Of a stretch of DNA of 64,000 bases, positions 1 through 64,000 are shown one piece after another; positions within the stretch are counted from its first letter, which is position 1, and each line of letters opens with the position of its first letter. Source of the stretch: an uncultured Gammaproteobacteria bacterium. Its GTDB lineage: Bacteria > Patescibacteriota > Patescibacteriia > Patescibacteriales > BS150m-G62. The stretch spans positions 2,593 through 66,592 of the forward strand of contig CAZMSR010000001.1 of the NCBI GenBank assembly GCA_964569045.1. Direction: 5' to 3'. The position numbers and the translations under genes are program-made. The notes under the pieces are model-generated. The model was not told where the DNA came from. It saw nothing but the letters and a program-made list of their open reading frames with translations, and ran no database searches.

Positions 1-137
1 GCAGATTTTTTTTATATAAAATGATCGTCAATGAGTTAGTCTTCTTCTTGAAATATTATAATTTTGTGTTAGACTGGATGGGTTGGTCATTGACAAATAA
101 TTTGAATATTAATAGCTAGCTCTGAAGGAGTTGTACC

Positions 138-2441
138 ATGGTGGAAGCAAAAAAATACGAAATTGTAAAAGAAGAGTTACCATCTCTTTATGGAGAGATT
201 GAAAAAAAATGGGATGATTTAAAAAAATTGCAATTAGATAATACAAAGCATCAGCAGGAGTCATTAAAAAAAACAGAAGCAGTCAGTCGTGTGTTAAAAG
301 AATGTATTTCAGAATTGCCTCTTAATGATATTCTAGATAATACTCTAAAAATAATACTTGCAGAAAATTGGTTAAAGCTAACTCATAAAGGAGCAATTTT
401 TCTTTTTGATCGTGAAAATGAAGTACTTCGTTTAGTTGCATGGACTGATTTAGATACTGAATTGGTTAAAGAGTGCGCAAGCATTAATATTGGTCAATGT
501 TTGTGTGGCAAGGCAGCTAAAAATCGTTCTAGTATATATAAAGATTCTATAGATCATGATCACTCAATTTTTTTTGATGGCATTGATGAGCATGGTCATT
601 ATTGTTTATCAATAGTATGTAATGATGAATTACTTGGAGTGCTTTGTTTATATTTAGATGCCGGTCATAAACAAAATGAAGAAGAAATGCAGTTTTTGTC
701 AGATATAGTAAATGTTTTAGCTAGCGTAATTGTTCGGAAGAGGGAAGAGGATAAAAGACTAGTGTATAAAGCTGTAATTGAAGGTAGTAGTGATGCAATT
801 ATTTTTACTTGTAAAAATTGGATTATTGAAGAGGTTAATGAGGCGTTTAAACATGTAACCGGATTTGAAGAAGGTGATGTTATTGGAAGAAGTTTTGCGA
901 TTCTTCAAAATGATATGTTTGATTGTTATGATGAGGAATTCTACAGAGGAATGCAGGTTGCTTTAAGTCAAGCCGGAGAATGGCGAGGAGATTTAAAAAT
1001 AAGAAGAAAAAACGGTGCATTTAGCATTGTTTATGTAAGTATTAAGCCAATTATTTCAAAAGATGAAAAAAATGGGTTAGCATGGTCACTACACGACATT
1101 AACATGGAGCGACAATATGCAGATCGGCTTCGTAAAGTAAGTATGCAGGATCCATTAACGCGTGCTCCTAACAGGTTAGTTTTAGAGCAGAATATGAGGC
1201 TTGTAATTTCTAATAATATTCGCGATAAGCAAATGCATGCACTTTTGTTGATAGATTTGGATAGATTTAATAAAGTAAATGACACTTTTGGTCATGCAGC
1301 TGGAGATGATTTGTTAAAGCAGGCTTTGGCACGTATTAATGGTTGTGTAAGAGATGGTGATACTGTTGCTCGCCTTGGAGGTGATGAATTTGCAGTTTTA
1401 TTAGTTAATATCGAGAGCAGAGATAATGCTGAGAGAATTGCATGCAATATAGTCCGGGTGATAAATAGGGAATTTAATATTAGGGAGTGCAAAGCAAATA
1501 TTGGTTCATCAATAGGTATAGCAATTTTCCCTGAGCATGGAAAAAGTGTTTCTGACTTATTAAATGCAGCAGACGTGGCATTGTATTATGTTAAAGAAAA
1601 TGGACGAAATGGTTGTTGTGTTAGTTCTGAGACATTAGTGCTTAGTTCGCGTGAAAAAAATACACTAGAGGCTGATTTACGAAAGGCTTTAAAAAACGGT
1701 AATCAATTTATTCTTGTTTATCAGCCAAAAGTAGACTTAGAAACCGGTCAATTTGTTGGCGTGGAAGCTCTTGTAAGATGGAGTCATCCGGAAAAGGGTC
1801 TAATATCGCCTAATGATTTTATTTCAGTTGCAGAAAATTCTGGTTTAATAGACGCTCTTGGTGAGTGGGTATTAACAGAAGCGTGCAGGCAAGGACATGA
1901 GTGGGCAAAAGCCGGTTTTAATGATATTGGCATTGCTGTTAATTTGTCATCGCGACAATTTAAAGAAAGTGATGATTTAGTTCATATAGTTAGTGGTGTG
2001 TTACGCAAAACCGGTTTTAATTCTAAAAACCTTGAACTTGAAATAACTGAAAGTGCAGCTGCGCGCAATATGGAAAGTGTAGTAAGACAAATGAGCCAAC
2101 TTTGTGCTCTTGGTGTATCATTTTCACTTGACGATTTTGGTACCGGCATGTCATCTTTGGGCTATCTTAGACAATTTCCAATCAAAGTTTTAAAAATTGA
2201 TCGTTCATTTGTTTTGTCAGATGATCAGTCGATTATTAGGGCAATAGTATTAATGGCTTATGAGCTTGGTTTAAAGGTGGTCGCTGAAGGCGTTGAAAAA
2301 GAAGAGCAAATAGTATGGTTAAAAGAAATTGGTTGCAATATGGCACAAGGTTATTATTGCTCGCGTCCGGTTTTACCTGAATTAATAATCAAATTACTAA
2401 AGAAAAAGCCAAGTCCTATGCAATGTACGTTAGGTTTATAA
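138..2441 (+). CDS. GAF-PAS-GGDEF-EAL c-di-GMP signalling protein (diguanylate cyclase/phosphodiesterase)
   Basis: 767-aa ORF with AAGGAG 7 nt upstream of ATG. RLGGDEF motif followed by EAL-domain motifs VEALVRW, ELEITES, DDFGTG, KIDRSF. N-terminal GAF-like and PAS-like sensory segments. Confidence 0.9.
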   Translation: MVEAKKYEIVKEELPSLYGEIEKKWDDLKKLQLDNTKHQQESLKKTEAVSRVLKECISELPLNDILDNTLKIILAENWLKLTHKGAIFLFDRENEVLRLVAWTDLDTELVKECASINIGQCLCGKAAKNRSSIYKDSIDHDHSIFFDGIDEHGHYCLSIVCNDELLGVLCLYLDAGHKQNEEEMQFLSDIVNVLASVIVRKREEDKRLVYKAVIEGSSDAIIFTCKNWIIEEVNEAFKHVTGFEEGDVIGRSFAILQNDMFDCYDEEFYRGMQVALSQAGEWRGDLKIRRKNGAFSIVYVSIKPIISKDEKNGLAWSLHDINMERQYADRLRKVSMQDPLTRAPNRLVLEQNMRLVISNNIRDKQMHALLLIDLDRFNKVNDTFGHAAGDDLLKQALARINGCVRDGDTVARLGGDEFAVLLVNIESRDNAERIACNIVRVINREFNIRECKANIGSSIGIAIFPEHGKSVSDLLNAADVALYYVKENGRNGCCVSSETLVLSSREKNTLEADLRKALKNGNQFILVYQPKVDLETGQFVGVEALVRWSHPEKGLISPNDFISVAENSGLIDALGEWVLTEACRQGHEWAKAGFNDIGIAVNLSSRQFKESDDLVHIVSGVLRKTGFNSKNLELEITESAAARNMESVVRQMSQLCALGVSFSLDDFGTGMSSLGYLRQFPIKVLKIDRSFVLSDDQSIIRAIVLMAYELGLKVVAEGVEKEEQIVWLKEIGCNMAQGYYCSRPVLPELIIKLLKKKPSPMQCTLGL

Positions 2442-2466
2442 AATTGTACTAGTTCTTTAATTTATT

Positions 2467-2490
2467 TCCTTCGTTATGAGGGATTTTTTT
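2467..2490 (+). terminator. candidate intrinsic terminator after the GGDEF-EAL gene
   Basis: 6-bp stem TCCTTC/GAGGGA (one G-U pair), 5-nt loop, then T7. Lies about 26 nt after the stop codon. Confidence 0.3.
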
Positions 2491-2501
2491 ATGCCAAATG
2501 G

Positions 2502-2546
2502 TTAATTGGGAATGGTATAATTTATGAATGAAACGAGTTTGGTAAT
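2502..2546 (+). repeat. composite intergenic repeat: TTAATTGGGAATGGTAT motif abutting a degenerate MITE-A end
   Basis: 2502..2518 matches 9611..9627 (reverse complement) and 9751..9767. 2518..2546 (AATTTATGAATGAAACGAGTTTGGTAA) resembles the subterminal plus TIR end AATTTATGAATTAAAGCGAGTTTGGCGA of the 160-bp MITE. Confidence 0.4.
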
Positions 2547-2631
2547 TTCTTAAAAGAAAAAAGTGAACATTTTTGGTATGTCCACTCTATGGTTAGTTTA
2601 TCTACTTGGTGTTTTTTTGTTTTTTAAAATT

Positions 2632-3771
2632 TTATCTATTTGCAATATAGCTTAAGCCAAGGATTTCTTCTTGAAACAATCCTCCGGCTAGCAATGCCAT
2701 TTTTCTTTTTCGTTCTTTTTTTTCTCTTATTTCTTTTGGAGTTCCATATCGTGCATAATCACCTTCTGTAAAGATAGAAAGTGCATAAGTTTTTCCATTG
2801 AATTTAAAAACTGTTGCATGATTAGTGTAGTTTTTTTTCCATTTTTTTCTTGAAAAAGTTCCGCTTTTCCCGGCTATTGCTACATTTGCCGGTAAGTAAT
2901 AATCAATCATTCCTTTGCCTGTGTTTATTGAATACATAAAAGTGCGGACAATTCTTGCTGCTCGATCTCTTCTGTAAAAAAGATCACTTAAAAAAAGATT
3001 TGTTCCGCGAACAGTAATGCCTTGACCACGATCTGTGATTTCATACCTACCATTGATTTTTTTCTTTCGTGATCTCGATTTTTGAATTGAATAGTCCTTT
3101 ATAGCTTTAAGACCCTTTGAATCGCTACCCCAAGTTAATTTAAAGTATTTCCAGGCTGCATTGTCTGATATTTTAAACATTAAATACATTTTTTGTAGAT
3201 TATGCCATGATAACATACCATTGTATTTGTCTGCAAAGGCTATAGCAAGAAAAAGCTTTAATACAGATGCTCCATAATATTCTTTTCCCGGATTTTTGCT
3301 TTGTCCGATAAGTTTGGGGCCGGTGATTCTTAGTTCAGACAATTGCCATTGAATTGGATAATTTCGTTTTTGCTCAGAGGCTCTTCTTATTGCTCGATAT
3401 TCGTTTATGTTAGAAAAAGGACATCCGAGACCGGTGTTAACAAAGCGTTGGAAAACATGAGTTTTTCCTTTTTTATCAAGTGCACTGATTTTTTCCGGCG
3501 AATAACTTCTTATTGATTCATTAGCCACTCTGTAACATTTATTTTTTATTGTGGGAGTATGATTGTTACTTATATTTTGGTATGTTATATTATCTCTGTT
3601 CTTTATTTCACCATAATTAACAACGTCAAGATTGGCTATGGCATTGCTTTTTTTTGGTATTCCAATAGAAAGTGTAATTATGAGTAATGTAATTCGTGAG
3701 ATGATTTTTAAGAAGTTTTTTGTGTGAATGGAATCAGAATTTTTTGGCATTGTAATAAACTCCCCGTGCAT
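2632..3771 (-). CDS. exported serine hydrolase, beta-lactamase/penicillin-binding-protein-like fold
   Basis: 379-aa ORF with an N-terminal hydrophobic signal/anchor. SVLK (SxxK), SDN and KSG motifs occur in the canonical order. SxxK-to-SDN spacing is shorter than in classical class A enzymes, so the substrate is uncertain. Alternative start at 3750. Confidence 0.5.
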   Translation of the reverse strand: MHGEFITMPKNSDSIHTKNFLKIISRITLLIITLSIGIPKKSNAIANLDVVNYGEIKNRDNITYQNISNNHTPTIKNKCYRVANESIRSYSPEKISALDKKGKTHVFQRFVNTGLGCPFSNINEYRAIRRASEQKRNYPIQWQLSELRITGPKLIGQSKNPGKEYYGASVLKLFLAIAFADKYNGMLSWHNLQKMYLMFKISDNAAWKYFKLTWGSDSKGLKAIKDYSIQKSRSRKKKINGRYEITDRGQGITVRGTNLFLSDLFYRRDRAARIVRTFMYSINTGKGMIDYYLPANVAIAGKSGTFSRKKWKKNYTNHATVFKFNGKTYALSIFTEGDYARYGTPKEIREKKERKRKMALLAGGLFQEEILGLSYIANR

Positions 3772-3940
3772 CAGTGAAAGGACGAATTAATAACACAAAA
3801 AATTGTACAATGAACATATTCAAAATAAAATATAGCTCTAAAAAATTTAAGCTAGTAAAGATTTACCATTAAAGCTTTTGATGTATGAATAATTGTATAT
3901 TTTATCACATAAAAATTTATTTGTCAAATTTTAGCTAAAT

Positions 3941-3990
3941 ACCTACTCACACAATATAATACATTTCTGAACGAATGTGCAACTGCAGTA
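3941..3990 (-). repeat. dispersed intergenic repeat family B, end fragment
   Basis: ACCTACTCACACAATATAATACATTTCTGAAC matches the reverse complement of 61711..61742 (GTTCAGAAATGCATTATATTGCGTGAGCAGGT). Confidence 0.5.
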
Positions 3991-4032
3991 TAATTTTGCT
4001 ATAATATAATGAATTAATATTTAAGTATTATA

Positions 4033-4476
4033 TTGTTTTTTATGTTACTTTATTTGCTTCAGCATGGCGAATCTGAAGAAAAAGAAAAAGACCCAAATAG
4101 ACCCTTAACTCAAAAAGGAAGAAATGATATCCAAAGTTTAAAAAAATATTTAGGCAGTTGGGAGATGCCTATAATATATCATTCCGGCAAATTAAGAGCA
4201 GAACAAACTGCTCAAATTATTGCTGGTTCTGATTCAATTTTAGCAAAAGAAAACTTAGCACCAAACGATTCCATTAACGCAATATTTAAAGAAATAGAGT
4301 ATTTTAAAAAAGATTTAATGATAGTTGGGCATTTGCCTTTTTTGTCCAGGCTAGTTTCATTTTTGTTAATAAAAGATGAAAGCCATGAGATTGTTAAATT
4401 TACTCCAGGCACTTTAGCCTGTTTGAAAAAGCAATCTAAAAATTGGGTTATTTTATTAGTAAAATCTCCTTTGTAA
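4033..4476 (+). CDS. sixA: SixA-like phosphohistidine phosphatase (histidine phosphatase superfamily)
   Basis: Collinear with SixA: LLQHGES (in place of RHG), RPLTQKG, KLRAEQT, VGHLPFL. Likely true start is ATG 4042. Confidence 0.65.
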   Translation: MFFMLLYLLQHGESEEKEKDPNRPLTQKGRNDIQSLKKYLGSWEMPIIYHSGKLRAEQTAQIIAGSDSILAKENLAPNDSINAIFKEIEYFKKDLMIVGHLPFLSRLVSFLLIKDESHEIVKFTPGTLACLKKQSKNWVILLVKSPL

Positions 4477-4478
4477 AT

Positions 4479-5417
4479 ATGACTGATTTTTTTTTACTGC
4501 TTTTAGGGTTAGGTGGACTAGTTATTGGAGCTCAATTGATTATTAAAGGTGCTTTAAATATTTCGCGTCATTACAAGATATCTGAATTTTTTATTGGACT
4601 GACTGTGCTTGCAATAGGGTCTGATTTACCAGAGCTTGTTGTTCATGTAACTGGAGCGATTCACAAATTAAACGGTGTAGATACAAGTGGTTTAATAATT
4701 GGCGAAACTATTGGCACGTGTATGTCACAAATTGCTCTTGCTCTTGGTATTATCGGTTTGTTTAGTAAGATAAAGTTAGGAAAAAAGGAATTGGTTAGAG
4801 ATGGATCTATGATGCTTGGTTCTGTAGCGTTGATTTTTTTTGTTGGTTTTGATGGTTTGATATCAAGAACAGATGGGGTAGTATTGATTACAATTTATAT
4901 TTTATATTTTATAAACCTATTTCGTGACGAAGGTGTGTTTGAAAAGTTTAAATGGGCAGGTAAAATCCAGTTTGGATGGTCGATTTTATCTTTAATGTCC
5001 GGTTTATTTATCTTAATATATTCTTCAAATTTAGTAATAGTAAACGCAGTTTCACTAGCTGAAGTATGGGGTGTGAGTCAGTCTTTGGTAGGAGCATTAA
5101 TATTAGGGTTTGGAACAAGTTTGCCAGAAATTACTCTAAGTATTGCCGGTCTAAGAAGCGGTGCGATTGGTCTGACAGTAGGAAACTTAATCGGTAGTAA
5201 TATTTATGATGCTATGTTTACCTTGGGTATCGGAGCAAGTATTGCTGAATTTAATTTTGAGAAAAATTTATTAATGAGAGATTTGCCAATTCTTTTTATT
5301 ACTTCTTTAATTGTGTTAATATTTTTCGCTTGGAAACGTAAACTAAAAAGGGTCGAAGCAGTAGCTTTAATTGCAATTTACATAGCCTATGTAGCTTTTA
5401 AATTAGGAATGATGTAG
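4479..5417 (+). CDS. Ca2+/cation antiporter (CaCA, YrbG-like sodium/calcium exchanger family)
   Basis: Polytopic membrane protein with the two alpha-repeat signatures GSDLPEL and GTSLPEI. ATG 4479 lies just after the sixA stop; the ORF-track start 4443 is an upstream TTG extension. Confidence 0.8.
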   Translation: MTDFFLLLLGLGGLVIGAQLIIKGALNISRHYKISEFFIGLTVLAIGSDLPELVVHVTGAIHKLNGVDTSGLIIGETIGTCMSQIALALGIIGLFSKIKLGKKELVRDGSMMLGSVALIFFVGFDGLISRTDGVVLITIYILYFINLFRDEGVFEKFKWAGKIQFGWSILSLMSGLFILIYSSNLVIVNAVSLAEVWGVSQSLVGALILGFGTSLPEITLSIAGLRSGAIGLTVGNLIGSNIYDAMFTLGIGASIAEFNFEKNLLMRDLPILFITSLIVLIFFAWKRKLKRVEAVALIAIYIAYVAFKLGMM

Positions 5418-5500
5418 TTGTAAAACTATAGCTTTAATTTAGCTTAAAAAAATTGCCAACATTGCACTGTGAAGAGATCGTATTATATTGTGTGAGCAGG
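5417..5500 (+). repeat. dispersed intergenic repeat family B, half element
   Basis: About 85% identical by eye to the reverse complement of 61550..61633 (GTTGTAA..ATAGCTTTAATTTAGCT..ATTGCCAA.ATTGCACT..GTGTGAGCAGG). Fills the gap between convergent genes. Confidence 0.6.
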
Positions 5501-5510
5501 TATATGCAGT

Positions 5511-6026
5511 TTATTTTACTAGTTTTAAATATTTTAATATTGCATATGCTATTAACCCTCCTGTCAGGGCTGTGAATAATTGAGGCCAGCTCATCATTGC
5601 TGCAATTTTTTTAGCAATTGCTTGTTTTGTTAAATGTTCTAAGATTTGCGTACTAGTTATCCATAAAAAAAGGAATTTTAAAATACTCGCACTAGCCATA
5701 GCTGTCCAAAAATTTTTTTTCCATAATTTTCCAAAAGTATACACAAGAATAATATTCCCAATCATTATAAATGGGATCATTGGTGCTAAAACTATTGGCA
5801 ATAATCCGGCTGCTAATGCAACAGGTGATGGTATTAAAGCTACAAGCACTCCATGACTAATTCCGAGAATAGCTGTTGCAATAAACAAAGCAGCATTAAT
5901 AACAGGACCAACAGCCGGTTGATAGTGAATAAGTGGAATAAATGTAGCTATACTTAATAGCGCAGCTAGTTGAGTTAGTGTTTTTGTATTTATTTTTGTT
6001 TGTGTAGTTGCTAGAATGTTTTGCAT
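5511..6026 (-). CDS. small polytopic membrane protein, ECF-transporter S-component-like (substrate unknown)
   Basis: 171 aa with 5-6 hydrophobic helices. Last gene of the minus-strand hydrogenase operon. Family assignment is by overall resemblance only. Confidence 0.4.
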   Translation of the reverse strand: MQNILATTQTKINTKTLTQLAALLSIATFIPLIHYQPAVGPVINAALFIATAILGISHGVLVALIPSPVALAAGLLPIVLAPMIPFIMIGNIILVYTFGKLWKKNFWTAMASASILKFLFLWITSTQILEHLTKQAIAKKIAAMMSWPQLFTALTGGLIAYAILKYLKLVK

Positions 6027-6064
6027 ATTTTTTTAAATTTAAAATAATATTTTTGTGTTTTTTA

Positions 6065-7780
6065 TTATTTTTTTATTATCTTAGTTTCGCGAACCTTTTT
6101 ATTGAAGCTTGTATGACATATTTTGTGAATTAAATGTTTGTTAGTTAAAAAAGAATCATACATTTTTTTTGTAATTTTATTGTCATGTGCTCTTCTTACT
6201 TTCTTTTTTGTATCAATACTGTAGAGTCCTTTTGCTCTAGCTTTTCTAATTGTACTGTTAACGGGCATGGGTTGACCTCCGCCTCCAATGCAACCGCCGG
6301 TACATGCCATAAATTCAATGTAATCATAAGCTTTTGGATGTTTTTTTAATTCTTCTAGTATTTTTTTAGCTTCAAACATCCCGCTAGTAACAGCTACTTT
6401 TAATGTTTTATTTTTTATCTTAATTTTTGCTGTTTTTAATCCTTGAAGACCCCTTACTTGAGTAAATTCAATTTTAGGTGCTTTGCATGAGCAAATTTTC
6501 GCATAAGCTGTTCGCAAAGCAGACTCCATAACTCCACCACTGGCACCGTAAATAACGCCTGCTCCTGAATACTCGCTAAATGGGTTATCAGCTTCTTTTC
6601 CTTTTATTTTTGCTAGATTGATATTTTTCTTTTTTAATAAATAAGCTAGTTCTCTTGTTGTTAGCACATGATCTACCGGCTTATATGTATTGATTTTTAC
6701 TTGTGGTCGTTCAATTTCATATTTTTTTGCAGTGCATGGCATTATAGATACTACGTATATATTTTTTGGGTTGATTTTTTCTTGATTTGCCAAGTATGTT
6801 TTAATTAATCCTCCGGATATTATATGTGGTGAACGCACTGTAGTAAGATTTGGAATAAATTCAGGGTAATAAAATTCAATATATTTTACCCAAGAAGGGC
6901 AACAAGAAGTAAACATTGGTAAATTTTTGTTTTCTGCTAGTCTTTCAATTAATTCATTAGCTTCTTCGATGGTTGTAAAATCAGCACCTAGACTAACATC
7001 AAAAACTTTGTCAGCGCCCAGCTCTTTAATTGCAGCTACTAATTGGTTTGTGACGATTTTTCCTGCCGGTAAGCCAAACTCTTCGCCTATACTAGCTCTA
7101 ATTGATGGCGCAAATTGGAATACTGTAATTTTTTTATTTTTAATAAGTGCTTTTTCTGAGTCCTCAAATTCACCAATAGCTTCTATGGCCCCTACAGGGC
7201 AGTGAGTAATGCACTGACCGCAATAAATGCAGTCAATATTTTTATTGCAAGTCGGCATTACCCTGCTTAAGTTATTTATTGTTTGTGTTTCATAGTAATT
7301 TACTTCTTGATCTTGGCAAACTTCAATGCAATTTTTACAATCAATGCATTTAGATGCATCAAATTCTATTGATGGACCAAATTTGTATTTTTTAAATTTT
7401 GCTTTTCGGTTTTTAAATTTATTAACGTCTACATTGTAAATTTTAGCAAGTCGCAACAATTCGCATTTATGCTCTAACACGCAATCAGTACACTCTACTC
7501 GGTGTTGACCAAATATTAACTCTAGATTTAAAGCTCTAGATTTGTTAATGTTTTTTGAATCGGTTTTAATACTCATTCCCGGCTCTGCCTTAATACTGCA
7601 GGCAGTATAAAGGCCATGCTTGCCTGTAATTTCAATTAAGCACATTCTGCAATTGCCTTTGATTTTTAAATCAGGATGATAACATAAAGCAGGTATATCA
7701 ATATTGTTCATGCGCGCTATTTCTAAAATAGTAGCACTCGGTATAGAATTAAATATTCTATTGTTTATGGTTATTTTCAC
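6065..7780 (-). CDS. [FeFe]-hydrogenase catalytic subunit (group A, HydA/HndD-like with N-terminal 2Fe-2S and 4Fe-4S domains)
   Basis: H-cluster motifs TSCCPSW, MPCTAKKYE and FMACTGGCIGGGGQP. N-terminal Cys patterns of 2Fe-2S and two CxxCxxCxxxCP ferredoxin motifs. GTG start overlaps the upstream stop (GTGA). Confidence 0.9.
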   Translation of the reverse strand: MKITINNRIFNSIPSATILEIARMNNIDIPALCYHPDLKIKGNCRMCLIEITGKHGLYTACSIKAEPGMSIKTDSKNINKSRALNLELIFGQHRVECTDCVLEHKCELLRLAKIYNVDVNKFKNRKAKFKKYKFGPSIEFDASKCIDCKNCIEVCQDQEVNYYETQTINNLSRVMPTCNKNIDCIYCGQCITHCPVGAIEAIGEFEDSEKALIKNKKITVFQFAPSIRASIGEEFGLPAGKIVTNQLVAAIKELGADKVFDVSLGADFTTIEEANELIERLAENKNLPMFTSCCPSWVKYIEFYYPEFIPNLTTVRSPHIISGGLIKTYLANQEKINPKNIYVVSIMPCTAKKYEIERPQVKINTYKPVDHVLTTRELAYLLKKKNINLAKIKGKEADNPFSEYSGAGVIYGASGGVMESALRTAYAKICSCKAPKIEFTQVRGLQGLKTAKIKIKNKTLKVAVTSGMFEAKKILEELKKHPKAYDYIEFMACTGGCIGGGGQPMPVNSTIRKARAKGLYSIDTKKKVRRAHDNKITKKMYDSFLTNKHLIHKICHTSFNKKVRETKIIKK

Positions 7781-8766
7781 TTAGATTTGGTATTTATTTT
7801 TAATAAACTTTTAATAGGCGATGAAACGCTTTTTCCAAGAGCGCAAAAGCTAGTGTTGTTCATGGTGAACATTAAATCATCTAATATTTGAGAATCAAGT
7901 TCATTATTTTTAATCATTTCATTAATTCTATACACGCCCTCTCTGCATGGAACACATTTATTACAGTTTTCTTTATGAAAATATCTAATGATATTTTTAA
8001 GTAATTTGGCTATGTTAGTAGTTTTTTTATTGAAAATAATAATTGAGCCGGTGTATTTAAGTTTTTGGTTTAATTGACTTTGGTCAATAAATTCACCGCT
8101 TGCTCCACCTCCTGCCTGTATAAAAAATTTTTGCTTAGGATAATTATTTGTTTTTTTAAGGATTTCTTTTATAGATAAATTATTAGAAATTTCAAATACT
8201 CCTTTGTTCTTAGTATTACCAAAAATAGACACAAACCTAGTATTGTTATATTCGTTTTTAGCAAGTTTAGATATATAATAAAAGGTTTCAGTATTATTAA
8301 CTAGTGTGGGATAATTCCATAATCCGGAGATTGTTGGGAATGGCGGCTTTAATCGTGGCTCTTTGGGTTTGCTTTCGATATCATTAATAAGTGTTGTTTC
8401 TTCTCCGCACAAATAACCTCCTGTTTTTTTAAAAATTTCAATAGGGAGTTTATTAATAGAGTTATTTAATTTTTTTTTATATTTTTTAAAGTATTCAGGT
8501 TTAAGGTAAATTATTGCTTGAGTATTTTTACCTAAATAATTAAGTGCAATATCAATTCCATTAATTACTATATCTGAATATTTATTTAAGATAAAGCCGT
8601 CTTTAAAGGTGTTTGGCTCGCTTTCTGCTGCATTGCATATAATATACTTTTTTTTGGCTTTGGCTTTTTTAACAGCACTCCATTTTGACCAAACTAAAAA
8701 ATTGGCCCCGCCTCGACCAGTTATTTTTGATTTTTTTAATCTAGATATAATATTTGCGTTATTCAT
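7777..8766 (-). CDS. NuoF/HydB-like NAD(P)H-binding FMN flavoprotein subunit
   Basis: GRGGANF, NAAESEPNTFKD, GGYLCGEETTLINDIE..PRLKPPFP, CNKCVPCREG and SFCALG motifs collinear with NuoF/HndC. Confidence 0.85.
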   Translation of the reverse strand: MNNANIISRLKKSKITGRGGANFLVWSKWSAVKKAKAKKKYIICNAAESEPNTFKDGFILNKYSDIVINGIDIALNYLGKNTQAIIYLKPEYFKKYKKKLNNSINKLPIEIFKKTGGYLCGEETTLINDIESKPKEPRLKPPFPTISGLWNYPTLVNNTETFYYISKLAKNEYNNTRFVSIFGNTKNKGVFEISNNLSIKEILKKTNNYPKQKFFIQAGGGASGEFIDQSQLNQKLKYTGSIIIFNKKTTNIAKLLKNIIRYFHKENCNKCVPCREGVYRINEMIKNNELDSQILDDLMFTMNNTSFCALGKSVSSPIKSLLKINTKSK

Positions 8767-8778
8767 GTGATAAGTGCT

Positions 8779-9048
8779 TCATTGCTTTTTCTTTTTAATT
8801 TGGTCTACGGCAATTGCGGCATCAGGGCAAATTCGTTCACATGTTTTGCAACTTATGCATTTTTTAATATCAATTTTAACACTAGCTAGGCCATGATAAG
8901 TTAAGCGTTTTTCATCCCAATATAAACATTTTTTTGGACAAACATAAATGCATAGCCCACAGCTTTTGCATAAATCAGACCAGTGGGTATATATTTTTTT
9001 ATTATCTTGAGTTATTTTTGGTTTAAATGAGGGCATGTTAATTTTCAA
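8779..9048 (-). CDS. 2-oxoacid:ferredoxin oxidoreductase delta subunit (2x[4Fe-4S] ferredoxin)
   Basis: Two CxxCxxCxxxCP motifs (CKSCGLCIYVCP, CISCKTCERICP). Alternative ATG start at 9036, one nt after the gamma-subunit stop. Confidence 0.75.
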   Translation of the reverse strand: MKINMPSFKPKITQDNKKIYTHWSDLCKSCGLCIYVCPKKCLYWDEKRLTYHGLASVKIDIKKCISCKTCERICPDAAIAVDQIKKKKQ

Positions 9049-9595
9049 AACCTACTTTTAATGCTTGATTATTTTGTGATTCTAATTCCGGGTTAGTTTT
9101 ATACTTGTATTCAAATATTTTTGTAACTTCTTTTTGTATATTGTGCAGGTCAAGCTCTTTTATTTCGTGTATTATTTTTCCTAACATTATCATATTAAAA
9201 GACCTTGGGCTGATTTTTTTAGCTAGATTAGTGGCTGGAATTGATTCTATTTTTTTGTATTTTATGTTTTTAAAGATTGATTTTTTTGAAAGTGTAGAGT
9301 TATGGATTATTTTTGTTTGCTTGGTAATTAATTTCTTAATATTTTCGAGCGAACGCCCGCTAAGAATAATTGCTATGGTTGCTTTTTTAAATTTTGGATA
9401 TATTATCGGTTTATTGCTAATTCTAACATAGGCAATAGACACTCCACCTCTTTGTTCAACAGTAAAATTTGGTATATAAGTAGCCTTTAGATCAGCACAA
9501 AAAGCAGTGCGTGCAATAATTTCGCCTATTTTTTGCACTCCGTGGCCACCTTCACCGGCAATTATGATATTTACTTGTTTGTTTTGATTTTTCAT
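9038..9595 (-). CDS. 2-oxoacid:ferredoxin oxidoreductase gamma subunit
   Basis: 185 aa. N-terminal IIIAGEGGHGVQ motif typical of POR/KOR gamma subunits. Operon context. Confidence 0.8.
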   Translation of the reverse strand: MKNQNKQVNIIIAGEGGHGVQKIGEIIARTAFCADLKATYIPNFTVEQRGGVSIAYVRISNKPIIYPKFKKATIAIILSGRSLENIKKLITKQTKIIHNSTLSKKSIFKNIKYKKIESIPATNLAKKISPRSFNMIMLGKIIHEIKELDLHNIQKEVTKIFEYKYKTNPELESQNNQALKVGFEN

Positions 9596-9610
9596 TACTA
9601 TTAATTATTA

Positions 9611-9767
9611 ATACCATTCCCAATTAAACATTTAGAAAACATTCCTGAATTTCGACTACAAAATTCGCTTCGCATTCAACATAACTCATTATGTCTTACG
9701 CTTTAGCTTGTTTTTCACTCAAAATTAAGAAATATTTTTATTCCGAAGTATTAACCGGGAATGGTAT
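9611..9767. repeat. 157-bp inverted-repeat (MITE/REP-like) element between the beta and gamma subunit genes
   Basis: ATACCATTCCCAATTAA (9611..9627) and TTAACCGGGAATGGTAT (9751..9767) are 17-nt inverted repeats with 2 transition mismatches. A third copy of the motif is at 2502..2518. Confidence 0.5.
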
Positions 9768-10496
9768 AACAGAATTTTTTGCAATGCATTCTACGTTTAT
9801 TTCTCCGATTTTATATTCTTTTTCTAAGTTTTTTTGATATTCCCAAGTACTTTTTGCTGTCATGGTCTTCCAATTTGTCGGACAAAAAGCAATGACTTCA
9901 ATAAAAGAAAATCCTTTGTTACTAAGTTGCCAATTAAGCGCTTTTTTTATTGTATCTTTTAAGTGAATCGGGTTGCTTGTTGTTGATCTGGCTATGTAGG
10001 CATCGTTGTTAATGCAGCGTACAGATTCCGGTCCTTTGTAGTAGTATTCATCGGCTCCCTTTGGTGTAGTAGCGGTTATTTGCCCGGGTAAGGTGGTGGG
10101 TGCTTCTTGCCCACCTGTCATGGCATAGGTTGTGTTATTAATTACTATTACTGTGATATTATCATCCCGAACCGCTGTGTTAACTAAATGTTGTGCTCCA
10201 ATCGCATATGCTCCACCATCGCCCAAGTAAGCAATTGATAGTGATTCCGGCTTTGCTCGTTTGTAGCCAACTATAGTTGGGATGGTTCTTCCATGATGAG
10301 TTTGTAAGCTATCAATATCAAAATAATTCCAAGCAAGCAATGAGCATCCAATATCAAGACCAAGTATAGTTTTATTTTGAGCTTTTAAGTCGTCTATTGC
10401 AAATCCGATATTTTTTAAAACAATCTGATGTCCGCAACCCGGGCAAAAAGTATTTGGTTTACTATTTAATTTTACACATTTAGGGAGTGGAGGCAT
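9738..10496 (-). CDS. 2-oxoacid:ferredoxin oxidoreductase beta subunit (TPP-binding)
   Basis: FCPGCGH and GDGGAYAIGAQHLVN motifs. The last ~10 codons (..NSVIPFPVNTSE) are encoded by the right inverted repeat of the 9611..9767 element. Confidence 0.85.
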   Translation of the reverse strand: MPPLPKCVKLNSKPNTFCPGCGHQIVLKNIGFAIDDLKAQNKTILGLDIGCSLLAWNYFDIDSLQTHHGRTIPTIVGYKRAKPESLSIAYLGDGGAYAIGAQHLVNTAVRDDNITVIVINNTTYAMTGGQEAPTTLPGQITATTPKGADEYYYKGPESVRCINNDAYIARSTTSNPIHLKDTIKKALNWQLSNKGFSFIEVIAFCPTNWKTMTAKSTWEYQKNLEKEYKIGEINVECIAKNSVIPFPVNTSE

Positions 10497-10591
10497 GTAT
10501 AGTATAAAATTTAATGCGTTATAATATCACTATAAGATTAAGGAGCCAGTTATTACTTTGAGACGTTCTTTAGATCTAACAGCCCATAATA

Positions 10592-12655
10592 TTATTTACT
10601 TAAATAACTATTTAAAGCTTTTCTTGTTTTTGGGCCGATAGAACCGATAGGACTTAAATTGTTGTTAGTTTGAAAATTCTTTACCGCTTTTACTGTAATC
10701 GGACCGTATACTGCTGTTGATTTTTGGGTTTGCGGAAAATAGCCCAAACATTTAAGTAATTTTTGTAGTCTTCTTACTTCATGGCCGATAGCTCCTGATT
10801 TTAGGCGTTTTGTGAACTTAGTTTTTGCGTTGCATGATTTATTCATTGCTGCTACGGTTGATGTTTTAATTGTATTGCTAACAGCTTTTTGTGCTTCGCG
10901 TGTTGCTCCTGAATATGCTATTGCTTTAACTATATCCCAATCGCGAGAGTTAGCCGGATTGTGATTATAAATATTTCTAAATGCATTTAGAGCACTAGAT
11001 TCAGCTTCTAAGTTTCTTTTAGGTGGACGTAATCCATAAGCAATCATTGTTACGGCAGCATTATCTTTAGGAATTTTTAAATCAGGATTTCTTAGGTATA
11101 TTTTTTTAAAATCATTTTTTGCTTTAGCTTCTAGTGTTAGAAGTCTTTTTGAAGGCCATATTCCATTTGCTATTCGCAAAACATCTTCCCACTCTCTTTG
11201 TGTTACCGGTACTTTTTTGTAATTGGATTTATATGTATGCACTAAACTTGCTCTTTCTCTGTCACCTAAAAAATTAGTGCTTCTAGTTCCGTATACTATA
11301 AAGTTATTAATAGAGTATATATTGTGGATTGTTAAATTTTTTTCATCACGAGTTAATGGTAGCGCATATTTATTAATGTTTCTTGTTTGGGCCTCAACAT
11401 CTTTGGTCGTATTATTGTGTTTAATAATTACATCAAGTTCATGTCCGCTTCTTATAATAACCTCAGCCGCTTCTTCAAGGATTTTTTTAAAGAAAGGTTT
11501 TTGATTTGATTCTATGCCGGTAACTAGAGGGTTAGGCACTGATTTTGTTTTAGTAACTTGAGAAATTTGAGTTGTTTGAGATAAAGGAGCTTCCGGTGTG
11601 GTTGTGCTAGGTACCGATATAGGTTTTATTTTTGTAGTATGTGGTGTTATTGGGGTGCTAGATGTTATATTGAATATTGCAAAAAGTGTTAAATGATCAA
11701 TGTTTACGGTTAAGTTATTTCCGGTAATTTGCCCACCATCTCCGGCTTGGATCCAAGTATTAGTTGATTCATTAAAATAATATAATTTTAAGTTTTCTTT
11801 GTTTTCTATATTGCTAATATCTAGAGTGATATCTAGCGGATTTGTAAAATTTGAGATTGTAGTTTCACCTGAATTAACATTAATATTTATTATGCTATTG
11901 TCGGCAAAAGTTGCACCAGAGGGAGTATTTTTAGTATACGCTTGCGTTGTAGGCTCTGAGTTAATATTAATAACTAATTCTTCGCTAGTTCCATGAGTAT
12001 CGGCAATGTTCTTTAATGTATTTTTGTTAATATTTACGCTAATATTTTTAATATTTGAATTTTTAATATTTGAAAGTTTGATAGATTGAGAGTCTGTTGG
12101 GTTATTAACTAAGTTGATTTTACTTTGAAATTTTGTTTTTGTGACTTTTCCTGCAGCGTCAGATGAAGTTAAAAGAGTGCTGTTTATTTTTGTCCCATCA
12201 TTTGATTGATAGGCTGTTTGGATTGCATTAGTTGGTTTGGCCTGAGTTTGATTGCTTATTTGTTGGATCATATGAATTGGCATTCCTCCACCGCAAATAC
12301 TTTTTGAAGGAAGTATTATATGACTGCCGGGTGAATTAATTTCAGCATATCCGACACTACTTTGAATGCTTATACATTTAACACCATTATTATACTTAAA
12401 GCTATTAATATCTTTATTTGATGAGTTAAGTTTAAATGAAGAACCTTGTTCAAGATTGATTCTTAGTTCGCCATTGTTCACTGTCCAACTACTAGCAGTT
12501 GATCCATTTTTAACAGTTACGTCTGTTACAACATTTTCTCCGTTTATATTTAATAGAGTAAAATCACCATTAGCTGTAAAAGCATTAAAAGCAGCTTTTG
12601 AAGAAGCTGGAGTAAGTAAAATTAACGCAGTGAATAATATTGTTTTTTTTATCAT
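10592..12655 (-). CDS. secreted protein with C-terminal peptidoglycan-binding domain (PG_binding_1-like) and a triple ~35-aa repeat module
   Basis: Signal peptide MIKKTILFTALILLTPASSKA. C-terminus GHEVRRLQKLLKCLGYF..VYGPITVKAVKNFQ..IGPKT. Residues ~390-586 are paralogous to the C-terminus of the 61756..63384 product. Confidence 0.7.
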   Translation of the reverse strand: MIKKTILFTALILLTPASSKAAFNAFTANGDFTLLNINGENVVTDVTVKNGSTASSWTVNNGELRINLEQGSSFKLNSSNKDINSFKYNNGVKCISIQSSVGYAEINSPGSHIILPSKSICGGGMPIHMIQQISNQTQAKPTNAIQTAYQSNDGTKINSTLLTSSDAAGKVTKTKFQSKINLVNNPTDSQSIKLSNIKNSNIKNISVNINKNTLKNIADTHGTSEELVININSEPTTQAYTKNTPSGATFADNSIININVNSGETTISNFTNPLDITLDISNIENKENLKLYYFNESTNTWIQAGDGGQITGNNLTVNIDHLTLFAIFNITSSTPITPHTTKIKPISVPSTTTPEAPLSQTTQISQVTKTKSVPNPLVTGIESNQKPFFKKILEEAAEVIIRSGHELDVIIKHNNTTKDVEAQTRNINKYALPLTRDEKNLTIHNIYSINNFIVYGTRSTNFLGDRERASLVHTYKSNYKKVPVTQREWEDVLRIANGIWPSKRLLTLEAKAKNDFKKIYLRNPDLKIPKDNAAVTMIAYGLRPPKRNLEAESSALNAFRNIYNHNPANSRDWDIVKAIAYSGATREAQKAVSNTIKTSTVAAMNKSCNAKTKFTKRLKSGAIGHEVRRLQKLLKCLGYFPQTQKSTAVYGPITVKAVKNFQTNNNLSPIGSIGPKTRKALNSYLSK

Positions 12656-12669
12656 ATGTTTAAAGTAAA

Positions 12670-13695
12670 TTATTTTAATTTTTTTAAAATTTCTTCAGGA
12701 TAAATCCCAACTCCGGCTTTTCCAATGTGAGTGATGGGTATATTAAATCCATATAGATTTTCTTTTACTAGTCTTAATAATTGATTTGTTGCCGACTCTA
12801 CTACTATTATTTTTTTAACTTGTTTTATTGTTTTTATTAGTTCTTTTTTTGGAAACGGTTGAAGTGTGATCGGTCTATATAGCGCTACCCTTTTTTTTGA
12901 TTTATTAATTGCAGCCTTGGCGGCGAGTCCTACAATTCCATGGGCTATTATTAAGTAATTCAAGTGTTTTGTTTTAGATTTAGAGTAGAATTCATATTCT
13001 TCAACTTTACTACTTGCACGTATAAAATCTTTCTTAAGTTCTTTGTTTAGTTTATAAATTTCCTCTTCATGTTCATAACAATTGCGATAGTTAATGTATT
13101 CATTTTTGTTACCAAATAATTCAGTTGTTTTAATTTTTAAAGAATTTTTTGTTGATAACTCAACTTCACTGCGTAATTTTGTAGTGTATCCGTCAGTTAA
13201 AACAAAAGTTGGGAATTTATATTTCCAAGCAGTGACAAAAGCTTTTTTTGTGAATTCATATAGCTCCTGCAATCCGGCCGGGGAATAGACTATTCTGTAG
13301 CCTTCTGAGTTTCCTCCGTATGCTGTTAGATTAACTTCTTGTTGAGAATAAACAACCGTGCCTGTTGAAGGTCCGCCACGTTGACCTATTACACATACTA
13401 TTGGTATGCGCATACTCTCTGCCATGGCTAATCCGTCTTGCATTAAGATATTTCCGGGACCGGCAGTTGCAGTAAAAGCAATTTTCCCTCCCATAATATT
13501 TCCAATGGTAGTAAACCCTGCTGATATTTCGTCTTCTGTTTGAAGAAAGTCAAGATTTTGGTTTTTTTCTTTTTCTTTTAACCAAAATTGCATTATTTCA
13601 GAAGCAGGAGTTATTGGGTAAGCAAAAAATCCGGTAGCCCCTACTTCGGCTGCGGCACGAGCTATAATTTCAGAACCCATCATAAATTGCTTCAT
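12670..13695 (-). CDS. 2-oxoacid:ferredoxin oxidoreductase alpha subunit
   Basis: FAYPITPASEI and TATAGPGNILMQDGLAMAE motifs collinear with PorA/KorA. First gene of the minus-strand operon. Confidence 0.85.
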   Translation of the reverse strand: MKQFMMGSEIIARAAAEVGATGFFAYPITPASEIMQFWLKEKEKNQNLDFLQTEDEISAGFTTIGNIMGGKIAFTATAGPGNILMQDGLAMAESMRIPIVCVIGQRGGPSTGTVVYSQQEVNLTAYGGNSEGYRIVYSPAGLQELYEFTKKAFVTAWKYKFPTFVLTDGYTTKLRSEVELSTKNSLKIKTTELFGNKNEYINYRNCYEHEEEIYKLNKELKKDFIRASSKVEEYEFYSKSKTKHLNYLIIAHGIVGLAAKAAINKSKKRVALYRPITLQPFPKKELIKTIKQVKKIIVVESATNQLLRLVKENLYGFNIPITHIGKAGVGIYPEEILKKLK

Positions 13696-13765
13696 AAATT
13701 AATTATATCACAAATTATTTAATTTAATTGTTGATAAATATTTATTAGTATACAGATTAATTTAA

Positions 13766-13824
13766 AAATGCATTATATTTTGTGTGAGTAGCAATTGAGT
13801 GTAGTGCCGTATTGGCGGCAAAAG
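13766..13824 (+). repeat. dispersed intergenic repeat family B, rearranged fragment
   Basis: AAATGCATTATATTTTGTGTGAGTAGC followed by GAGTGTAGTGCCGTATTGGCGGCAA. Both pieces match parts of the 61550..61742 element. Confidence 0.45.
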
Positions 13825-13931
13825 TTTAAATATGGGATACTAAAAGTAGCCACTTAATTGCGCAAACAAGTAAATGTTTGCACAAGTTCAAGTTATGGTT
13901 ACTAGAATTTAAAAAAAATATATAAAAAAAT

Positions 13932-15866
13932 ATGTCTAAAATAAAATCTGTAATATCTGATAATAAAGTATATAAGCCATTAAAAAAGTTTAGTGCTAAG
14001 GCGCATATTAAAAGCATAGAAGAATACAGAGCGCTCTATAGTCAAAGCATAAAAAAGCCGGAAATATTTTGGGCACGAGAAGCTGAGAATTTAGAATGGT
14101 TTAAAAAATGGGATAAGGTGCTTGAGTGGAAAACGCCATTTGCTAAATGGTTTTTAGGCGCTAAAATCAACTGTTCGTATAATTGTCTTGATAGGCATTT
14201 AAAAGATTATGGCAACAATGACGCAATAATTTGGGATGGAGAAAATGGAGATAGTAGAAAATTAACTTATAAAGAGTTACACAAAGAAGTATGTAAATTC
14301 GCAAATGTTTTAAAAAATTTTAAAGTTAAAAAAGGAGATAGGGTAGTAATCTACATGCCCATGATTCCGGAAGTGGTTGTTGTTATGCTTGCTTGTACTC
14401 GCATAGGAGCAATTCATTCGGTAGTGTTTGGCGGATATTCTAGCGAAGCTTTAAAAGTTCGAGTTAAAGATGCACGTGCAAAAATAGTGGTAAGTGTTGA
14501 TGGCGGTTTTAGAAAGGGAAGTTTTACGCGTATGAAAGAAAGTGTGGATATGGCACTTAGTGATATAAAATTTGTAAAAAATGTGATAATAGTAAAGCGA
14601 AATGGAATAAAAGTTAAAATGAAAAAAGGCCGTGATTTTTGGTATCATGCTGTAATGAAAAAGTCTAGTATTGATTGCGTTCCGGCTAAGATGGGGGCTG
14701 AGGATCCTTTGTTTATTTTATATACAAGCGGTACAACCGGTAAACCAAAAGGAGTTGTGCATACACATGGTGGATATTTAACCCAAGTTGCTATGAGCGC
14801 TAAATATATTTTTGATTTGCATGTAGGTGATAAGTTTTGGTGCACTGCTGACGTTGGTTGGATTACCGGTCATTCTTATGTTGTTTATGGACCGTTACTA
14901 AATGGAGTGACAACAATTATGGCAGAAGGCTTGCCAACTTATCCTAAGCCGGATAGACCTTGGAGATTAATTGAAAAACATGAAATTTCGCAATTCTATA
15001 CGGCTCCCACTGCAATTAGAATGTTAATGAAATTAGGTCGCGAGTGGCCAAGTAAATATAAAATGAAAAGCTTAAAAGTTATTGGTAGTGTTGGCGAGCC
15101 AATTAATCCTGAGGCTTGGAAATGGTATTACAATAATATTGGAAAAAGGCGTTGTCCCATTGTAGATACTTGGTGGCAAACTGAAACAGGTTCTATTTTA
15201 GTTACTCCGTTACCGGGTGCTACAACTTTAAAGCCCGGTTCAGCTACTTTGCCTTTTTTTGGCATTGATGCTGATGTTGTAAATTTAAAAGGAAGAAAAG
15301 CTCGGGTAGGGGAATCAGGTTATTTAGTTATTAAAAAACCATGGCCATCAATGTTGAGAACTGTTTATAAAAATGATGCTAGGTATAAAAAGACATATTG
15401 GGGTGAAATTAAAAACGTTTATTTTGCAGGTGATGGAGCACGCAGAGATAAAGATGGGTATATTTGGATTATGGGACGAACCGATGACATTATAAAAGTA
15501 GCCGGACATAGGTTGGGAACAATGGAAATAGAAAGTGCATTAGTGTCGCATAAGGCAGTAGCGGAAGCAGCGGTAGTAAGTAAACCGAGCGAAATAAAAG
15601 GAGAGGAAATTGTAGCTTTTGTTAGTCTAAACAACAATCATAGTGAGTCAGAAAAATTAATTAATGAGTTGCGTGCTCAAGTCGCAAAAGAAATTGGACC
15701 AATAGCTAAACCTGCTGAAATAATTATTGTCGATAATTTGCCAAAAACCAGAAGTGGTAAAATTATTAGGAGAATTTTGAAAAATATTGCTAGAGGAGAA
15801 GAAGTAAAAGGTGATATTTCAACAATGGCTGATATTAGTGTGTTGGAAAAATTAAGAAAAAATTAG
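13932..15866 (+). CDS. acs: acetyl-CoA synthetase (AMP-forming)
   Basis: 644 aa. YTSGTTGKPKGV AMP-binding motif, WWQTETG, and C-terminal PKTRSGKIIRR. Full-length collinearity with Acs. Confidence 0.92.
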   Translation: MSKIKSVISDNKVYKPLKKFSAKAHIKSIEEYRALYSQSIKKPEIFWAREAENLEWFKKWDKVLEWKTPFAKWFLGAKINCSYNCLDRHLKDYGNNDAIIWDGENGDSRKLTYKELHKEVCKFANVLKNFKVKKGDRVVIYMPMIPEVVVVMLACTRIGAIHSVVFGGYSSEALKVRVKDARAKIVVSVDGGFRKGSFTRMKESVDMALSDIKFVKNVIIVKRNGIKVKMKKGRDFWYHAVMKKSSIDCVPAKMGAEDPLFILYTSGTTGKPKGVVHTHGGYLTQVAMSAKYIFDLHVGDKFWCTADVGWITGHSYVVYGPLLNGVTTIMAEGLPTYPKPDRPWRLIEKHEISQFYTAPTAIRMLMKLGREWPSKYKMKSLKVIGSVGEPINPEAWKWYYNNIGKRRCPIVDTWWQTETGSILVTPLPGATTLKPGSATLPFFGIDADVVNLKGRKARVGESGYLVIKKPWPSMLRTVYKNDARYKKTYWGEIKNVYFAGDGARRDKDGYIWIMGRTDDIIKVAGHRLGTMEIESALVSHKAVAEAAVVSKPSEIKGEEIVAFVSLNNNHSESEKLINELRAQVAKEIGPIAKPAEIIIVDNLPKTRSGKIIRRILKNIARGEEVKGDISTMADISVLEKLRKN

Positions 15867-15982
15867 ATTATGAAATGTGATTGTTATGAATTTAGCATAT
15901 CTACTTATGCACATTATAAAAGCTAAAAAAATGTTATAATATATATTGTTAATATATTTAAATAATTTTTAATTATTTTATT

Positions 15983-16162
15983 ATGTCTAAAGGTATGAGG
16001 TATATTGCCGGTGTCCTTATTGGTATGGGCATTGGAGAGCTTTATGGATTATTTATTTTAGGACCTATGATGGAAAGCTTGGAGGCATCTCTTGCGATTG
16101 GCCTAGCAATTGGAATTGGTTTAGGAAATGGCCTTGGTATTTATATGAAAGAAAGTAATTAA
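15983..16162 (+). CDS. small glycine-zipper membrane protein (59 aa, below ORF-track cutoff)
   Basis: ATG..TAA ORF MSKGMRYIAGVLIGMGIGELYGLFILGPMMESLEASLAIGLAIGIGLGNGLGIYMKESN. Two hydrophobic GxxxG-rich helices. Sits in an otherwise empty 348-bp gap. Confidence 0.35.
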   Translation: MSKGMRYIAGVLIGMGIGELYGLFILGPMMESLEASLAIGLAIGIGLGNGLGIYMKESN

Positions 16163-16214
16163 GTTTTTTTAAATAAAAAAATCGTACTAATATTAGCACG
16201 AATTTAAATGAACA

Positions 16215-18296
16215 TTATTTATTGAGTAACCAGTCTTGATTTTTTAGTTTTTCTTCTACTATGGCTGCTGTTAATGGCTTTGAAAAATAATAACCTTGAA
16301 TTTCATTACAGTTGATTTTAAATAACCATTCTTTTATTATTTTTTTTTCTACGCCTTCTGCGACTGTTTTTAATCCTAAGGAACGACACATTGTTAAAAG
16401 CGCAACAACTAAAGCATAATTAGCTTTGTCGCTGGCTATGTCGTCTGGTAATTCGCGAATAAACGTCTGATCAATTTTAACACAATCCAGCACTTTTTCC
16501 CGCCACCAGTCTCTAATTCGCTGCAAGTTTGAATCATGTGTGCCAACATCATCAATTGAGATTGCAACACCTAGTCTTTTAATTTTTTTAAGTATTTGCA
16601 TTACTTCTTTATTATTCCAGTTTTGGTTTGATGATTCTGTAATTTCTATTTCCAGGTGTTTAGGTGCAATGCCGGCGTTTTTTAAGGCACTACTTATGTT
16701 CGTAATAATTTTTTTATTTTCTAACTGCCTTGGTGAAACATTCACTGCTATTCTGAATTTAGTAATATCTTTGTTAATCCAAGCTTTGGCTTGTGAGCAT
16801 GCTTCATGTAAGACCCATGCTCCAAGTGTGTGTATTAATCTTGATTCTTCTGCAATAGGTATGAATTCAGCCGGAGAAACAAAGCCCCATTTTGGCTCAA
16901 GCTCTCGTTCTTCCCATCTTAGTAAGGCCTCAAGTCCTGCGATGCGATAACAACCATTTTCTTTGCTAATTTTTGGTTGATAATAAAGTGAGAGCTGTTT
17001 TTTTTGTATAGCCTCCATTAATTTATTTCTGATTAAATTTTTTCGAGTAGCTTTGTCTTGTATTTGTTCATTGTAAAGCTTATAAACACCTCTTCCGTTT
17101 TCCTTTGCCTGATACATAGCAGCATCAGCTAGTCTTAATAAGTCTTCGCGATCTTTTGCGTCGTCAGGACAAATCGCGACTCCAATTGATGCGCTAAGTC
17201 CGCAAATTTCAATGTTATTAAATGTAAAAGGTTTTTTAAGTGCTTTAATCACCTTGTCTGCTACAATTCCGCTATCAACAGAGTTATTTACGGTGGCAGT
17301 GAGTGTAAATTCATCACCTCCAAGTCTGCAAAGTTTGTCATTTTCTCTTAAAACAGAGCTAATTCTTTTAGCTACTTCAATAAGAAATTTGTCACCAAAA
17401 GTGTGACCGTGAATATCGTTAATGTTCTTAAAGTAATCTAAATCAATAAAGAGTAAGCAAAGTTTTTTTTTATAGCGATTTGATTCTGCTATACTTATTT
17501 GTGTTAAGTCAAGAAAAGATCTTCTGTTGGGTAGTTTTGTTAGTGGATCAAATTGTGCGAGCTCTTGCCATTTTTTTGTTGCTTTTTCAATTATTTCGCC
17601 TTGAGTTTTTGCATGGCTAATTAGTTTGTTTTTTAGATTTTTTAGCTTGTACTTTAAATATCTTTCACGAGCAAAGAAGATGAACAATAAGATAATGATT
17701 GTTATTTGAGTATTCTTGCTTGTGTGTGCGCTTAACCTGTCAAGGTCGATTAATAGATTTCTTAAAACTTTGTTAAGATCGTTATTAAATCCACTAGAGA
17801 AAAAAGCTTTATATGTTATTAAGTCATTAATGTTCCTGGAAAAAGTTGAGCAAGCATGTGCCGGTGTGTGTTTTACAAATTTATCAATTAATCGTTTGTA
17901 AGGCTGTGAAATAGTTTCATGAGTTTGGTTGCTTATTAAGGTCTGATATCTGTCTAGTATTGTTAGTAGATATGGAATTTGTTTATTGTATAGTAATTTT
18001 AATACAATGTTTTTATTGCATTCTTCGATAATTGTGAACTCAGATGTTGATATTATATCTGAAGCTATTAAAAAGGCTGCTTCAACAGCCTCTTCTTTGC
18101 TGTTATGATCTAAATGACTTTTATTGAGAAAGGATTCTAGGTAGTATGACACATTTGACAATTTGGATTGTTCTTTTCCAATGGTTGCTGTAATTCTTCT
18201 TGTGATTTCAAGGTTATAAAAGAAATACAAGAAATTCAAGATAATTAAGAGCATAAGAAGTGTTGGAAACGAATTCTTTGTTATTTTTTTAAACAT
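16215..18296 (-). CDS. membrane-anchored GGDEF-EAL c-di-GMP signalling protein
   Basis: N-terminal TM helices. RLGGDEF motif. EAL-domain motifs LEALLRW, EIEITES and KIDQTF. The DDFGTG position is degenerate (DDVGTH). Confidence 0.88.
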   Translation of the reverse strand: MFKKITKNSFPTLLMLLIILNFLYFFYNLEITRRITATIGKEQSKLSNVSYYLESFLNKSHLDHNSKEEAVEAAFLIASDIISTSEFTIIEECNKNIVLKLLYNKQIPYLLTILDRYQTLISNQTHETISQPYKRLIDKFVKHTPAHACSTFSRNINDLITYKAFFSSGFNNDLNKVLRNLLIDLDRLSAHTSKNTQITIIILLFIFFARERYLKYKLKNLKNKLISHAKTQGEIIEKATKKWQELAQFDPLTKLPNRRSFLDLTQISIAESNRYKKKLCLLFIDLDYFKNINDIHGHTFGDKFLIEVAKRISSVLRENDKLCRLGGDEFTLTATVNNSVDSGIVADKVIKALKKPFTFNNIEICGLSASIGVAICPDDAKDREDLLRLADAAMYQAKENGRGVYKLYNEQIQDKATRKNLIRNKLMEAIQKKQLSLYYQPKISKENGCYRIAGLEALLRWEERELEPKWGFVSPAEFIPIAEESRLIHTLGAWVLHEACSQAKAWINKDITKFRIAVNVSPRQLENKKIITNISSALKNAGIAPKHLEIEITESSNQNWNNKEVMQILKKIKRLGVAISIDDVGTHDSNLQRIRDWWREKVLDCVKIDQTFIRELPDDIASDKANYALVVALLTMCRSLGLKTVAEGVEKKIIKEWLFKINCNEIQGYYFSKPLTAAIVEEKLKNQDWLLNK

Positions 18297-18483
18297 GCCT
18301 AATTCCTCAAGAAATTGATTGTAAAGAGCATTGTATGAGCTTAAAGCATATTTCTATAAAGTTCAATATTATGCGTTAGATCATCTTATTTTGAGCCTCT
18401 TAAATGAATTAATTAAAAAATTAGTTAGTTTAATGCTTATTAAGTATTTTAATAAATAGTATAAAATGTGGTAAGATATAATA

Positions 18484-20157
18484 ATGCAGAAAATACTATT
18501 AAATAAATTGTCAATTCTACTCGTTTGTGTTTTTTTTATAATTATTTTTTTTATTTTGGGTTTTTCTTATTCTTATTACAAGCAGGTTTATGATAATGAA
18601 TTTTCTTTAATAAAAACTAGGAGTTCTCAGCAAGTTACGCATGTAAAAAAGAAAATAATATCATCTCTTGATTCAATAATAACTGAAGTTTTAAGTGCCG
18701 GTGAGTATAGTAGTTTGGGTGATTATATATTAAATCAAAATAGTGCTACTCAAGAGAATTTATCAAGTGAATTTTTGGCTTTAACTAAATACAGAAAAAA
18801 GTATGATCAAATTAGATTTATTGGTATAGATGGCAAAGAAAAGGTGCGAGTTAATTATAATTATGGTAACCCTCAAATTGTTAGAAAAGATCTTTTGCAA
18901 GACATAAGCAGTCGATATTATTTTAATGATTTAATGGAGCTTGAAAAGGGTGAAATTTATATCTCGAAATTTGATTTAAATATTGAAAATGGAAGGATCG
19001 AACTTCCATACAAGTCGGTAATTAGGGTTGGAGTACCTATTTTTTTAAATGGTGAGAAAAAGGGAGCTTTAGTTTTTAATTATCTAGCTGAAGAGCTTTT
19101 GTATTCACTTTACGAGGTTGGGTTTCAAGATAGCATTAGTTATCTTTATAATTCTGATGGTTATTTGTTAAAAGGGTTAGACCCGGATGATGAATGGGGA
19201 TTTATGTTTAATGATAGAAAAGAAAAAACATTAGCACGTCAAAAACCGGATCTTTGGGAAAAAATAAATAGTATTCATGATGGTTTTATAGAAGATAAAA
19301 ATGGATTGTATGTAATTTCTACAATTCACCCTGAAGAAAATATTGTTAATAAGGGAGGGTGTGCTTGTAATTATTGGAAATTAGTTGTGCATACCTCAGG
19401 CAGTGTTTTAAGGGCTCAGTCTGGTGAGGTTATGTATTATTTGATACTCATTAATATATTTATAATATCAACATTGGCTGTGATTTTTTGGGTATTAATA
19501 CGTTTTTTATTCTACAAGCAAATATCAGAAGGGAAAATACTTGAATTAAACGATACCTTGCAGGTTATTAATAAAATTTTAAGGCATGACTTATCAAATG
19601 CATTTACTTCTATTAGTTTGAATTTAGATGTTTATGAAAAAGACTTAAATAATTCTGAATTTGTAAGCTCTATTCGGGAAGTGGTTTCAGGTGGAAAGAA
19701 TTTAATACATCATATGAAAGAGTTAGAGGGCATGGTTAGTCTTGGTGAAGATTTAAAGAGTAAAAAATTGCACGATATATTATTAAATATAATCAAAAAG
19801 TATAAGATAAAAATTGAGCTTAAAGGGCGCGCAAGAGCTCATTGTGACGATGCTATTGAGACGGTTTTTGAAAATATTATTTCTAATGCCTTAAGACATG
19901 GTAGAACCAAAAAAATGAAAATAAATTTAAAACGAGCAAAAAAAGGTGTTAAAATAGAATTTATTGATTATGGAAAAGGTATGCCACATGAAATACAGAA
20001 AAAAGTTTTTGATGAAGGTTTTAAATATGGAAAAGCTGCAAACACAGGGCTTGGCTTGTTTATAGTTAAAAAAACAATTAATCGATACGGTGGAACAGTA
20101 AGCGTTAAAGGTAATATTCCAAAAGGAGTAATATTTACGATATTTATTCCTAGATAG
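18484..20157 (+). CDS. sensor histidine kinase with extracytoplasmic sensor domain
   Basis: Two TM helices flank a ~290-aa outer domain. H-box LRHDLSN, N-box ENIISNALRHG, G1 IDYGKGM, G2 GLGLFIVKK. No response regulator adjacent. Confidence 0.8.
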   Translation: MQKILLNKLSILLVCVFFIIIFFILGFSYSYYKQVYDNEFSLIKTRSSQQVTHVKKKIISSLDSIITEVLSAGEYSSLGDYILNQNSATQENLSSEFLALTKYRKKYDQIRFIGIDGKEKVRVNYNYGNPQIVRKDLLQDISSRYYFNDLMELEKGEIYISKFDLNIENGRIELPYKSVIRVGVPIFLNGEKKGALVFNYLAEELLYSLYEVGFQDSISYLYNSDGYLLKGLDPDDEWGFMFNDRKEKTLARQKPDLWEKINSIHDGFIEDKNGLYVISTIHPEENIVNKGGCACNYWKLVVHTSGSVLRAQSGEVMYYLILINIFIISTLAVIFWVLIRFLFYKQISEGKILELNDTLQVINKILRHDLSNAFTSISLNLDVYEKDLNNSEFVSSIREVVSGGKNLIHHMKELEGMVSLGEDLKSKKLHDILLNIIKKYKIKIELKGRARAHCDDAIETVFENIISNALRHGRTKKMKINLKRAKKGVKIEFIDYGKGMPHEIQKKVFDEGFKYGKAANTGLGLFIVKKTINRYGGTVSVKGNIPKGVIFTIFIPR

Positions 20158-20205
20158 TGAGGTTATAAAGTTTTGATAATTAGTTATGGTTTATATTTTT
20201 ATGTT

Positions 20206-20436
20206 TTAATTATTGTTTAAGGCATCTTTAAGTCTTTGATTTATTTTTTTATTTTCAATTTTTAAATCTGAAATTTTTTCTTCTAGTAAGATATTTTTTC
20301 TCTCAAGTTCTGTCATTCTGTTAGTAATTTTAAACCAGGATGGTATAAATATGCTTAAAAAGATAAATATTGAAATTAATAATATTATTACTTCCCAAAA
20401 TATTTGAGAATTTTTAGATATTTTAAAATTTACCAT
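20206..20436 (-). CDS. small bitopic TM + coiled-coil protein (FtsB/DivIC-like architecture)
   Basis: 76 aa: one TM helix, then the heptad-like ELERKNILLEEKISDLKIENKKINQRL. Assignment by architecture only. Confidence 0.35.
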   Translation of the reverse strand: MVNFKISKNSQIFWEVIILLISIFIFLSIFIPSWFKITNRMTELERKNILLEEKISDLKIENKKINQRLKDALNNN

Positions 20437-20533
20437 AGAGTATTAAGTTTGATTTTTTTAGTAAATTGAGTAAAGTATTTACATTAGTTAATCTGATTGT
20501 ATTATACAAATTATAGTATAGCATAAATACTTA

Positions 20534-20693
20534 GGGACTGTCGCCAAACTCACTTTAATTCATAAATTTGGAAATTTTAAGATAAATTTTTTGAATAATT
20601 TTTGAGGCATACCCTAAGGTAAGCCAAAAAAATTTGAAAAAAATTTAGCCAAAATTAACAATTTATGGGTGAAGCGAGTTTGGCGACAGTCCC
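20534..20693 (+). mobile_element. MITE-A copy 1 (160 bp, non-autonomous)
   Basis: Perfect 18-bp terminal inverted repeats GGGACTGTCGCCAAACTC / GAGTTTGGCGACAGTCCC. Flanked by the direct duplication ACTTA. No coding capacity. Confidence 0.8.
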
Positions 20694-20902
20694 ACTTAGC
20701 AAAAACTGCATAGTTATTGCCTAGATCTTGGGTGTTTTTGTGTTAGTTGTATTTTTTGGATTTTTATAATGAAAATTAACCAAAAAATATATGTATTGCA
20801 TTGTGTTAACGGGTGTATGAGGGATTACATTTAAAGAAATTTCCCTATTTTTAAAAAAGTGTTATTATTTGTGTATAATTTAATAAATAATTATAAAAAA
20901 AT

Positions 20903-22195
20903 ATGAAAAAAAATAGTAAATATAATAATGTTTTTTTTGGATTTCTATGTTTTACCCTGGTGTTTGGGTTGAGTTTTGCACTGCAACCTGCTAATGCTGA
21001 AGACGTTAGTGTTGAAGCTGTGACAATTGAGCCTGTTTTGAGTGCAACAACTAATGAGGAAATTACTGAAGTGACTGACGAAGAGGTAGAGGATATTTTA
21101 GAAGTAGTGATTGAGGCTGAGTCGGACGAGGAAGAGGAAATCGATGTTGAGGAGTTTTCTGACGATGAATTAACTGAGGCTGAGCCGAGTGACTTACCGG
21201 AAGTTGAAGAAGATGAAGTTTTTACTGAGAAATTACATGGAAAAATGTTGCTTGATGTAGAGGGTAACGGTGAGGTGTATTATGTTGATCCCATAACTGG
21301 CGGTAAAGAGTATTTGGCAGATGGGTTTGCTGCTCATAAGTTATTGGAAAGAAGAGCTCTGGGAATCAATGAAGAGAATTTTTCTACATTGGTAATTGGT
21401 GGTGAAGATGTTGAGAGTGATGTATGTAATGAAAATAAGTTAGGAAAAAGATTAAAAGGAAGAATTGTTTTAAGGGTGGAAGAGAAGGGAAAAGCCTATT
21501 GGATTAATCCTGTAAATTGTTTAGCATATTATATGGGGACGCATGAGGCAGCGTATGGATTAATGAAACAAAAGAGCCTTGGAATTAAAAAAAATGATTT
21601 AGCTAGAGTTAAAAATAATAAAAGGCAAAAGATTAAGAGTTCTTATAGGTATTCGTTATTTGCATATGCGGAAGATAAGGATGTTGACTTAAAAGAGGCT
21701 AAGAGATTATTAAATCAGGATGTTAAAGAGATGATTGAATGCTTAAGGGGTAAAAAGGACTTGGACAAAAATGCTTTAAAAGTAGAAAAGAGAGAATATG
21801 CGAAAAATTGTGTAAAAAAATCAGATATTCCTAGAATTAATAAAGAAAGACGAAAGAATCTGAAGGGGATTATAGAGGAGGTAAAAAAAGAAAGGGAAGA
21901 AAATGAAGAAGGTGAAAGAGTGAGGAAGCAGTTGCATAAAATTGATTTTAAAAAGGCATTAAAGAAGGCAATAGAAAGAAAAAAGGAAATGCAAAAAAAG
22001 AAGAATGAGTTAAGGCGCGAAACTAAATTAAAGAAAAGAGAACTTGAACGAGAATATAAAAAGAAAATGGCAGAGCTAAAACGAGAAATTGAACAAAAAG
22101 AAAATAAAATGGAACGTGATGCTAGAAAAGAAATTGAAGAAATAAAAAAAGAAATGTTAAAGTTAGAAAATGAAATGGATGAACTTAAAGAATAA
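20903..22195 (+). CDS. secreted protein: acidic linker, two GE(V/A)(Y/W)Y(V/I)xP modules, K/E-rich coiled-coil tail
   Basis: Signal peptide ..ALQPANA. Modules LHGKMLLDVEGNGEVYYVDP.. and LKGRIVLRVEEKGKAYWINP.. are homologous to the two modules in the 33010..34056 product. Confidence 0.6.
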   Translation: MKKNSKYNNVFFGFLCFTLVFGLSFALQPANAEDVSVEAVTIEPVLSATTNEEITEVTDEEVEDILEVVIEAESDEEEEIDVEEFSDDELTEAEPSDLPEVEEDEVFTEKLHGKMLLDVEGNGEVYYVDPITGGKEYLADGFAAHKLLERRALGINEENFSTLVIGGEDVESDVCNENKLGKRLKGRIVLRVEEKGKAYWINPVNCLAYYMGTHEAAYGLMKQKSLGIKKNDLARVKNNKRQKIKSSYRYSLFAYAEDKDVDLKEAKRLLNQDVKEMIECLRGKKDLDKNALKVEKREYAKNCVKKSDIPRINKERRKNLKGIIEEVKKEREENEEGERVRKQLHKIDFKKALKKAIERKKEMQKKKNELRRETKLKKRELEREYKKKMAELKREIEQKENKMERDARKEIEEIKKEMLKLENEMDELKE

Positions 22196-22280
22196 AAGAT
22201 AAAATAAATTGAATAAAAAAAACCATATAATTAATTATTTGATTGTGTGGTTTTTTATTTTGTGCTAATAATGAAATATT

Positions 22281-24854
22281 ATGAAATACTTAATAATGGT
22301 AAAGGTGGTGTTTACCTTGGCGATTAGTTTTTCGCTTGGATTGAATGTGCTGGCTTTTGAGTCTAATGTGGTTATTTCCGAAATAGCTTGGATGGGTACA
22401 GAGATTTCTAGTAGTGACGAATGGATAGAATTAAAAAATAATACTAGTGATATTATTAATTTAGAAGGCTGGACTTTAAATGCTATTGATGGATCACCGG
22501 TAATAAATTTAACAGGAATAATGCCCGCAAATGGGTATTTTTTATTGGAACGCACCGATGACGATAGTGTTCCGGGCATTACGGCTGATTTAATATACAC
22601 CGGGTCGCTTGAGAATGGTGGTGAAAATTTAGAGTTACGTAATGACAATGGCGATTTAATAAATAGCATAGAATCTGATGGATCTTGGCTAGTTGGAGAT
22701 AATACCACTAAGCAAACAATGGAATGGAGTGGCAATGCTTGGCAAAGTAGTATAAACCCCGGTGGCACTCCAAAGGTTAGCAATAGTACCGGAGATATAG
22801 TTCAGGTCGAGCAAGCCGAAGATCAAGAAGCTACAAGTCAAGCTAGTAATACAAGTTCTACTTCCGGCTCAAGTGATTCTTCTTTCGGTTCTTCTGATCC
22901 GGAGCCGGATAGTACCAAAGAGGATGAAATAGATTTAAATTATAAGAATCTTAAGATATCAGAAATATATCCAAACCCTTCCGGATCAGATTTAGAGCTT
23001 GAGTTTATTGAGTTATACAATGTGGGTACAAGTGCTATTAATTTATCCGGTTTTAAAATAGGGGATAGTTCAAAAAGGGTATATAAAATAAAAGAAAAAA
23101 TTCTGGGACCAAAGCAATACTGGATTTTATATCGCGCAATAACTAAGATTGCATTAAATAACACTAAGGACTCTGTTAAATTATATTTACCGGGTAAAAC
23201 CGAGTCCTTTTTAAGTGTGGATTATAATAATGCTAAAGAAGGATTAAGTTATTCTCTTGATCAAGATATTAAAGCTGAAGTTTATACTTGGTCCAAAATA
23301 ATAACTCCCGGAAAGTTTAATGAAATTAAAGAAGAAAATTTAGCGCCTATTGCCTTTTTCACTATTTCTAACAATATCAAACTAGCGCAACCGTTATTAT
23401 TTGATGCCACTGATAGCTATGACCCTAACGGAGATGACCTTACTTATTTTTGGGATTTTGGTGATGGATTTGTCTCAAGGCTTGATTTAACTGAGCATAC
23501 TTTTTTTAAAGCAGGTGAATATAATGTTTTATTAATTGTTAGTGATGGAGAATATGAAAATAAAATTACTCAAAAATTAATAATAAAAGATAGTAAAGAA
23601 AATATTTTACCGGATAAAAAAGTATTAGAGGATAATAAAAAAGACTTAGATATAAAAGAAAGCGTAGAATCCAATTATGATCTAATAATTTCAGAAATTA
23701 TGCCAAATCCCGAAGGCAATGATAGTGAGGAGTGGATAGAAATATATAATAATGAAGAGATAGACGTTAATTTAAAAAATTGGACCATAGATGATAAAGA
23801 TGGTGGCAGCAAGGCGTACAAGTTTACAGATGATTTTTACATTAAAGCGCAAGATTTTTTAATACTAGGCAAGGAAGATACCAAGTTATCTTTGAATAAT
23901 TCATTTGATCAAGTTCGAATTTTTAATCCAAGCGGAGAATTAGTTGACAAAGTAGAATATTCTAAAGCCAAGGAAGCTCAAGTATATTCATTTATTCAAG
24001 GCGCTTGGCATTGGACAAGCGAAGATACTCCCGGCAGAGATAATTTTCTTGAATATTATAATTATGAATTTCTAAATGATTACGAAGAAATAGATCAGGT
24101 TAAAGATAATAAAAAGAATGGAGTAGAAGAATACATTGAATTGCCATTAAGTGAAGTTAAAAATTATGAAATCAACAGTAAAATTCGCACTGCCGGGATT
24201 GTTACAGCTAAGCCAGGAGTCTTGGGTGCGCAGATTTTTTACATTGCAACTAATAATGCAGGTTTGCAGATATATAATAACAAGAAAGATTTCCCGGAAT
24301 TAAGCTTAGGGGATTATTTGGTTGTGCAAGGTGTGTTGGCTAGTACAAATAGTGAATTAAGATTAAAGACAAAGATAGCAAGTGATATGAAGGTCATTGA
24401 TAATCATTCACCTTTTAAACCTAAAATTGTTAATCTTAGTGATGTTGATAATAGTTTAATAGCGCGATTTGTAAAAGTTAGCGGAACAGTGACTGAGCGA
24501 AAAGCAAATATTATATATTTGGATGATAATAAAAATGAAATTGAAATTTATTTAAAAAGTAGTACCGGTATTAAAAGTAAAGAAATAGAAGAAGGAATGG
24601 AGTATGAAGTAATGGGCATTGTTAGTAAAATTAAAAGTGGTGTAAAGTTAATTCCTCGAAGTATTAATGATTTTGTACTACTTGATAATAATCAGATTGA
24701 AGAAGGTTTAATATTTAATATAGCACAAGATCAACAAGACTGGGCATTGCCAATACGTGACAAAAAACAAGAATTTTTTAATTATTTATTAATCATTAGC
24801 ATTAGCACTTGCGCAGGATTATTTTTTTTGTTGTATAAATTAGATAAAAATTAA
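22281..24854 (+). CDS. surface protein with three lamin-tail-like domains, a PKD domain, two OB-fold-like segments and a C-terminal TM anchor
   Basis: Signal peptide. LTD signatures VVISEIAWMGT..DEWIELKN, ISEIYPNPSGSD..FIELYN and IISEIMPNPEGNDSEEWIEIYN. PKD motif DPNGDDLTYFWDFGDG. C-terminal hydrophobic helix LLIISISTCAGLFFLLY. Confidence 0.75.
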   Translation: MKYLIMVKVVFTLAISFSLGLNVLAFESNVVISEIAWMGTEISSSDEWIELKNNTSDIINLEGWTLNAIDGSPVINLTGIMPANGYFLLERTDDDSVPGITADLIYTGSLENGGENLELRNDNGDLINSIESDGSWLVGDNTTKQTMEWSGNAWQSSINPGGTPKVSNSTGDIVQVEQAEDQEATSQASNTSSTSGSSDSSFGSSDPEPDSTKEDEIDLNYKNLKISEIYPNPSGSDLELEFIELYNVGTSAINLSGFKIGDSSKRVYKIKEKILGPKQYWILYRAITKIALNNTKDSVKLYLPGKTESFLSVDYNNAKEGLSYSLDQDIKAEVYTWSKIITPGKFNEIKEENLAPIAFFTISNNIKLAQPLLFDATDSYDPNGDDLTYFWDFGDGFVSRLDLTEHTFFKAGEYNVLLIVSDGEYENKITQKLIIKDSKENILPDKKVLEDNKKDLDIKESVESNYDLIISEIMPNPEGNDSEEWIEIYNNEEIDVNLKNWTIDDKDGGSKAYKFTDDFYIKAQDFLILGKEDTKLSLNNSFDQVRIFNPSGELVDKVEYSKAKEAQVYSFIQGAWHWTSEDTPGRDNFLEYYNYEFLNDYEEIDQVKDNKKNGVEEYIELPLSEVKNYEINSKIRTAGIVTAKPGVLGAQIFYIATNNAGLQIYNNKKDFPELSLGDYLVVQGVLASTNSELRLKTKIASDMKVIDNHSPFKPKIVNLSDVDNSLIARFVKVSGTVTERKANIIYLDDNKNEIEIYLKSSTGIKSKEIEEGMEYEVMGIVSKIKSGVKLIPRSINDFVLLDNNQIEEGLIFNIAQDQQDWALPIRDKKQEFFNYLLIISISTCAGLFFLLYKLDKN

Positions 24855-24873
24855 AGTTGGTAGTATAAGTAGG

Positions 24874-24900
24874 AAAATTGCCAGCATTGCACTTGGTGAA
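24874..24900 (+). repeat. dispersed intergenic repeat family B, short fragment
   Basis: AAAATTGCCAGCATTGCACTTGGTGAA matches AAAATTGCCAACATTGCACTGTGAAG at 5448..5473. Confidence 0.35.
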
Positions 24901-24980
24901 ACAATAAATTAAGAGTCGGTAAGTAGTTATATTATGTTAATTTGCCAACCTTTTTAATATGGATTATAATATAATAAACT

Positions 24981-25748
24981 ATGGGAAAAATTATTTCGGT
25001 TGTTAATCAAAAAGGTGGAGTTGGTAAAACTACTACTTCTGTTAATTTAAGTGCGTATCTTTCAGATTTAGGCAAGCATGTCTTGCTTGCTGACTTGGAT
25101 CCTCAAGGAAACGCAACTTCCGGTATTGGTATTAACCAAGATGAGTTAGATCTTGGTGTGTATGATGCATTAATAGGTGCCAAAAAACCCGGGTGTTGCT
25201 TAAAAAAGACTAGTCTTGATCGCTTGCATATTTTTCCGGCTACTCAAGCTTTAGCCGGTGCCGGCGTTGAAATGGTGAATATGGAAAATAGGGAATTTAG
25301 GCTTGGAAATCTTTTGAATTTATTAAAAGATGAGTATGACTATCTTATAGTAGATGCGCCGCCATCACTTGGCTTATTAACAATTAATGTATTAGTAGCT
25401 GCTGATGAAGTGCTGATTCCGGTGCAGAGTGAATATTTTGCGCTTGAAGGTTTAGGTCAGTTACTTGAAACAATAGGTTTAATTCAAGGTAACTTAAAGG
25501 CAGATTTGGGTGTCCTAGGAGCTGTAATTACAATGTTTGATAACAGAAATAAGCTTTCTACTTCTGTTATGGAGGAGTTGTATCAGCATTTTCCTAATAA
25601 AGTATTTCGTTCAATTATCCCCAGGTCGGTTCGGTTGGCAGAGGCTCCAAGCTATGGGCAGTCTATATTGTCATATGATCCAAAAAGCAAAGGTGGTAAA
25701 GCATATGAAAGATTAGCTAGAGAGATATTGGATACTGCAAATGAATAA
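24981..25748 (+). CDS. parA: chromosome partitioning ATPase ParA/Soj
   Basis: Deviant Walker A NQKGGVGKTTT. Full-length collinearity with Soj. Followed by parB. Confidence 0.92.
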   Translation: MGKIISVVNQKGGVGKTTTSVNLSAYLSDLGKHVLLADLDPQGNATSGIGINQDELDLGVYDALIGAKKPGCCLKKTSLDRLHIFPATQALAGAGVEMVNMENREFRLGNLLNLLKDEYDYLIVDAPPSLGLLTINVLVAADEVLIPVQSEYFALEGLGQLLETIGLIQGNLKADLGVLGAVITMFDNRNKLSTSVMEELYQHFPNKVFRSIIPRSVRLAEAPSYGQSILSYDPKSKGGKAYERLAREILDTANE

Positions 25749-25793
25749 GATTGTGATAAATTTTTATAAAAAAACTATTTTTAAATTATAAAT

Positions 25794-26672
25794 ATGGCTG
25801 GATTAGGAAGAGGATTAGATAGTCTAATCCCAAAAAAAGTCAATAAAATAACAACAACACCGCGAGGTGAGGCGCTTGTTGAAATTACTTCAGAAGATGA
25901 TTTGCAAAGAGTTTTAAAAATCAACCCTAATGAAGTACGCGTTAATCCATATCAGCCAAGAAGAAGATTTAAACAAGAGCAGCTCGAAGAATTAATGGAT
26001 TCAATCCAGCAGCATGGCATTATTCAACCATTGGTTGTAACAGAGGTTGAAGATGGTGTATATGAATTAATTGCCGGAGAACGAAGATTAAGAGCTTCGC
26101 AGAATCTTGGTTTAGATTTTGTTCCGGCAGTTTTGCGTGATGCTGATAGTCAGCAAAAATTAGAAATGGCATTAGTGGAAAATATTCAAAGAGAAAATCT
26201 TAACCCGATTGAAACTGCCCTTGCATACAGAAAGCTACTAGACGAATTTAATATTAAGCAAGATGAATTAGCAAGAAGAGTTGGTAAAGCTCGACCAACC
26301 GTTGCTAATACGCTTAGAATGCTAAATTTGCCCACTGATATTCAAGATGGATTAATTGATGGCGCTATAACGGAAGGACACGCTAAATTAATAGCAGGAT
26401 TAGAAGAGGAAATAAAACAAAAGCAACTTTATGATCAAATTGTAAATAACAAGATGTCGGTAGGCGCTACTCTTAAGGAAACAAGACGCTTAGGAGGCAC
26501 TAAAGAGGCCAGAGTAAAGATAAGCGCAGAAGACAAAGAAAAAGAATATTTACTAAGAGAATGGCTAGAAACTAAAGTTGAAATTATGAGAAATTCTAAA
26601 GGTGGTGGAAGAATTGCAATAGATTTTTATTCTGATAAAGATTTAGATAAGATTTTAAAAAAAATGAGTTAA
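25794..26672 (+). CDS. parB: chromosome partitioning protein ParB/Spo0J
   Basis: ParB-box IAGERRLRAS, HTH QDELARRVGKARPTVANTLRML, and the NPYQPRR N-terminal motif. Confidence 0.92.
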   Translation: MAGLGRGLDSLIPKKVNKITTTPRGEALVEITSEDDLQRVLKINPNEVRVNPYQPRRRFKQEQLEELMDSIQQHGIIQPLVVTEVEDGVYELIAGERRLRASQNLGLDFVPAVLRDADSQQKLEMALVENIQRENLNPIETALAYRKLLDEFNIKQDELARRVGKARPTVANTLRMLNLPTDIQDGLIDGAITEGHAKLIAGLEEEIKQKQLYDQIVNNKMSVGATLKETRRLGGTKEARVKISAEDKEKEYLLREWLETKVEIMRNSKGGGRIAIDFYSDKDLDKILKKMS

Positions 26673-26697
26673 GTTAATTTTTCAATGCATAAAAAAG

Positions 26698-26722
26698 GCG
26701 TGGCTAAAAGCTGCGTTTTTTT
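26698..26722 (+). terminator. candidate intrinsic terminator after parB
   Basis: 8-bp stem GCGTGGCT/AGCTGCGT (three G-U pairs), then T6. Lies 26 nt after the stop. Confidence 0.35.
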
Positions 26723-26744
26723 AATAAAAAATACTTGTTCATGT

Positions 26745-26789
26745 AAAATTTCCAAATTTATAAATTAAAGCGAGTTTGGCGACAGTCCC
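26745..26789 (+). mobile_element. MITE-A remnant (one end only)
   Basis: AAAATTTCCAAATTTATAAATTAAAGCGAGTTTGGCGACAGTCCC matches the right 45 bp of the copy at 56693..56852. No left TIR is present. Confidence 0.6.
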
Positions 26790-26825
26790 TAGTGAAGAAA
26801 TGGTATTATGTTGTGTGAATAACTG
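26790..26825 (+). repeat. dispersed intergenic repeat family B, fragment directly abutting the MITE-A remnant
   Basis: TAGTGAAGAAATGGTATTATGTTGTGTGAATAAC aligns with CTGTGAAGAGATCGTATTATATTGTGTGAGCAGG at 5467..5500. Confidence 0.45.
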
Positions 26826-26826
26826 C

Positions 26827-26866
26827 AAAAAAAACACCCCTCGAAAAGTGATTCTTTCGAGGGGGG
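26827..26866 (-). terminator. strong intrinsic terminator oriented on the minus strand with no annotated upstream gene
   Basis: On the minus strand: CCCCTCGAAA - 8-nt loop - TTTCGAGGGG (10-bp perfect stem), then TG + T8. On the plus strand the hairpin lacks a T-run. Confidence 0.55.
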
Positions 26867-27065
26867 ATTGATGAGACGTTTTTGAGCGTCAGATCTCTTG
26901 GTAGTTACGAGGTACAAAGCATGCATGTTTTTGTTTGTAAGCATTTTTCCTGTCAAGCATGGCCCTTAATTCTGCAAGTTGCCACGTGACTTTAGGAGAG
27001 TTGTTTACAAACTTCCCAGAAATAAGAGTTGAGTTATATATTAATACTATCATATATTGCTTAAA

Positions 27066-28682
27066 ATGTCAATAGATTGTGTGGCTAAAATTCAAAATTT
27101 ACCAAAATCAAGGATTTTTTTTGTGTGCCTTATTATTTTTATAATCAGTATTGCTATAGCGTCTTATTTGCCATTTAAAATAAAAAGTTATTCTATTCAA
27201 TTATTTTTCATAATCAGTATATTAACATTTTTTTCATTTTTTATAAAAAAGCCAAAAATTTTTCGTATAATATTAATCTGGTTAACATTTTTATCTCTGG
27301 CTTTTTGTCGTTTAGCTCTAAGTGCGCCAAGTCTTAACAATAGTATTCAAAATTATAATAATTCTAAAATTAATTTTGTTGGATTAATTTTACTTTATCC
27401 GGAAAAAAGAATCAATAATCAAAAATTAGTAATCAAAGTAGAAAAAGTTCATAAAGTAAACAAAGCAAAAAATGCTGCTAGCTTAAATAAAGTTACAGGC
27501 AAAGTTCTGATATTAACTAATTTGTATCCTTCATATAAATATGGCGATAAGCTGCAGATTATATGCAATTTAAAAGCTCCAAAGCAGTTTCGTGACTTTG
27601 AGTATGATCGTTTTTTAGCAAAGTCCGGCATATACTCACTTTGTTATTATCCTCAAATTAAACTAATTAGCAAAAACAATGGCAGTTCATTTTATACTTT
27701 TTTATACACTGTAAAATCAAAGTTGCAAAAAACAATAAATTCAAAAATTAATGAGCCTTATGCCGGATTAGCGCGAGCTATAATTCTTGGAGATAAAAGC
27801 GGCATAACCAGCAATATGCGTGATAGTTTTTCAAAATCCGGTATTAGTCATGTTGTAGCTATTTCCGGAATGCATATTAGCATAATTTCTACTTTATTAA
27901 TGAGTATTTTAATATATATCGGGCTAAAGCGAAAGGTAGCTTTTATTTTTGCAAGTATATTTTTAGTATTCTATATATTATTAATCGGAGCTCCACCTTC
28001 TGCGGTAAGAGCGGGGTTTATGGGAATTATTGTTTTAATTGCTCTTTATATTGGTCGTTTAAATAAAATTTCTAATGCATTAGCTTTAGCTGCGGCAATG
28101 TTATTAATAATTAATCCCTTGTTATTAAGAGACGACATTGGCTTTCAATTATCATTCTTGGCTGTTATTGGGATAGTTATATTTTATCCAATTTTTAATA
28201 ATTTATTTTTAGAAAAAATAAAAAAATCGAGTGTTGTAAATAGATTACCTTTTATTTTAAATAGACTAATGATTATTTCTATGCAAATAGTTTTTGTTAC
28301 TCTTGCCGCTCAATCATTAGTACTTCCGATTATTATTAATAATTTTAAAGTTTTTTCTTTAATTTCTCCTTTAACTAATCTATTAGTTCTTTGGCTTTTA
28401 CCATTTTTAATGGTTTTAATAATTTTTGCTTTGATTATTAGTTTTTTTATACCAATAGTTAGCACTCTAATTTTTACTGTTGTAGAGTTAATGCTAAAAT
28501 ATATTGTTTGGGTTTCAAATTCTTTAACAAAATTTTCATTTTCTTTTTTAGAAGTAAATTACTTAAGTAATTTTTGGTACTTAACTTATTACACCATGCT
28601 AGTCGGAGTATGTTATATGTATTGCCTTTATGAGAAAAAAACAAAAAAAACGTGTCATAATAGCATTGATTTTAATAATTAA
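27066..28682 (+). CDS. comEC: ComEC/Rec2 competence channel, membrane (DUF4131 + Competence) part
   Basis: Polytopic protein with the GISHVVAISGMHISII signature. Ends 53 nt inside the next ORF after an A7-C-A8 tract. The ORF-track start 27057 is a TTG; ATG is at 27066. Confidence 0.8.
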   Translation: MSIDCVAKIQNLPKSRIFFVCLIIFIISIAIASYLPFKIKSYSIQLFFIISILTFFSFFIKKPKIFRIILIWLTFLSLAFCRLALSAPSLNNSIQNYNNSKINFVGLILLYPEKRINNQKLVIKVEKVHKVNKAKNAASLNKVTGKVLILTNLYPSYKYGDKLQIICNLKAPKQFRDFEYDRFLAKSGIYSLCYYPQIKLISKNNGSSFYTFLYTVKSKLQKTINSKINEPYAGLARAIILGDKSGITSNMRDSFSKSGISHVVAISGMHISIISTLLMSILIYIGLKRKVAFIFASIFLVFYILLIGAPPSAVRAGFMGIIVLIALYIGRLNKISNALALAAAMLLIINPLLLRDDIGFQLSFLAVIGIVIFYPIFNNLFLEKIKKSSVVNRLPFILNRLMIISMQIVFVTLAAQSLVLPIIINNFKVFSLISPLTNLLVLWLLPFLMVLIIFALIISFFIPIVSTLIFTVVELMLKYIVWVSNSLTKFSFSFLEVNYLSNFWYLTYYTMLVGVCYMYCLYEKKTKKTCHNSIDFNN

Positions 28683-29490
28683 TTTAGTATTAATATGTTT
28701 TTGGCTTTTTATAGATATAAAAAGGCAGTTAGAGGTGATTTTTTTAGATATCGGGCAAGGAGATTCTGTTTTAATTAAAGCACCGCACGGGCAAAATATA
28801 TTAATTGACGGAGGACCTGATAATAGTGTTGTAAAAGCTTTAGGCAAAGAATTAAAGTGGTGGGACAGAACAATAGATTTACTTATAGTATCGCATCCCG
28901 ATAATGATCACATAGGCGGTACAATTCCTGTTTTAGAAAGATATAAAGTTTTAAAAGTCCTTCATACAGGCATTAAACATAGCACTCCGGTGTATGAAGA
29001 ATGGAAAGTAATTGTTCAAGATAAAAAAATTAAAAATTTAATTGCTAAAAATGAGCAAATAATTAATCTAAGCAAAGCTTGTCACCTTAATATAATATAT
29101 CCGGATAAAAGCATTTATGAAAGTGAGTTTAAAGTAGTTAATAATTCTTCAATAGTTACTAAATTAACTTGCAAAAATAAAAAGTTTCTCTTTGCCGGAG
29201 ATATTGAAGAAGAAACAGAGAAATATTTAATTAATAAAAAGATTAATCTTAAGGCTGATGTTTTTAAAGCCTCTCATCATGGGTCTGACACTTCTAATGC
29301 AGAAGATTTTTTAAATTTAGTAAAACCGGAAATTGTAGTTATTCAAGTGGGGCATGAAAACAATTTTGGTCATCCTAGTTTGCGAGTTTTAAAGCGGTTA
29401 GAACGTTTAGGCGCTAAAGTCTATAGGAATGATCAAGATGGAGTAATAAAACTCCAGGTTATTAACGGTAAGGTCTTAAAAGTAAATTAG
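28630..29490 (+). CDS. comEC: ComEC C-terminal metallo-beta-lactamase-fold domain protein (separate or frameshifted)
   Basis: FLDIGQGDSVLI, SHPDNDHIGG and ASHHGS motifs of the ComEC Lactamase_B domain, preceded by one TM helix. Frame is +1 relative to the upstream comEC ORF. Confidence 0.8.
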   Translation: MRKKQKKRVIIALILIINLVLICFWLFIDIKRQLEVIFLDIGQGDSVLIKAPHGQNILIDGGPDNSVVKALGKELKWWDRTIDLLIVSHPDNDHIGGTIPVLERYKVLKVLHTGIKHSTPVYEEWKVIVQDKKIKNLIAKNEQIINLSKACHLNIIYPDKSIYESEFKVVNNSSIVTKLTCKNKKFLFAGDIEEETEKYLINKKINLKADVFKASHHGSDTSNAEDFLNLVKPEIVVIQVGHENNFGHPSLRVLKRLERLGAKVYRNDQDGVIKLQVINGKVLKVN

Positions 29491-29586
29491 TAACGCATTT
29501 GGGGAAAACTATAAGTAAATTATTTTTTGTAATTATGATATACTTATTACAAGGAATTTTTTAAATTTTAAATTTTAGTTTTTATA

Positions 29587-30615
29587 ATGAATATAGCAAT
29601 TAATGGTTTTGGTCGTATTGGCAGAGCCGTTTTAAAAATACTTTTAGAAAAAAAGAATATGAATATTGTTGCTATTAATGATTTAAACCCAATAGCAACA
29701 CTTGTTCATTTATTAAAATTTGATAGCGTTTACGGAGTTTTTCATGAAAATATAAAATTTAACAATTCTAGCTTGATAATAAAAGGGAAAAGAATAAAAG
29801 TAACTGCTAAAAAAAATCCTTTAGAATTACCATGGAAGGAATTAAAAGTAGATTTAGTTATAGAATCAACAGGAGTATTTAGAACACATGCGCAATCAAT
29901 AAAGCATATTGCTGCAGGTGCCAGAAAAGTTATTATTTCAGCGCCACCAAAAGATTGTAACTGTAAAGACAAAAATTGCCAAGTAAAAATAATTGTACCG
30001 GGAGTAAACGAGAAGATTTTAAGAAAAAGCGATAAAGTATTATCAATGGCTTCGTGTACTACTAATTGCCTGGCTCCTGTTACTAATGTAATTAAAAAAG
30101 CTTTTGGTGTTAAAAAAGCAATAATGACAACTGTGCATTCTTATACTGCCGGTCAAAATTTAGTTGACGGGGCAAATAATGACCTTCGTAGGGCTAGAGC
30201 GGCTGCTGTAAATATTGTTCCCACAACCACCGGAGCCGCTAAAGCAACTTGCATTACTTTGCCGGACTTAGTTGGAAAATTTGACGGAATAGCAATAAGA
30301 GTCCCTACCCCCACTGTATCACTTTGCGATATCGTGTATGTGACAAGTAAAAAAACAACAAAAGAAAAGATTAACAAGGCTTTTATTAAAGCTTCAAAAA
30401 GCACAGGCCTAAAGAACATATTAAGTGTATCTAGCTTGCCTTTAGTATCTTCGGACTATATTGGTGACTCTTCAAGCGCTATTGTTGACTTAGCCTTAAC
30501 AAATGTTATTGACGGCGATTTGTTAAAGGTTTTGGCTTGGTATGATAATGAATGGGGATATTCAGCTAGGCTAGCAGATACTTGCGAATATATAAAAATA
30601 AAAAAATTAATTTAA
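29587..30615 (+). CDS. gap: glyceraldehyde-3-phosphate dehydrogenase, type I
   Basis: INGFGRIGR, active-site ASCTTNCLAP and WYDNEWGYS. Confidence 0.92.
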   Translation: MNIAINGFGRIGRAVLKILLEKKNMNIVAINDLNPIATLVHLLKFDSVYGVFHENIKFNNSSLIIKGKRIKVTAKKNPLELPWKELKVDLVIESTGVFRTHAQSIKHIAAGARKVIISAPPKDCNCKDKNCQVKIIVPGVNEKILRKSDKVLSMASCTTNCLAPVTNVIKKAFGVKKAIMTTVHSYTAGQNLVDGANNDLRRARAAAVNIVPTTTGAAKATCITLPDLVGKFDGIAIRVPTPTVSLCDIVYVTSKKTTKEKINKAFIKASKSTGLKNILSVSSLPLVSSDYIGDSSSAIVDLALTNVIDGDLLKVLAWYDNEWGYSARLADTCEYIKIKKLI

Positions 30616-30629
30616 TAAAATAATAGTTT

Positions 30630-31145
30630 ATGTCAAAGATAAATAAAACAGAAATAAAACCAACAAAAAATACAGAAAAAAGTGAAGAAAATTGTGATGT
30701 TTTGCTTGATGATTGTTCGTTTGGAAATAGCACTGTTACTATTATTGCTGCAATAATACTAACAATGGCAACAATTGGCGGTGTTGGTTATTGGTTTCAT
30801 ATAAAAGCAATAGATGAGCATAGCCAATTCTTCGAAGAAAAAATAAATGGTCTTGAATCTAGAGTGCTAGCCGAAATTAGAATAGAAAATACCGGTGCAA
30901 GAGAAATTAGTATTTTGCAAGATAAGCTAAAAGAATCAGAAAAGTATACTAAAGAGCTTGAGAGTCAAAAAGAAGAGTTAGTTAAAAAATTAGACCAAAA
31001 ATCTCAAGAGCTTAAATTAAAAAAGAGCGACGAGTCTGAAAAAGTAACAGAGTTAAATACTCAAATTGTTGGTTATGAAGAGCAAATTTCAACTTTAAAT
31101 AAGCAAATTTCTGAATTGCAAAAGAAAACAAAAGGTATTTATTAA
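30630..31145 (+). CDS. bitopic membrane protein with C-terminal coiled coil
   Basis: 171 aa. One TM helix (VTIIAAIILTMATIGGVGYWF), then K/E/Q-rich heptad sequence. No recognisable family. Confidence 0.5.
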   Translation: MSKINKTEIKPTKNTEKSEENCDVLLDDCSFGNSTVTIIAAIILTMATIGGVGYWFHIKAIDEHSQFFEEKINGLESRVLAEIRIENTGAREISILQDKLKESEKYTKELESQKEELVKKLDQKSQELKLKKSDESEKVTELNTQIVGYEEQISTLNKQISELQKKTKGIY

Positions 31146-31152
31146 AAAAGTA

Positions 31153-32310
31153 ATGAAAATTAACTCTAGGCCAATTAATATAAATATTTCTACTTTCACA
31201 ATATTAAAGATTTTAATTGTGGCTGTAATTATTTATTTTCTTTTTTTAATTAAAGATATTCTAGCTGTGCTTTTTGTTTCATTAATTATAGCAAGCGCGG
31301 TTGATCCTTTAGTTGATTATTTTCAAAAAAAGCAAATTAGCAGAGGGGTAAGTATTATTTTAATTTATTTTATTGCTATTTTTACAATTTTTGTGGTTGT
31401 AACCTCTATTGTGCCACCAATTGTTAAGGAGTTTGACGATTTGCTTAATAAATCTCCGGACTATATAAGCAGAATGGCTGATGAGTACCAGGTAGTAAAG
31501 GATTATGTAGTAAAGCACGGAGTGTTAGATAAATTTAAAGAAAATTTAGGTTCATTTAGTAATGGTATTCAGGGAGCAGCAAGTGGGTTGTTTTCTACTG
31601 TTGGTAGTATTTTTGGTGGTATATTTTCGTTTATTTTGATTTTAGTAATAACTTTTTACATGGTTGTAGAGGAAAATGCGATTAAGAAGTTGATTTGGCA
31701 AGTAACACCAAGGCAGTATCAAACCTACATTATGGGCTTGATCCATCGCATGCAGCGAAAAATCGGCTTATGGTTGCGCGGTCAATTCATTTTGAGTTTA
31801 ACAATTTTTCTTTTAACCTATATAGGATTATCAGCTCCGTCATTTTTAGAATATGTGTTGCCGGGGTATTTTGCAGCATTTAATATGGAATACGCTTTAG
31901 TACTTTCTATTATTGCCGGTTTAGCTGAATTTGTACCATACATGGGGCCAATGCTTGCTGCTATACCGGCTGTGTTTTTAGCTTTTTCTCAATCTCCAAC
32001 TCTTGCAATAATGGTTATAATTCTTTATTCTGTTATTCAATGGGTAGAAAACAATATCTTGGTTCCTAAAATTATGCAAAAGACGGTAGGTTTAAACCCC
32101 ATAGTAAGTATATCTGTTTTAATGATAGGATTTCAACTGGGTGGTGTAATGGGCGCAGTACTTGCAATCCCGGTAGCTACAGCAGTTCAGGAAATTATTT
32201 TAGATGTATTTGAATACAAAGAAAAAGGCTTTGTTGGTGAAGACAAGCCAAAAATAAAAATTAAAAAATTAAAATTATTAAAAAAAAGAAAAGCTGGTAA
32301 TATAATCTAA
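31153..32310 (+). CDS. AI-2E family transporter (PerM/YhhT, UPF0118)
   Basis: 8 predicted TM helices. EFVPYMGPMLAAIPA and ENNILVPKIM motifs typical of the family. Confidence 0.8.
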   Translation: MKINSRPININISTFTILKILIVAVIIYFLFLIKDILAVLFVSLIIASAVDPLVDYFQKKQISRGVSIILIYFIAIFTIFVVVTSIVPPIVKEFDDLLNKSPDYISRMADEYQVVKDYVVKHGVLDKFKENLGSFSNGIQGAASGLFSTVGSIFGGIFSFILILVITFYMVVEENAIKKLIWQVTPRQYQTYIMGLIHRMQRKIGLWLRGQFILSLTIFLLTYIGLSAPSFLEYVLPGYFAAFNMEYALVLSIIAGLAEFVPYMGPMLAAIPAVFLAFSQSPTLAIMVIILYSVIQWVENNILVPKIMQKTVGLNPIVSISVLMIGFQLGGVMGAVLAIPVATAVQEIILDVFEYKEKGFVGEDKPKIKIKKLKLLKKRKAGNII

Positions 32311-32350
32311 GTAAAATTTTATTTTATTTATTAGCTTTAAGCTAAAAGAT

Positions 32351-32965
32351 ATGGAAAATTGTTGTGACCCAATGGAATATGAGTCATGTTGCAGTTCCGG
32401 CGAGGTAAAAATAGGAGCAAATGTGCCTAATTATGAAATCGAGGCATTAGTTAATGGTGAATCTAAGCGAATAAAATTAAGTGATTATAAAGGTAAATGG
32501 CTAATTTTGTTTTTTTATCCGGCTGATTTTACTTTTATATGCCCAACCGAGCTAGTAGAAATGGCTAATACTTATGAATCTTTTAAAAATGAAAATGCCG
32601 AAGTAATAAGTATAAGTACAGACACTGTATTTGCACATAAAGCTTGGCAAGATACTTCAGAAAGTATTAAAAAAGTTAAGTTCCCAATGGGAGCAGATAC
32701 TACTAATAAAATTTGCAGAGCTTTTGGCACCTTAATAGAAGACCAAGGTTTAAGCCTTCGCGGTACATTTATAATTGACCCTGATGGAGTTCTAAGAGCA
32801 CAAGAAATTCACGACAATAGTATTGGTAGAAGTGCCGGTGAGTTACTTAGAAAATTAAAAGCTGCTATATTTGTCCGTGCTCACGGCGACGAAGTATGCC
32901 CGGCTAGCTGGCAACCCGGAAGTGATACTCTAAGGCCCGGCATGGATTTAGTGGGGAAGATTTAG
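32351..32965 (+). CDS. 2-Cys peroxiredoxin (AhpC/Prx1 family)
   Basis: Peroxidatic Cys motif FFYPADFTFICPTE and resolving Cys EVCPASW. Confidence 0.9.
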   Translation: MENCCDPMEYESCCSSGEVKIGANVPNYEIEALVNGESKRIKLSDYKGKWLILFFYPADFTFICPTELVEMANTYESFKNENAEVISISTDTVFAHKAWQDTSESIKKVKFPMGADTTNKICRAFGTLIEDQGLSLRGTFIIDPDGVLRAQEIHDNSIGRSAGELLRKLKAAIFVRAHGDEVCPASWQPGSDTLRPGMDLVGKI

Positions 32966-32977
32966 TGAGTGGGTACA

Positions 32978-33004
32978 AAATCACTCTATAATAGTGATTT
33001 TTTT
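32978..33004. terminator. bidirectional hairpin terminator between convergent genes
   Basis: AAATCACT - 7-nt loop - AGTGATTT followed by a T-run on the plus strand. A-run/T-run symmetry allows function on both strands. Confidence 0.5.
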
Positions 33005-33009
33005 AATAT

Positions 33010-34056
33010 CTACAAGCTTACTATTAGCCATTCTTCGTTTTCTTGTTTTTCTAAAGTAACTTTGTACTTTACATTTTTGCCTCCTAGGCTAAAATACACA
33101 TCAGTTTCGTATATTTTTTTGTTTCCTATTTGTTTTTTAAATTTTAAATCACTTAGTAAATTAGAAAAAAGTAAAATTCCGTCTTTATTAAGAAAATCAA
33201 TGGTATGGTCTATTGCTCTTTTTAAACCCGGTGAAAAGTAAGCGCTAGCACTTTGTTTGTTTTTAGCACGAATAGCAGTTGCAGCACCGGTGAGCGTACT
33301 ATCTGCTGAGCGGGATTGATTATTCTTAGGAGAGTTGTAATAGGCTGGCTTTGTTGGAGTAGTATAGCTTATAGGCCTTTGGTGTCTTTCTTTTTTTAAT
33401 AAATTGTCTTGTGGTTTGTTGATTTGTTTATTAGGTGATTTTTGCAAAACAATTGAGTTGCTTACAATTTTATTTATATTTTTATTACTAATTCCTAGCC
33501 CTAAATTACGCATTAAGTTAAAGGCATCACTTGGTTTTCCTAAATAATAGCGTTTATAATTACTTGGATTAACATACCAAGCTTCGCCGCGTGACTCGGT
33601 TTGGATAAATATTTTACCTGCATTAATCCGGCTAAAATTATAATCCGGATTTAATTTTTTTTTGCTAAGCGGATCATAGTTATTAGCTAGCTCATTAGCA
33701 TCACTGTATCCGTCATTGTCACTGTCAATCTCTAATGGATTTGTGCCAATTGCTATTTCAAGATTATCACTAAGTCCGTCTTTGTCTTTGTCCGGCCCTT
33801 TGGTTATTGCAATAGGAATTTTTGCTAAATCAATGTTTGTTATTCCAATACCCAAATGTTTCATTATTTCAAAAGCGTCTTTTGGTTTTCCTAAATAATA
33901 TTTTTTTAGATCAGTTGGGTTTACATACCAAGCTTCGCCATTGCTTTCTATTTGTAAGAGAATTCTGCCATTTAGTCGCTCTATTAAGGATTCTCCGGCA
34001 AGGCTTTTAAGTGGTAATAAAAATAAACTTAAAATAATAAAAATGCATTTTTTCAT
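33010..34056 (-). CDS. secreted protein with two GEAWYVNP modules and thrombospondin-type-3-like Ca-binding repeats
   Basis: Likely start M11 (MKKCIFIILSLFLLPLKSLA signal peptide). LNGRILLQIESNGEAWYVNP.. and AGKIFIQTESRGEAWYVNP.. modules. DKDKDGLSDNLE..DSDNDGYSDANE repeats. Confidence 0.6.
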   Translation of the reverse strand: MKKCIFIILSLFLLPLKSLAGESLIERLNGRILLQIESNGEAWYVNPTDLKKYYLGKPKDAFEIMKHLGIGITNIDLAKIPIAITKGPDKDKDGLSDNLEIAIGTNPLEIDSDNDGYSDANELANNYDPLSKKKLNPDYNFSRINAGKIFIQTESRGEAWYVNPSNYKRYYLGKPSDAFNLMRNLGLGISNKNINKIVSNSIVLQKSPNKQINKPQDNLLKKERHQRPISYTTPTKPAYYNSPKNNQSRSADSTLTGAATAIRAKNKQSASAYFSPGLKRAIDHTIDFLNKDGILLFSNLLSDLKFKKQIGNKKIYETDVYFSLGGKNVKYKVTLEKQENEEWLIVSL

Positions 34057-34077
34057 TAGTTTTGCTATATTAAAAGT

Positions 34078-34587
34078 ATGAGTCAAAAAAATAAAATAAC
34101 TCTATTTATTATAGCACTATTTTTTATAGTCGGGTATTTTAGCACGCCTGCTATAAAGCAAAAGTACGCCATTATAAAAGCCACAAACGCTGCCGGCGGG
34201 TTTCCATATCAAATTGGATTAACTAATGTAATTGTTGCTCCTTGTGTATTTATACCAGAGCCACCAAAATGCGTAGTTGGTCCACTGTGTATGACGTTAT
34301 CAGATCCTGCAATTTGTAATATGCATGCTGAGGTGTTTGGCACTCCGGCCGGTGGGATGGGTAATAACGCACTTTTTTTAAAAACTTCGCTTGCAACTGC
34401 CGGTGTAACTTCCGGTGGTCAGTTAATTGCCGGTGGTATCTCTAACGTATTAATGAGTAGTGGAGTGCTAGGTGGCCCTACCGGGTGTGTTGGGTGTGTA
34501 GCTACTAAAGAAAGTGAGCGTAATTTTGTATTACTCGAAATATTTAATAATTTAAAAACATATTTTATTGCTAGTTACTTAAAATAA
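34078..34587 (+). CDS. hypothetical N-terminally anchored Gly/Cys-rich protein
   Basis: 169-aa ORF with one TM helix and 5-bp spacing to rsmA. No recognisable motif. Confidence 0.4.
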   Translation: MSQKNKITLFIIALFFIVGYFSTPAIKQKYAIIKATNAAGGFPYQIGLTNVIVAPCVFIPEPPKCVVGPLCMTLSDPAICNMHAEVFGTPAGGMGNNALFLKTSLATAGVTSGGQLIAGGISNVLMSSGVLGGPTGCVGCVATKESERNFVLLEIFNNLKTYFIASYLK

Positions 34588-34592
34588 CATAA

Positions 34593-35501
34593 ATGCCGGA
34601 TACTGATTGTTCACATTTTGATTTATTAAGCCAAACAAAACAAATTTGTGCTAATAATAATATTAAACCAACTCGTTCACGTGGGCAGAATTTTTTAATT
34701 AACAAAGAAATATACAGTGATATTCTAGAAGCGGCAAGCTTAGAAAAAACCGACATAGTTCTTGAAATTGGTCCGGGGCTTGGTTTTTTAACAGAAAAGT
34801 TGGCTAGTAAAGTAAAAAAAGTTATTGCAATTGAATTAGATGATAAATTAGCCAAAGTTTTAACTCAAAGATTAAAAGATCTTTCTATTAAAAATGTAAC
34901 AATAATTAATAAAAATGTTTTAGATATTAGCGCGCGTGATCTAAAAGAAGATTTAGGCTTAGTTAATTATAAAATAGTGGCTAATTTGCCATATAATATT
35001 ACTTCTATTTTTTTACGCAAATTTTTAAGTGAAGTAACTTTAAAACCCTCTTCTTTAACACTTATGCTTCAAAAAGAAGTAGTTGAGCGAATATGCGCTA
35101 AGCCATCTAACATGAGCATTTTAGCAATTTCCGTACAGTATTATGCAAAAGTTCAAATTATTAAAAACGTGCCAAAAGAATACTTTTGGCCATTACCGGA
35201 AGTTGATTCAGCAATTATAAGGTTAGATTTAAAAAAGCAATTCACTTGCCATCTTAAAAGTAAAACTTGTACAAAGCTTGCACTATGCAGTCATCAAAAA
35301 GAATTTTTTAGATTAATAAAAATCGGCTTTGCCGCCAAACGTAAAATGCTTAAGAATAATTTAGCTAACGGATTTCATATTAACACCTCCAAAGCAGAAG
35401 ATTGTTTGATAAAAGCGGGGTTAAGTAATAAAGCACGAGCTCAAGATCTTAGTCTTAAAGATTGGGAAAAGCTATCTATTTATACACAATTATTCCACTA
35501 G
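34593..35501 (+). CDS. rsmA: 16S rRNA (adenine1518/1519-N6)-dimethyltransferase
   Basis: RGQNFLI, SAM-binding EIGPGLGFLT and NLPYNITS motifs. Confidence 0.88.
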   Translation: MPDTDCSHFDLLSQTKQICANNNIKPTRSRGQNFLINKEIYSDILEAASLEKTDIVLEIGPGLGFLTEKLASKVKKVIAIELDDKLAKVLTQRLKDLSIKNVTIINKNVLDISARDLKEDLGLVNYKIVANLPYNITSIFLRKFLSEVTLKPSSLTLMLQKEVVERICAKPSNMSILAISVQYYAKVQIIKNVPKEYFWPLPEVDSAIIRLDLKKQFTCHLKSKTCTKLALCSHQKEFFRLIKIGFAAKRKMLKNNLANGFHINTSKAEDCLIKAGLSNKARAQDLSLKDWEKLSIYTQLFH

Positions 35502-35550
35502 AGTATGTGCTAAAATAATAATAAATATATTGGTTTTTTATTTTTTTTAA

Positions 35551-36198
35551 ATGAACCTAGATATTAAGCAAAAGATTGCACTCGCAGGGCTGTTTGTAGT
35601 AGCTATGTTTGTTGTAATTATAGGAATAAGAGGCATAAGAAGCACTATTTATGGCGCAGACTATAAGGAAAAAAAGGCCGGAAAAAGTATTGATTACTCA
35701 AATTTAGAGCAAGACTATAAGGCTAATGCAAACATAGAAATTAAATTAACCGATACTGACGGCGACGAATTAACTGATTGGGACGAGCTTAATGTTTATA
35801 ATACTTCGCCATATATTCCGGATTCAGACTCAGACGGGATTCTTGATGGTGTTGAAGTTCAAAATAACTTAGACCCAACTTGTCACAATCAAAAAGTCTG
35901 CGATGGATTAGATCAAGTTCAAGAAAGCACTGTAACTTCTGAAGATGCTTTAAGTAATGAAGTAGACGCTGCAACTCAAGCTAAAATTCAGGCAGTAGTT
36001 AAACAGTTTGATAAAGGTTTTGGTAGTGCAAACAATATAAAAATAGATGTTAATAATCTACCAAGCGAAGTTAAGAATATAACAAACCCGGATGATTTGC
36101 GCAGAATTTTAGAAAAACAAGGCATGAGCAAAGCTATACTAGAAATGCTAAGCAACGAAGACTTAATGAAAACATATAATTCTTTGATTAATAAATAA
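35551..36198 (+). CDS. N-terminally anchored protein with thrombospondin-type-3-like repeats (anchor 1)
   Basis: One TM helix. DTDGDELTDWDELNVYNTSPYIPDSDSDGILDGVEV. Ends 6 nt before the giant gene. Confidence 0.6.
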   Translation: MNLDIKQKIALAGLFVVAMFVVIIGIRGIRSTIYGADYKEKKAGKSIDYSNLEQDYKANANIEIKLTDTDGDELTDWDELNVYNTSPYIPDSDSDGILDGVEVQNNLDPTCHNQKVCDGLDQVQESTVTSEDALSNEVDAATQAKIQAVVKQFDKGFGSANNIKIDVNNLPSEVKNITNPDDLRRILEKQGMSKAILEMLSNEDLMKTYNSLINK

Positions 36199-36204
36199 AG
36201 GGTT

Positions 36205-39200
36205 GTGCATAGGAAAAATTTTTTTCTAAAAACAAAAATTTTCAAACAAAAGGCAATAAGTGCCTTGATTTTTGTTTTTATATTTGTGCAAGTGGGTGTG
36301 CCGATAGTGGAGGCTCAGTCAAGACCTAGTAATTTGGCGCTAGCTTCTGCAGAAATAAAAACTAAAGCATATGGAACCGAGCAAGTAATTAAAAAACAAA
36401 CTAGGACTGACAAGGATCGTACTGCTGAGCAGATTCGTCAAGAAAGGTTAAAACAGCTTAATGATAAAGCAAAAAAAAGTACTTTTAGAAGTGTTGTTAG
36501 TAGTGTGCTTAATACTATAGCCTATGACACTGCTTCTTGGCTTGGGGCTGGAGGAAAAGGTCAAAAACCATTGTTTATTCGCGAAGGTTGGGGTGAATAT
36601 TTATCTAATATTGGTGATCAAGCTCTTGGGCAGTTTATTGAAGAGTTTGCTAAAGATTTTGTAGGAGACGCTTGTAACCCGGAAGTTGGTTTAAAAATAT
36701 CACTTGGGATGAAAGGTCAGCAACGACCAACTTTTGGAAAGTGTAGTTTTACTCAGATGGTTGATAACTGGGAACAAGCAATTGAAAGCACTGACTTTTT
36801 AAATAATTTTCAAAGTGTATTTGATCTGAATAATAGCACAACAGATATAAGCATGGCATTAAACGCAAATATTGGATTGCTTGAGTTTCAATTAAGTGAG
36901 CAAGAAAAAGGAAAAAGAACAAGAGGTAATACAGATGAAAATCTTCCACGTGACCCTGCCGGTCGTGCCACAGCACCGCCAGGAATGGCATCGGTTTTAA
37001 CCGAAGAGCCTCTTGAATGGTTTAGACAAAACTGCGCTAATCCTTCCGGAGATACTGTTTTGGTAGAAGCTATGACAGTATTTGTTTGTCAATTGTCTTA
37101 TACTGCTTTTGTGACTTTGCTTATGGATTTACTGGCTGATAAGCCAACAGTAACCGAGCCATATAGTGGTTCGTATAGTTTTGAGTCCGGTCCTAGAGCT
37201 GATGGAATATCAGGAACTAATGAATATATGCGTAGTATTCTTCAGCCTAATTTTGATATTCGCGGTGATTATGAAATTTTATCTGAATTAGTAAACTGCC
37301 CTAATCCTAATAAAGCCGGGCCAACAAACTGCGTAATAACTGAAAATTTTCGTAAGGCAATTTCAGAACGTAAAACAGTTAAAGAGGCTTTAAATGGATA
37401 TTTAAATCCGCAAGGAATATTTGGTTTTGTTTCTGAGGATCTAGAGCCATTGTATAATGAAGGTTATCCGTATAGATCAATGATTATTTTGCGTAAATTT
37501 AGAATTTTGCCTGTTGGGTGGGAATTAGCTGCTGAATATATAAGAAATAACCCAAGCGTTGGTACATTTAATTTGCAAGATCTTGTTGATTGTTATGATT
37601 CGACAGATAGTAATATGGCATGGTGCAGTGGCTTAGTTGACCCTGATTGGGTATTAAAAGCGCCGCTTAATAGCTGTAAATTAGAAGGACCAGGCCCGGA
37701 GATTATGCGCGAAAGTGTTGTGGGGCAAGGTGTTAATTCAAGAAGATCAGTTCAGCGTAATACTACATATTGTGCTGATGAGCAAAGTTGCATTAAAGAG
37801 CGAGATGATGGGTCATGCGATGCACACGGATATTGCACGGAAGAAAAACGTACTTGGAATTTTGCTGCTGAATCATGCAACCCTATTTTTAATACTTGCG
37901 ACACTTTTACTAGAGTAGATAATGATTCTTTTACTGTTAGTTATTTGCAAAATACTTTAGACACATGTGGTCAAAATGAAATTGGTTGCAAAGAATATTC
38001 AACTAAAGTTGAAACAGATGAATACGAGCCAATAACAGATGTTGTTAGTGAGTGGAGTGGTAGTCAAACTGATTCTATATTTTTTAATTCAAATGCAGCA
38101 GAGTGCACTGTAGACGAAGAAGGTTGCCATATGTTTTTAAGAGAAGCTACTAATAATACACCTACTTATTTAAAATTGCTTCCTGATTACTTGGGTCAAG
38201 TTTGCTATAATTTAGGCACAGATACAAGCGAATACTATAATTACAAAGAAGATCTAACGCCTGAAGTTAAAGCGCGTTGCGAACAATTTGTAAGGCGTTG
38301 TAATGCTAGCGAAGTAGGTTGCGAGCTATATACTGACATAGTACGCGGTGATAAGATCCCGGCTAAAATAACAACTTTAAACCAATGCCCAAATGAATGT
38401 GTTGGCTTTGATGAGTATCAAAAACGCGAAACTATTTTTGAAAGTAGTGAGAGCGCCTATTTTATCCCAAGATACGCTGATACTTGCCGCCTGGACATGG
38501 TTGGTTGCGATGAATTTACAAACTTAGACGAAGTAGCCCGCGGCGGTGAGGGTCGCGAATACTATGTTGATTTAAAACAATGCGTTGACCCGGACGAACC
38601 GGAAGGCGAAGCTTGCTCTAACTTTTACATTTGGGAGCAGCTTAACACCGGCCCGCAGTTAAACGTATTAAATTTAAAGGCAGATGCAAAAAATGGTGGC
38701 GCACCCGTAGTTACAAACAGCAATGAAGATTGCACAGAACAAACTTTTAACAATCCGGAGCATCCTAACTACAACCCTGATTGCCAAGAATTTTTAGACG
38801 AAAACGGTGAAAAGCACTACAAGCTTTACTCTAAAACAATTACCTGTTCCCAAGATTGCCATACCTACAGAAGAGCCGGGCAGAATATTGATTATAGTAT
38901 TGCAAAAAATAGTTGCAATAACGGAAGCAACGGTGATGAAAAAGGCTGGAGTTCAACACATAACGCTTGCGTGGTTTGTAAAAACGGTGGTAAATGGAAT
39001 TCAAGCCAAGGCGCTTGCCTCTATAGCGCTATACCCGGCGAAGGGCGTTTATGCTCCCAAGAATTTGCCGGTTGTCGCGAATACTCAGGCCCACAAGCTG
39101 CTAATGTTCGCGAAATCGCGCGCTATGATTTTGAAGGGGTTCATCCTTCTTTAGCTGATTGGAGTAATGCTGAAATAGCTAACGAAGCTTTGTTAATAAA

Positions 39201-42200
39201 CGGGCAGTCAATAACAAATACTTCAAGTCAAAGCTCAGTCTCACTTAATTTGGGCGGTAGATTAAGACCCGGTAGCACATATATACTTTCTTTTTACGTA
39301 AAGCCCGGTAATACTGCTAATTTTAAAGTGAAAATTGATGATACTAATGGTTCTGAGATTAAAGGACTAAAGCAAGACAAATGGCAAAGAGTTGAAGAAT
39401 TAATAACTTTAACCAATAGCGTTGCTAATCAAACAATGTCTATTGGATATGATAATGGAAGCACAAAATTCTACATTGATGACTTTAGGTTAATAGAGGT
39501 GATTGACAGATATTATTTTATGAAAGATTCTTTTGAGATTCCATCAATGTGTCATCAAGAATATTGGAAGCTTCTTAGTCCGGAAAATTATCCGATTCCT
39601 TTTAATGAAGGTGGTTATCCTTTTCCAAATTATTCGCTTGGATGCCGCGAATATCAAGATAGAGAAAGCGCTTCACATTTTTTAAAAGATTTTACAGAAC
39701 TATGCCAAGAAACAGCAGTCGGCTGCGAACGCATGATAGATACCCATAATTATACAGGTGAGGGAGCTGAAGCATGGAATGAAAGTAATCCGAATGAAGG
39801 CGATGATGCCTGCGATTCCGGAGAACAAAGCTGCGTTTCTGTTCTGGCTAATAACTTAGTGTATGTAGTATATGATACTGAAAAGCAGTGTAATGCAGAT
39901 GATAAAGGTTGCTCAAGATTTGGCGAGAAAAAGTCTGTTGCAGGTACTCCGTATTACGAAGATGCTTATATTAAAAATAATCCGGATCATTATAGTACTT
40001 CAGTAGATTCTGATGCTATTTTATGCACTCAAGATGGTATTAGTTGTAAAGCTTGGATTTCGGAAATTAATGGTACGCGCTATTTTAAAGATCCGGAAGG
40101 CAAGGAGTGTGAATGGCGAGCTAATAGTGATGGAATAGAAAATTGGTATCAAAAAAAAGCGAATCGTTGTGATACAGATAGCAACGGAGTAATTAATGAT
40201 AGTGAAAATCTTCCAGCTAATAGTGGAGCGAATGGTGCATTAAGCCCGGCTTGCGCAAGCGCTCGTTCTTGCAGTGTAATCACTGATCCGTCTGATAGCT
40301 GCCAAAAAGACAGTGATTGTGGTAATAATACTTGCATTGATTCGCAGTGTCGTTATTCTTGTATTCGTGATAATCGAGATCATGTGTGCGGTAATCAAAA
40401 TGCTTTAAAAACAATTGGCTCAAATGGTGTTAATTCTCACATTAGTCAGCCAAGTGGCAGTGATGGTTGGGTTGGGGTTTGCCCAATTCGTGAATCCGGA
40501 TGCACAGAATATATTGATCCAATTGCAGAATTTAGCACAAATTTAGTATTTAACCCAAGCGGTGAAGAAATTGCCGGAGTTAATAATGCAGGTTGGGAAA
40601 ATCATACTCCAAACGGATTTAAGCAGGAGATCGAAGTCGAACCGGCTACGCTTTATACAATTAAAGGCGCAACTAAGTTTCAGTGTGATAATGCTATAGA
40701 TAAAATGAATTCAGATAATGTTTTGGTAAATGTGGCATTAACTACAGATATTACTTTGACAAATGGAGAAAGTATTTTATTTAAAACAAATAATAATGCT
40801 AATAAATGTACTGTTTTTAGGGATGGTGATGTAACGGAAGTTATCTTACGCAAAGCAGAGGCGAATTATAGGTTATTAAAAGATATTGACAGAAGTTCTT
40901 GCCATGAACCTGATTTTGATAGTGGCTGTATTTTGTTTAATGAAAGAACTCAGTTTGGCTATAGCGAGAATATGAGTAGTCTTTCTTATAATGCTGACAA
41001 TTTAGAGGCTTTGAATAATTGTACAAATGGAGCTAATTGTGACTCAAACCAAATTTTAAAAGTTGAACCTAATAGAGTTTGCGCTGAATGGCTTGCGTGC
41101 AGGTCAATGGTTAAGGTTAGGGATGAAGATGGTCAAGAATCAAGTGTTTGCCTAGGTGTTGGAGCATGTAATGGTCTTGATAGTAATGATGAATGTAGTA
41201 GTTTTGTAAGAAAAGAAAGAATAAATAATGACTATACAAAAGATAGCGTAACAGCGGCAAGTGTTAGTAATTTATCCGGATATTCTAAGATTGGGTACTC
41301 AAAATATAAAAACAATGCTCAATTGCCATCATTTGAACGAAATGATTTATTTTCATTAAGTGCTATGAGTCAGGTTGGTGAAATTGCAGTAGTGCCAAAT
41401 GGTAGCTTTGAATTTTCAGGTGAGAATGGATACCCGATTGGTTGGAGTTGGGATAATCAAGAAGAAGTTGATAAGGTTTGGACACCAAATGTTTTTAAAG
41501 TAATTAATAGTCCTTATGAGGTAAAAGAAGTTGAAGTTATTAATTTTTCACCTGCCGGAGAGGGATTTATTAAAATTGGTTCATCTCATGTAGTAATTTC
41601 AGAAGAAATAGATGTTGAGCCTCAAAGAGATTATATTTTTACTGCCTATATTAATACTCAAAATTTACAGGTTGGTAACGGTGTGATTGATATTGTATCA
41701 GCCGGAGAATCTATTACTAGCACAACAGAAGATCAAGGAGGTGAGGGTTGGATATTTAAAATAAAGAAATTTAGATCAAATTCAAATCAAATTAATATTA
41801 AACTATATAATGATGACAACGATTCTTCAGGAGTTTTTTATGTAGATGGAATAAAATTAAGACCGGCTTTACATACTAGAATTGAATCTACTGAAACTGA
41901 AGACCAAACTAGTTCTGACAATTGGTATGTGCCGCAATCATGCAAACTTTATCCTGAGCCAAGTTCCTTAGCTTGCGAGTATATTGATGACTCCGGTGTT
42001 AATCAAAGGGGGTTGTATGGATATTGCTTAGAATATGATAGATATCCGGGTGATGAAAACACATGTTTGCTTTGGTATCCGGTTAATAGAGTTAAAGGCG
42101 ATTGGATAGAAGAAGGTGCGGGCTATAGTGATAGGTTTCCTCTTTATTATTGCCTTGAAGCAGTTGGATACTGCTCTGGAACAGAAGGTGAGATACCGGC

Positions 42201-44076
42201 ATTGTATTGTAATAAGTTAGTTAAGGTTGTAACAGAAACAGGTAAAAGTAAGTTTTGGTATTCAAGGGTTAGGGAAGGCAGTGATCATAGTATTGAATTT
42301 AGTAATGCAAGTGAAAATAAGCATATTTATTGGGGGGCAATTAATCCAATGGGGCACGAGATTGTTAATTTAGGTTATTCGCGTGATTCTAGTCCGTATG
42401 GTAGTATTGTAGCTCCTGCGCCAACTCATAATCCTTTTGAGTGGGATGGGTTAAAGCGACGAGGCAAAGAAGTTTTAAAAGAACCATTACAGATTTATGA
42501 TGCAATATCAGGAGAGGGATTAATTAGAGCCGGTACCCCGTATTATGGCAATGGAATTACTTGTCGAAAAGTATTTGAGCGTGAGCGATACGGAAGTTGT
42601 GGGACTCGTCATGAAGTAAATAGAGGAATTTGGGATTCATGTACAATGAAGTCATATAATGATGATTGTAACACAGCTACACCTTTTGCCTCCACAACCA
42701 ATGAATTAGGAGAAGTTATAACTACTCATGTTGATTGTTGCGGTGGTCGTGGTAGAAAATTAACAGTAACAACACAGTGTTTTAGTGATTTAAAATATAA
42801 TATAGCTGAAAATGAGGTGCAGGCAGTTAGTGGGTTAAAATCAATTTTTGCTCAAAGTTATGGTACTTGGGTATGGAATGGTAATGATGAAAGTGGTTTT
42901 TATGAAAAAGTGCCAGATGATATGGATATTACAACTAAACAGCAATGTGTTTCAGATGATCCAGGAACTGTAGGCGTAGAATGCGCAATGAATAATTCTA
43001 ATGACTGCCCATATGGTTATTGCCCTAAAAGTAATAATGTGCAAGAAGGGGACAGTTTAGGCTATTATCAGTGCGGTGTCTTGAATATATCTTGTTGTCC
43101 GGAAAATAAAAAAGTTTTAATTGATTCATGTAAAAGTATTGATGGAGATTTTAATTGCGTTGAGGGTTTTTGTGATAAGCTTCCAAGCCAAGCATGTACT
43201 ATAGAATATAGATGTAATTTAACAGACACAACTCAGGTAATAGTTGATACTCATGATTGCAGTCAATATAATAATGCAATATGTAAAGAAGTTACTACTC
43301 TTAATGCTTCAAAAACTTGTATAGGTGGCGAGAATCATGGGCATGTGTGTCAGGCGCATGCATGTATAAATGGAGTTTGTGATCTTGTTTCAACTTATGA
43401 GTCTAGCAATAGTAGTTCAGGAAGTCATAGCTGGGAACCTCCGAATAGTATTTGTGAGAATAATACACGCCCTGATTACCATAATGATTCTTCTAAAAAT
43501 GGTAATGGTAATAATAGTTATTGCGCAGTAACGCCAAGTATTACAAATATTCGTATTGATAATCCAAATATAGTTAAAACAGGTTTTGTTAATTTAACTT
43601 TTAATTCAGATGTTAATGAAGATCAATTACCATTAACAATGGTTTCAGTTGATTGGGGTGATGGAAAGGAAACAACAATTACTGGTGCTGACATGCTTGA
43701 TAGGTCAAATAATAAATACCCTCACTCATTCTATCATTTATACGACTACTGGGATTTAAAAAGAAGTGATGCAGACAATGATGGCATCATCTGTGAAACA
43801 GAGAGTACTCCAAGTAACCGCAATTATTGCAAAATTAAACCAAAAGTAAAAATTCGTGATAACTGGGGGTGGTGTAATGCTACTGATACTGCTACTGATA
43901 CTACTACTGATACTACTACTGATACTACTACTGCTACTGATACTACTACTGATACTACTACTGCTACTGATGCTACTACTACTGATACTGATACTGATAC
44001 TGATGCTACTACTACTGCTACTAATTGCAATTATTGGGAGGAATATAACGATGATATTAAAGTTTATGAAAAATAG
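36205..44076 (+). CDS. giant (2623 aa) Cys-rich exported surface protein with CBM4_9-like, PKD-like and Thr/Asp-repeat regions
   Basis: Uninterrupted ORF from GTG 36205. Signal peptide ..VPIVEAQS. About ten GCxE(Y/F)-type motifs. Two jelly-roll-like segments ending FYIDDFRLIEV and FYVDGIKLRPA. VDWGDGKE near the C-terminus. Confidence 0.8.
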   Translation: MHRKNFFLKTKIFKQKAISALIFVFIFVQVGVPIVEAQSRPSNLALASAEIKTKAYGTEQVIKKQTRTDKDRTAEQIRQERLKQLNDKAKKSTFRSVVSSVLNTIAYDTASWLGAGGKGQKPLFIREGWGEYLSNIGDQALGQFIEEFAKDFVGDACNPEVGLKISLGMKGQQRPTFGKCSFTQMVDNWEQAIESTDFLNNFQSVFDLNNSTTDISMALNANIGLLEFQLSEQEKGKRTRGNTDENLPRDPAGRATAPPGMASVLTEEPLEWFRQNCANPSGDTVLVEAMTVFVCQLSYTAFVTLLMDLLADKPTVTEPYSGSYSFESGPRADGISGTNEYMRSILQPNFDIRGDYEILSELVNCPNPNKAGPTNCVITENFRKAISERKTVKEALNGYLNPQGIFGFVSEDLEPLYNEGYPYRSMIILRKFRILPVGWELAAEYIRNNPSVGTFNLQDLVDCYDSTDSNMAWCSGLVDPDWVLKAPLNSCKLEGPGPEIMRESVVGQGVNSRRSVQRNTTYCADEQSCIKERDDGSCDAHGYCTEEKRTWNFAAESCNPIFNTCDTFTRVDNDSFTVSYLQNTLDTCGQNEIGCKEYSTKVETDEYEPITDVVSEWSGSQTDSIFFNSNAAECTVDEEGCHMFLREATNNTPTYLKLLPDYLGQVCYNLGTDTSEYYNYKEDLTPEVKARCEQFVRRCNASEVGCELYTDIVRGDKIPAKITTLNQCPNECVGFDEYQKRETIFESSESAYFIPRYADTCRLDMVGCDEFTNLDEVARGGEGREYYVDLKQCVDPDEPEGEACSNFYIWEQLNTGPQLNVLNLKADAKNGGAPVVTNSNEDCTEQTFNNPEHPNYNPDCQEFLDENGEKHYKLYSKTITCSQDCHTYRRAGQNIDYSIAKNSCNNGSNGDEKGWSSTHNACVVCKNGGKWNSSQGACLYSAIPGEGRLCSQEFAGCREYSGPQAANVREIARYDFEGVHPSLADWSNAEIANEALLINGQSITNTSSQSSVSLNLGGRLRPGSTYILSFYVKPGNTANFKVKIDDTNGSEIKGLKQDKWQRVEELITLTNSVANQTMSIGYDNGSTKFYIDDFRLIEVIDRYYFMKDSFEIPSMCHQEYWKLLSPENYPIPFNEGGYPFPNYSLGCREYQDRESASHFLKDFTELCQETAVGCERMIDTHNYTGEGAEAWNESNPNEGDDACDSGEQSCVSVLANNLVYVVYDTEKQCNADDKGCSRFGEKKSVAGTPYYEDAYIKNNPDHYSTSVDSDAILCTQDGISCKAWISEINGTRYFKDPEGKECEWRANSDGIENWYQKKANRCDTDSNGVINDSENLPANSGANGALSPACASARSCSVITDPSDSCQKDSDCGNNTCIDSQCRYSCIRDNRDHVCGNQNALKTIGSNGVNSHISQPSGSDGWVGVCPIRESGCTEYIDPIAEFSTNLVFNPSGEEIAGVNNAGWENHTPNGFKQEIEVEPATLYTIKGATKFQCDNAIDKMNSDNVLVNVALTTDITLTNGESILFKTNNNANKCTVFRDGDVTEVILRKAEANYRLLKDIDRSSCHEPDFDSGCILFNERTQFGYSENMSSLSYNADNLEALNNCTNGANCDSNQILKVEPNRVCAEWLACRSMVKVRDEDGQESSVCLGVGACNGLDSNDECSSFVRKERINNDYTKDSVTAASVSNLSGYSKIGYSKYKNNAQLPSFERNDLFSLSAMSQVGEIAVVPNGSFEFSGENGYPIGWSWDNQEEVDKVWTPNVFKVINSPYEVKEVEVINFSPAGEGFIKIGSSHVVISEEIDVEPQRDYIFTAYINTQNLQVGNGVIDIVSAGESITSTTEDQGGEGWIFKIKKFRSNSNQINIKLYNDDNDSSGVFYVDGIKLRPALHTRIESTETEDQTSSDNWYVPQSCKLYPEPSSLACEYIDDSGVNQRGLYGYCLEYDRYPGDENTCLLWYPVNRVKGDWIEEGAGYSDRFPLYYCLEAVGYCSGTEGEIPALYCNKLVKVVTETGKSKFWYSRVREGSDHSIEFSNASENKHIYWGAINPMGHEIVNLGYSRDSSPYGSIVAPAPTHNPFEWDGLKRRGKEVLKEPLQIYDAISGEGLIRAGTPYYGNGITCRKVFERERYGSCGTRHEVNRGIWDSCTMKSYNDDCNTATPFASTTNELGEVITTHVDCCGGRGRKLTVTTQCFSDLKYNIAENEVQAVSGLKSIFAQSYGTWVWNGNDESGFYEKVPDDMDITTKQQCVSDDPGTVGVECAMNNSNDCPYGYCPKSNNVQEGDSLGYYQCGVLNISCCPENKKVLIDSCKSIDGDFNCVEGFCDKLPSQACTIEYRCNLTDTTQVIVDTHDCSQYNNAICKEVTTLNASKTCIGGENHGHVCQAHACINGVCDLVSTYESSNSSSGSHSWEPPNSICENNTRPDYHNDSSKNGNGNNSYCAVTPSITNIRIDNPNIVKTGFVNLTFNSDVNEDQLPLTMVSVDWGDGKETTITGADMLDRSNNKYPHSFYHLYDYWDLKRSDADNDGIICETESTPSNRNYCKIKPKVKIRDNWGWCNATDTATDTTTDTTTDTTTATDTTTDTTTATDATTTDTDTDTDATTTATNCNYWEEYNDDIKVYEK
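43879..44022 (+). repeat. in-frame ACT/GAT/GCT trinucleotide tandem repeat (48 codons of T/D/A)
   Basis: Encodes ATDTATDTTTDTTTDTTTATDTTTDTTTATDATTTDTDTDTDATTTAT near the C-terminus of the giant protein. Generates spurious ORFs in other frames. Confidence 0.9.
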
Positions 44077-44098
44077 TTTTAAGTGAATTGAGTTAATT

Positions 44099-44135
44099 AA
44101 AAAATTCGAGCTTTATGCAGATACTCGAATTTTTT
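44099..44135. terminator. intrinsic terminator after the giant gene
   Basis: AAAAAATTCGAG - 13-nt loop - CTCGAATTTTTT. 12-bp perfect palindromic arms with a T-run. Lies 23 nt after the stop. Confidence 0.6.
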
Positions 44136-44194
44136 AATCCCAAAAAAATATGCTACAATAATTATAATAAGATAAATATATTTTTTATATTAAA

Positions 44195-45280
44195 ATGGTT
44201 AATTCAAAGCTTTTGTTTAAATATTTTAGTTTTGTTATTGCAGTTTTCGCGCTTGGATTTTTTGTTTTGCCTAAAACTTCTTTTTCGCGCGACGTTTCTC
44301 CGGACGCAATAGCCGTAAGGGTTATTCCAAACCCTAATCATTATTCAGTAACCCGCTGGTATAAAGAACAAGGATTTCGCGGCAACCCTCAGCAATTTAA
44401 AGTAGACGAATACCGGGCCCTGCGAGACGGCTCAACAGTCTATGTTAATGCAGCAAATATTACCGGAGAGTGTGTTAATGGAAATGGAACAGTGGTAACA
44501 AATTCTATAGTCTGCTCAACCGATGATGAATGCGTAGCAGAATATGAAATTGATACTCCTCCATACACTTGTAACTTAACTAACTTTTACACCAACATCT
44601 ACGTAATAGCTAAAAATAGAGGCGCGGATGCTTTAACCGAAAATATTTTTACGCAAGTTTTGAATTCTTTTAAATTAAACGCAAACTTACCGGAACCCGG
44701 TATTTGCCAAAATTTGGCAGATACAGATTGTGCTAATGATAACGATTGCGAAGCAGGTGAAGAATGTGATACTGCAAATGGTCAAAATCCGGGAGTTTGC
44801 CAATTAAAATGCGACTACGACTATGACTGCCCTAGTGAATCCTATTGCTCATCTGACAAAGCCGAAGTAATTCGCGATGTTAAGCGTTTGGCCGATCTAA
44901 CTGACATTAAAATAGCTCTTAACAATTACAGAGGTATTCATGGCCATTACCCTAAGCTTGAGTCCGGCACATATGTACCCCACATGACCCTTTCCACCTG
45001 GCCTAGTTGGCAGAAAACCTTAGCTCGTGAGTTAGGCTTACCAAGCTTGCCAACTGATCCTATTAATAGGTTAGGTGAGTGTGTTTCTGCTTATAATCCT
45101 AATGGCGACGATAATGGATCTTCGATTCAAATTTCCCCGGACCCAATAACCTGCTGGGATGAAGTTAATAAGATTTTTGCAGATACAGATCCTAATGATT
45201 CAGGCCCGAATTTACCCTCAAATAGCCATGTATACTTATATATAACCGATCCTGAAGGATTAGGCTATGGAATTGAATAA
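44195..45280 (+). CDS. anchored/secreted Cys-rich protein with a pilin-head-like segment
   Basis: N-terminal hydrophobic helix. KRLADLTDIKIALNNYRGIHGHYP...LPTDPIN resembles the globular-domain motif of type IV pilins/pseudopilins, but there is no class III (G/FTLIE) leader. Confidence 0.55.
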   Translation: MVNSKLLFKYFSFVIAVFALGFFVLPKTSFSRDVSPDAIAVRVIPNPNHYSVTRWYKEQGFRGNPQQFKVDEYRALRDGSTVYVNAANITGECVNGNGTVVTNSIVCSTDDECVAEYEIDTPPYTCNLTNFYTNIYVIAKNRGADALTENIFTQVLNSFKLNANLPEPGICQNLADTDCANDNDCEAGEECDTANGQNPGVCQLKCDYDYDCPSESYCSSDKAEVIRDVKRLADLTDIKIALNNYRGIHGHYPKLESGTYVPHMTLSTWPSWQKTLARELGLPSLPTDPINRLGECVSAYNPNGDDNGSSIQISPDPITCWDEVNKIFADTDPNDSGPNLPSNSHVYLYITDPEGLGYGIE

Positions 45281-45338
45281 ATGCTTAATAATTATGATTG
45301 TAGTATTTATTAATATTTATAAGTTTTTTAATATTAGA

Positions 45339-46223
45339 ATGAAATATTTATTTACAATTTGTTTGCTATTTTTTGGTTGCGCAATGCAGGCTAAGGCCTT
45401 TAATATATGTGCAGTAATGGAGTCTGGGTTTGTAACCGAATTAAGTGGCGGAGCATGCCCCGGTAGTGCATCCGGTGCTTCAGCGGAGGTGTCTTATGAA
45501 TTTAAATTAGGAGCATCTTGTGGTGATGGTGTAGTTGGGCTAGCAAGTTCAGAGGAATGCGATTGTGGAAAAGATTCTAATGGAAAGCGAATATTAAGAT
45601 GCTTGGGAGGAGGCACAGGCCATAATGACCAGTATATTTGCACTGATTGTAGATGGAATAATAGTGGTTGGCTAGGAGATGGAATAACAAATGGAAGCGA
45701 AGTGTGTGATCCGGTAGTAAATTTAATTGACGGCACAAAACCTCGAATTAAGCCATGCACTGTTCAAACAAATTTTCCAAATTATTGCGCTCAAGAGTTA
45801 TCAGGTAATCAAAAATGCGCATCTAACGGTAAATCATGGGAAGAGTGCGATGCATTAAGGCCAGTGCCTTCTGAAGATGAGTTTTCGCAGTGCAAAGCTA
45901 TTGGTAATACATTAAGTGATTATGTATGTTGTGTTTTAATAGGGTGTGATCAGGATGGATGCGCTTGTTGTGGTAGAGGCAAAGCCGAGACTCCGGAAGG
46001 TTATGATACTGTTGGATCAATGGATGCCACATGGAATCCTGACAAGTCGCTTAAGGATGATTTTCGAAGTAATAACCAAAATATATATAATAGCTGTGGG
46101 GAGTATTCTGAAGCCGGGAATGATCCAGAAAATGCATGTAAGTTAGTTAGATCAAATGATAATCCACGGAATTGGAAAACAGTAGTAAATAATGCTACCG
46201 CTCGTCATAAATGTTGGAAGTAA
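45339..46223 (+). CDS. secreted Cys-rich protein (CGDG..EECD repeat type)
   Basis: Start moved to ATG 45339 (signal peptide MKYLFTICLLFFGCAMQAKA). The mature N-terminus FNICAVMES is shared with the 47225 product. SCGDGVVGLASSEECDCG motif. Confidence 0.6.
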   Translation: MKYLFTICLLFFGCAMQAKAFNICAVMESGFVTELSGGACPGSASGASAEVSYEFKLGASCGDGVVGLASSEECDCGKDSNGKRILRCLGGGTGHNDQYICTDCRWNNSGWLGDGITNGSEVCDPVVNLIDGTKPRIKPCTVQTNFPNYCAQELSGNQKCASNGKSWEECDALRPVPSEDEFSQCKAIGNTLSDYVCCVLIGCDQDGCACCGRGKAETPEGYDTVGSMDATWNPDKSLKDDFRSNNQNIYNSCGEYSEAGNDPENACKLVRSNDNPRNWKTVVNNATARHKCWK

Positions 46224-46236
46224 TTAATATATTAAT

Positions 46237-47088
46237 ATGAAAAATATTATACTTTTTGTGTCCATAATTACGTTTGTTGTGTTTGTATTTTTGATTAGCG
46301 GAGTTATATATATTAATAGTCTTAAAGATGAATCTTTAAAAGATATTGATTATTCGGATGATAAAATAAAAAAAACTATAATTAATAAAGAAAAAAAAGA
46401 TAATAACAAAAAATATAAAAAAACAATTATTGAAAATGCCTCTTTACTTCAGCAGCACAAACCAAGTATTTCTAGTGGTCAGTTAAATGAATATATGAAT
46501 ATAATTCAAGAAGATAAAAGCATTAAACATTGCCTTGAGTTTGAGGATAGGGAGTTATGCCAATCTTCTGTAGCATTTATTGCCGGTGATATGGATTATT
46601 GCCATTATTTTGAAGGAAGTTTTAAAAGCAAAAAAGAAGCAAATTTATTTACTAATAATTGTGAAAAATTAATAGTTGTTGAGCAAGGTGCTAAAAATGT
46701 AGAAGCTTGTCAGAAATTAACAGGTGATAAGTACTATGATTGTTTAAGAGGTATTTTTCATATTTTTTTAAATAAAAAGGATTGCGCTACAATAAAACAT
46801 GCCCAAGCTAGGAGTTTGTGCATGGATATTATTACTTACAAAAATGCATATATAAAATACAATCAAGAATTATGCAAGGATGTTAAAGATAAAAAATTAA
46901 ACAATTATTGTAAAAGTAATATTTTAAGTAAAACGCAAGACACTGATAATGATGGGTTACCGGATCTAGACGAAATAAGAATTCATCAAACAGACCCCAA
47001 AAACCCCGACACCGACGGCGATGGCTACACAGATGGCGAAGAAGTGCAGGCCGGGTATAATCCATTGGGAAAAGGTAAGCTTAAATAA
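46237..47088 (+). CDS. N-terminally anchored Cys-containing protein with C-terminal thrombospondin-type-3-like repeats (anchor 2)
   Basis: One TM helix. C-terminus DTDNDGLPDLDEIRIHQTDPKNPDTDGDGYTDGEEVQAGYNPLG. Paralog of 49867..50643. Confidence 0.6.
   Translation: MKNIILFVSIITFVVFVFLISGVIYINSLKDESLKDIDYSDDKIKKTIINKEKKDNNKKYKKTIIENASLLQQHKPSISSGQLNEYMNIIQEDKSIKHCLEFEDRELCQSSVAFIAGDMDYCHYFEGSFKSKKEANLFTNNCEKLIVVEQGAKNVEACQKLTGDKYYDCLRGIFHIFLNKKDCATIKHAQARSLCMDIITYKNAYIKYNQELCKDVKDKKLNNYCKSNILSKTQDTDNDGLPDLDEIRIHQTDPKNPDTDGDGYTDGEEVQAGYNPLGKGKLK
46939..47063 (+). repeat. 125-bp near-identical segment, copy 1 (pairs with 50494..50618)
   Basis: 4 mismatches in 125 bp by eye against 50494..50618, while the rest of the two genes is strongly diverged. 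Confidence 0.85.
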
Positions 47089-47104
47089 AATTATTATAAA
47101 AAAA

Positions 47105-47127
47105 ATGACTTATAAAATATAAGTCAT
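47105..47127. terminator. perfect 10-bp hairpin after anchor-2 gene (weak terminator candidate)
   Basis: ATGACTTATA - AAA - TATAAGTCAT, preceded by an A-run. Only a short T-rich tail follows. Confidence 0.3.
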
Positions 47128-47224
47128 ATTGTAAATTATTTATTTCAGAAGATTTAAAATTCTTGGAAGCATTAGTATACCGACAAAGAGTGCTCCAAAT
47201 AATGTGGCAATAATTTTTTAACAA

Positions 47225-49858
47225 ATGCTAAAAAATTTACTCTTAATAATAGTACCGGTTTTTATATTTTTACTATCATTTAATAGCGCTAAAGCTTTTA
47301 CTGTTTGCGCAGTAATGGAGTCTGAATACACGCTTAGTAGTGGAGCAAGTGGAAATTGCGGTAGCACCATAACAGGTATAAACACTGTTGAGGTTCAACA
47401 ATTTTTAGTTAATAACCCACCTATCTTTACAGGCTGGAATTTTTCAAGAGCAAATACCGGTAGTAACTATTCAGCTCACATACAAGCCAAAGACCCTGAT
47501 GGGAACGAAGTCTTCTGGGAAGTTAATGCGGACAGTGATAGATGTACTAATAATATGGAATGCACAACTCAGGGTGATGAGGATTGTGGTAATACTTGGG
47601 ATGATAATAAACATTTTTGGACAACTTGGGTTGATGATAAAATTGAATGGGGCGCAGATGCTATGGATAATTTAAAAGCCGAGAGAACTTTTATTAGAAA
47701 CCAAAAAAAATTTGACTTTGGAATTGCCGGCAATACTAGTAAATGTTTTTTTGATGTGACTATAAGAGATCGATTTAATGAAAGTGAAGGGCTAGCAACA
47801 ACAAAAACTTTTTGGGTAGAAACAAACCCTTTGCCGGAGATTATAATTAATAGTTATTCTAATCCATTTGAACCTACTGAAGATAATTATCAATTCACAT
47901 TCTCATTTGAAGCAAAAAGTGTTTATACCGACAATTATCCTCTAGAATTAGAAATTACTGTAGAACCTAGTGAATATACTTCAATAGAAGATTGGTTTAA
48001 TTCTTTTGGAATTGATGATTTTAAGGTGGTCCAAGCTTTAGGTGAAAACGAAGAAAGATTTAAGCAAGTTGAAGATGGAACTAAATATGAATACAATATA
48101 ATCGGCAATTTTAAACCACATCAAGTAGTGATTCAAGGCAAGCATTCTTATTCTATAGATGTAAAAATTAAAGTAACAGACGTTAATGATAATGTTTCAG
48201 AAGAAAATGCAACACTAACAATAAAAAATAATGCGCCGACTATAACTCCTGATTGTGAAGATTTTTCTGACTTAAGCAATATTAATATAGAAACAGATGA
48301 ACAATTTATTTGCGATATTTCTATGGTTGATACCGCTGGCCAACATTTGAATTTTTATTACAAATTACCGGAAGGCCTTAGAAGCAATCAACACACAACA
48401 TCATTAGGTTATCCTTATTTGATTATTGGGGATAGGCCAATTGAATGCGCTCCAAATTGCCCTGAATTTTATGTAAAAGCCATTGACCAATTTGGCGCAG
48501 AAACAAAAGTAGATTTAAATTTTAATATAACAACAGTCTGTGGCGATGGGCGAGTGCAGTCACCGAATGATAGTGGCGATAACGAGGTTTGTGATCGATA
48601 TGAAAGTGATCCTATTACTGGATTAAATGGTTGGAGTTGCTTTAATGCTTATGGAACAATTGGTTGTAGTAGTGATTGCAAGAGTAGGACATGTAGTGGT
48701 GGGGGTGGTGGTACTCCGGGGCAGTTGTATGAAGGTATTTGTGGAGATAGTGATACACAAGGCCCGGAAGAATGTGATGCTATCTCTGCATGTTGCATTG
48801 AGCGAAATACTACAACTGGCATTGGGTGTAAATTTGAATGCACCTCAAGTAATTATTCCGAAGCTAATATTGGCTTCGGTTCGCTACCTATTGATTCAAT
48901 TGAATTAGCAAATAATGAAACTACGCAAATGAAAATCCCAGCATGCCGGGTGCATTATGATTTGAATATGAGACTTGAAAGTATTGGAGATCTTGCACCT
49001 TTACCAAATTTAGCAATTATTTTTATAACCGATACTTCCGGGAGCATGAAATACAGTCAGCCAACAAATGGTAGAGAATCAGATGGTAATATGCCGGCTA
49101 TAAAAACAGCTTTAGATAATGTTTTGGATTCTTTGCATGATAAAGCAAAAGAAAGTCCGGGCTCTACTATAAAAGTTGCTTTGCTAGAGTCGAATAATGG
49201 ATTTACCGATTATGATAGCTATGATGAGCAAACAGTTTTTCGTGATATTTCTAATTTAATAAATAATGATTATCTGAAAAATGTTGTGGCACTATATGAT
49301 TATGGTTCTGCAAGTTCCGGTGGGGGAGGTGGCGATAATAATAATAGAGTGATAGATATTGCAGATCAGATGTTTAACGATTCCTCTTTAAGCGGATATA
49401 GTAAAATTATTGTAGCTTTAGCTGATAATAGAAATTATAATAGGGACCATCTTCATTCGGTAAAAAGGTATGGTGAAGTTTATACAATTTCTTATGAAAG
49501 AGATTATGATTATGAGATTTGTGATATGTCTAGTGGAACTAGGTGTGATATTTCTATGGATGCAAGTATAGATAATTATACAAATGATTATGCTTATTTA
49601 GGTGGACCTAATATTTCCGGTGTGTATAGAAAGATTATCGAACAGGCTACTGTGGCCCCTGCAGGTGAAGTAACTATTATTTTTGGCAACTCAACAAGTC
49701 ATACTGTATCTACTAATGATTTTGGAAATAAAATTTTTCAATTAGATAATATTTGTTCCGACTCACCACGTTCTATACCACTTAGTGTAGAATTTAATGG
49801 TGGTGGTAAAGTAAAATTTAGCGAGGCAAAGTTTGAGTACTGCGAAGTTTGTAATTAA
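47225..49858 (+). CDS. secreted Cys-rich multidomain protein with Ig/cadherin-like repeats and C-terminal vWA domain
   Basis: Signal peptide ..SFNSAKA. Mature N-terminus FTVCAVMES. VCGDGRVQ..EVCD and ICGDSDTQGPEECD motifs. vWA MIDAS IFITDTSGSMKY. Confidence 0.7.
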   Translation: MLKNLLLIIVPVFIFLLSFNSAKAFTVCAVMESEYTLSSGASGNCGSTITGINTVEVQQFLVNNPPIFTGWNFSRANTGSNYSAHIQAKDPDGNEVFWEVNADSDRCTNNMECTTQGDEDCGNTWDDNKHFWTTWVDDKIEWGADAMDNLKAERTFIRNQKKFDFGIAGNTSKCFFDVTIRDRFNESEGLATTKTFWVETNPLPEIIINSYSNPFEPTEDNYQFTFSFEAKSVYTDNYPLELEITVEPSEYTSIEDWFNSFGIDDFKVVQALGENEERFKQVEDGTKYEYNIIGNFKPHQVVIQGKHSYSIDVKIKVTDVNDNVSEENATLTIKNNAPTITPDCEDFSDLSNINIETDEQFICDISMVDTAGQHLNFYYKLPEGLRSNQHTTSLGYPYLIIGDRPIECAPNCPEFYVKAIDQFGAETKVDLNFNITTVCGDGRVQSPNDSGDNEVCDRYESDPITGLNGWSCFNAYGTIGCSSDCKSRTCSGGGGGTPGQLYEGICGDSDTQGPEECDAISACCIERNTTTGIGCKFECTSSNYSEANIGFGSLPIDSIELANNETTQMKIPACRVHYDLNMRLESIGDLAPLPNLAIIFITDTSGSMKYSQPTNGRESDGNMPAIKTALDNVLDSLHDKAKESPGSTIKVALLESNNGFTDYDSYDEQTVFRDISNLINNDYLKNVVALYDYGSASSGGGGGDNNNRVIDIADQMFNDSSLSGYSKIIVALADNRNYNRDHLHSVKRYGEVYTISYERDYDYEICDMSSGTRCDISMDASIDNYTNDYAYLGGPNISGVYRKIIEQATVAPAGEVTIIFGNSTSHTVSTNDFGNKIFQLDNICSDSPRSIPLSVEFNGGGKVKFSEAKFEYCEVCN

Positions 49859-49866
49859 ATTTTTTT

Positions 49867-50643
49867 ATGAATAAACAAGTAAAAATTTTTCTATTTTCTA
49901 TTTTATTTTTAATTGTTTTTTTTACTATCACTATATTTGCATTAAGAAAAATAGTTAATCAGAAAGAAATTAATATTCAACAAAACCAAATTAAAGACAA
50001 TAGTAAAAATACTGAAGAATTAATGCAAGAGAAAAGTGATGAAAAAGAAAATGACAATAAAATATATAGTGAAATAAAAATATCAAAAGATTACACTAAA
50101 TGCCAAAATATTAGCAATGATTCTAAAAGAGATTTGTGTTACTTTTTATTAGGGCTTGAATCAAAAGACAAGGAGGTATGTAAATTTATTCAAAAAGAAA
50201 GTCAAAAAGAAGAGTGTGAAAACAAGGTTATGTATAATTTTGCATTAGACTCTGATGACATAGAATTATGCAATTCTGTGAAGAATAAAAGATTGCTTGA
50301 TTCGTGCATAGTACGAATAATATCAGATAAAGCTTTTTCTAAAAGTGACTGTCAAAAATTAAATACTCTTCAACAAGAGATTTGTTTATCATATATACAA
50401 TTTAATGACATTATTAAAAAGAGTGATATAAATAAATGCGATTCATTAAATAAAGCTGACCAAAGTGAATGTCAAGACATATTAAATAGTAAAGACACTG
50501 ATAATGATGGGTTACCGGATCTAGACGAAATAAGAATTCATCAAACAGACCCCAAAAATCTCGACACCGACGGCGATGGCTACACAGATGGCGAAGAAGT
50601 CCGGGCCGGGTATAATCCTTTGGGAGCAAGCAATCTTAAGTAA
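49867..50643 (+). CDS. N-terminally anchored Cys-containing protein with C-terminal thrombospondin-type-3-like repeats (anchor 3)
   Basis: One TM helix. C-terminus DTDNDGLPDLDEIRIHQTDPKNLDTDGDGYTDGEEVRAGYNPLG. Starts 8 nt after the vWA gene. Confidence 0.6.
   Translation: MNKQVKIFLFSILFLIVFFTITIFALRKIVNQKEINIQQNQIKDNSKNTEELMQEKSDEKENDNKIYSEIKISKDYTKCQNISNDSKRDLCYFLLGLESKDKEVCKFIQKESQKEECENKVMYNFALDSDDIELCNSVKNKRLLDSCIVRIISDKAFSKSDCQKLNTLQQEICLSYIQFNDIIKKSDINKCDSLNKADQSECQDILNSKDTDNDGLPDLDEIRIHQTDPKNLDTDGDGYTDGEEVRAGYNPLGASNLK
50494..50618 (+). repeat. 125-bp near-identical segment, copy 2 (pairs with 46939..47063)
   Basis: See copy 1. Differences are two C/T changes and a GTGCAGG/GTCCGGG patch. 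Confidence 0.85.
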
Positions 50644-50664
50644 AATTGATATTATTGTAGGTTT

Positions 50665-50693
50665 TTGTGCATCTTTAATTTTTTTAGTATAAT
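50665..50693 (+). promoter_or_regulatory. candidate sigma70-type promoter for the T4SS-like sub-block
   Basis: TTGTGC - 17 nt - TATAAT, 67 nt upstream of ATG 50760. Such matches are frequent by chance in AT-rich DNA. Confidence 0.25.
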
Positions 50694-50759
50694 ATATGTA
50701 TAAGAAAAAAATGCATAGATTTTGTTATTAAAATAAAGCAATATTAGAGTATTTTTATT

Positions 50760-52199
50760 ATGCTCGAAATTTTGAAAAAGTATAATGAATTACCTCGAGA
50801 GCTCCGGGCTAAATTAGCTGCACCGGAGGTTTTAGCTATGGTAGAGAAATTAGAAAATATTTACGAACGAAAGCTTTCTCAGATTATTATGCGGGTTATG
50901 ATTAAAGAGCTAGAGGTTGCAGAATTAGTTGAGCAGTTTGTATATATTTACAAGTTAGAACGAAGTAAAGCTGAAGAGCTTGTGGAAAAATTAAAAAAGA
51001 ATATTTTTTGTCAAGTGAGTGATTACTTAAAATTTGAAGATACTGTTTGTGCAGTTGACTTTAAAGATAGCATGAAGCAAGTAAAAATTAGTGTAAACGT
51101 AAAAGAGCAAGTAGAAAGAGTTATAGATAAAGCCGAATTTAGTTTTGCCTCAGAAATGCTTGCAAATAGATTTAAAGACATTATAAAAACTAATATAGTA
51201 GGAGTAAGAGATTGTTTAAGCGTTAAAGAAACTTTAGCTAAGCCTGTGAATAAAGGAGGGGTAGGGCTTAATGAGGAAGAAATAAATAAGGTTATTAAAA
51301 TATTAAAATGTAAAGGCGATTTATTAAAAGAATTAGAAAAAAAAGAAGCTAAAAAAGAAGCGCCGGCTATAGGGTTAGACGTAGCTAGCTTGCGAGATGT
51401 ACCTTATGATTTAAATAAACTAAGGGAAATGAGTAAAAAAGGAGCAGAGCCAACACCTAAAAAACCACTAGAAATGACAAAAGAAGAGTTAAGTGCAGTG
51501 CCGGTAGAATCAGTTAAGCCGGAATCTCAAATTAAAAAAGAAATATCTAGCGCGGTTCCAAATGCACAAGAAGTTAAACCTTTAGAAAAAGTATTAAAAA
51601 TTGACCCTGCACCACAAAAAGAATTAGCAAAAGAAGTATTAGATACCACGCCAGAAGCGGTAGTTAAGAAGCCTTTGAAGAAAAAGTCTAGGTTTTTAGA
51701 TAATTTAAAAGCAATTTTACCGGAGCTTTCAAAACCTAAAGAAACAGTAGAAAACGGAATAAAAATTGTTACTAAGCCAAGTTTGCCAAAAGAAAAGTTA
51801 CAAAAACCAATTGTGAATCATGTAGTAGAAAACGGCAAGGTAAAAATGGAAGATATTCGCTATGTTAAGCGAACAATGGGTCCGATTGATGAGTTAGCTT
51901 ATTTGAGTTTAATGGATTTTCGGCGTTTGCACCAAAACCCGGCTGGAGCTATAATTAAAATAAAGGAAAAAATCGACTTACTTGGGGAATATTCATATGA
52001 ACGTAAGCAGCGCGGTATAAAAGCCTGGAGACAAAATCCGGTTAATAGGCTTTATTTAAAAATAGGAGAACTTAGTATGGCAAAATCAAAGCCCATTAAA
52101 GATATTGCAGAAGATTTAAAGCAAGATCAAAAAGACTACTTAAATGAAGATGAATTTAATGCCATTGGTGAACTAAATAACGAATTAAAATATTTTTAA
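50760..52199 (+). CDS. hypothetical K/E/P-rich protein with structured N- and C-terminal domains, first gene of the T4SS-like sub-block
   Basis: 479-aa ORF with 12-nt spacing to the PrgI-like gene. No catalytic motif recognised. Confidence 0.5.
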   Translation: MLEILKKYNELPRELRAKLAAPEVLAMVEKLENIYERKLSQIIMRVMIKELEVAELVEQFVYIYKLERSKAEELVEKLKKNIFCQVSDYLKFEDTVCAVDFKDSMKQVKISVNVKEQVERVIDKAEFSFASEMLANRFKDIIKTNIVGVRDCLSVKETLAKPVNKGGVGLNEEEINKVIKILKCKGDLLKELEKKEAKKEAPAIGLDVASLRDVPYDLNKLREMSKKGAEPTPKKPLEMTKEELSAVPVESVKPESQIKKEISSAVPNAQEVKPLEKVLKIDPAPQKELAKEVLDTTPEAVVKKPLKKKSRFLDNLKAILPELSKPKETVENGIKIVTKPSLPKEKLQKPIVNHVVENGKVKMEDIRYVKRTMGPIDELAYLSLMDFRRLHQNPAGAIIKIKEKIDLLGEYSYERKQRGIKAWRQNPVNRLYLKIGELSMAKSKPIKDIAEDLKQDQKDYLNEDEFNAIGELNNELKYF

Positions 52200-52211
52200 A
52201 AGCTAGCTTAC

Positions 52212-52631
52212 ATGAAACAGTTTACAATACCTCAGTTTATAGATGTTGAAGATAAAATTTTAGGGCCTTTAACGGTGCGTCAGTTTTTAATAATGCTTGT
52301 ATGCTCAATGATACTATTTGTGTATTACAAGGTTTTTGATTTTACTTTGTTTGTGGTTGCAGGATTAATAACTTTTGGAGTATTCGGAATACTGGCTTTT
52401 GCGCGAATTAATGGCAGACCATTTCATTTTTTTATACTAAATATAATCCAGACTCTAAAAAAACCGGGTTTAAGAGTTTGGAATAATACTGATGTATCTA
52501 AAATGACTGATGAAATTAAAGAGGAAGAAAAAGTCGACTACATTGCCGTTGCACCAAAGCCAATAACAAGTTCGCGCTTAACAGAATTATCTTTAACAGT
52601 AGATACATCAGGAACATACAAAACAAAATAA
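52212..52631 (+). CDS. PrgI/VirB3-like small membrane protein
   Basis: N-terminal FTIPQFIDVEDKILGPLTVRQF followed by two TM helices. Immediately upstream of the VirB4-like ATPase. Confidence 0.65.
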   Translation: MKQFTIPQFIDVEDKILGPLTVRQFLIMLVCSMILFVYYKVFDFTLFVVAGLITFGVFGILAFARINGRPFHFFILNIIQTLKKPGLRVWNNTDVSKMTDEIKEEEKVDYIAVAPKPITSSRLTELSLTVDTSGTYKTK

Positions 52632-52647
52632 AAAATAAAAATTATAA

Positions 52648-53343
52648 GTGGCAAAAAAACAAAAATCAAGAGACAGTTTAGCATCTAATAAAATTAGAGT
52701 ATCAACCCAAAAATATTTAGACATAGCTGAAATTAAAGAAGACACGGTAATTTTAAAAGATGGAGGGATGAGAGCTATTTTAATGGTTTCTAGTATTAAT
52801 TTTGCTTTAAAAAGCGAAGATGAACAGAACGCACTAGTAGCAGCTTATGTGAGTTTTATAAATAGTCTTGACTTTCCATTTCAGATTGTGATTCAATCGC
52901 GCGAATTAGATATGGAAAACTACATAAAAGACCTAAAGCAAAAAGAACGAGAACAAACAAACGAGCTATTAAAAATACAAATGGCAGAACATACTCAGTA
53001 TATTGAAGAATTAATTTCTATTGGGCGAATTATGAATAAGCGTTTTTACGCTGTTGTGCCATATAGCCCCGGGTCAGACAAGCACAAAAGTTTTTTTGAT
53101 TCATTATCCGATGCTTTTAAGCCGGCTGTATTAATACGTATAAAAGAAAAAATATTTTGGGATAGACGTGATCAATTAACAAAAAGAGTAGATAGAGTAA
53201 AAGCAGGGTTAGCATCTATGGGGCTTGTTGCTATTGATCTAGACACTCAAGCACTAATAGAACTTTTTTATAACACTTATAACCCTGTAACATCATCTCG
53301 TGAAAAACTTGCAAAAACAGAAGATTTAAGAGTTGTGAATTAA
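52648..53343 (+). CDS. hypothetical soluble protein of the T4SS-like module (resembles VirB4/TrbE N-terminal region)
   Basis: GTG start. YLDIAEIKEDTVILKDGGMRAILMVSSINFALKSEDEQ..FINSLDFPFQIVIQS pattern. Assignment is inference only. Confidence 0.4.
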   Translation: MAKKQKSRDSLASNKIRVSTQKYLDIAEIKEDTVILKDGGMRAILMVSSINFALKSEDEQNALVAAYVSFINSLDFPFQIVIQSRELDMENYIKDLKQKEREQTNELLKIQMAEHTQYIEELISIGRIMNKRFYAVVPYSPGSDKHKSFFDSLSDAFKPAVLIRIKEKIFWDRRDQLTKRVDRVKAGLASMGLVAIDLDTQALIELFYNTYNPVTSSREKLAKTEDLRVVN

Positions 53344-53351
53344 AATTAAAT

Positions 53352-55289
53352 ATGATTAATCCATTTAAAGTAAAAAAACAAGAAAAAGAAAAAAAGCAAG
53401 AAGAAGAGCTAATAGAAAAAAAGGAAACAGAAGAAATAGCTAAATCAGTAGAAAAAACAGAAGAGCTGGTTGAGGAGGAAAAAACTTTTAGAAGAGGAAT
53501 AATTTCAATAAGAGATATTATTGCGCCGGCAAGTATTAAAGTTTTACCTAATTTTTTACGTTTAGGTTCTAAATTTGTAAGGACAATTTTTGTAATAAAT
53601 TACCCTAGATATATTAGTGTTGGGTGGTTTACGCCTGTAGTTAACTTAAATCATACATTTGATATTGCTATGTACTTTTACCCGATTAAAAGCGCAATTA
53701 TACTTAAGCAATTAAAAAAGAAAGCCGGTGCTATGGAAGCACAAATAGTATCAGATGCTGAAAAAGGAGCAGCCAGAGACCCGTTGCGAGAAACAGCTTT
53801 GCGTGATATTGAAGACCTGAGAGATAAATTAACTCAAGGCACTGAAAAGTTTTTTCAATTTGGTTTATATGTAACACTTTACACTGAAACAAAGGATGAG
53901 CTAGACAAATTATCAGATGAGGTAGAAAGCATATTAGGGTCTCGTTTAATATATTCTAAAAAAGTTTTTTACCAATCAGAGCAGGGTTTTAATTCTACAT
54001 TACCACTTGATAATGACGAGCTTTATATAGTTTTTAATATGAATTCTTCTCCGGTGGCTTCGTCTTTTCCGTTTATGTCTAGCGAGCTAACTAGTGACAA
54101 AGGAATACTTTATGGAATAAATAGGCATAATAATAGTTTGATTATTTTTGATCGATTTAGTTTACAAAATGCCAATACGGTTGTATTTGCTACTTCAGGT
54201 GCCGGAAAGAGTTATGCTATTAAGCTTGAAATTTTAAGAACCTTGATGATGGGTACCGATGTAATTATTATTGATCCTGAATACGAGTACAAGCATTTAT
54301 CAGACGCTGTAGGCGGAACATATATTAATATATCATTAGCTAGTGAAAGTAAAATTAATCCCTTTGATTTGCCAAGAGCTATAGGAGATGAATCAAAGCC
54401 TGAGGATATTATTAGATCTGCTGTAATTACTACAAAAGGTTTAGTAAAACTAATGGTAGGTAAATTAACTTATGAAGAAGATTCAATAGTTGATCGGGCA
54501 CTACTTGAGACTTATGCTAAAAAAGATATTACTCCTGAAAGCGATTTATCAAAAGTAGAAGTGCCAATTATGCAAGATTTTTACGATGTTTTAGAAGGTA
54601 TGGAGGGTGGCTCTGATATTGCTCTTAGATTATTAAAATACACTAAAGGAACTTTTGCCGGACTATTAAACAATCCTACAAATGTTGAAATGGATAATCA
54701 GTTAGTTTGTTTTTCAGTTAGAGATTTAGAAGATGAGTTAAGACCAATAGGTATTTATACTATTGTAAATTATATATGGAATATTGTTCGATCTCAAATG
54801 AAAAAAAGAATTTTAGTTATTGATGAAGCTTGGTGGCTAATGCAAAGCGAAGATTCAGCCAAGTTTGTATTTGCTTTAGTAAAAAGATGCAGAAAATATT
54901 TTTTGGGAGTTACAACCATAACTCAAGATGTGAATGACTTTTTAACTTCTGTTTATGGAAAAGCTATTGTAACAAATTCTAGTTTGCAGATTCTTTTAAA
55001 ACAATCCCCGGCTGCAATTGACTTGGTGCAAAAAACTTTTATTTTAACTGAGGGAGAGAAATATTTACTATTAGAATGCGGAGTAGGTGAAGGAATATTT
55101 TTTGCCGGTAATAAGCATGCTGCAATTAAAATCGTTGCTTCATATACTGAGGATCAGCTAATAACTTCAGATCCAAGGCAGTTGCTTGAGATTGAAGAAT
55201 CAAAAAAAGAATTTGAAGAACAAAGAAAAAAAGCCTTAGGTGAGGCAGAAGAAGTTTCTCGAGAAGGAGTTGAGGAATTAGATATATAA
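53352..55289 (+). CDS. VirB4/TraC-family type IV secretion ATPase
   Basis: Walker A FATSGAGKSYAIK and Walker B RILVIDEAWWLM. N-terminal VRTIFVINYPRYISVGWF segment typical of Gram-positive-type VirB4. Confidence 0.85.
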   Translation: MINPFKVKKQEKEKKQEEELIEKKETEEIAKSVEKTEELVEEEKTFRRGIISIRDIIAPASIKVLPNFLRLGSKFVRTIFVINYPRYISVGWFTPVVNLNHTFDIAMYFYPIKSAIILKQLKKKAGAMEAQIVSDAEKGAARDPLRETALRDIEDLRDKLTQGTEKFFQFGLYVTLYTETKDELDKLSDEVESILGSRLIYSKKVFYQSEQGFNSTLPLDNDELYIVFNMNSSPVASSFPFMSSELTSDKGILYGINRHNNSLIIFDRFSLQNANTVVFATSGAGKSYAIKLEILRTLMMGTDVIIIDPEYEYKHLSDAVGGTYINISLASESKINPFDLPRAIGDESKPEDIIRSAVITTKGLVKLMVGKLTYEEDSIVDRALLETYAKKDITPESDLSKVEVPIMQDFYDVLEGMEGGSDIALRLLKYTKGTFAGLLNNPTNVEMDNQLVCFSVRDLEDELRPIGIYTIVNYIWNIVRSQMKKRILVIDEAWWLMQSEDSAKFVFALVKRCRKYFLGVTTITQDVNDFLTSVYGKAIVTNSSLQILLKQSPAAIDLVQKTFILTEGEKYLLLECGVGEGIFFAGNKHAAIKIVASYTEDQLITSDPRQLLEIEESKKEFEEQRKKALGEAEEVSREGVEELDI

Positions 55290-55307
55290 TAATTTATTTT
55301 AAAGAAT

Positions 55308-55943
55308 ATGCCTAGAAATTTAATTGGTGCAATAGTTATTATTATAGGTTTAGTTAGTCTTTTATTTTTTGGGTATGTAGTGTTTTTTAATAAAGAACAA
55401 TCAGTGGAGCATGTAATCACGGAAGAAGCCGCAATTTGGAAAAAAGAGCCGGAAAAAACAGAAAAACAAGAATTTCAAAAAAAAGATTTGCCAAAAAAAC
55501 AGAAAAGAACAATAGTAATAGAGTCAAGCGAGAAAGCTGAATCAATAGAAGAAGTTTTTTTAAATAAAATTGAGGTTGAGCGACTAGCCGGGAATTTTAT
55601 AGAGCGATATGGAAGTTACTCAAGTCAAGCAAATTATGCTAATTTACACGATTCAATGCTCTATATGACTGACGCTATGAAAGAACGAGTTTTAAGAAGC
55701 ATAAAAGCAAGCAAAGCTAGAAAAGAAGTTGATAGAACTGTTTATAAAAGTGTTGCAATACGTGCTGTTGCTCGCAAATTAATTAATTATAACAAAGGTG
55801 ATATTCGTGCGCGAGTGCTAGTTGGGGCGATTCAATCTGAGGTTTTGGGTGACAAGGAAGTAGCATCAAGAAATAGAAATGTTGAGGTACATTTAGTAAA
55901 AGTTGGAAAAACATGGAAAGTAGAAAATGTTATTTGGCAGTAG
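55308..55943 (+). CDS. bitopic membrane protein, possible VirB8/TcpC-like (NTF2-like) component
   Basis: N-terminal TM helix, charged linker, then a ~130-aa C-terminal domain ending VHLVKVGKTWKVENVIWQ. Fold assignment is inferred from layout only. Confidence 0.35.
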   Translation: MPRNLIGAIVIIIGLVSLLFFGYVVFFNKEQSVEHVITEEAAIWKKEPEKTEKQEFQKKDLPKKQKRTIVIESSEKAESIEEVFLNKIEVERLAGNFIERYGSYSSQANYANLHDSMLYMTDAMKERVLRSIKASKARKEVDRTVYKSVAIRAVARKLINYNKGDIRARVLVGAIQSEVLGDKEVASRNRNVEVHLVKVGKTWKVENVIWQ

Positions 55944-56670
55944 TTTAAAAAAAATAATAGAAAATATACGCGATATAGTATTTCCTATTGAATGTTTAGG
56001 ATGTAATTTTGAAGGGTTGTGGATTTGTAAGAGTTGCTTAAGACAAATAAAATTAAATAATACGCAAGTATGTATTTTTTGTAAAAAGGAAAATAAAGGC
56101 GAGGTTTGTAAAGAATGCAAACAGAATTATTTTGTTGATGGATGTGTTTCATTTGGACTATATAGTAATAAATTGTTAAGTAAAATAATTAGAGCTTTAA
56201 AATATAATTTGGCAAAAGAGTTGGCAGAAATACTAGCCAATTTTTTATTTATTTTGTGGAAAAATGAATTATCAAAAAGCTATATTTCAGATAATTATAG
56301 TGGTAATGAATTTATAAATACAGAATGGTTAGTTATTCCGGTGCCACTGCATAAAAGACGCGAAAGATGGAGAGGTTTTAATCAATCAGAGCTCCTAGCT
56401 AAAGCTTTTGCCGCGCGTACTAATTTAGTAACCGATGTAATAAATTTAAAACGAATAAATCAAAGCAAGGCTCAGGCAAAATCAAAATCTGTAAAAAGAC
56501 AACAAAACATTAAAAATGCATTTTCTTGGCAAGGCGTAAATTTAAAAGGACGTGCTGTTTTATTAATTGATGATGTAGTTACAACTGGCGCAACAATAAA
56601 CGAATGCGCCCGTGTTTTAAAGCAAAACGGAGCAACTAGAGTATATGGGTTGACTATTGCAAGAGGATAG
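55927..56670 (+). CDS. comFC: ComF-family phosphoribosyltransferase-domain competence protein (ComFC)
   Basis: N-terminal Cys4 pattern (CLGCN..CKSC, CIFC..CKEC) and PRTase motif LLIDDVVTTGATINEC. Overlaps the upstream gene by 17 nt. Confidence 0.85.
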   Translation: MLFGSSLKKIIENIRDIVFPIECLGCNFEGLWICKSCLRQIKLNNTQVCIFCKKENKGEVCKECKQNYFVDGCVSFGLYSNKLLSKIIRALKYNLAKELAEILANFLFILWKNELSKSYISDNYSGNEFINTEWLVIPVPLHKRRERWRGFNQSELLAKAFAARTNLVTDVINLKRINQSKAQAKSKSVKRQQNIKNAFSWQGVNLKGRAVLLIDDVVTTGATINECARVLKQNGATRVYGLTIARG

Positions 56671-56692
56671 CAAAATAAACCTTTATTATATT

Positions 56693-56852
56693 GGGACTGT
56701 CGCCAAACTCTCCTCACCCATAAATTGTTAATTTTGGCTAAATTTTTTTCAAATTTTTTTGGCTTACCTTAGGGTAGGCCTCAAAAATTATTCAAAAAAT
56801 TTATCTTAAAATTTCCAAATTTATGAATTAAAGCGAGTTTGGCGACAGTCCC
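56693..56852 (-). mobile_element. MITE-A copy 2 (160 bp, inverted relative to copy 1)
   Basis: Same 18-bp TIRs GGGACTGTCGCCAAACTC. The interior is the reverse complement of copy 1 with a few mismatches. Flanked by the direct duplication ATATT. Confidence 0.8.
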
Positions 56853-56911
56853 ATATTGTTTAAATATTTTTTTGTCTTGCGTTTGATTATTAAATAAGTT
56901 TAAATAATAAT

Positions 56912-58003
56912 ATGGAAAATTTAATTAAAAATATTGAAGAGTTAAGAGAAAAGGTTATTAAAACTCAAAAAGCATTAGATGTAGAAGCAAAAAAATCAGA
57001 AGTGCGAGATTTAAAGCGTAAAATGAGCAAGCCGGGATTTTGGGATAACAGGGCAGAGGCAGTACAAATTTCTAAAAAAGCAGAAGTTTTAGAAAGTGAA
57101 GTAGATACTTGGGAAAAGTTAAGATTAGAGATTAGATCACTTGAAGAATATGTTGCTCTGGCAAGTAAAGAAGGTGATGAAACAGTATATGATGAGTGTG
57201 AAAAAAGTTATCTAGACTTAAATAAAAAGTTTAAAGACCTTGAGTTTGCTGTGCTTTTTTCTGAAAAATATGATGAACTTGACGCAATTTTATCAATTCA
57301 TGCCGGATCTGGCGGGGTTGATGCTCAGGATTTTGCTTTAATGCTAGAAAGAATGTATTTGCGTTTTAGTGAAAAAAATAAACTAAAAGTAACACAGGTA
57401 GATAGAATTGTAGCTAATGAAGCTGGTATTAAAAGCGTAACTTATGAAATTAAAGGTAAGTTTGTTTATGGCAATTTAAAAAGTGAAGCCGGAGTACATC
57501 GGTTAGTGCGAATTTCTCCGTTTGATGCTGAATCAATGAGGCACACTTCTTTTGCGCTTGTAGACGTTGTACCGGTAATAGAAGAGGTCGAAAGCATAAT
57601 TATTAATGAAGGTGATTTAAGAATTGATGCCTATAAATCTAGTGGACCCGGTGGGCAAGGCGTTAATACAACTGATTCAGCTATTCGGATTGTTCATATT
57701 CCAACAAATATTACTGTGTCATGTCAAACAGAGCGCTCACAGCATCAAAACAAAGAAACAGCTTTAAAAATTTTAAAATCAAAATTGCATAAAATAGAAC
57801 TAGATAAGCGAGAAGCTAAAGAAGCAGAGTTAAGAGGTGAAATAGAAAAAGCTGAATGGGGAAAACAGATTAGGTCATATGTAATGCAGCCTTATAAAAT
57901 GGTAAAAGATCATCGCACAAAACATGAAACAAGCGATGTTGATGGTGTGTTTAACGGCAATATTAAAGATTTTATTAAAGCTTATTTAAAACATAAATTA
58001 TAG
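56912..58003 (+). CDS. prfB: peptide chain release factor 2
   Basis: SPF tripeptide (RISPFD) and GGQ motif (SGPGGQGVNTTDSA). A single uninterrupted ORF with no internal frameshift site. Confidence 0.92.
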   Translation: MENLIKNIEELREKVIKTQKALDVEAKKSEVRDLKRKMSKPGFWDNRAEAVQISKKAEVLESEVDTWEKLRLEIRSLEEYVALASKEGDETVYDECEKSYLDLNKKFKDLEFAVLFSEKYDELDAILSIHAGSGGVDAQDFALMLERMYLRFSEKNKLKVTQVDRIVANEAGIKSVTYEIKGKFVYGNLKSEAGVHRLVRISPFDAESMRHTSFALVDVVPVIEEVESIIINEGDLRIDAYKSSGPGGQGVNTTDSAIRIVHIPTNITVSCQTERSQHQNKETALKILKSKLHKIELDKREAKEAELRGEIEKAEWGKQIRSYVMQPYKMVKDHRTKHETSDVDGVFNGNIKDFIKAYLKHKL

Positions 58004-58008
58004 ACTCT

Positions 58009-61000
58009 ATGTCATTTATACATTTGCATGTTCATTCTCACTATTCCCTTTTGGATGGATTATCTAGATTTGATGAATTGGTTGAGCTTGTAAAAGCAGA
58101 TGGAGCTAATGCTGTCGCATTAACTGATCATGGTGTAATGTATGGTATTATTGAATTTTATCAAGTTTGTAAAAAAGCAGGTATAAAGCCAATAGTTGGT
58201 GTTGAGGCATATGTGGCTAAAGGCTCGCGCCATGAAAAAATAACCAAACAAGATGAAAAAAGAAACTATCATCTATTGCTCTTAGCTAAGAATAATCAAG
58301 GTTATAAGAATTTAATAAAATTAACCTCTATTGCTCATTTGGAGGGTTTTTACTATAAGCCGAGAATTGATTGGGAGGCTTTAACCGAGCATGCTGAAGG
58401 AGTTATTGCCTGCTCTGCATGTCTTGGTGGAGAAATTCCTCAGTTAATTTTGTCAGGTAATATTGACAAGGCTAAAAAAAGAGCTCTTGAGCACGAAGCT
58501 CTTTTTGGTAAAGGTAACTATTACCTTGAAATACAACCCCATACTGCAATTCCGGAACAAGATAAAGTAAATAAAACAATTGTTCAAATTGCTAAAGAAA
58601 TTAATATTCCGCTTGTGGCAACCAATGATTTGCATTATTTAAAATCCGATGATCATGAAGCGCAAGATATAATGCTTTGCCTTCAAACTAAGCAGAAAAA
58701 AAACAATACTGATCGTTTTAGCATGCATGGTAAAGATTTTTATTATAAAACTGAAAAAGAAATGGAAGAGGCATTTTCAGATTATCCTGAAGCATTAGCC
58801 AATACTCAGAAAATTGCTAATATGTGCAATGTAGAAATTGAACTTGGTAATGTACAATTGCCTTCTTTTGAAGTCCCTTCCGGTTATGACGATTTTACAT
58901 ATTTGGTTAAGATTTGTCATGACGGTTTAGTTACAAGATATGGGAAAAAATACAAGGAAATAACCGGAGAAATAAAAGAAAGGCTTGATTATGAGCTTTC
59001 TGTTATTGAAAAAATGGGTTGGCCATCTTATTTTTCTATTGTTGCTGATTTTGTAGTATGGGCCAAGAACGAAGGTATTGCTGTTGGGCCGGGAAGAGGT
59101 TCTGCTGCCGGTTCTTTGGTTTGTTATTTAACAGGCATTACTAATCTTGATCCAATTAAATATGAGCTTCTTTTTGAAAGATTTTTAAATCCGGAACGTG
59201 TGTCCATGCCTGATATTGACATGGATTTTTCTGATACTCGAAGAGAAGAGGTATTGCGTTATGTTGAAGAAAAATATGGTAAAGACCATGTGGCACAAAT
59301 TATTACTTTTGGTACAATGGCGGCAAGGGCGGCAATTCGCGATGTTGGGCGCGTATTAGATGTTCCGTATGATTTTTGCGATAAATTAGCTAAGCTAGTG
59401 CCTATGTTTTCAAATTTAGATGATGCGCTTGAAAATGCTGTTGAATTCAAAGAGATGTATGAACGTGATGCCATGGCTAAGCAGGTTATTGATTTTTCAA
59501 GAAAGTTAGAAGGAGTATCACGTCACGCTTCTACTCATGCTTGCGGAGTTCTTATTACAAAAAACCCTTTAACAGATTATACTCCGCTTCAATATGGATC
59601 ACAAGAAGGTAGTGATGGGAAAAAAGGCATTGTTTCACAATATTCGCTTCATCCGGTAGAAGATCTTGGACTACTTAAAATGGATTTTTTAGGTTTAAAG
59701 AATTTGACTATTATCGAATCTGCTATACGCATTATTAAAGAATCAACCGGTAGTGAAATAGATATAGAAAAAATTCCACTTGATGATAAAAAATCATACA
59801 AATTATTTCAAGATGGTGAGACAATAGGTGTTTTTCAATTTGAATCATCAGGAATGAAACGTTATTTAAAAGAGTTAAAACCGACTGAATTAGAGGATAT
59901 TATAGCCATGGTCGCGCTTTATCGTCCGGGCCCAATGGAGTGGATACCTGAGTTTATTAGTGGAAAACATGGCACAAAACGAATTTCATACTTGCATCCA
60001 AAATTAGAACCAATTTTAAAAAATACGTATGGGGTGGCAATATATCAAGAGCAGGTTATGCGCATGGCCAGAGATTTGGCTGGTTTTAGTATGGGGCAAG
60101 CAGATGTGCTTCGTAAGGCAATGGGAAAAAAGATTGTAAAGTTACTAGCCGAACAAAAAGAAAAATTTTTACAAGGATGTGTAGAAAATAAGATTCAAAA
60201 AACATTAGCAGAGAAAATATTTTCATTTATTGAGCCTTTTGCCGGTTATGGTTTTAATAGAAGTCATGCAGCCTGTTATGCTTTAATTGGGTACCAAACT
60301 GCTTATCTAAAAGCACATTACCCTCAAGAGTTTATGGCTGCATTATTAACGGCTGATCAGCAAAATATTGAAAGAATTGCCATAGAGATTGAAGAATGTC
60401 GTGAAATGGGTATTGAAGTTTTACAACCTGATATCAATGAATCATTTGAATCTTTTACCGTGGTTCCTAATAGCAATGAAGATGCTAAAGATATTAGATT
60501 TGGCTTAAAGGCTATAAAAAATGTAGGTGAAAACATATCTGAAGTAATAATTCGTGAGCGTAAAGAAAATGGTAAATATAAGGATATTAGTGATTTGCTT
60601 GAAAGGATTATTGATAGAGATATGAATAAAAAGTCATTAGAGAGTTTGATAAAGTGCGGAGCACTTGATTGCTTTGGTGAAAGAGGTGAGCTTTTAGCTA
60701 ATATGGAGAATTTATTAGAATTTAGCAAAGAAGTCGCTAAAATGAATTCTACTAATCAAAATAGTCTTTTTGGTGATGTTTTAAGCACAGGAAGTATAAA
60801 TAAAGTAAGAATAGACAAAGCCCCGGAAGCTATTAAACAAGAAAAATTAAAATGGGAAAAAGAATTATTAGGATTATACATAACCGAACATCCTTTTAAA
60901 GAGTATCAAAAGCATTTAGAAGAGTATTTTATAAATTTGAGTGATTTGCCAAATTGTGTGAATGAAACAGAAGTTACTATTGCCGGTATAGTTAGTGCAA

Positions 61001-61527
61001 TTAAAAAAATAACAACTAAGGCCGGTGATCCAATGCTTTTTGTGCGCCTTGAAGATCATATGGGTAGCACTGAGATATTGGTTTTCCCCAGGGTTTATGC
61101 AGAAACCATGAGCATTTGGCAAGAAGGTAGAGTTGTGGCATGTTTTGGTAAAGTATCAGACAAAGACAATGAAAGAAAAGTGCTTGCCAGTAAAGTTATT
61201 TGGCTTGAGCTTGATGCTATTGAAGGTCAAATGCAGCGTTTTAAAACTGAAATTCCTCAAAAAGGTGCAAAGCCGGCTTATAAAGCAAATTTTATTAAAA
61301 AATCAAATCCTTTAAAATTAGTATTTGTTCAAAAATGTACACCAGATCTTCTTTTAAAATTAAAAAGCATCCTAGATAATTCAAAAGGTAATGACAAGGT
61401 TTATTTAAAAGTCGAAAATAATGGGTCTTATAAGATAATTGAAACAAATTTTATGGTTAACAACACTGAAAAATTAGCAGAATCTATAAACTCTGACATG
61501 AAAGAATATGTTAAGGTTGTTGCCTAG
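58009..61527 (+). CDS. dnaE: DNA polymerase III alpha subunit
   Basis: N-terminal PHP motif FIHLHVHSHYSLLDG. 1172 aa collinear with DnaE (palm/fingers GFNRSHAACYA, OB fold near the C-terminus). Confidence 0.95.
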   Translation: MSFIHLHVHSHYSLLDGLSRFDELVELVKADGANAVALTDHGVMYGIIEFYQVCKKAGIKPIVGVEAYVAKGSRHEKITKQDEKRNYHLLLLAKNNQGYKNLIKLTSIAHLEGFYYKPRIDWEALTEHAEGVIACSACLGGEIPQLILSGNIDKAKKRALEHEALFGKGNYYLEIQPHTAIPEQDKVNKTIVQIAKEINIPLVATNDLHYLKSDDHEAQDIMLCLQTKQKKNNTDRFSMHGKDFYYKTEKEMEEAFSDYPEALANTQKIANMCNVEIELGNVQLPSFEVPSGYDDFTYLVKICHDGLVTRYGKKYKEITGEIKERLDYELSVIEKMGWPSYFSIVADFVVWAKNEGIAVGPGRGSAAGSLVCYLTGITNLDPIKYELLFERFLNPERVSMPDIDMDFSDTRREEVLRYVEEKYGKDHVAQIITFGTMAARAAIRDVGRVLDVPYDFCDKLAKLVPMFSNLDDALENAVEFKEMYERDAMAKQVIDFSRKLEGVSRHASTHACGVLITKNPLTDYTPLQYGSQEGSDGKKGIVSQYSLHPVEDLGLLKMDFLGLKNLTIIESAIRIIKESTGSEIDIEKIPLDDKKSYKLFQDGETIGVFQFESSGMKRYLKELKPTELEDIIAMVALYRPGPMEWIPEFISGKHGTKRISYLHPKLEPILKNTYGVAIYQEQVMRMARDLAGFSMGQADVLRKAMGKKIVKLLAEQKEKFLQGCVENKIQKTLAEKIFSFIEPFAGYGFNRSHAACYALIGYQTAYLKAHYPQEFMAALLTADQQNIERIAIEIEECREMGIEVLQPDINESFESFTVVPNSNEDAKDIRFGLKAIKNVGENISEVIIRERKENGKYKDISDLLERIIDRDMNKKSLESLIKCGALDCFGERGELLANMENLLEFSKEVAKMNSTNQNSLFGDVLSTGSINKVRIDKAPEAIKQEKLKWEKELLGLYITEHPFKEYQKHLEEYFINLSDLPNCVNETEVTIAGIVSAIKKITTKAGDPMLFVRLEDHMGSTEILVFPRVYAETMSIWQEGRVVACFGKVSDKDNERKVLASKVIWLELDAIEGQMQRFKTEIPQKGAKPAYKANFIKKSNPLKLVFVQKCTPDLLLKLKSILDNSKGNDKVYLKVENNGSYKIIETNFMVNNTEKLAESINSDMKEYVKVVA

Positions 61528-61549
61528 GCGAGCACTTATTGCTTACGAT

Positions 61550-61742
61550 CCTGCTCACACAACATATGCATTCCTTCACTGAGTGCAATATTGGCAATTT
61601 TTTTTTAGCTAAATTAAAGCTATGTCTTACAACTCTTTTAGTCGGTCTTAACGGACAAGTAAGACTATTATCGCTTTGTTTAACTAAAAAATTGAAACAT
61701 ATCGCATATTAGTTCAGAAATGCATTATATTGCGTGAGCAGG
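61550..61742. repeat. repeat family B, full-length 193-bp element with terminal inverted repeats
   Basis: CCTGCTCACACAACATATGCATT (left) versus AATGCATTATATTGCGTGAGCAGG (right). TATTGCTTA occurs at 61537..61545 and 61743..61751. Fragments of the element occur at five other intergenic sites. Confidence 0.55.
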
Positions 61743-61755
61743 TATTGCTTATGTT

Positions 61756-63384
61756 CTATCGACTTGCTCCTGAATATGCTATTGCACGTACAATATCCCA
61801 GGCAATAGTTGTTGTTGGAGAATCTTTATATATGTGCTTAAAGCTTTTTATGGCAGCTTTTTCAGAGTCTAAATTTCTATCTCGTGGTCTTAATCCATAA
61901 GCTATTACAGTTATTACAGCATCGTCATTGGGATTGTTTCTACTTGGCTCACGTTTGTATATATTTTTAAATTCTTCTGTGGCTCTTTTTTCTGAGGCTG
62001 TATTTTTTTGTGTGGGCCACCTACCATTAGCAATTTTTATTACATCTTCCCAGTCTTCTTTGGAGTCGGGTAGCTTTTGAAAAGCTGATTTAAAGCTATT
62101 GATTGATCCGGCTCTTTCACCTGCTCCCAATTTGATTGTAGTAAAGGTACCGTAAGTAATGAAATTATTTATGGATTTTCGATTTTTAGAGCTTAACTCA
62201 TTTTTGATATCAATTTTTTTTATGTATTTTTTAAATGTTGCATCTTCACTTGATTTATTTCTTTTTGTGTTAAATTTGACAACAAAAGTATCTGCATCAG
62301 CAGCATTAACCATTTCAGCCTCAGAAATAATTGAATTTATTAAACTTTCAGCTTTGTACTGCTTGTTATTATATTTTGTTTTGCTTAAGTTTGCATCAGC
62401 TTTTTCTGCTTTAAGTCCTGCTAATTTATTTGCCATATCAACTATTACTTGCCACTCCGGTGTGATTGTAGTTTTTTTAGTTGAATTTACATTATTATCT
62501 GTAAAATGAACTTGATGTGATTGAGGAGTTGATGTTAAGTGGCCTCCGTTGTTTCCAGCATTATTAGTGGTGGCAACGCAATTTGTTCCGGATAATTCAT
62601 AATCATTGTTGCAAGTGATTACGCAGTTATTGTCTATGTTTCCGTTTAATACATTAGTAGTTGAGCAAATCTGAATTTCAGAAGATGCGCTAGATTCATT
62701 TCCGCTATCATCAACAGCAGAAACAATATAGTAGTAAACATTAAATTCTTCTGTGGTTGTGTCTGTATAGCTTGAGCTTGTTATTGAAGTAGTATTAATT
62801 TGATTTGCTTGGCTAATGTTTACTCCTGTGGATGTGGCTCTGTATATTTCATATTCAAGTAAGTCTGTTTCAGTATTATCTAACCAGTTAATTAAAACTG
62901 ATGTTCCTGTGCCAGATGTCTGTGTTAGTTCGGTTGGAGCATTTGGCGCAGTTGAGTCTGTGGGAATTGTTGCTCCAAAAATTGTTAAATGATCTGTGTT
63001 TGAATTAAGTTCGATTTTGTAATCGGCATATGCCTCTGAATTGTTAATTAAAGTACTAACAAAAGCATTATAATCTGTTATAATTGTCCAGTCGGTGTCA
63101 CTAGAGCTTGCTTTAATGTATGCTGTTTTTGTTGTTGAAAGTGTAACCCAATTGCTTAGCGAAGTGTCCCAATACGAGTTAGTAAGAGCTCTAAGCTTAG
63201 AATAGTCTGTTAAAGAAGAGCTAATGTCATCTTTATAGTATACTAATTTAATTTCAATATCATCACTTAGGTTGGTTATTGTTGCTCCGGAGCTGTCTGT
63301 AGCTGTGATTTCTTTGCCAATGCTGCCTAAGAGAATATTCACCATTTGAATTAGTAGTAGTTGAAAATCCAGTTCCTTTAGCAA
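61756..63384 (-). CDS. C-terminal part of a large surface protein (FN3 domain + triple-repeat module), separated from its N-terminal part by a frameshift
   Basis: FN3-like APNAPTELTQTSGTGTSVLINW..YEIYR..YYYIVSAVDDSGNES. The C-terminal ~200 aa are paralogous to 10592..12655. The upstream reading frame continues in 63263..64000. Confidence 0.6.
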   Translation of the reverse strand: MLKELDFQLLLIQMVNILLGSIGKEITATDSSGATITNLSDDIEIKLVYYKDDISSSLTDYSKLRALTNSYWDTSLSNWVTLSTTKTAYIKASSSDTDWTIITDYNAFVSTLINNSEAYADYKIELNSNTDHLTIFGATIPTDSTAPNAPTELTQTSGTGTSVLINWLDNTETDLLEYEIYRATSTGVNISQANQINTTSITSSSYTDTTTEEFNVYYYIVSAVDDSGNESSASSEIQICSTTNVLNGNIDNNCVITCNNDYELSGTNCVATTNNAGNNGGHLTSTPQSHQVHFTDNNVNSTKKTTITPEWQVIVDMANKLAGLKAEKADANLSKTKYNNKQYKAESLINSIISEAEMVNAADADTFVVKFNTKRNKSSEDATFKKYIKKIDIKNELSSKNRKSINNFITYGTFTTIKLGAGERAGSINSFKSAFQKLPDSKEDWEDVIKIANGRWPTQKNTASEKRATEEFKNIYKREPSRNNPNDDAVITVIAYGLRPRDRNLDSEKAAIKSFKHIYKDSPTTTIAWDIVRAIAYSGASR

Positions 63385-64000
63385 AAACTAGAGCGTCTTC
63401 TATTCCACTAGCTTGATCATTAGTTATTGTTCCTGATATTTGATAAGTTGTCCAGGTGCTTGAATCTTCCGGTTTTAGAACAAATGGGGATTGTCTTGCC
63501 TCTTCGTGTGTAATGGCTAGCGGATTGGAGGATAATTGTGATGCACCATTATTAGTAAGTATTTGTAAATGATACAAGATACCGTGAGTAAGAGCATTGC
63601 TGTTGCTAATTTGTGATTGTGGAATTGTAAATTTAAAATATCCATTAGAGATAGGTGTACCGATTAGGTGATAGTGTCTTGGCTCATTGTGTGAGATATA
63701 GTTGTTTTCGCTACCTATTGAATAATGTATTTCAGTGCTTATATTTTGAGTAGCGGTTCTTGGGTCTCCGGCTTGAACAAATATATTTAGATCTGAATTA
63801 ATCGGCACTATATTTAGTGGTACGTGATTTATTGTTGGTCCCTTTGCAGCTGTACCGGGGTAATTTGTGAGACTAGGTTGTTCATTGCCGGAATTTGAAT
63901 TTTGAGGATCTATTACTTTTCTTTTTATAAAATCAAGGTAATTATTGTCAGAATCCCAACTATTACCCATTGAGCGATCTTTGCCATCGGTCATATCTAA
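63263..64000 (-). CDS. N-proximal part of the same surface protein (5' end outside window)
   Basis: Open to the window edge. Ends in a CarboxypepD_reg-like strand ..GTGFSTTTNSNGEYSL, then runs out of frame (RQHWQRNHSYRQ..stop). Confidence 0.55.
   Translation of the reverse strand, partial: LDMTDGKDRSMGNSWDSDNNYLDFIKRKVIDPQNSNSGNEQPSLTNYPGTAAKGPTINHVPLNIVPINSDLNIFVQAGDPRTATQNISTEIHYSIGSENNYISHNEPRHYHLIGTPISNGYFKFTIPQSQISNSNALTHGILYHLQILTNNGASQLSSNPLAITHEEARQSPFVLKPEDSSTWTTYQISGTITNDQASGIEDALVFAKGTGFSTTTNSNGEYSLRQHWQRNHSYRQLRSNNNQPK

Follow-up and report, generated by a model that had tools for sequence, protein, structure and literature searches.

Two secreted Cys-rich proteins encoded in the window (the whole stretch of 64,000 nucleotides analysed here), P1 of 294 aa and P3 of 877 aa, both begin with a signal peptide ending in AKA that is followed directly by F(N/T)(I/V)CAVMES (Table 1). 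The original prediction took this common N-terminus to be a sorting, processing or docking signal, and proposed that each protein is tethered by a small membrane protein encoded next to it. What, then, is the role of the N-terminal motif, and do the neighbouring genes belong with it?

Table 1. Features of the locus, with coordinates in the window.
Feature	Coordinates	Strand	Description
Small TM + TSP3-like protein	35551..36198	+	5' of giant gene; looser class, outside anchor family
Giant secreted Cys-rich protein	36205..44076	+	2623 aa; its syntenic counterpart in L027 has 2714 aa
Head-domain gene (44195)	44195..45280	+	361 aa; end-to-end homologue of the family's N-terminal domain; ends ...SHVYLYITDPEGLGYGIE
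P1	45339..46223	+	294 aa; signal peptide, motif, CGDG/ECD repeats, C-terminal Cys-rich 'CWK' domain
Motif in P1	45399..45458	+	FNICAVMESGFVTELSGGAC, residues 21-40, directly after AKA
Anchor1	46237..47088	+	283 aa; N-terminal TM helix, disordered linker, all-helical domain (10 Cys invariant in the anchor family, alignment A7), 2 TSP3 repeats
TSP3-tail conversion tract, copy 1	46936..47070	+	GC-rich (47%), 95.6% identical to 50491-50625
P3	47225..49858	+	877 aa; signal peptide, motif, Ig-like (He_PIG-type) stalk, CGDG/ECD repeats, VWA-like domain, tail ...FEYCEVCN
Motif in P3	47297..47359	+	FTVCAVMESEYTLSSGASGNC, residues 25-45, directly after AKA
VWA-like region of P3	49016..49543	+	residues 598-773; Pfam PF00092, 18.1 bits, cut-off 23.8
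Anchor2	49867..50643	+	258 aa; anchor1 architecture, but subtype seen with VWA partners
TSP3-tail conversion tract, copy 2	50491..50625	+	135 nt
Conserved 479-aa protein	50760..52199	+	between anchor2 and T4SS genes; syntenic in L027, 53% identical
T4SS-like genes	52212..55289	+	PrgI/VirB3-like, TrsD/TraC-like, VirB4-type ATPase; Pfam + NCBIfam

The motif and its position in the family

The common N-terminus was confirmed. With the Met at 45339 taken as the start of P1 (gene callers alternatively place it at 45267 or 45294), this protein begins MKYLFTICLLFFGCAMQAKA/FNICAVMESGFVTELSGGAC, where the slash marks the predicted cleavage site, and the corresponding region of P3 is ...LLSFNSAKA/FTVCAVMESEYTLSSGASGNC; the 16-mer GCAGTAATGGAGTCTG is common to both. 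CAVMES has no other occurrence in a six-frame translation of the window, and by pairwise BLASTP the two proteins are similar solely in their N-terminal stretch (E 2e-4). The CGDG and E(E/V)CD cysteine elements described earlier are likewise found in both. The CWK domain of P1 contains CCVLIGCDQDGCACCG and ends in NWKTVVNNATARHKCWK. The VWA-like domain of P3 has a MIDAS-like DTSGS; its Pfam match is sub-threshold (E 0.0033), and the homologue P0134 carries precomputed VWA/VWA_2 matches. In exhaustive phmmer searches P3 matches P0130, P0131, P0132 and P0135 through its N-terminal part, and P0133 and P0134 through its C-terminal part. P1 is 66% identical to P0130 over the N-terminal 44 aa (E 6e-15) and 38% over the C-terminal 242 aa (E 4e-39), and lacks the ~590-aa Ig stalk of P0130.

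The motif recurs in 18 proteins beyond P1 and P3, from other metagenomes and MAGs, and the similarity within the window is therefore not due to chance. We tallied its position over the 20 collected family members, P1 and P3 included. In seven (P1, P3, P0130, P0131 from locus L015, P0132, P0135 and P0136) the sequence [YF]xxC[AG][VI]MESG[YF]..GAC lies directly behind an AxA-type site. The -3/-1 rule, by which alone cleavage was judged, is obeyed in all seven and places the cut directly before [FY], as originally predicted. In the other 13 the motif is internal, at about residue 250–400, where it stands at the end of a ~270-aa N-terminal "head" domain (database proteins P0134, P0141, P0144, P0147, P0148, P0149, P0151 and P0154; the 762-aa protein of L019, two paralogues of L021, the 976-aa protein of L023 and the L024 protein).

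This distribution lends no support to a signal that depends on standing right behind the cleavage site. The exposed sequence could be dedicated to sorting, processing or docking, onto the TSP3 anchors or a secretion or assembly machine: it directly follows the AxA-type site in seven proteins, it is the best-conserved segment of otherwise fast-evolving proteins, and the P1 and P3 genes adjoin T4SS-like genes. However, the 13 homologues that carry the motif some 250–400 residues in are incompatible with an N-terminal signal, and the motif is constant across anchor subtypes, while it is the C-terminal domain of the partner that varies together with the anchor. Degenerate DNA scans for AxAFxxCA[VIM]ME[ST] over 185,579 species genomes and a metagenome set gave chance matches only, a weak negative since the window's own contigs were also missed. 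We consider a dedicated signal quite unlikely.

In each of the seven proteins with an N-terminal motif, the Cys of FxxC comes four residues after the hydrophobic stretch and might be read as a lipidation site, with the motif serving as lipobox plus sorting residues of lipid-anchored proteins. The canonical lipobox is [LVI][ASTVI][GAS]C. However, positions -3 to -1 are here F/Y, N/T/A and I/V/L/M, and an AxA-type signal peptidase I site lies three residues upstream of the Cys. In 13 homologues, moreover, this Cys lies inside the protein, and it is paired with another conserved Cys 16–20 residues further on, the arrangement to be expected of a disulfide. Lipidation at this Cys is extremely improbable.

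A different reading appears likely when taken as a whole. The motif, [YF]xxC[AG][VI]MESG[YF]-x7-9-GAC, would be a structural element found throughout the family, a beta-strand with a disulfide-closed loop and no sorting tag; P1 and P3 would be modular, Sec-exported, Cys-rich surface proteins from a fast-evolving, uncurated family with an anchor partner gene next to its members in 10 of 11 loci; and this family would occur in low-GC, Patescibacteria-like bacteria, the ultrasmall bacterium of the window among them, an indirect placement based on GC content, T4SS type and the MAG names of homologues.

A separate head gene upstream of P1

The product of gene 44195 is 43–52% identical to nine full-length homologues, and the alignment (A4) stops at the column preceding the motif Cys. 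No match to it was found in Pfam or NCBIfam. Its orthologue in L027, a locus syntenic with the window, is 57% identical and stops at the same point (...DPDGLGFGIQ); the split between head and motif thus falls at the identical residue in both. Identities between the window and L027 are 89% for VirB4, 84% for the TrsD-like protein and 79% for PrgI. The motif is kept in such orthologues, as the original prediction requires: the mature motif segment is identical at 20 of 24 positions in L027 (hand count on the alignment), compared with 38% identity for the C-terminal domain of P1.

In the AF2 model of P0149 the motif strand (284–289) lies one turn past a VYVYT strand (273–277) in a layout that would suit a hairpin, and is followed by a low-confidence loop and then a confident Ig domain. 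Confidence in the head-domain model is low (mean pLDDT 60, and ~60 at the motif strand), so that the assignment of the motif strand to the head fold draws mainly on sequence logic. On this assignment the strand would close the ~270-aa head domain in cis in most family members. In the window lineage, the head would be supplied by the separate gene 44195, which stops right before the motif strand, and the stalk proteins P1 and P3 would open with that strand straight behind the signal-peptidase I site. It may be speculated that their N-terminal strand completes the separate head in trans. The proposed docking role would then be possible in another form, onto the truncated head protein.

Alternatively, the strand and loop could have been left behind when the head was deleted or split off, the small disulfide loop merely stabilising or protecting the stalk N-terminus with no binding partner. 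Both loop Cys lie inside the retained segment, so the strand-loop could fold alone; the N-terminal position of the motif recurs in P0135 and P0136, as well as in P0131, for which no head gene was found within 21 kb in L015. However, the CAVMESGF strand is as well conserved here as where the head is intact, and much better than the remainder of the protein, and the truncated head gene has been kept in a relative, ending at exactly the complementary position. We regard a vestigial cap as conceivable but doubtful.

Putative anchor genes and their partners

The spacing from stalk to anchor is 13 nt for P1 (46223 to 46237) and 8 nt for P3 (49858 to 49867), and each following gene encodes a TM segment and TSP3 repeats, as first described. 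Both products match Pfam TSP3_bac (anchor1 E 1e-13, anchor2 E 7e-13). The AF2 model of anchor1 has a mean pLDDT of 82.7, with helices at 57–228. The proposed one-to-one pairing extends to other genomes. In 10 of 11 loci, comprising eight of the nine anchor-profile matches examined and both partner-side look-ups, a Cys-rich secreted protein is encoded directly 5' of the anchor (L015, L017, L019, L021, L022, L024, L025, L026, L027 and L028), ending 3–20 nt before the anchor gene or overlapping it.

The helical cores of the anchors group by the type of the partner's C-terminal domain (CWK, VWA or 'CYC'), not by genome. Within the CWK-associated set, whose subtype includes anchor1, scores are 58–224 bits, and anchor2 scores 104 bits with the L028 anchor, compared with 34 bits between anchor1 and anchor2; the VWA-type and CYC-type classes have two members each. 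Anchor1 and anchor2 are therefore ancient paralogues. That anchor subtype tracks partner type fits a specific interaction, and we infer that anchor and stalk bind physically, with the anchor probably holding the C-terminus of its partner. The motif itself is unlikely to determine docking to the anchor, since it is unchanged whichever anchor subtype comes next. The anchor is predicted to be a type-II membrane protein with an alpha-helical domain stapled by disulfides and a pair of Ca-binding TSP3 repeats behind its TM helix. It would keep the C-terminal domain of the stalk at the cell surface, with Ig-like, Cys-repeat or VWA modules pointing outward, adhesin-like, beside the T4SS-like machine.

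The two anchors are 39% identical overall and agree at 44 of their last 49 residues. This likeness of the tails reflects recent gene conversion between paralogues of ancient origin rather than slow conservation. The tract has a sharp 5' boundary, and 40 of its 44 conserved codons are identical where 22 are expected (P 2e-9). A recent duplication or gene conversion within the genome could in principle have made both the N-termini and the anchor tails identical, without functional meaning. The 135-nt, 95.6%-identical, GC-rich tract with its AT-rich flanks agrees with this, as do five identical AVMES codons (P 0.017 taken alone). However, three conserved codons near the motif differ synonymously, and identical motif codons number 7 against 5.3 expected from all conserved residues (P 0.18), an absence of excess that argues for selection at the protein level and against recent conversion. 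Moreover, the signal-peptide DNA of P1 and P3 is not alignable, the motif is kept in other genomes, and outside the tail the anchors are deep paralogues, each nearer to anchors of other genomes. Duplication or conversion is refuted as the source of the motif and holds for the TSP3 tail only; as a common cause of both similarities it is very improbable.

The protein encoded at 35551 had been proposed as a third anchor of the same kind. Its likeness to the anchor family is confined to the TM segment at the N-terminus and to a TSP3-like stretch: hhalign aligns 51 TSP3 columns and no more, and Pfam yields no TSP3_bac match at E<0.1. Lacking the ten-cysteine helical domain, it is not an anchor of this type. 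The giant protein that follows is 28–32% identical to its L027 counterpart in the C-terminal parts.

The T4SS-like neighbourhood and comparison with known systems

The T4SS-like genes are supported by Pfam (PrgI 29.5 bits, cut-off 27; P-loop_TraG E 1.7e-27) and NCBIfam (TrsD E 2.4e-7). A cultivated Patescibacterium cannot grow epibiotically without its T4SS and adhesins (PMC10633639), and no PrgB-type adhesin was detected in patescibacterial T4SS neighbourhoods (PMC12102498). Our best reading of the locus is an undescribed modular adhesin-like surface system adjoining T4SS-like genes, for which we infer a function in adhesion.

Single modules resemble known ones. The CGDGxxxxxE(E/V)CD spacing of P1, P3 and their homologues recalls the DUF4215/Myxococcus cysteine-rich repeat, for which Pfam gives no match at E<0.1 in P1 or P3 and a sub-threshold match in one homologue (17.8 bits, cut-off 27). 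The head-domain helix RDxKRLxDLxxIxxALxxYxxxxGxYP aligns with the helix of the type II secretion pseudopilin GspG and is followed by beta-strands, the terminal one closed by a Cys-Cys loop in a way that recalls the disulfide-bounded D-region of type IV pilins. This likeness to GspG/PulG does not reach significance (E 1.9 for the HMM search of PDB; hhalign probability 46% over 30 columns with an approximate PulG query), and Foldseek returns Ig matches only. Unlike GspG/PulG, the head lacks a class III (G|FxxxE) signal and has an additional beta-rich N-terminal part of ~130 aa.

The two C-terminal DxDxDGxxDxxE repeats of the anchors place them with bacterial TSP3 proteins (PF18884; OmpA-like TSP3, Bap B-domain, Myxococcus CglD/MtsD). 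They superpose on the Ca-binding repeats of Bap (45 residues, rmsd 1.0, 49% identity), and weak NCBIfam matches to CglD/MtsD fall within the TSP3 stretch. In contrast to these proteins, the anchors carry their repeats as a short tail behind a helical domain that is TM-anchored and contains ten cysteines. This domain has no significant PDB match, and the gene is coupled to a Cys-rich partner gene 5' of it.

A head that lacks its last strand, next to proteins that open with exactly that strand, is reminiscent of donor-strand complementation in chaperone-usher pili and of split-domain reassembly, and the split is kept in a relative. However, fold and machinery are unrelated to those of chaperone-usher pili, and complementation in the window is purely hypothetical.

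As a whole, the system resembles modular Gram-positive or T4SS-associated surface adhesins, such as those of the Enterococcus PrgB type and those with Ig-like and VWA domains. The window proteins are Sec-exported and multi-domain, with Ig-like stalks of the He_PIG/Big_9 type and, in P3, a VWA/MIDAS module, and their genes adjoin a monoderm-type PrgI/TrsD/VirB4 cluster. Unlike PrgB-type adhesins, they lack an LPXTG/sortase signal and are not homologous to PrgB; for Patescibacteria, PrgB-like adhesins are reported to be absent (PMC12102498). Neither Pfam nor NCBIfam has a model for their head and C-terminal domains. Anchoring, which differs from that of the Gram-positive adhesins, is apparently left to a separate membrane protein encoded downstream.

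A conserved motif after the signal peptide

The mature N-terminus that the original prediction ascribed to the products of P1 and P3 (Table) is indeed common to both, a hydrophobic signal peptide ending in AKA being followed by FNICAVMES in P1 and by FTVCAVMES in P3. The two share the 16-mer GCAGTAATGGAGTCTG, and this N-terminal stretch is the only clear similarity between them (BLASTP, E 2e-4). The CGDG and E(E/V)CD cysteine elements also occur in both proteins as described. However, neither matches the DUF4215/Myxococcus Cys-rich repeat models (PF13948, TIGR02232), and the DUF4215 score of the homologue at L021, a locus of a relative, is 17.8 bits against a cut-off of 27. For VWA, which we call on a score above the gathering cut-off together with a MIDAS DxSxS motif, P3 reaches 18.1 bits against 23.8 (PF00092) and contains DTSGS. 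Its homologue P0134 has precomputed VWA and VWA_2 matches.

Word-indexed searches with P1 and with P3 returned only self matches, which is a limit of that method and not true orphan status. The family was recovered by an exhaustive phmmer search with P3, which found 25 further proteins, and from the gene neighbourhoods of anchor homologues. Searching with a profile built on both anchors returned full-length homologues in metagenome-assembled genomes named Parcubacteria or Patescibacteria, and on their contigs an unannotated Cys-rich secreted protein lies immediately upstream of each. DNA scans with AxAFxxCA[VIM]ME[ST] gave six matches in genome contigs and three in metagenome contigs, all by chance, out of context and in high-GC DNA. 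This negative is weak because the scan missed the window's own contigs, with their two exact matches, and the pattern demanded F and AxA. A looser motif scan of viral contigs found no match.

The motif, with the consensus [YF]xxC[AG][VI]MESG[YF]-x7-9-GAC-xGS, is carried by 20 proteins, which establishes P1 and P3 as members of a family with two architectures. In seven (P1, P3, P0130, P0131, P0132, P0135 and P0136) it directly follows an AxA-type site, for instance ANA^YNICAVMESGFVTEISDGAC in P0130 and ASA^YTV... in P0131 (^ marks the site). In the other 13 it is internal, at about residue 250-400 (...SHAYVYNYANGAYHACAVMESGYITDLAQGAC in the L021 protein, ...GSSYYACAVMESGYVSGVTMGAC in P0151, ...GSSYNVCAIMESGL... 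in P0134 from locus L028), and closes a conserved N-terminal domain of about 270 aa, the head, with the pattern AIAVRVIPNPxHYS...DGRTVYVNAANI...RDxKRLxDLxxIxxALxxY...WPSW...DPIN...CWD...SxVYVY... Downstream of the motif are a G/S-rich linker and Ig-like (He_PIG/Big_9) domains.

Sec-dependent export with SPase I cleavage is recognized by a positive n-region, a hydrophobic h-region and small residues at -3 and -1. By rule-based inspection, the -3/-1 rule fits all seven N-terminal-motif proteins (AKA^F, AKA^F, ANA^Y, ASA^Y, ANA^F, SLA^Y and TLA^Y), each site being preceded by a hydrophobic stretch of 12–18 residues; full-length heads begin with ordinary signal peptides. We rejected a lipoprotein signal, defined by [LVI][ASTVI][GAS]C where the h-region ends, as the residues at -3 to -1 of the cysteine are FNI, FTV, YNI, YTV, FAM, YNL and YTV. 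A class III (type IV pilin or pseudopilin) signal has a short leader and G^F(T/S)L(I/L)E, with a hydrophobic alpha1-N helix after it. It was rejected likewise: the hydrophobic segment precedes F/Y, position -1 lacks Gly and position +5 lacks Glu.

It had been proposed that the motif acts as a sorting, processing or docking signal. The 13 internal occurrences disfavour a sorting signal, as does the lack of co-variation between the motif and the anchor subtype. Recent duplication as the origin of the motif also fails its test. Comparing P1 with P3, three of the conserved codons around the motif differ synonymously, and codon identity over ten conserved residues is 7 against 5.3 expected (P 0.18). 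As this is no excess, conservation reflects selection on the peptide and not recent conversion. Relative to L027, the syntenic relative that carries P0130, identity is 89% for VirB4, 84% for the TrsD-like protein and 79% for PrgI, 57% for the head, 40% for anchor1 and 38% for the C-terminal domain of P1. The module thus diverges fast, with 38–57% identity where VirB4 has 89%, and the mature motif segment is identical at 20 of 24 positions. On these figures, no other part of the fast-evolving surface proteins is as constrained as the motif, even where no head is attached in cis. For annotation, a conserved sequence right after a signal peptide can be a domain-boundary remnant and not a targeting signal.

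The split head domain

The gene at 44195 encodes a protein that aligns end-to-end with the head domain (43–52% identity) and terminates ...GLGYGIE, one column before the motif cysteine. The next gene, P1, provides a signal peptide and then FNI-CAVMES... The same arrangement in L027 establishes the split as conserved: a 339-aa head ending ...GLGFGIQ is followed by a 76-nt spacer and then by the P0130 signal peptide and ANA^YNICAVMES. The window locus is also found on marine-metagenome contigs and an NCBI contig, the genome being present in marine low-oxygen samples (JGI 3300009008, 3300007755), and the identical sequence in several independent assemblies indicates that the split is no assembly artefact. 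Joining of the two products by a programmed frameshift was rejected, because the roughly 60–130 nt between them encode a hydrophobic signal peptide that intact homologues do not have, and because the L027 spacer is non-coding.

P1 corresponds to a P0130-like protein minus its Ig stalk of about 590 aa. P3 has an N-terminus and stalk in common with P0130, whereas P0133 and P0134 match its VWA-like C-terminal region. The window carries one stalk and anchor cassette more than L027 (P3 and anchor2).

For the head, neither Pfam nor NCBIfam gives a match, and PDB gives none of significance. In a test for similarity to the pseudopilin GspG, a PDB profile search gave 3g20 (E 1.9), and hhalign gives a probability of 46% over 30 columns for GspG/PulG. 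The resemblance of one head helix to that of GspG is only suggestive, and a pilin-like identity of the head is unproven. In a low-confidence AF2 model of P0149, a homologue with an intact head (15-sequence MSA, mean pLDDT 60), the motif strand lies one turn after the VYVYT strand in a layout compatible with a hairpin, and between it and a confident Ig domain is a loop of low confidence. A Foldseek search with this model matched nothing but Ig-like domains, by way of the confidently modelled stalk domain.

Anchors and their partner proteins

As predicted, anchor genes start 13 nt after P1 and 8 nt after P3, and each product has an N-terminal TM segment and two TSP3_bac repeats (PF18884; 51.1 bits for anchor1 and 48.7 for anchor2, cut-off 25, E about 1e-13). 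The two are 39% identical overall. A 'third anchor' proposed at 35551 shares a TM segment and a TSP3-like stretch with these, and nothing else; it has no TSP3_bac match at E<0.1. In the family alignment, the TM helix of the anchors is joined by a variable linker to a helical core, in which 10 cysteines are invariant, and two TSP3 repeats follow. An AF2 model is confident (pLDDT 82.7). The core has no significant Foldseek match, and the tail matches Bap Ca-binding repeats.

The one-to-one pairing in the original prediction holds in relatives: partner followed by anchor is found in 10 of 11 loci examined, the exception (L023) being a TSP3-only protein without the helical core, and we regard this adjacency as established. 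The partners, or stalk proteins, end in one of three domain types: CWK (...CCxLxxCxxDGCxCCG...NWxxxTNHxxAxYRCW[KRE]-stop), VWA (...F.YC..C..-stop) and a third type, CYC. In all three a cysteine lies 1–6 residues from the stop (RCWK, YCEVCN, SCYCQEMP).

In an all-against-all BLAST, anchor cores cluster by partner type and not by genome, with two of the anchor classes having two members each. Scores are 58–224 bits within the eight CWK-associated cores and 20–41 bits between these and VWA-associated cores; anchor2 scores 104 bits with the L028 anchor and 34 bits with anchor1. This clustering, which establishes the co-variation of anchor and partner, shows anchor1 and anchor2 to be paralogues of long standing, each of which was passed down together with its type of partner. 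At the level of sequence it argues for a specific interaction of the anchor with the C-terminal domain of its partner, and predicts which surfaces would interact.

We propose three features for the module: (a) the motif [YF]xxC[AG][VI]MES...C, (b) an anchor gene that starts no more than about 20 nt downstream, and (c) an anchor with a TM segment, 10-Cys helical core and TSP3 tail. All three are present in P1 with anchor1, P3 with anchor2, L015, L019, L021, L027 and L028. L017, L022 and L025 have only (b) and (c), their partners carrying a T4SS_pilin segment in place of the motif. The partners at L024 and L026 are truncated at the 5' end and do not bear on (a). Through the T4SS_pilin-fused partners (Table), the anchor module is tied directly to proteins that resemble T4SS pilins.

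The identical ends of the two anchors belong to a 135-nt tract that is 95.6% identical, with a sharp 5' boundary and a GC content of 47% against about 24% in the rest of both genes. Of 44 conserved tail codons, 40 are identical against 22 expected (P 2e-9), and against the L027 and L015 anchors identity over this tract is only about 72%. This establishes the tract as one of recent gene conversion. Concerted evolution is confined to the TSP3 tail of otherwise deeply diverged genes.

Features of the locus and of related loci (window positions unless another locus is named)
Feature	Position	Strand	Length	Observation
TSP3_bac protein	33010-34086	-	358 aa	Two repeats (Pfam E 7e-10; 38.9 bits, cut-off 25); GEAWYVNP...YYLGKP.DAF..M..LG.GI module duplicated, one copy each side of the repeats; unrelated to the anchor helical core
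Giant Cys-rich protein	36205-44076		2623 aa	Secreted
Thr/Asp-rich run	43800-44060			TDTATDTTTDTTTDTTTATDTTTDTTTATDATTTDTDTDTDATTTATN, near C-terminus of giant; L027 giant lacks the exact run at its C-terminus
Head gene (44195)	44195-45280	+	361 aa	Head domain
P1	45339-46223		294 aa	Terminal Cys region 46200-46223
Anchor1	46237 (start)		283 aa
TSP3 tail tract, anchor1	46936-47070		135 nt
Inverted repeat	47103-47130			Perfect, AT-rich, ATGACTTATA-aaa-TATAAGTCAT, in 136-nt anchor1-P3 gap
P3	47225-49858		877 aa	Terminal Cys region 49835-49858
Anchor2	49867 (start)		258 aa
TSP3 tail tract, anchor2	50491-50625		135 nt
T4SS-flanking gene	50760-52199		479 aa	53% identical in L027; no Pfam match
T4SS-flanking gene	55308-55943			No Pfam match; a gene of ~207 aa likewise follows VirB4 in L027
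P0131 and anchor	L015 (JGI Ga0105000_1000819) 6193-20918			Inside type IV pilus cluster (PilB/T2SSE, PilC/T2SSF, PilM)
T4SS_pilin fusion	L017 8735-9985			VirB2-like (PF18895) two-helix segment fused to CWK/CYC domain
T4SS_pilin fusion	L025 789-1781			As above
T4SS_pilin fusion	L022 5818-7980			As above

Genomic context and a candidate surface-adhesin module

The window has a GC content of about 32%. Downstream of the anchors are PrgI/VirB3-like, TrsD/TraC-like and VirB4-type genes, the set that defines a monoderm (MPF-FATA-like) T4SS cluster, with a P-loop_TraG match at E 1.7e-27, PrgI at 29.5 bits (cut-off 27) and a sub-threshold TrsD match (NF041427, E 2.4e-7, 30.8 bits against 200). A monoderm-type T4SS-like cluster is known from Patescibacteria (PMC12102498). 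From the GC content, this cluster and the names of the genomes with anchor homologues, we provisionally take the organism to be a Patescibacteria-like bacterium. The two flanking genes may encode lineage-specific T4SS components. The inverted repeat between anchor1 and P3 is possibly a terminator that divides the genes into two transcription units; it was unflagged by the consensus scan because it has too few G-C pairs. Counts in a promoter and terminator scan of 44000-51000 were at shuffle level. P0131 and its anchor form a third N-terminal-motif pair, and a tetranucleotide correlation of 0.974 with the window suggests that L015 may be from the same or a closely related genome.

The Patescibacteria have a lifestyle of attachment to host cells. 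In the one genetically tractable species, epibiotic growth requires both the T4SS-like system and several adhesins (PMC10633639), and no adhesin adjoining patescibacterial T4SS clusters has been recognized (PMC12102498). These observations define an uncurated gene module that recurs, in which a modular Cys-rich stalk precedes its cognate membrane anchor. The domains of this module have no Pfam or NCBIfam model, and in several genomes it adjoins genes for a T4SS or for type IV pili. Its recurrence, fast evolution and neighbourhood make it a concrete candidate for host-contact machinery. The stalks would be adhesin-like structures beside the T4SS-like machine, each retained at the surface by its cognate TM/helical/TSP3 protein through the C-terminal domain of the stalk.

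The conserved split between head and strand predicts assembly of the domain in trans. In donor-strand or split-domain assembly, a strand of one polypeptide is physically inserted into the incomplete fold of another. Here the 44195 product would be exported without its last beta-strand, and SPase cleavage would expose the strand-loop [FY]xxCAVMES...C of P1 or P3, which would insert into it, so that a single head could fit onto either of two stalks, with a dedicated anchor retaining each stalk at the membrane. That the exposed N-terminal strands complete the separately exported head in this way is a tentative proposal that we consider rather unlikely. If true, the locus would encode, beside the T4SS-like machine of ultrasmall episymbiotic bacteria, a three-part self-assembling adhesin, an extracellular counterpart of donor-strand complementation with its origin in gene fission; confirmation of trans-assembly would increase its interest. 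The original prediction was partly right: it holds for the pairing of stalks with anchors and not for the sorting signal. The locus is an uncurated surface-protein and anchor module with a conserved split head domain, a variant of modular bacterial surface-adhesin systems.
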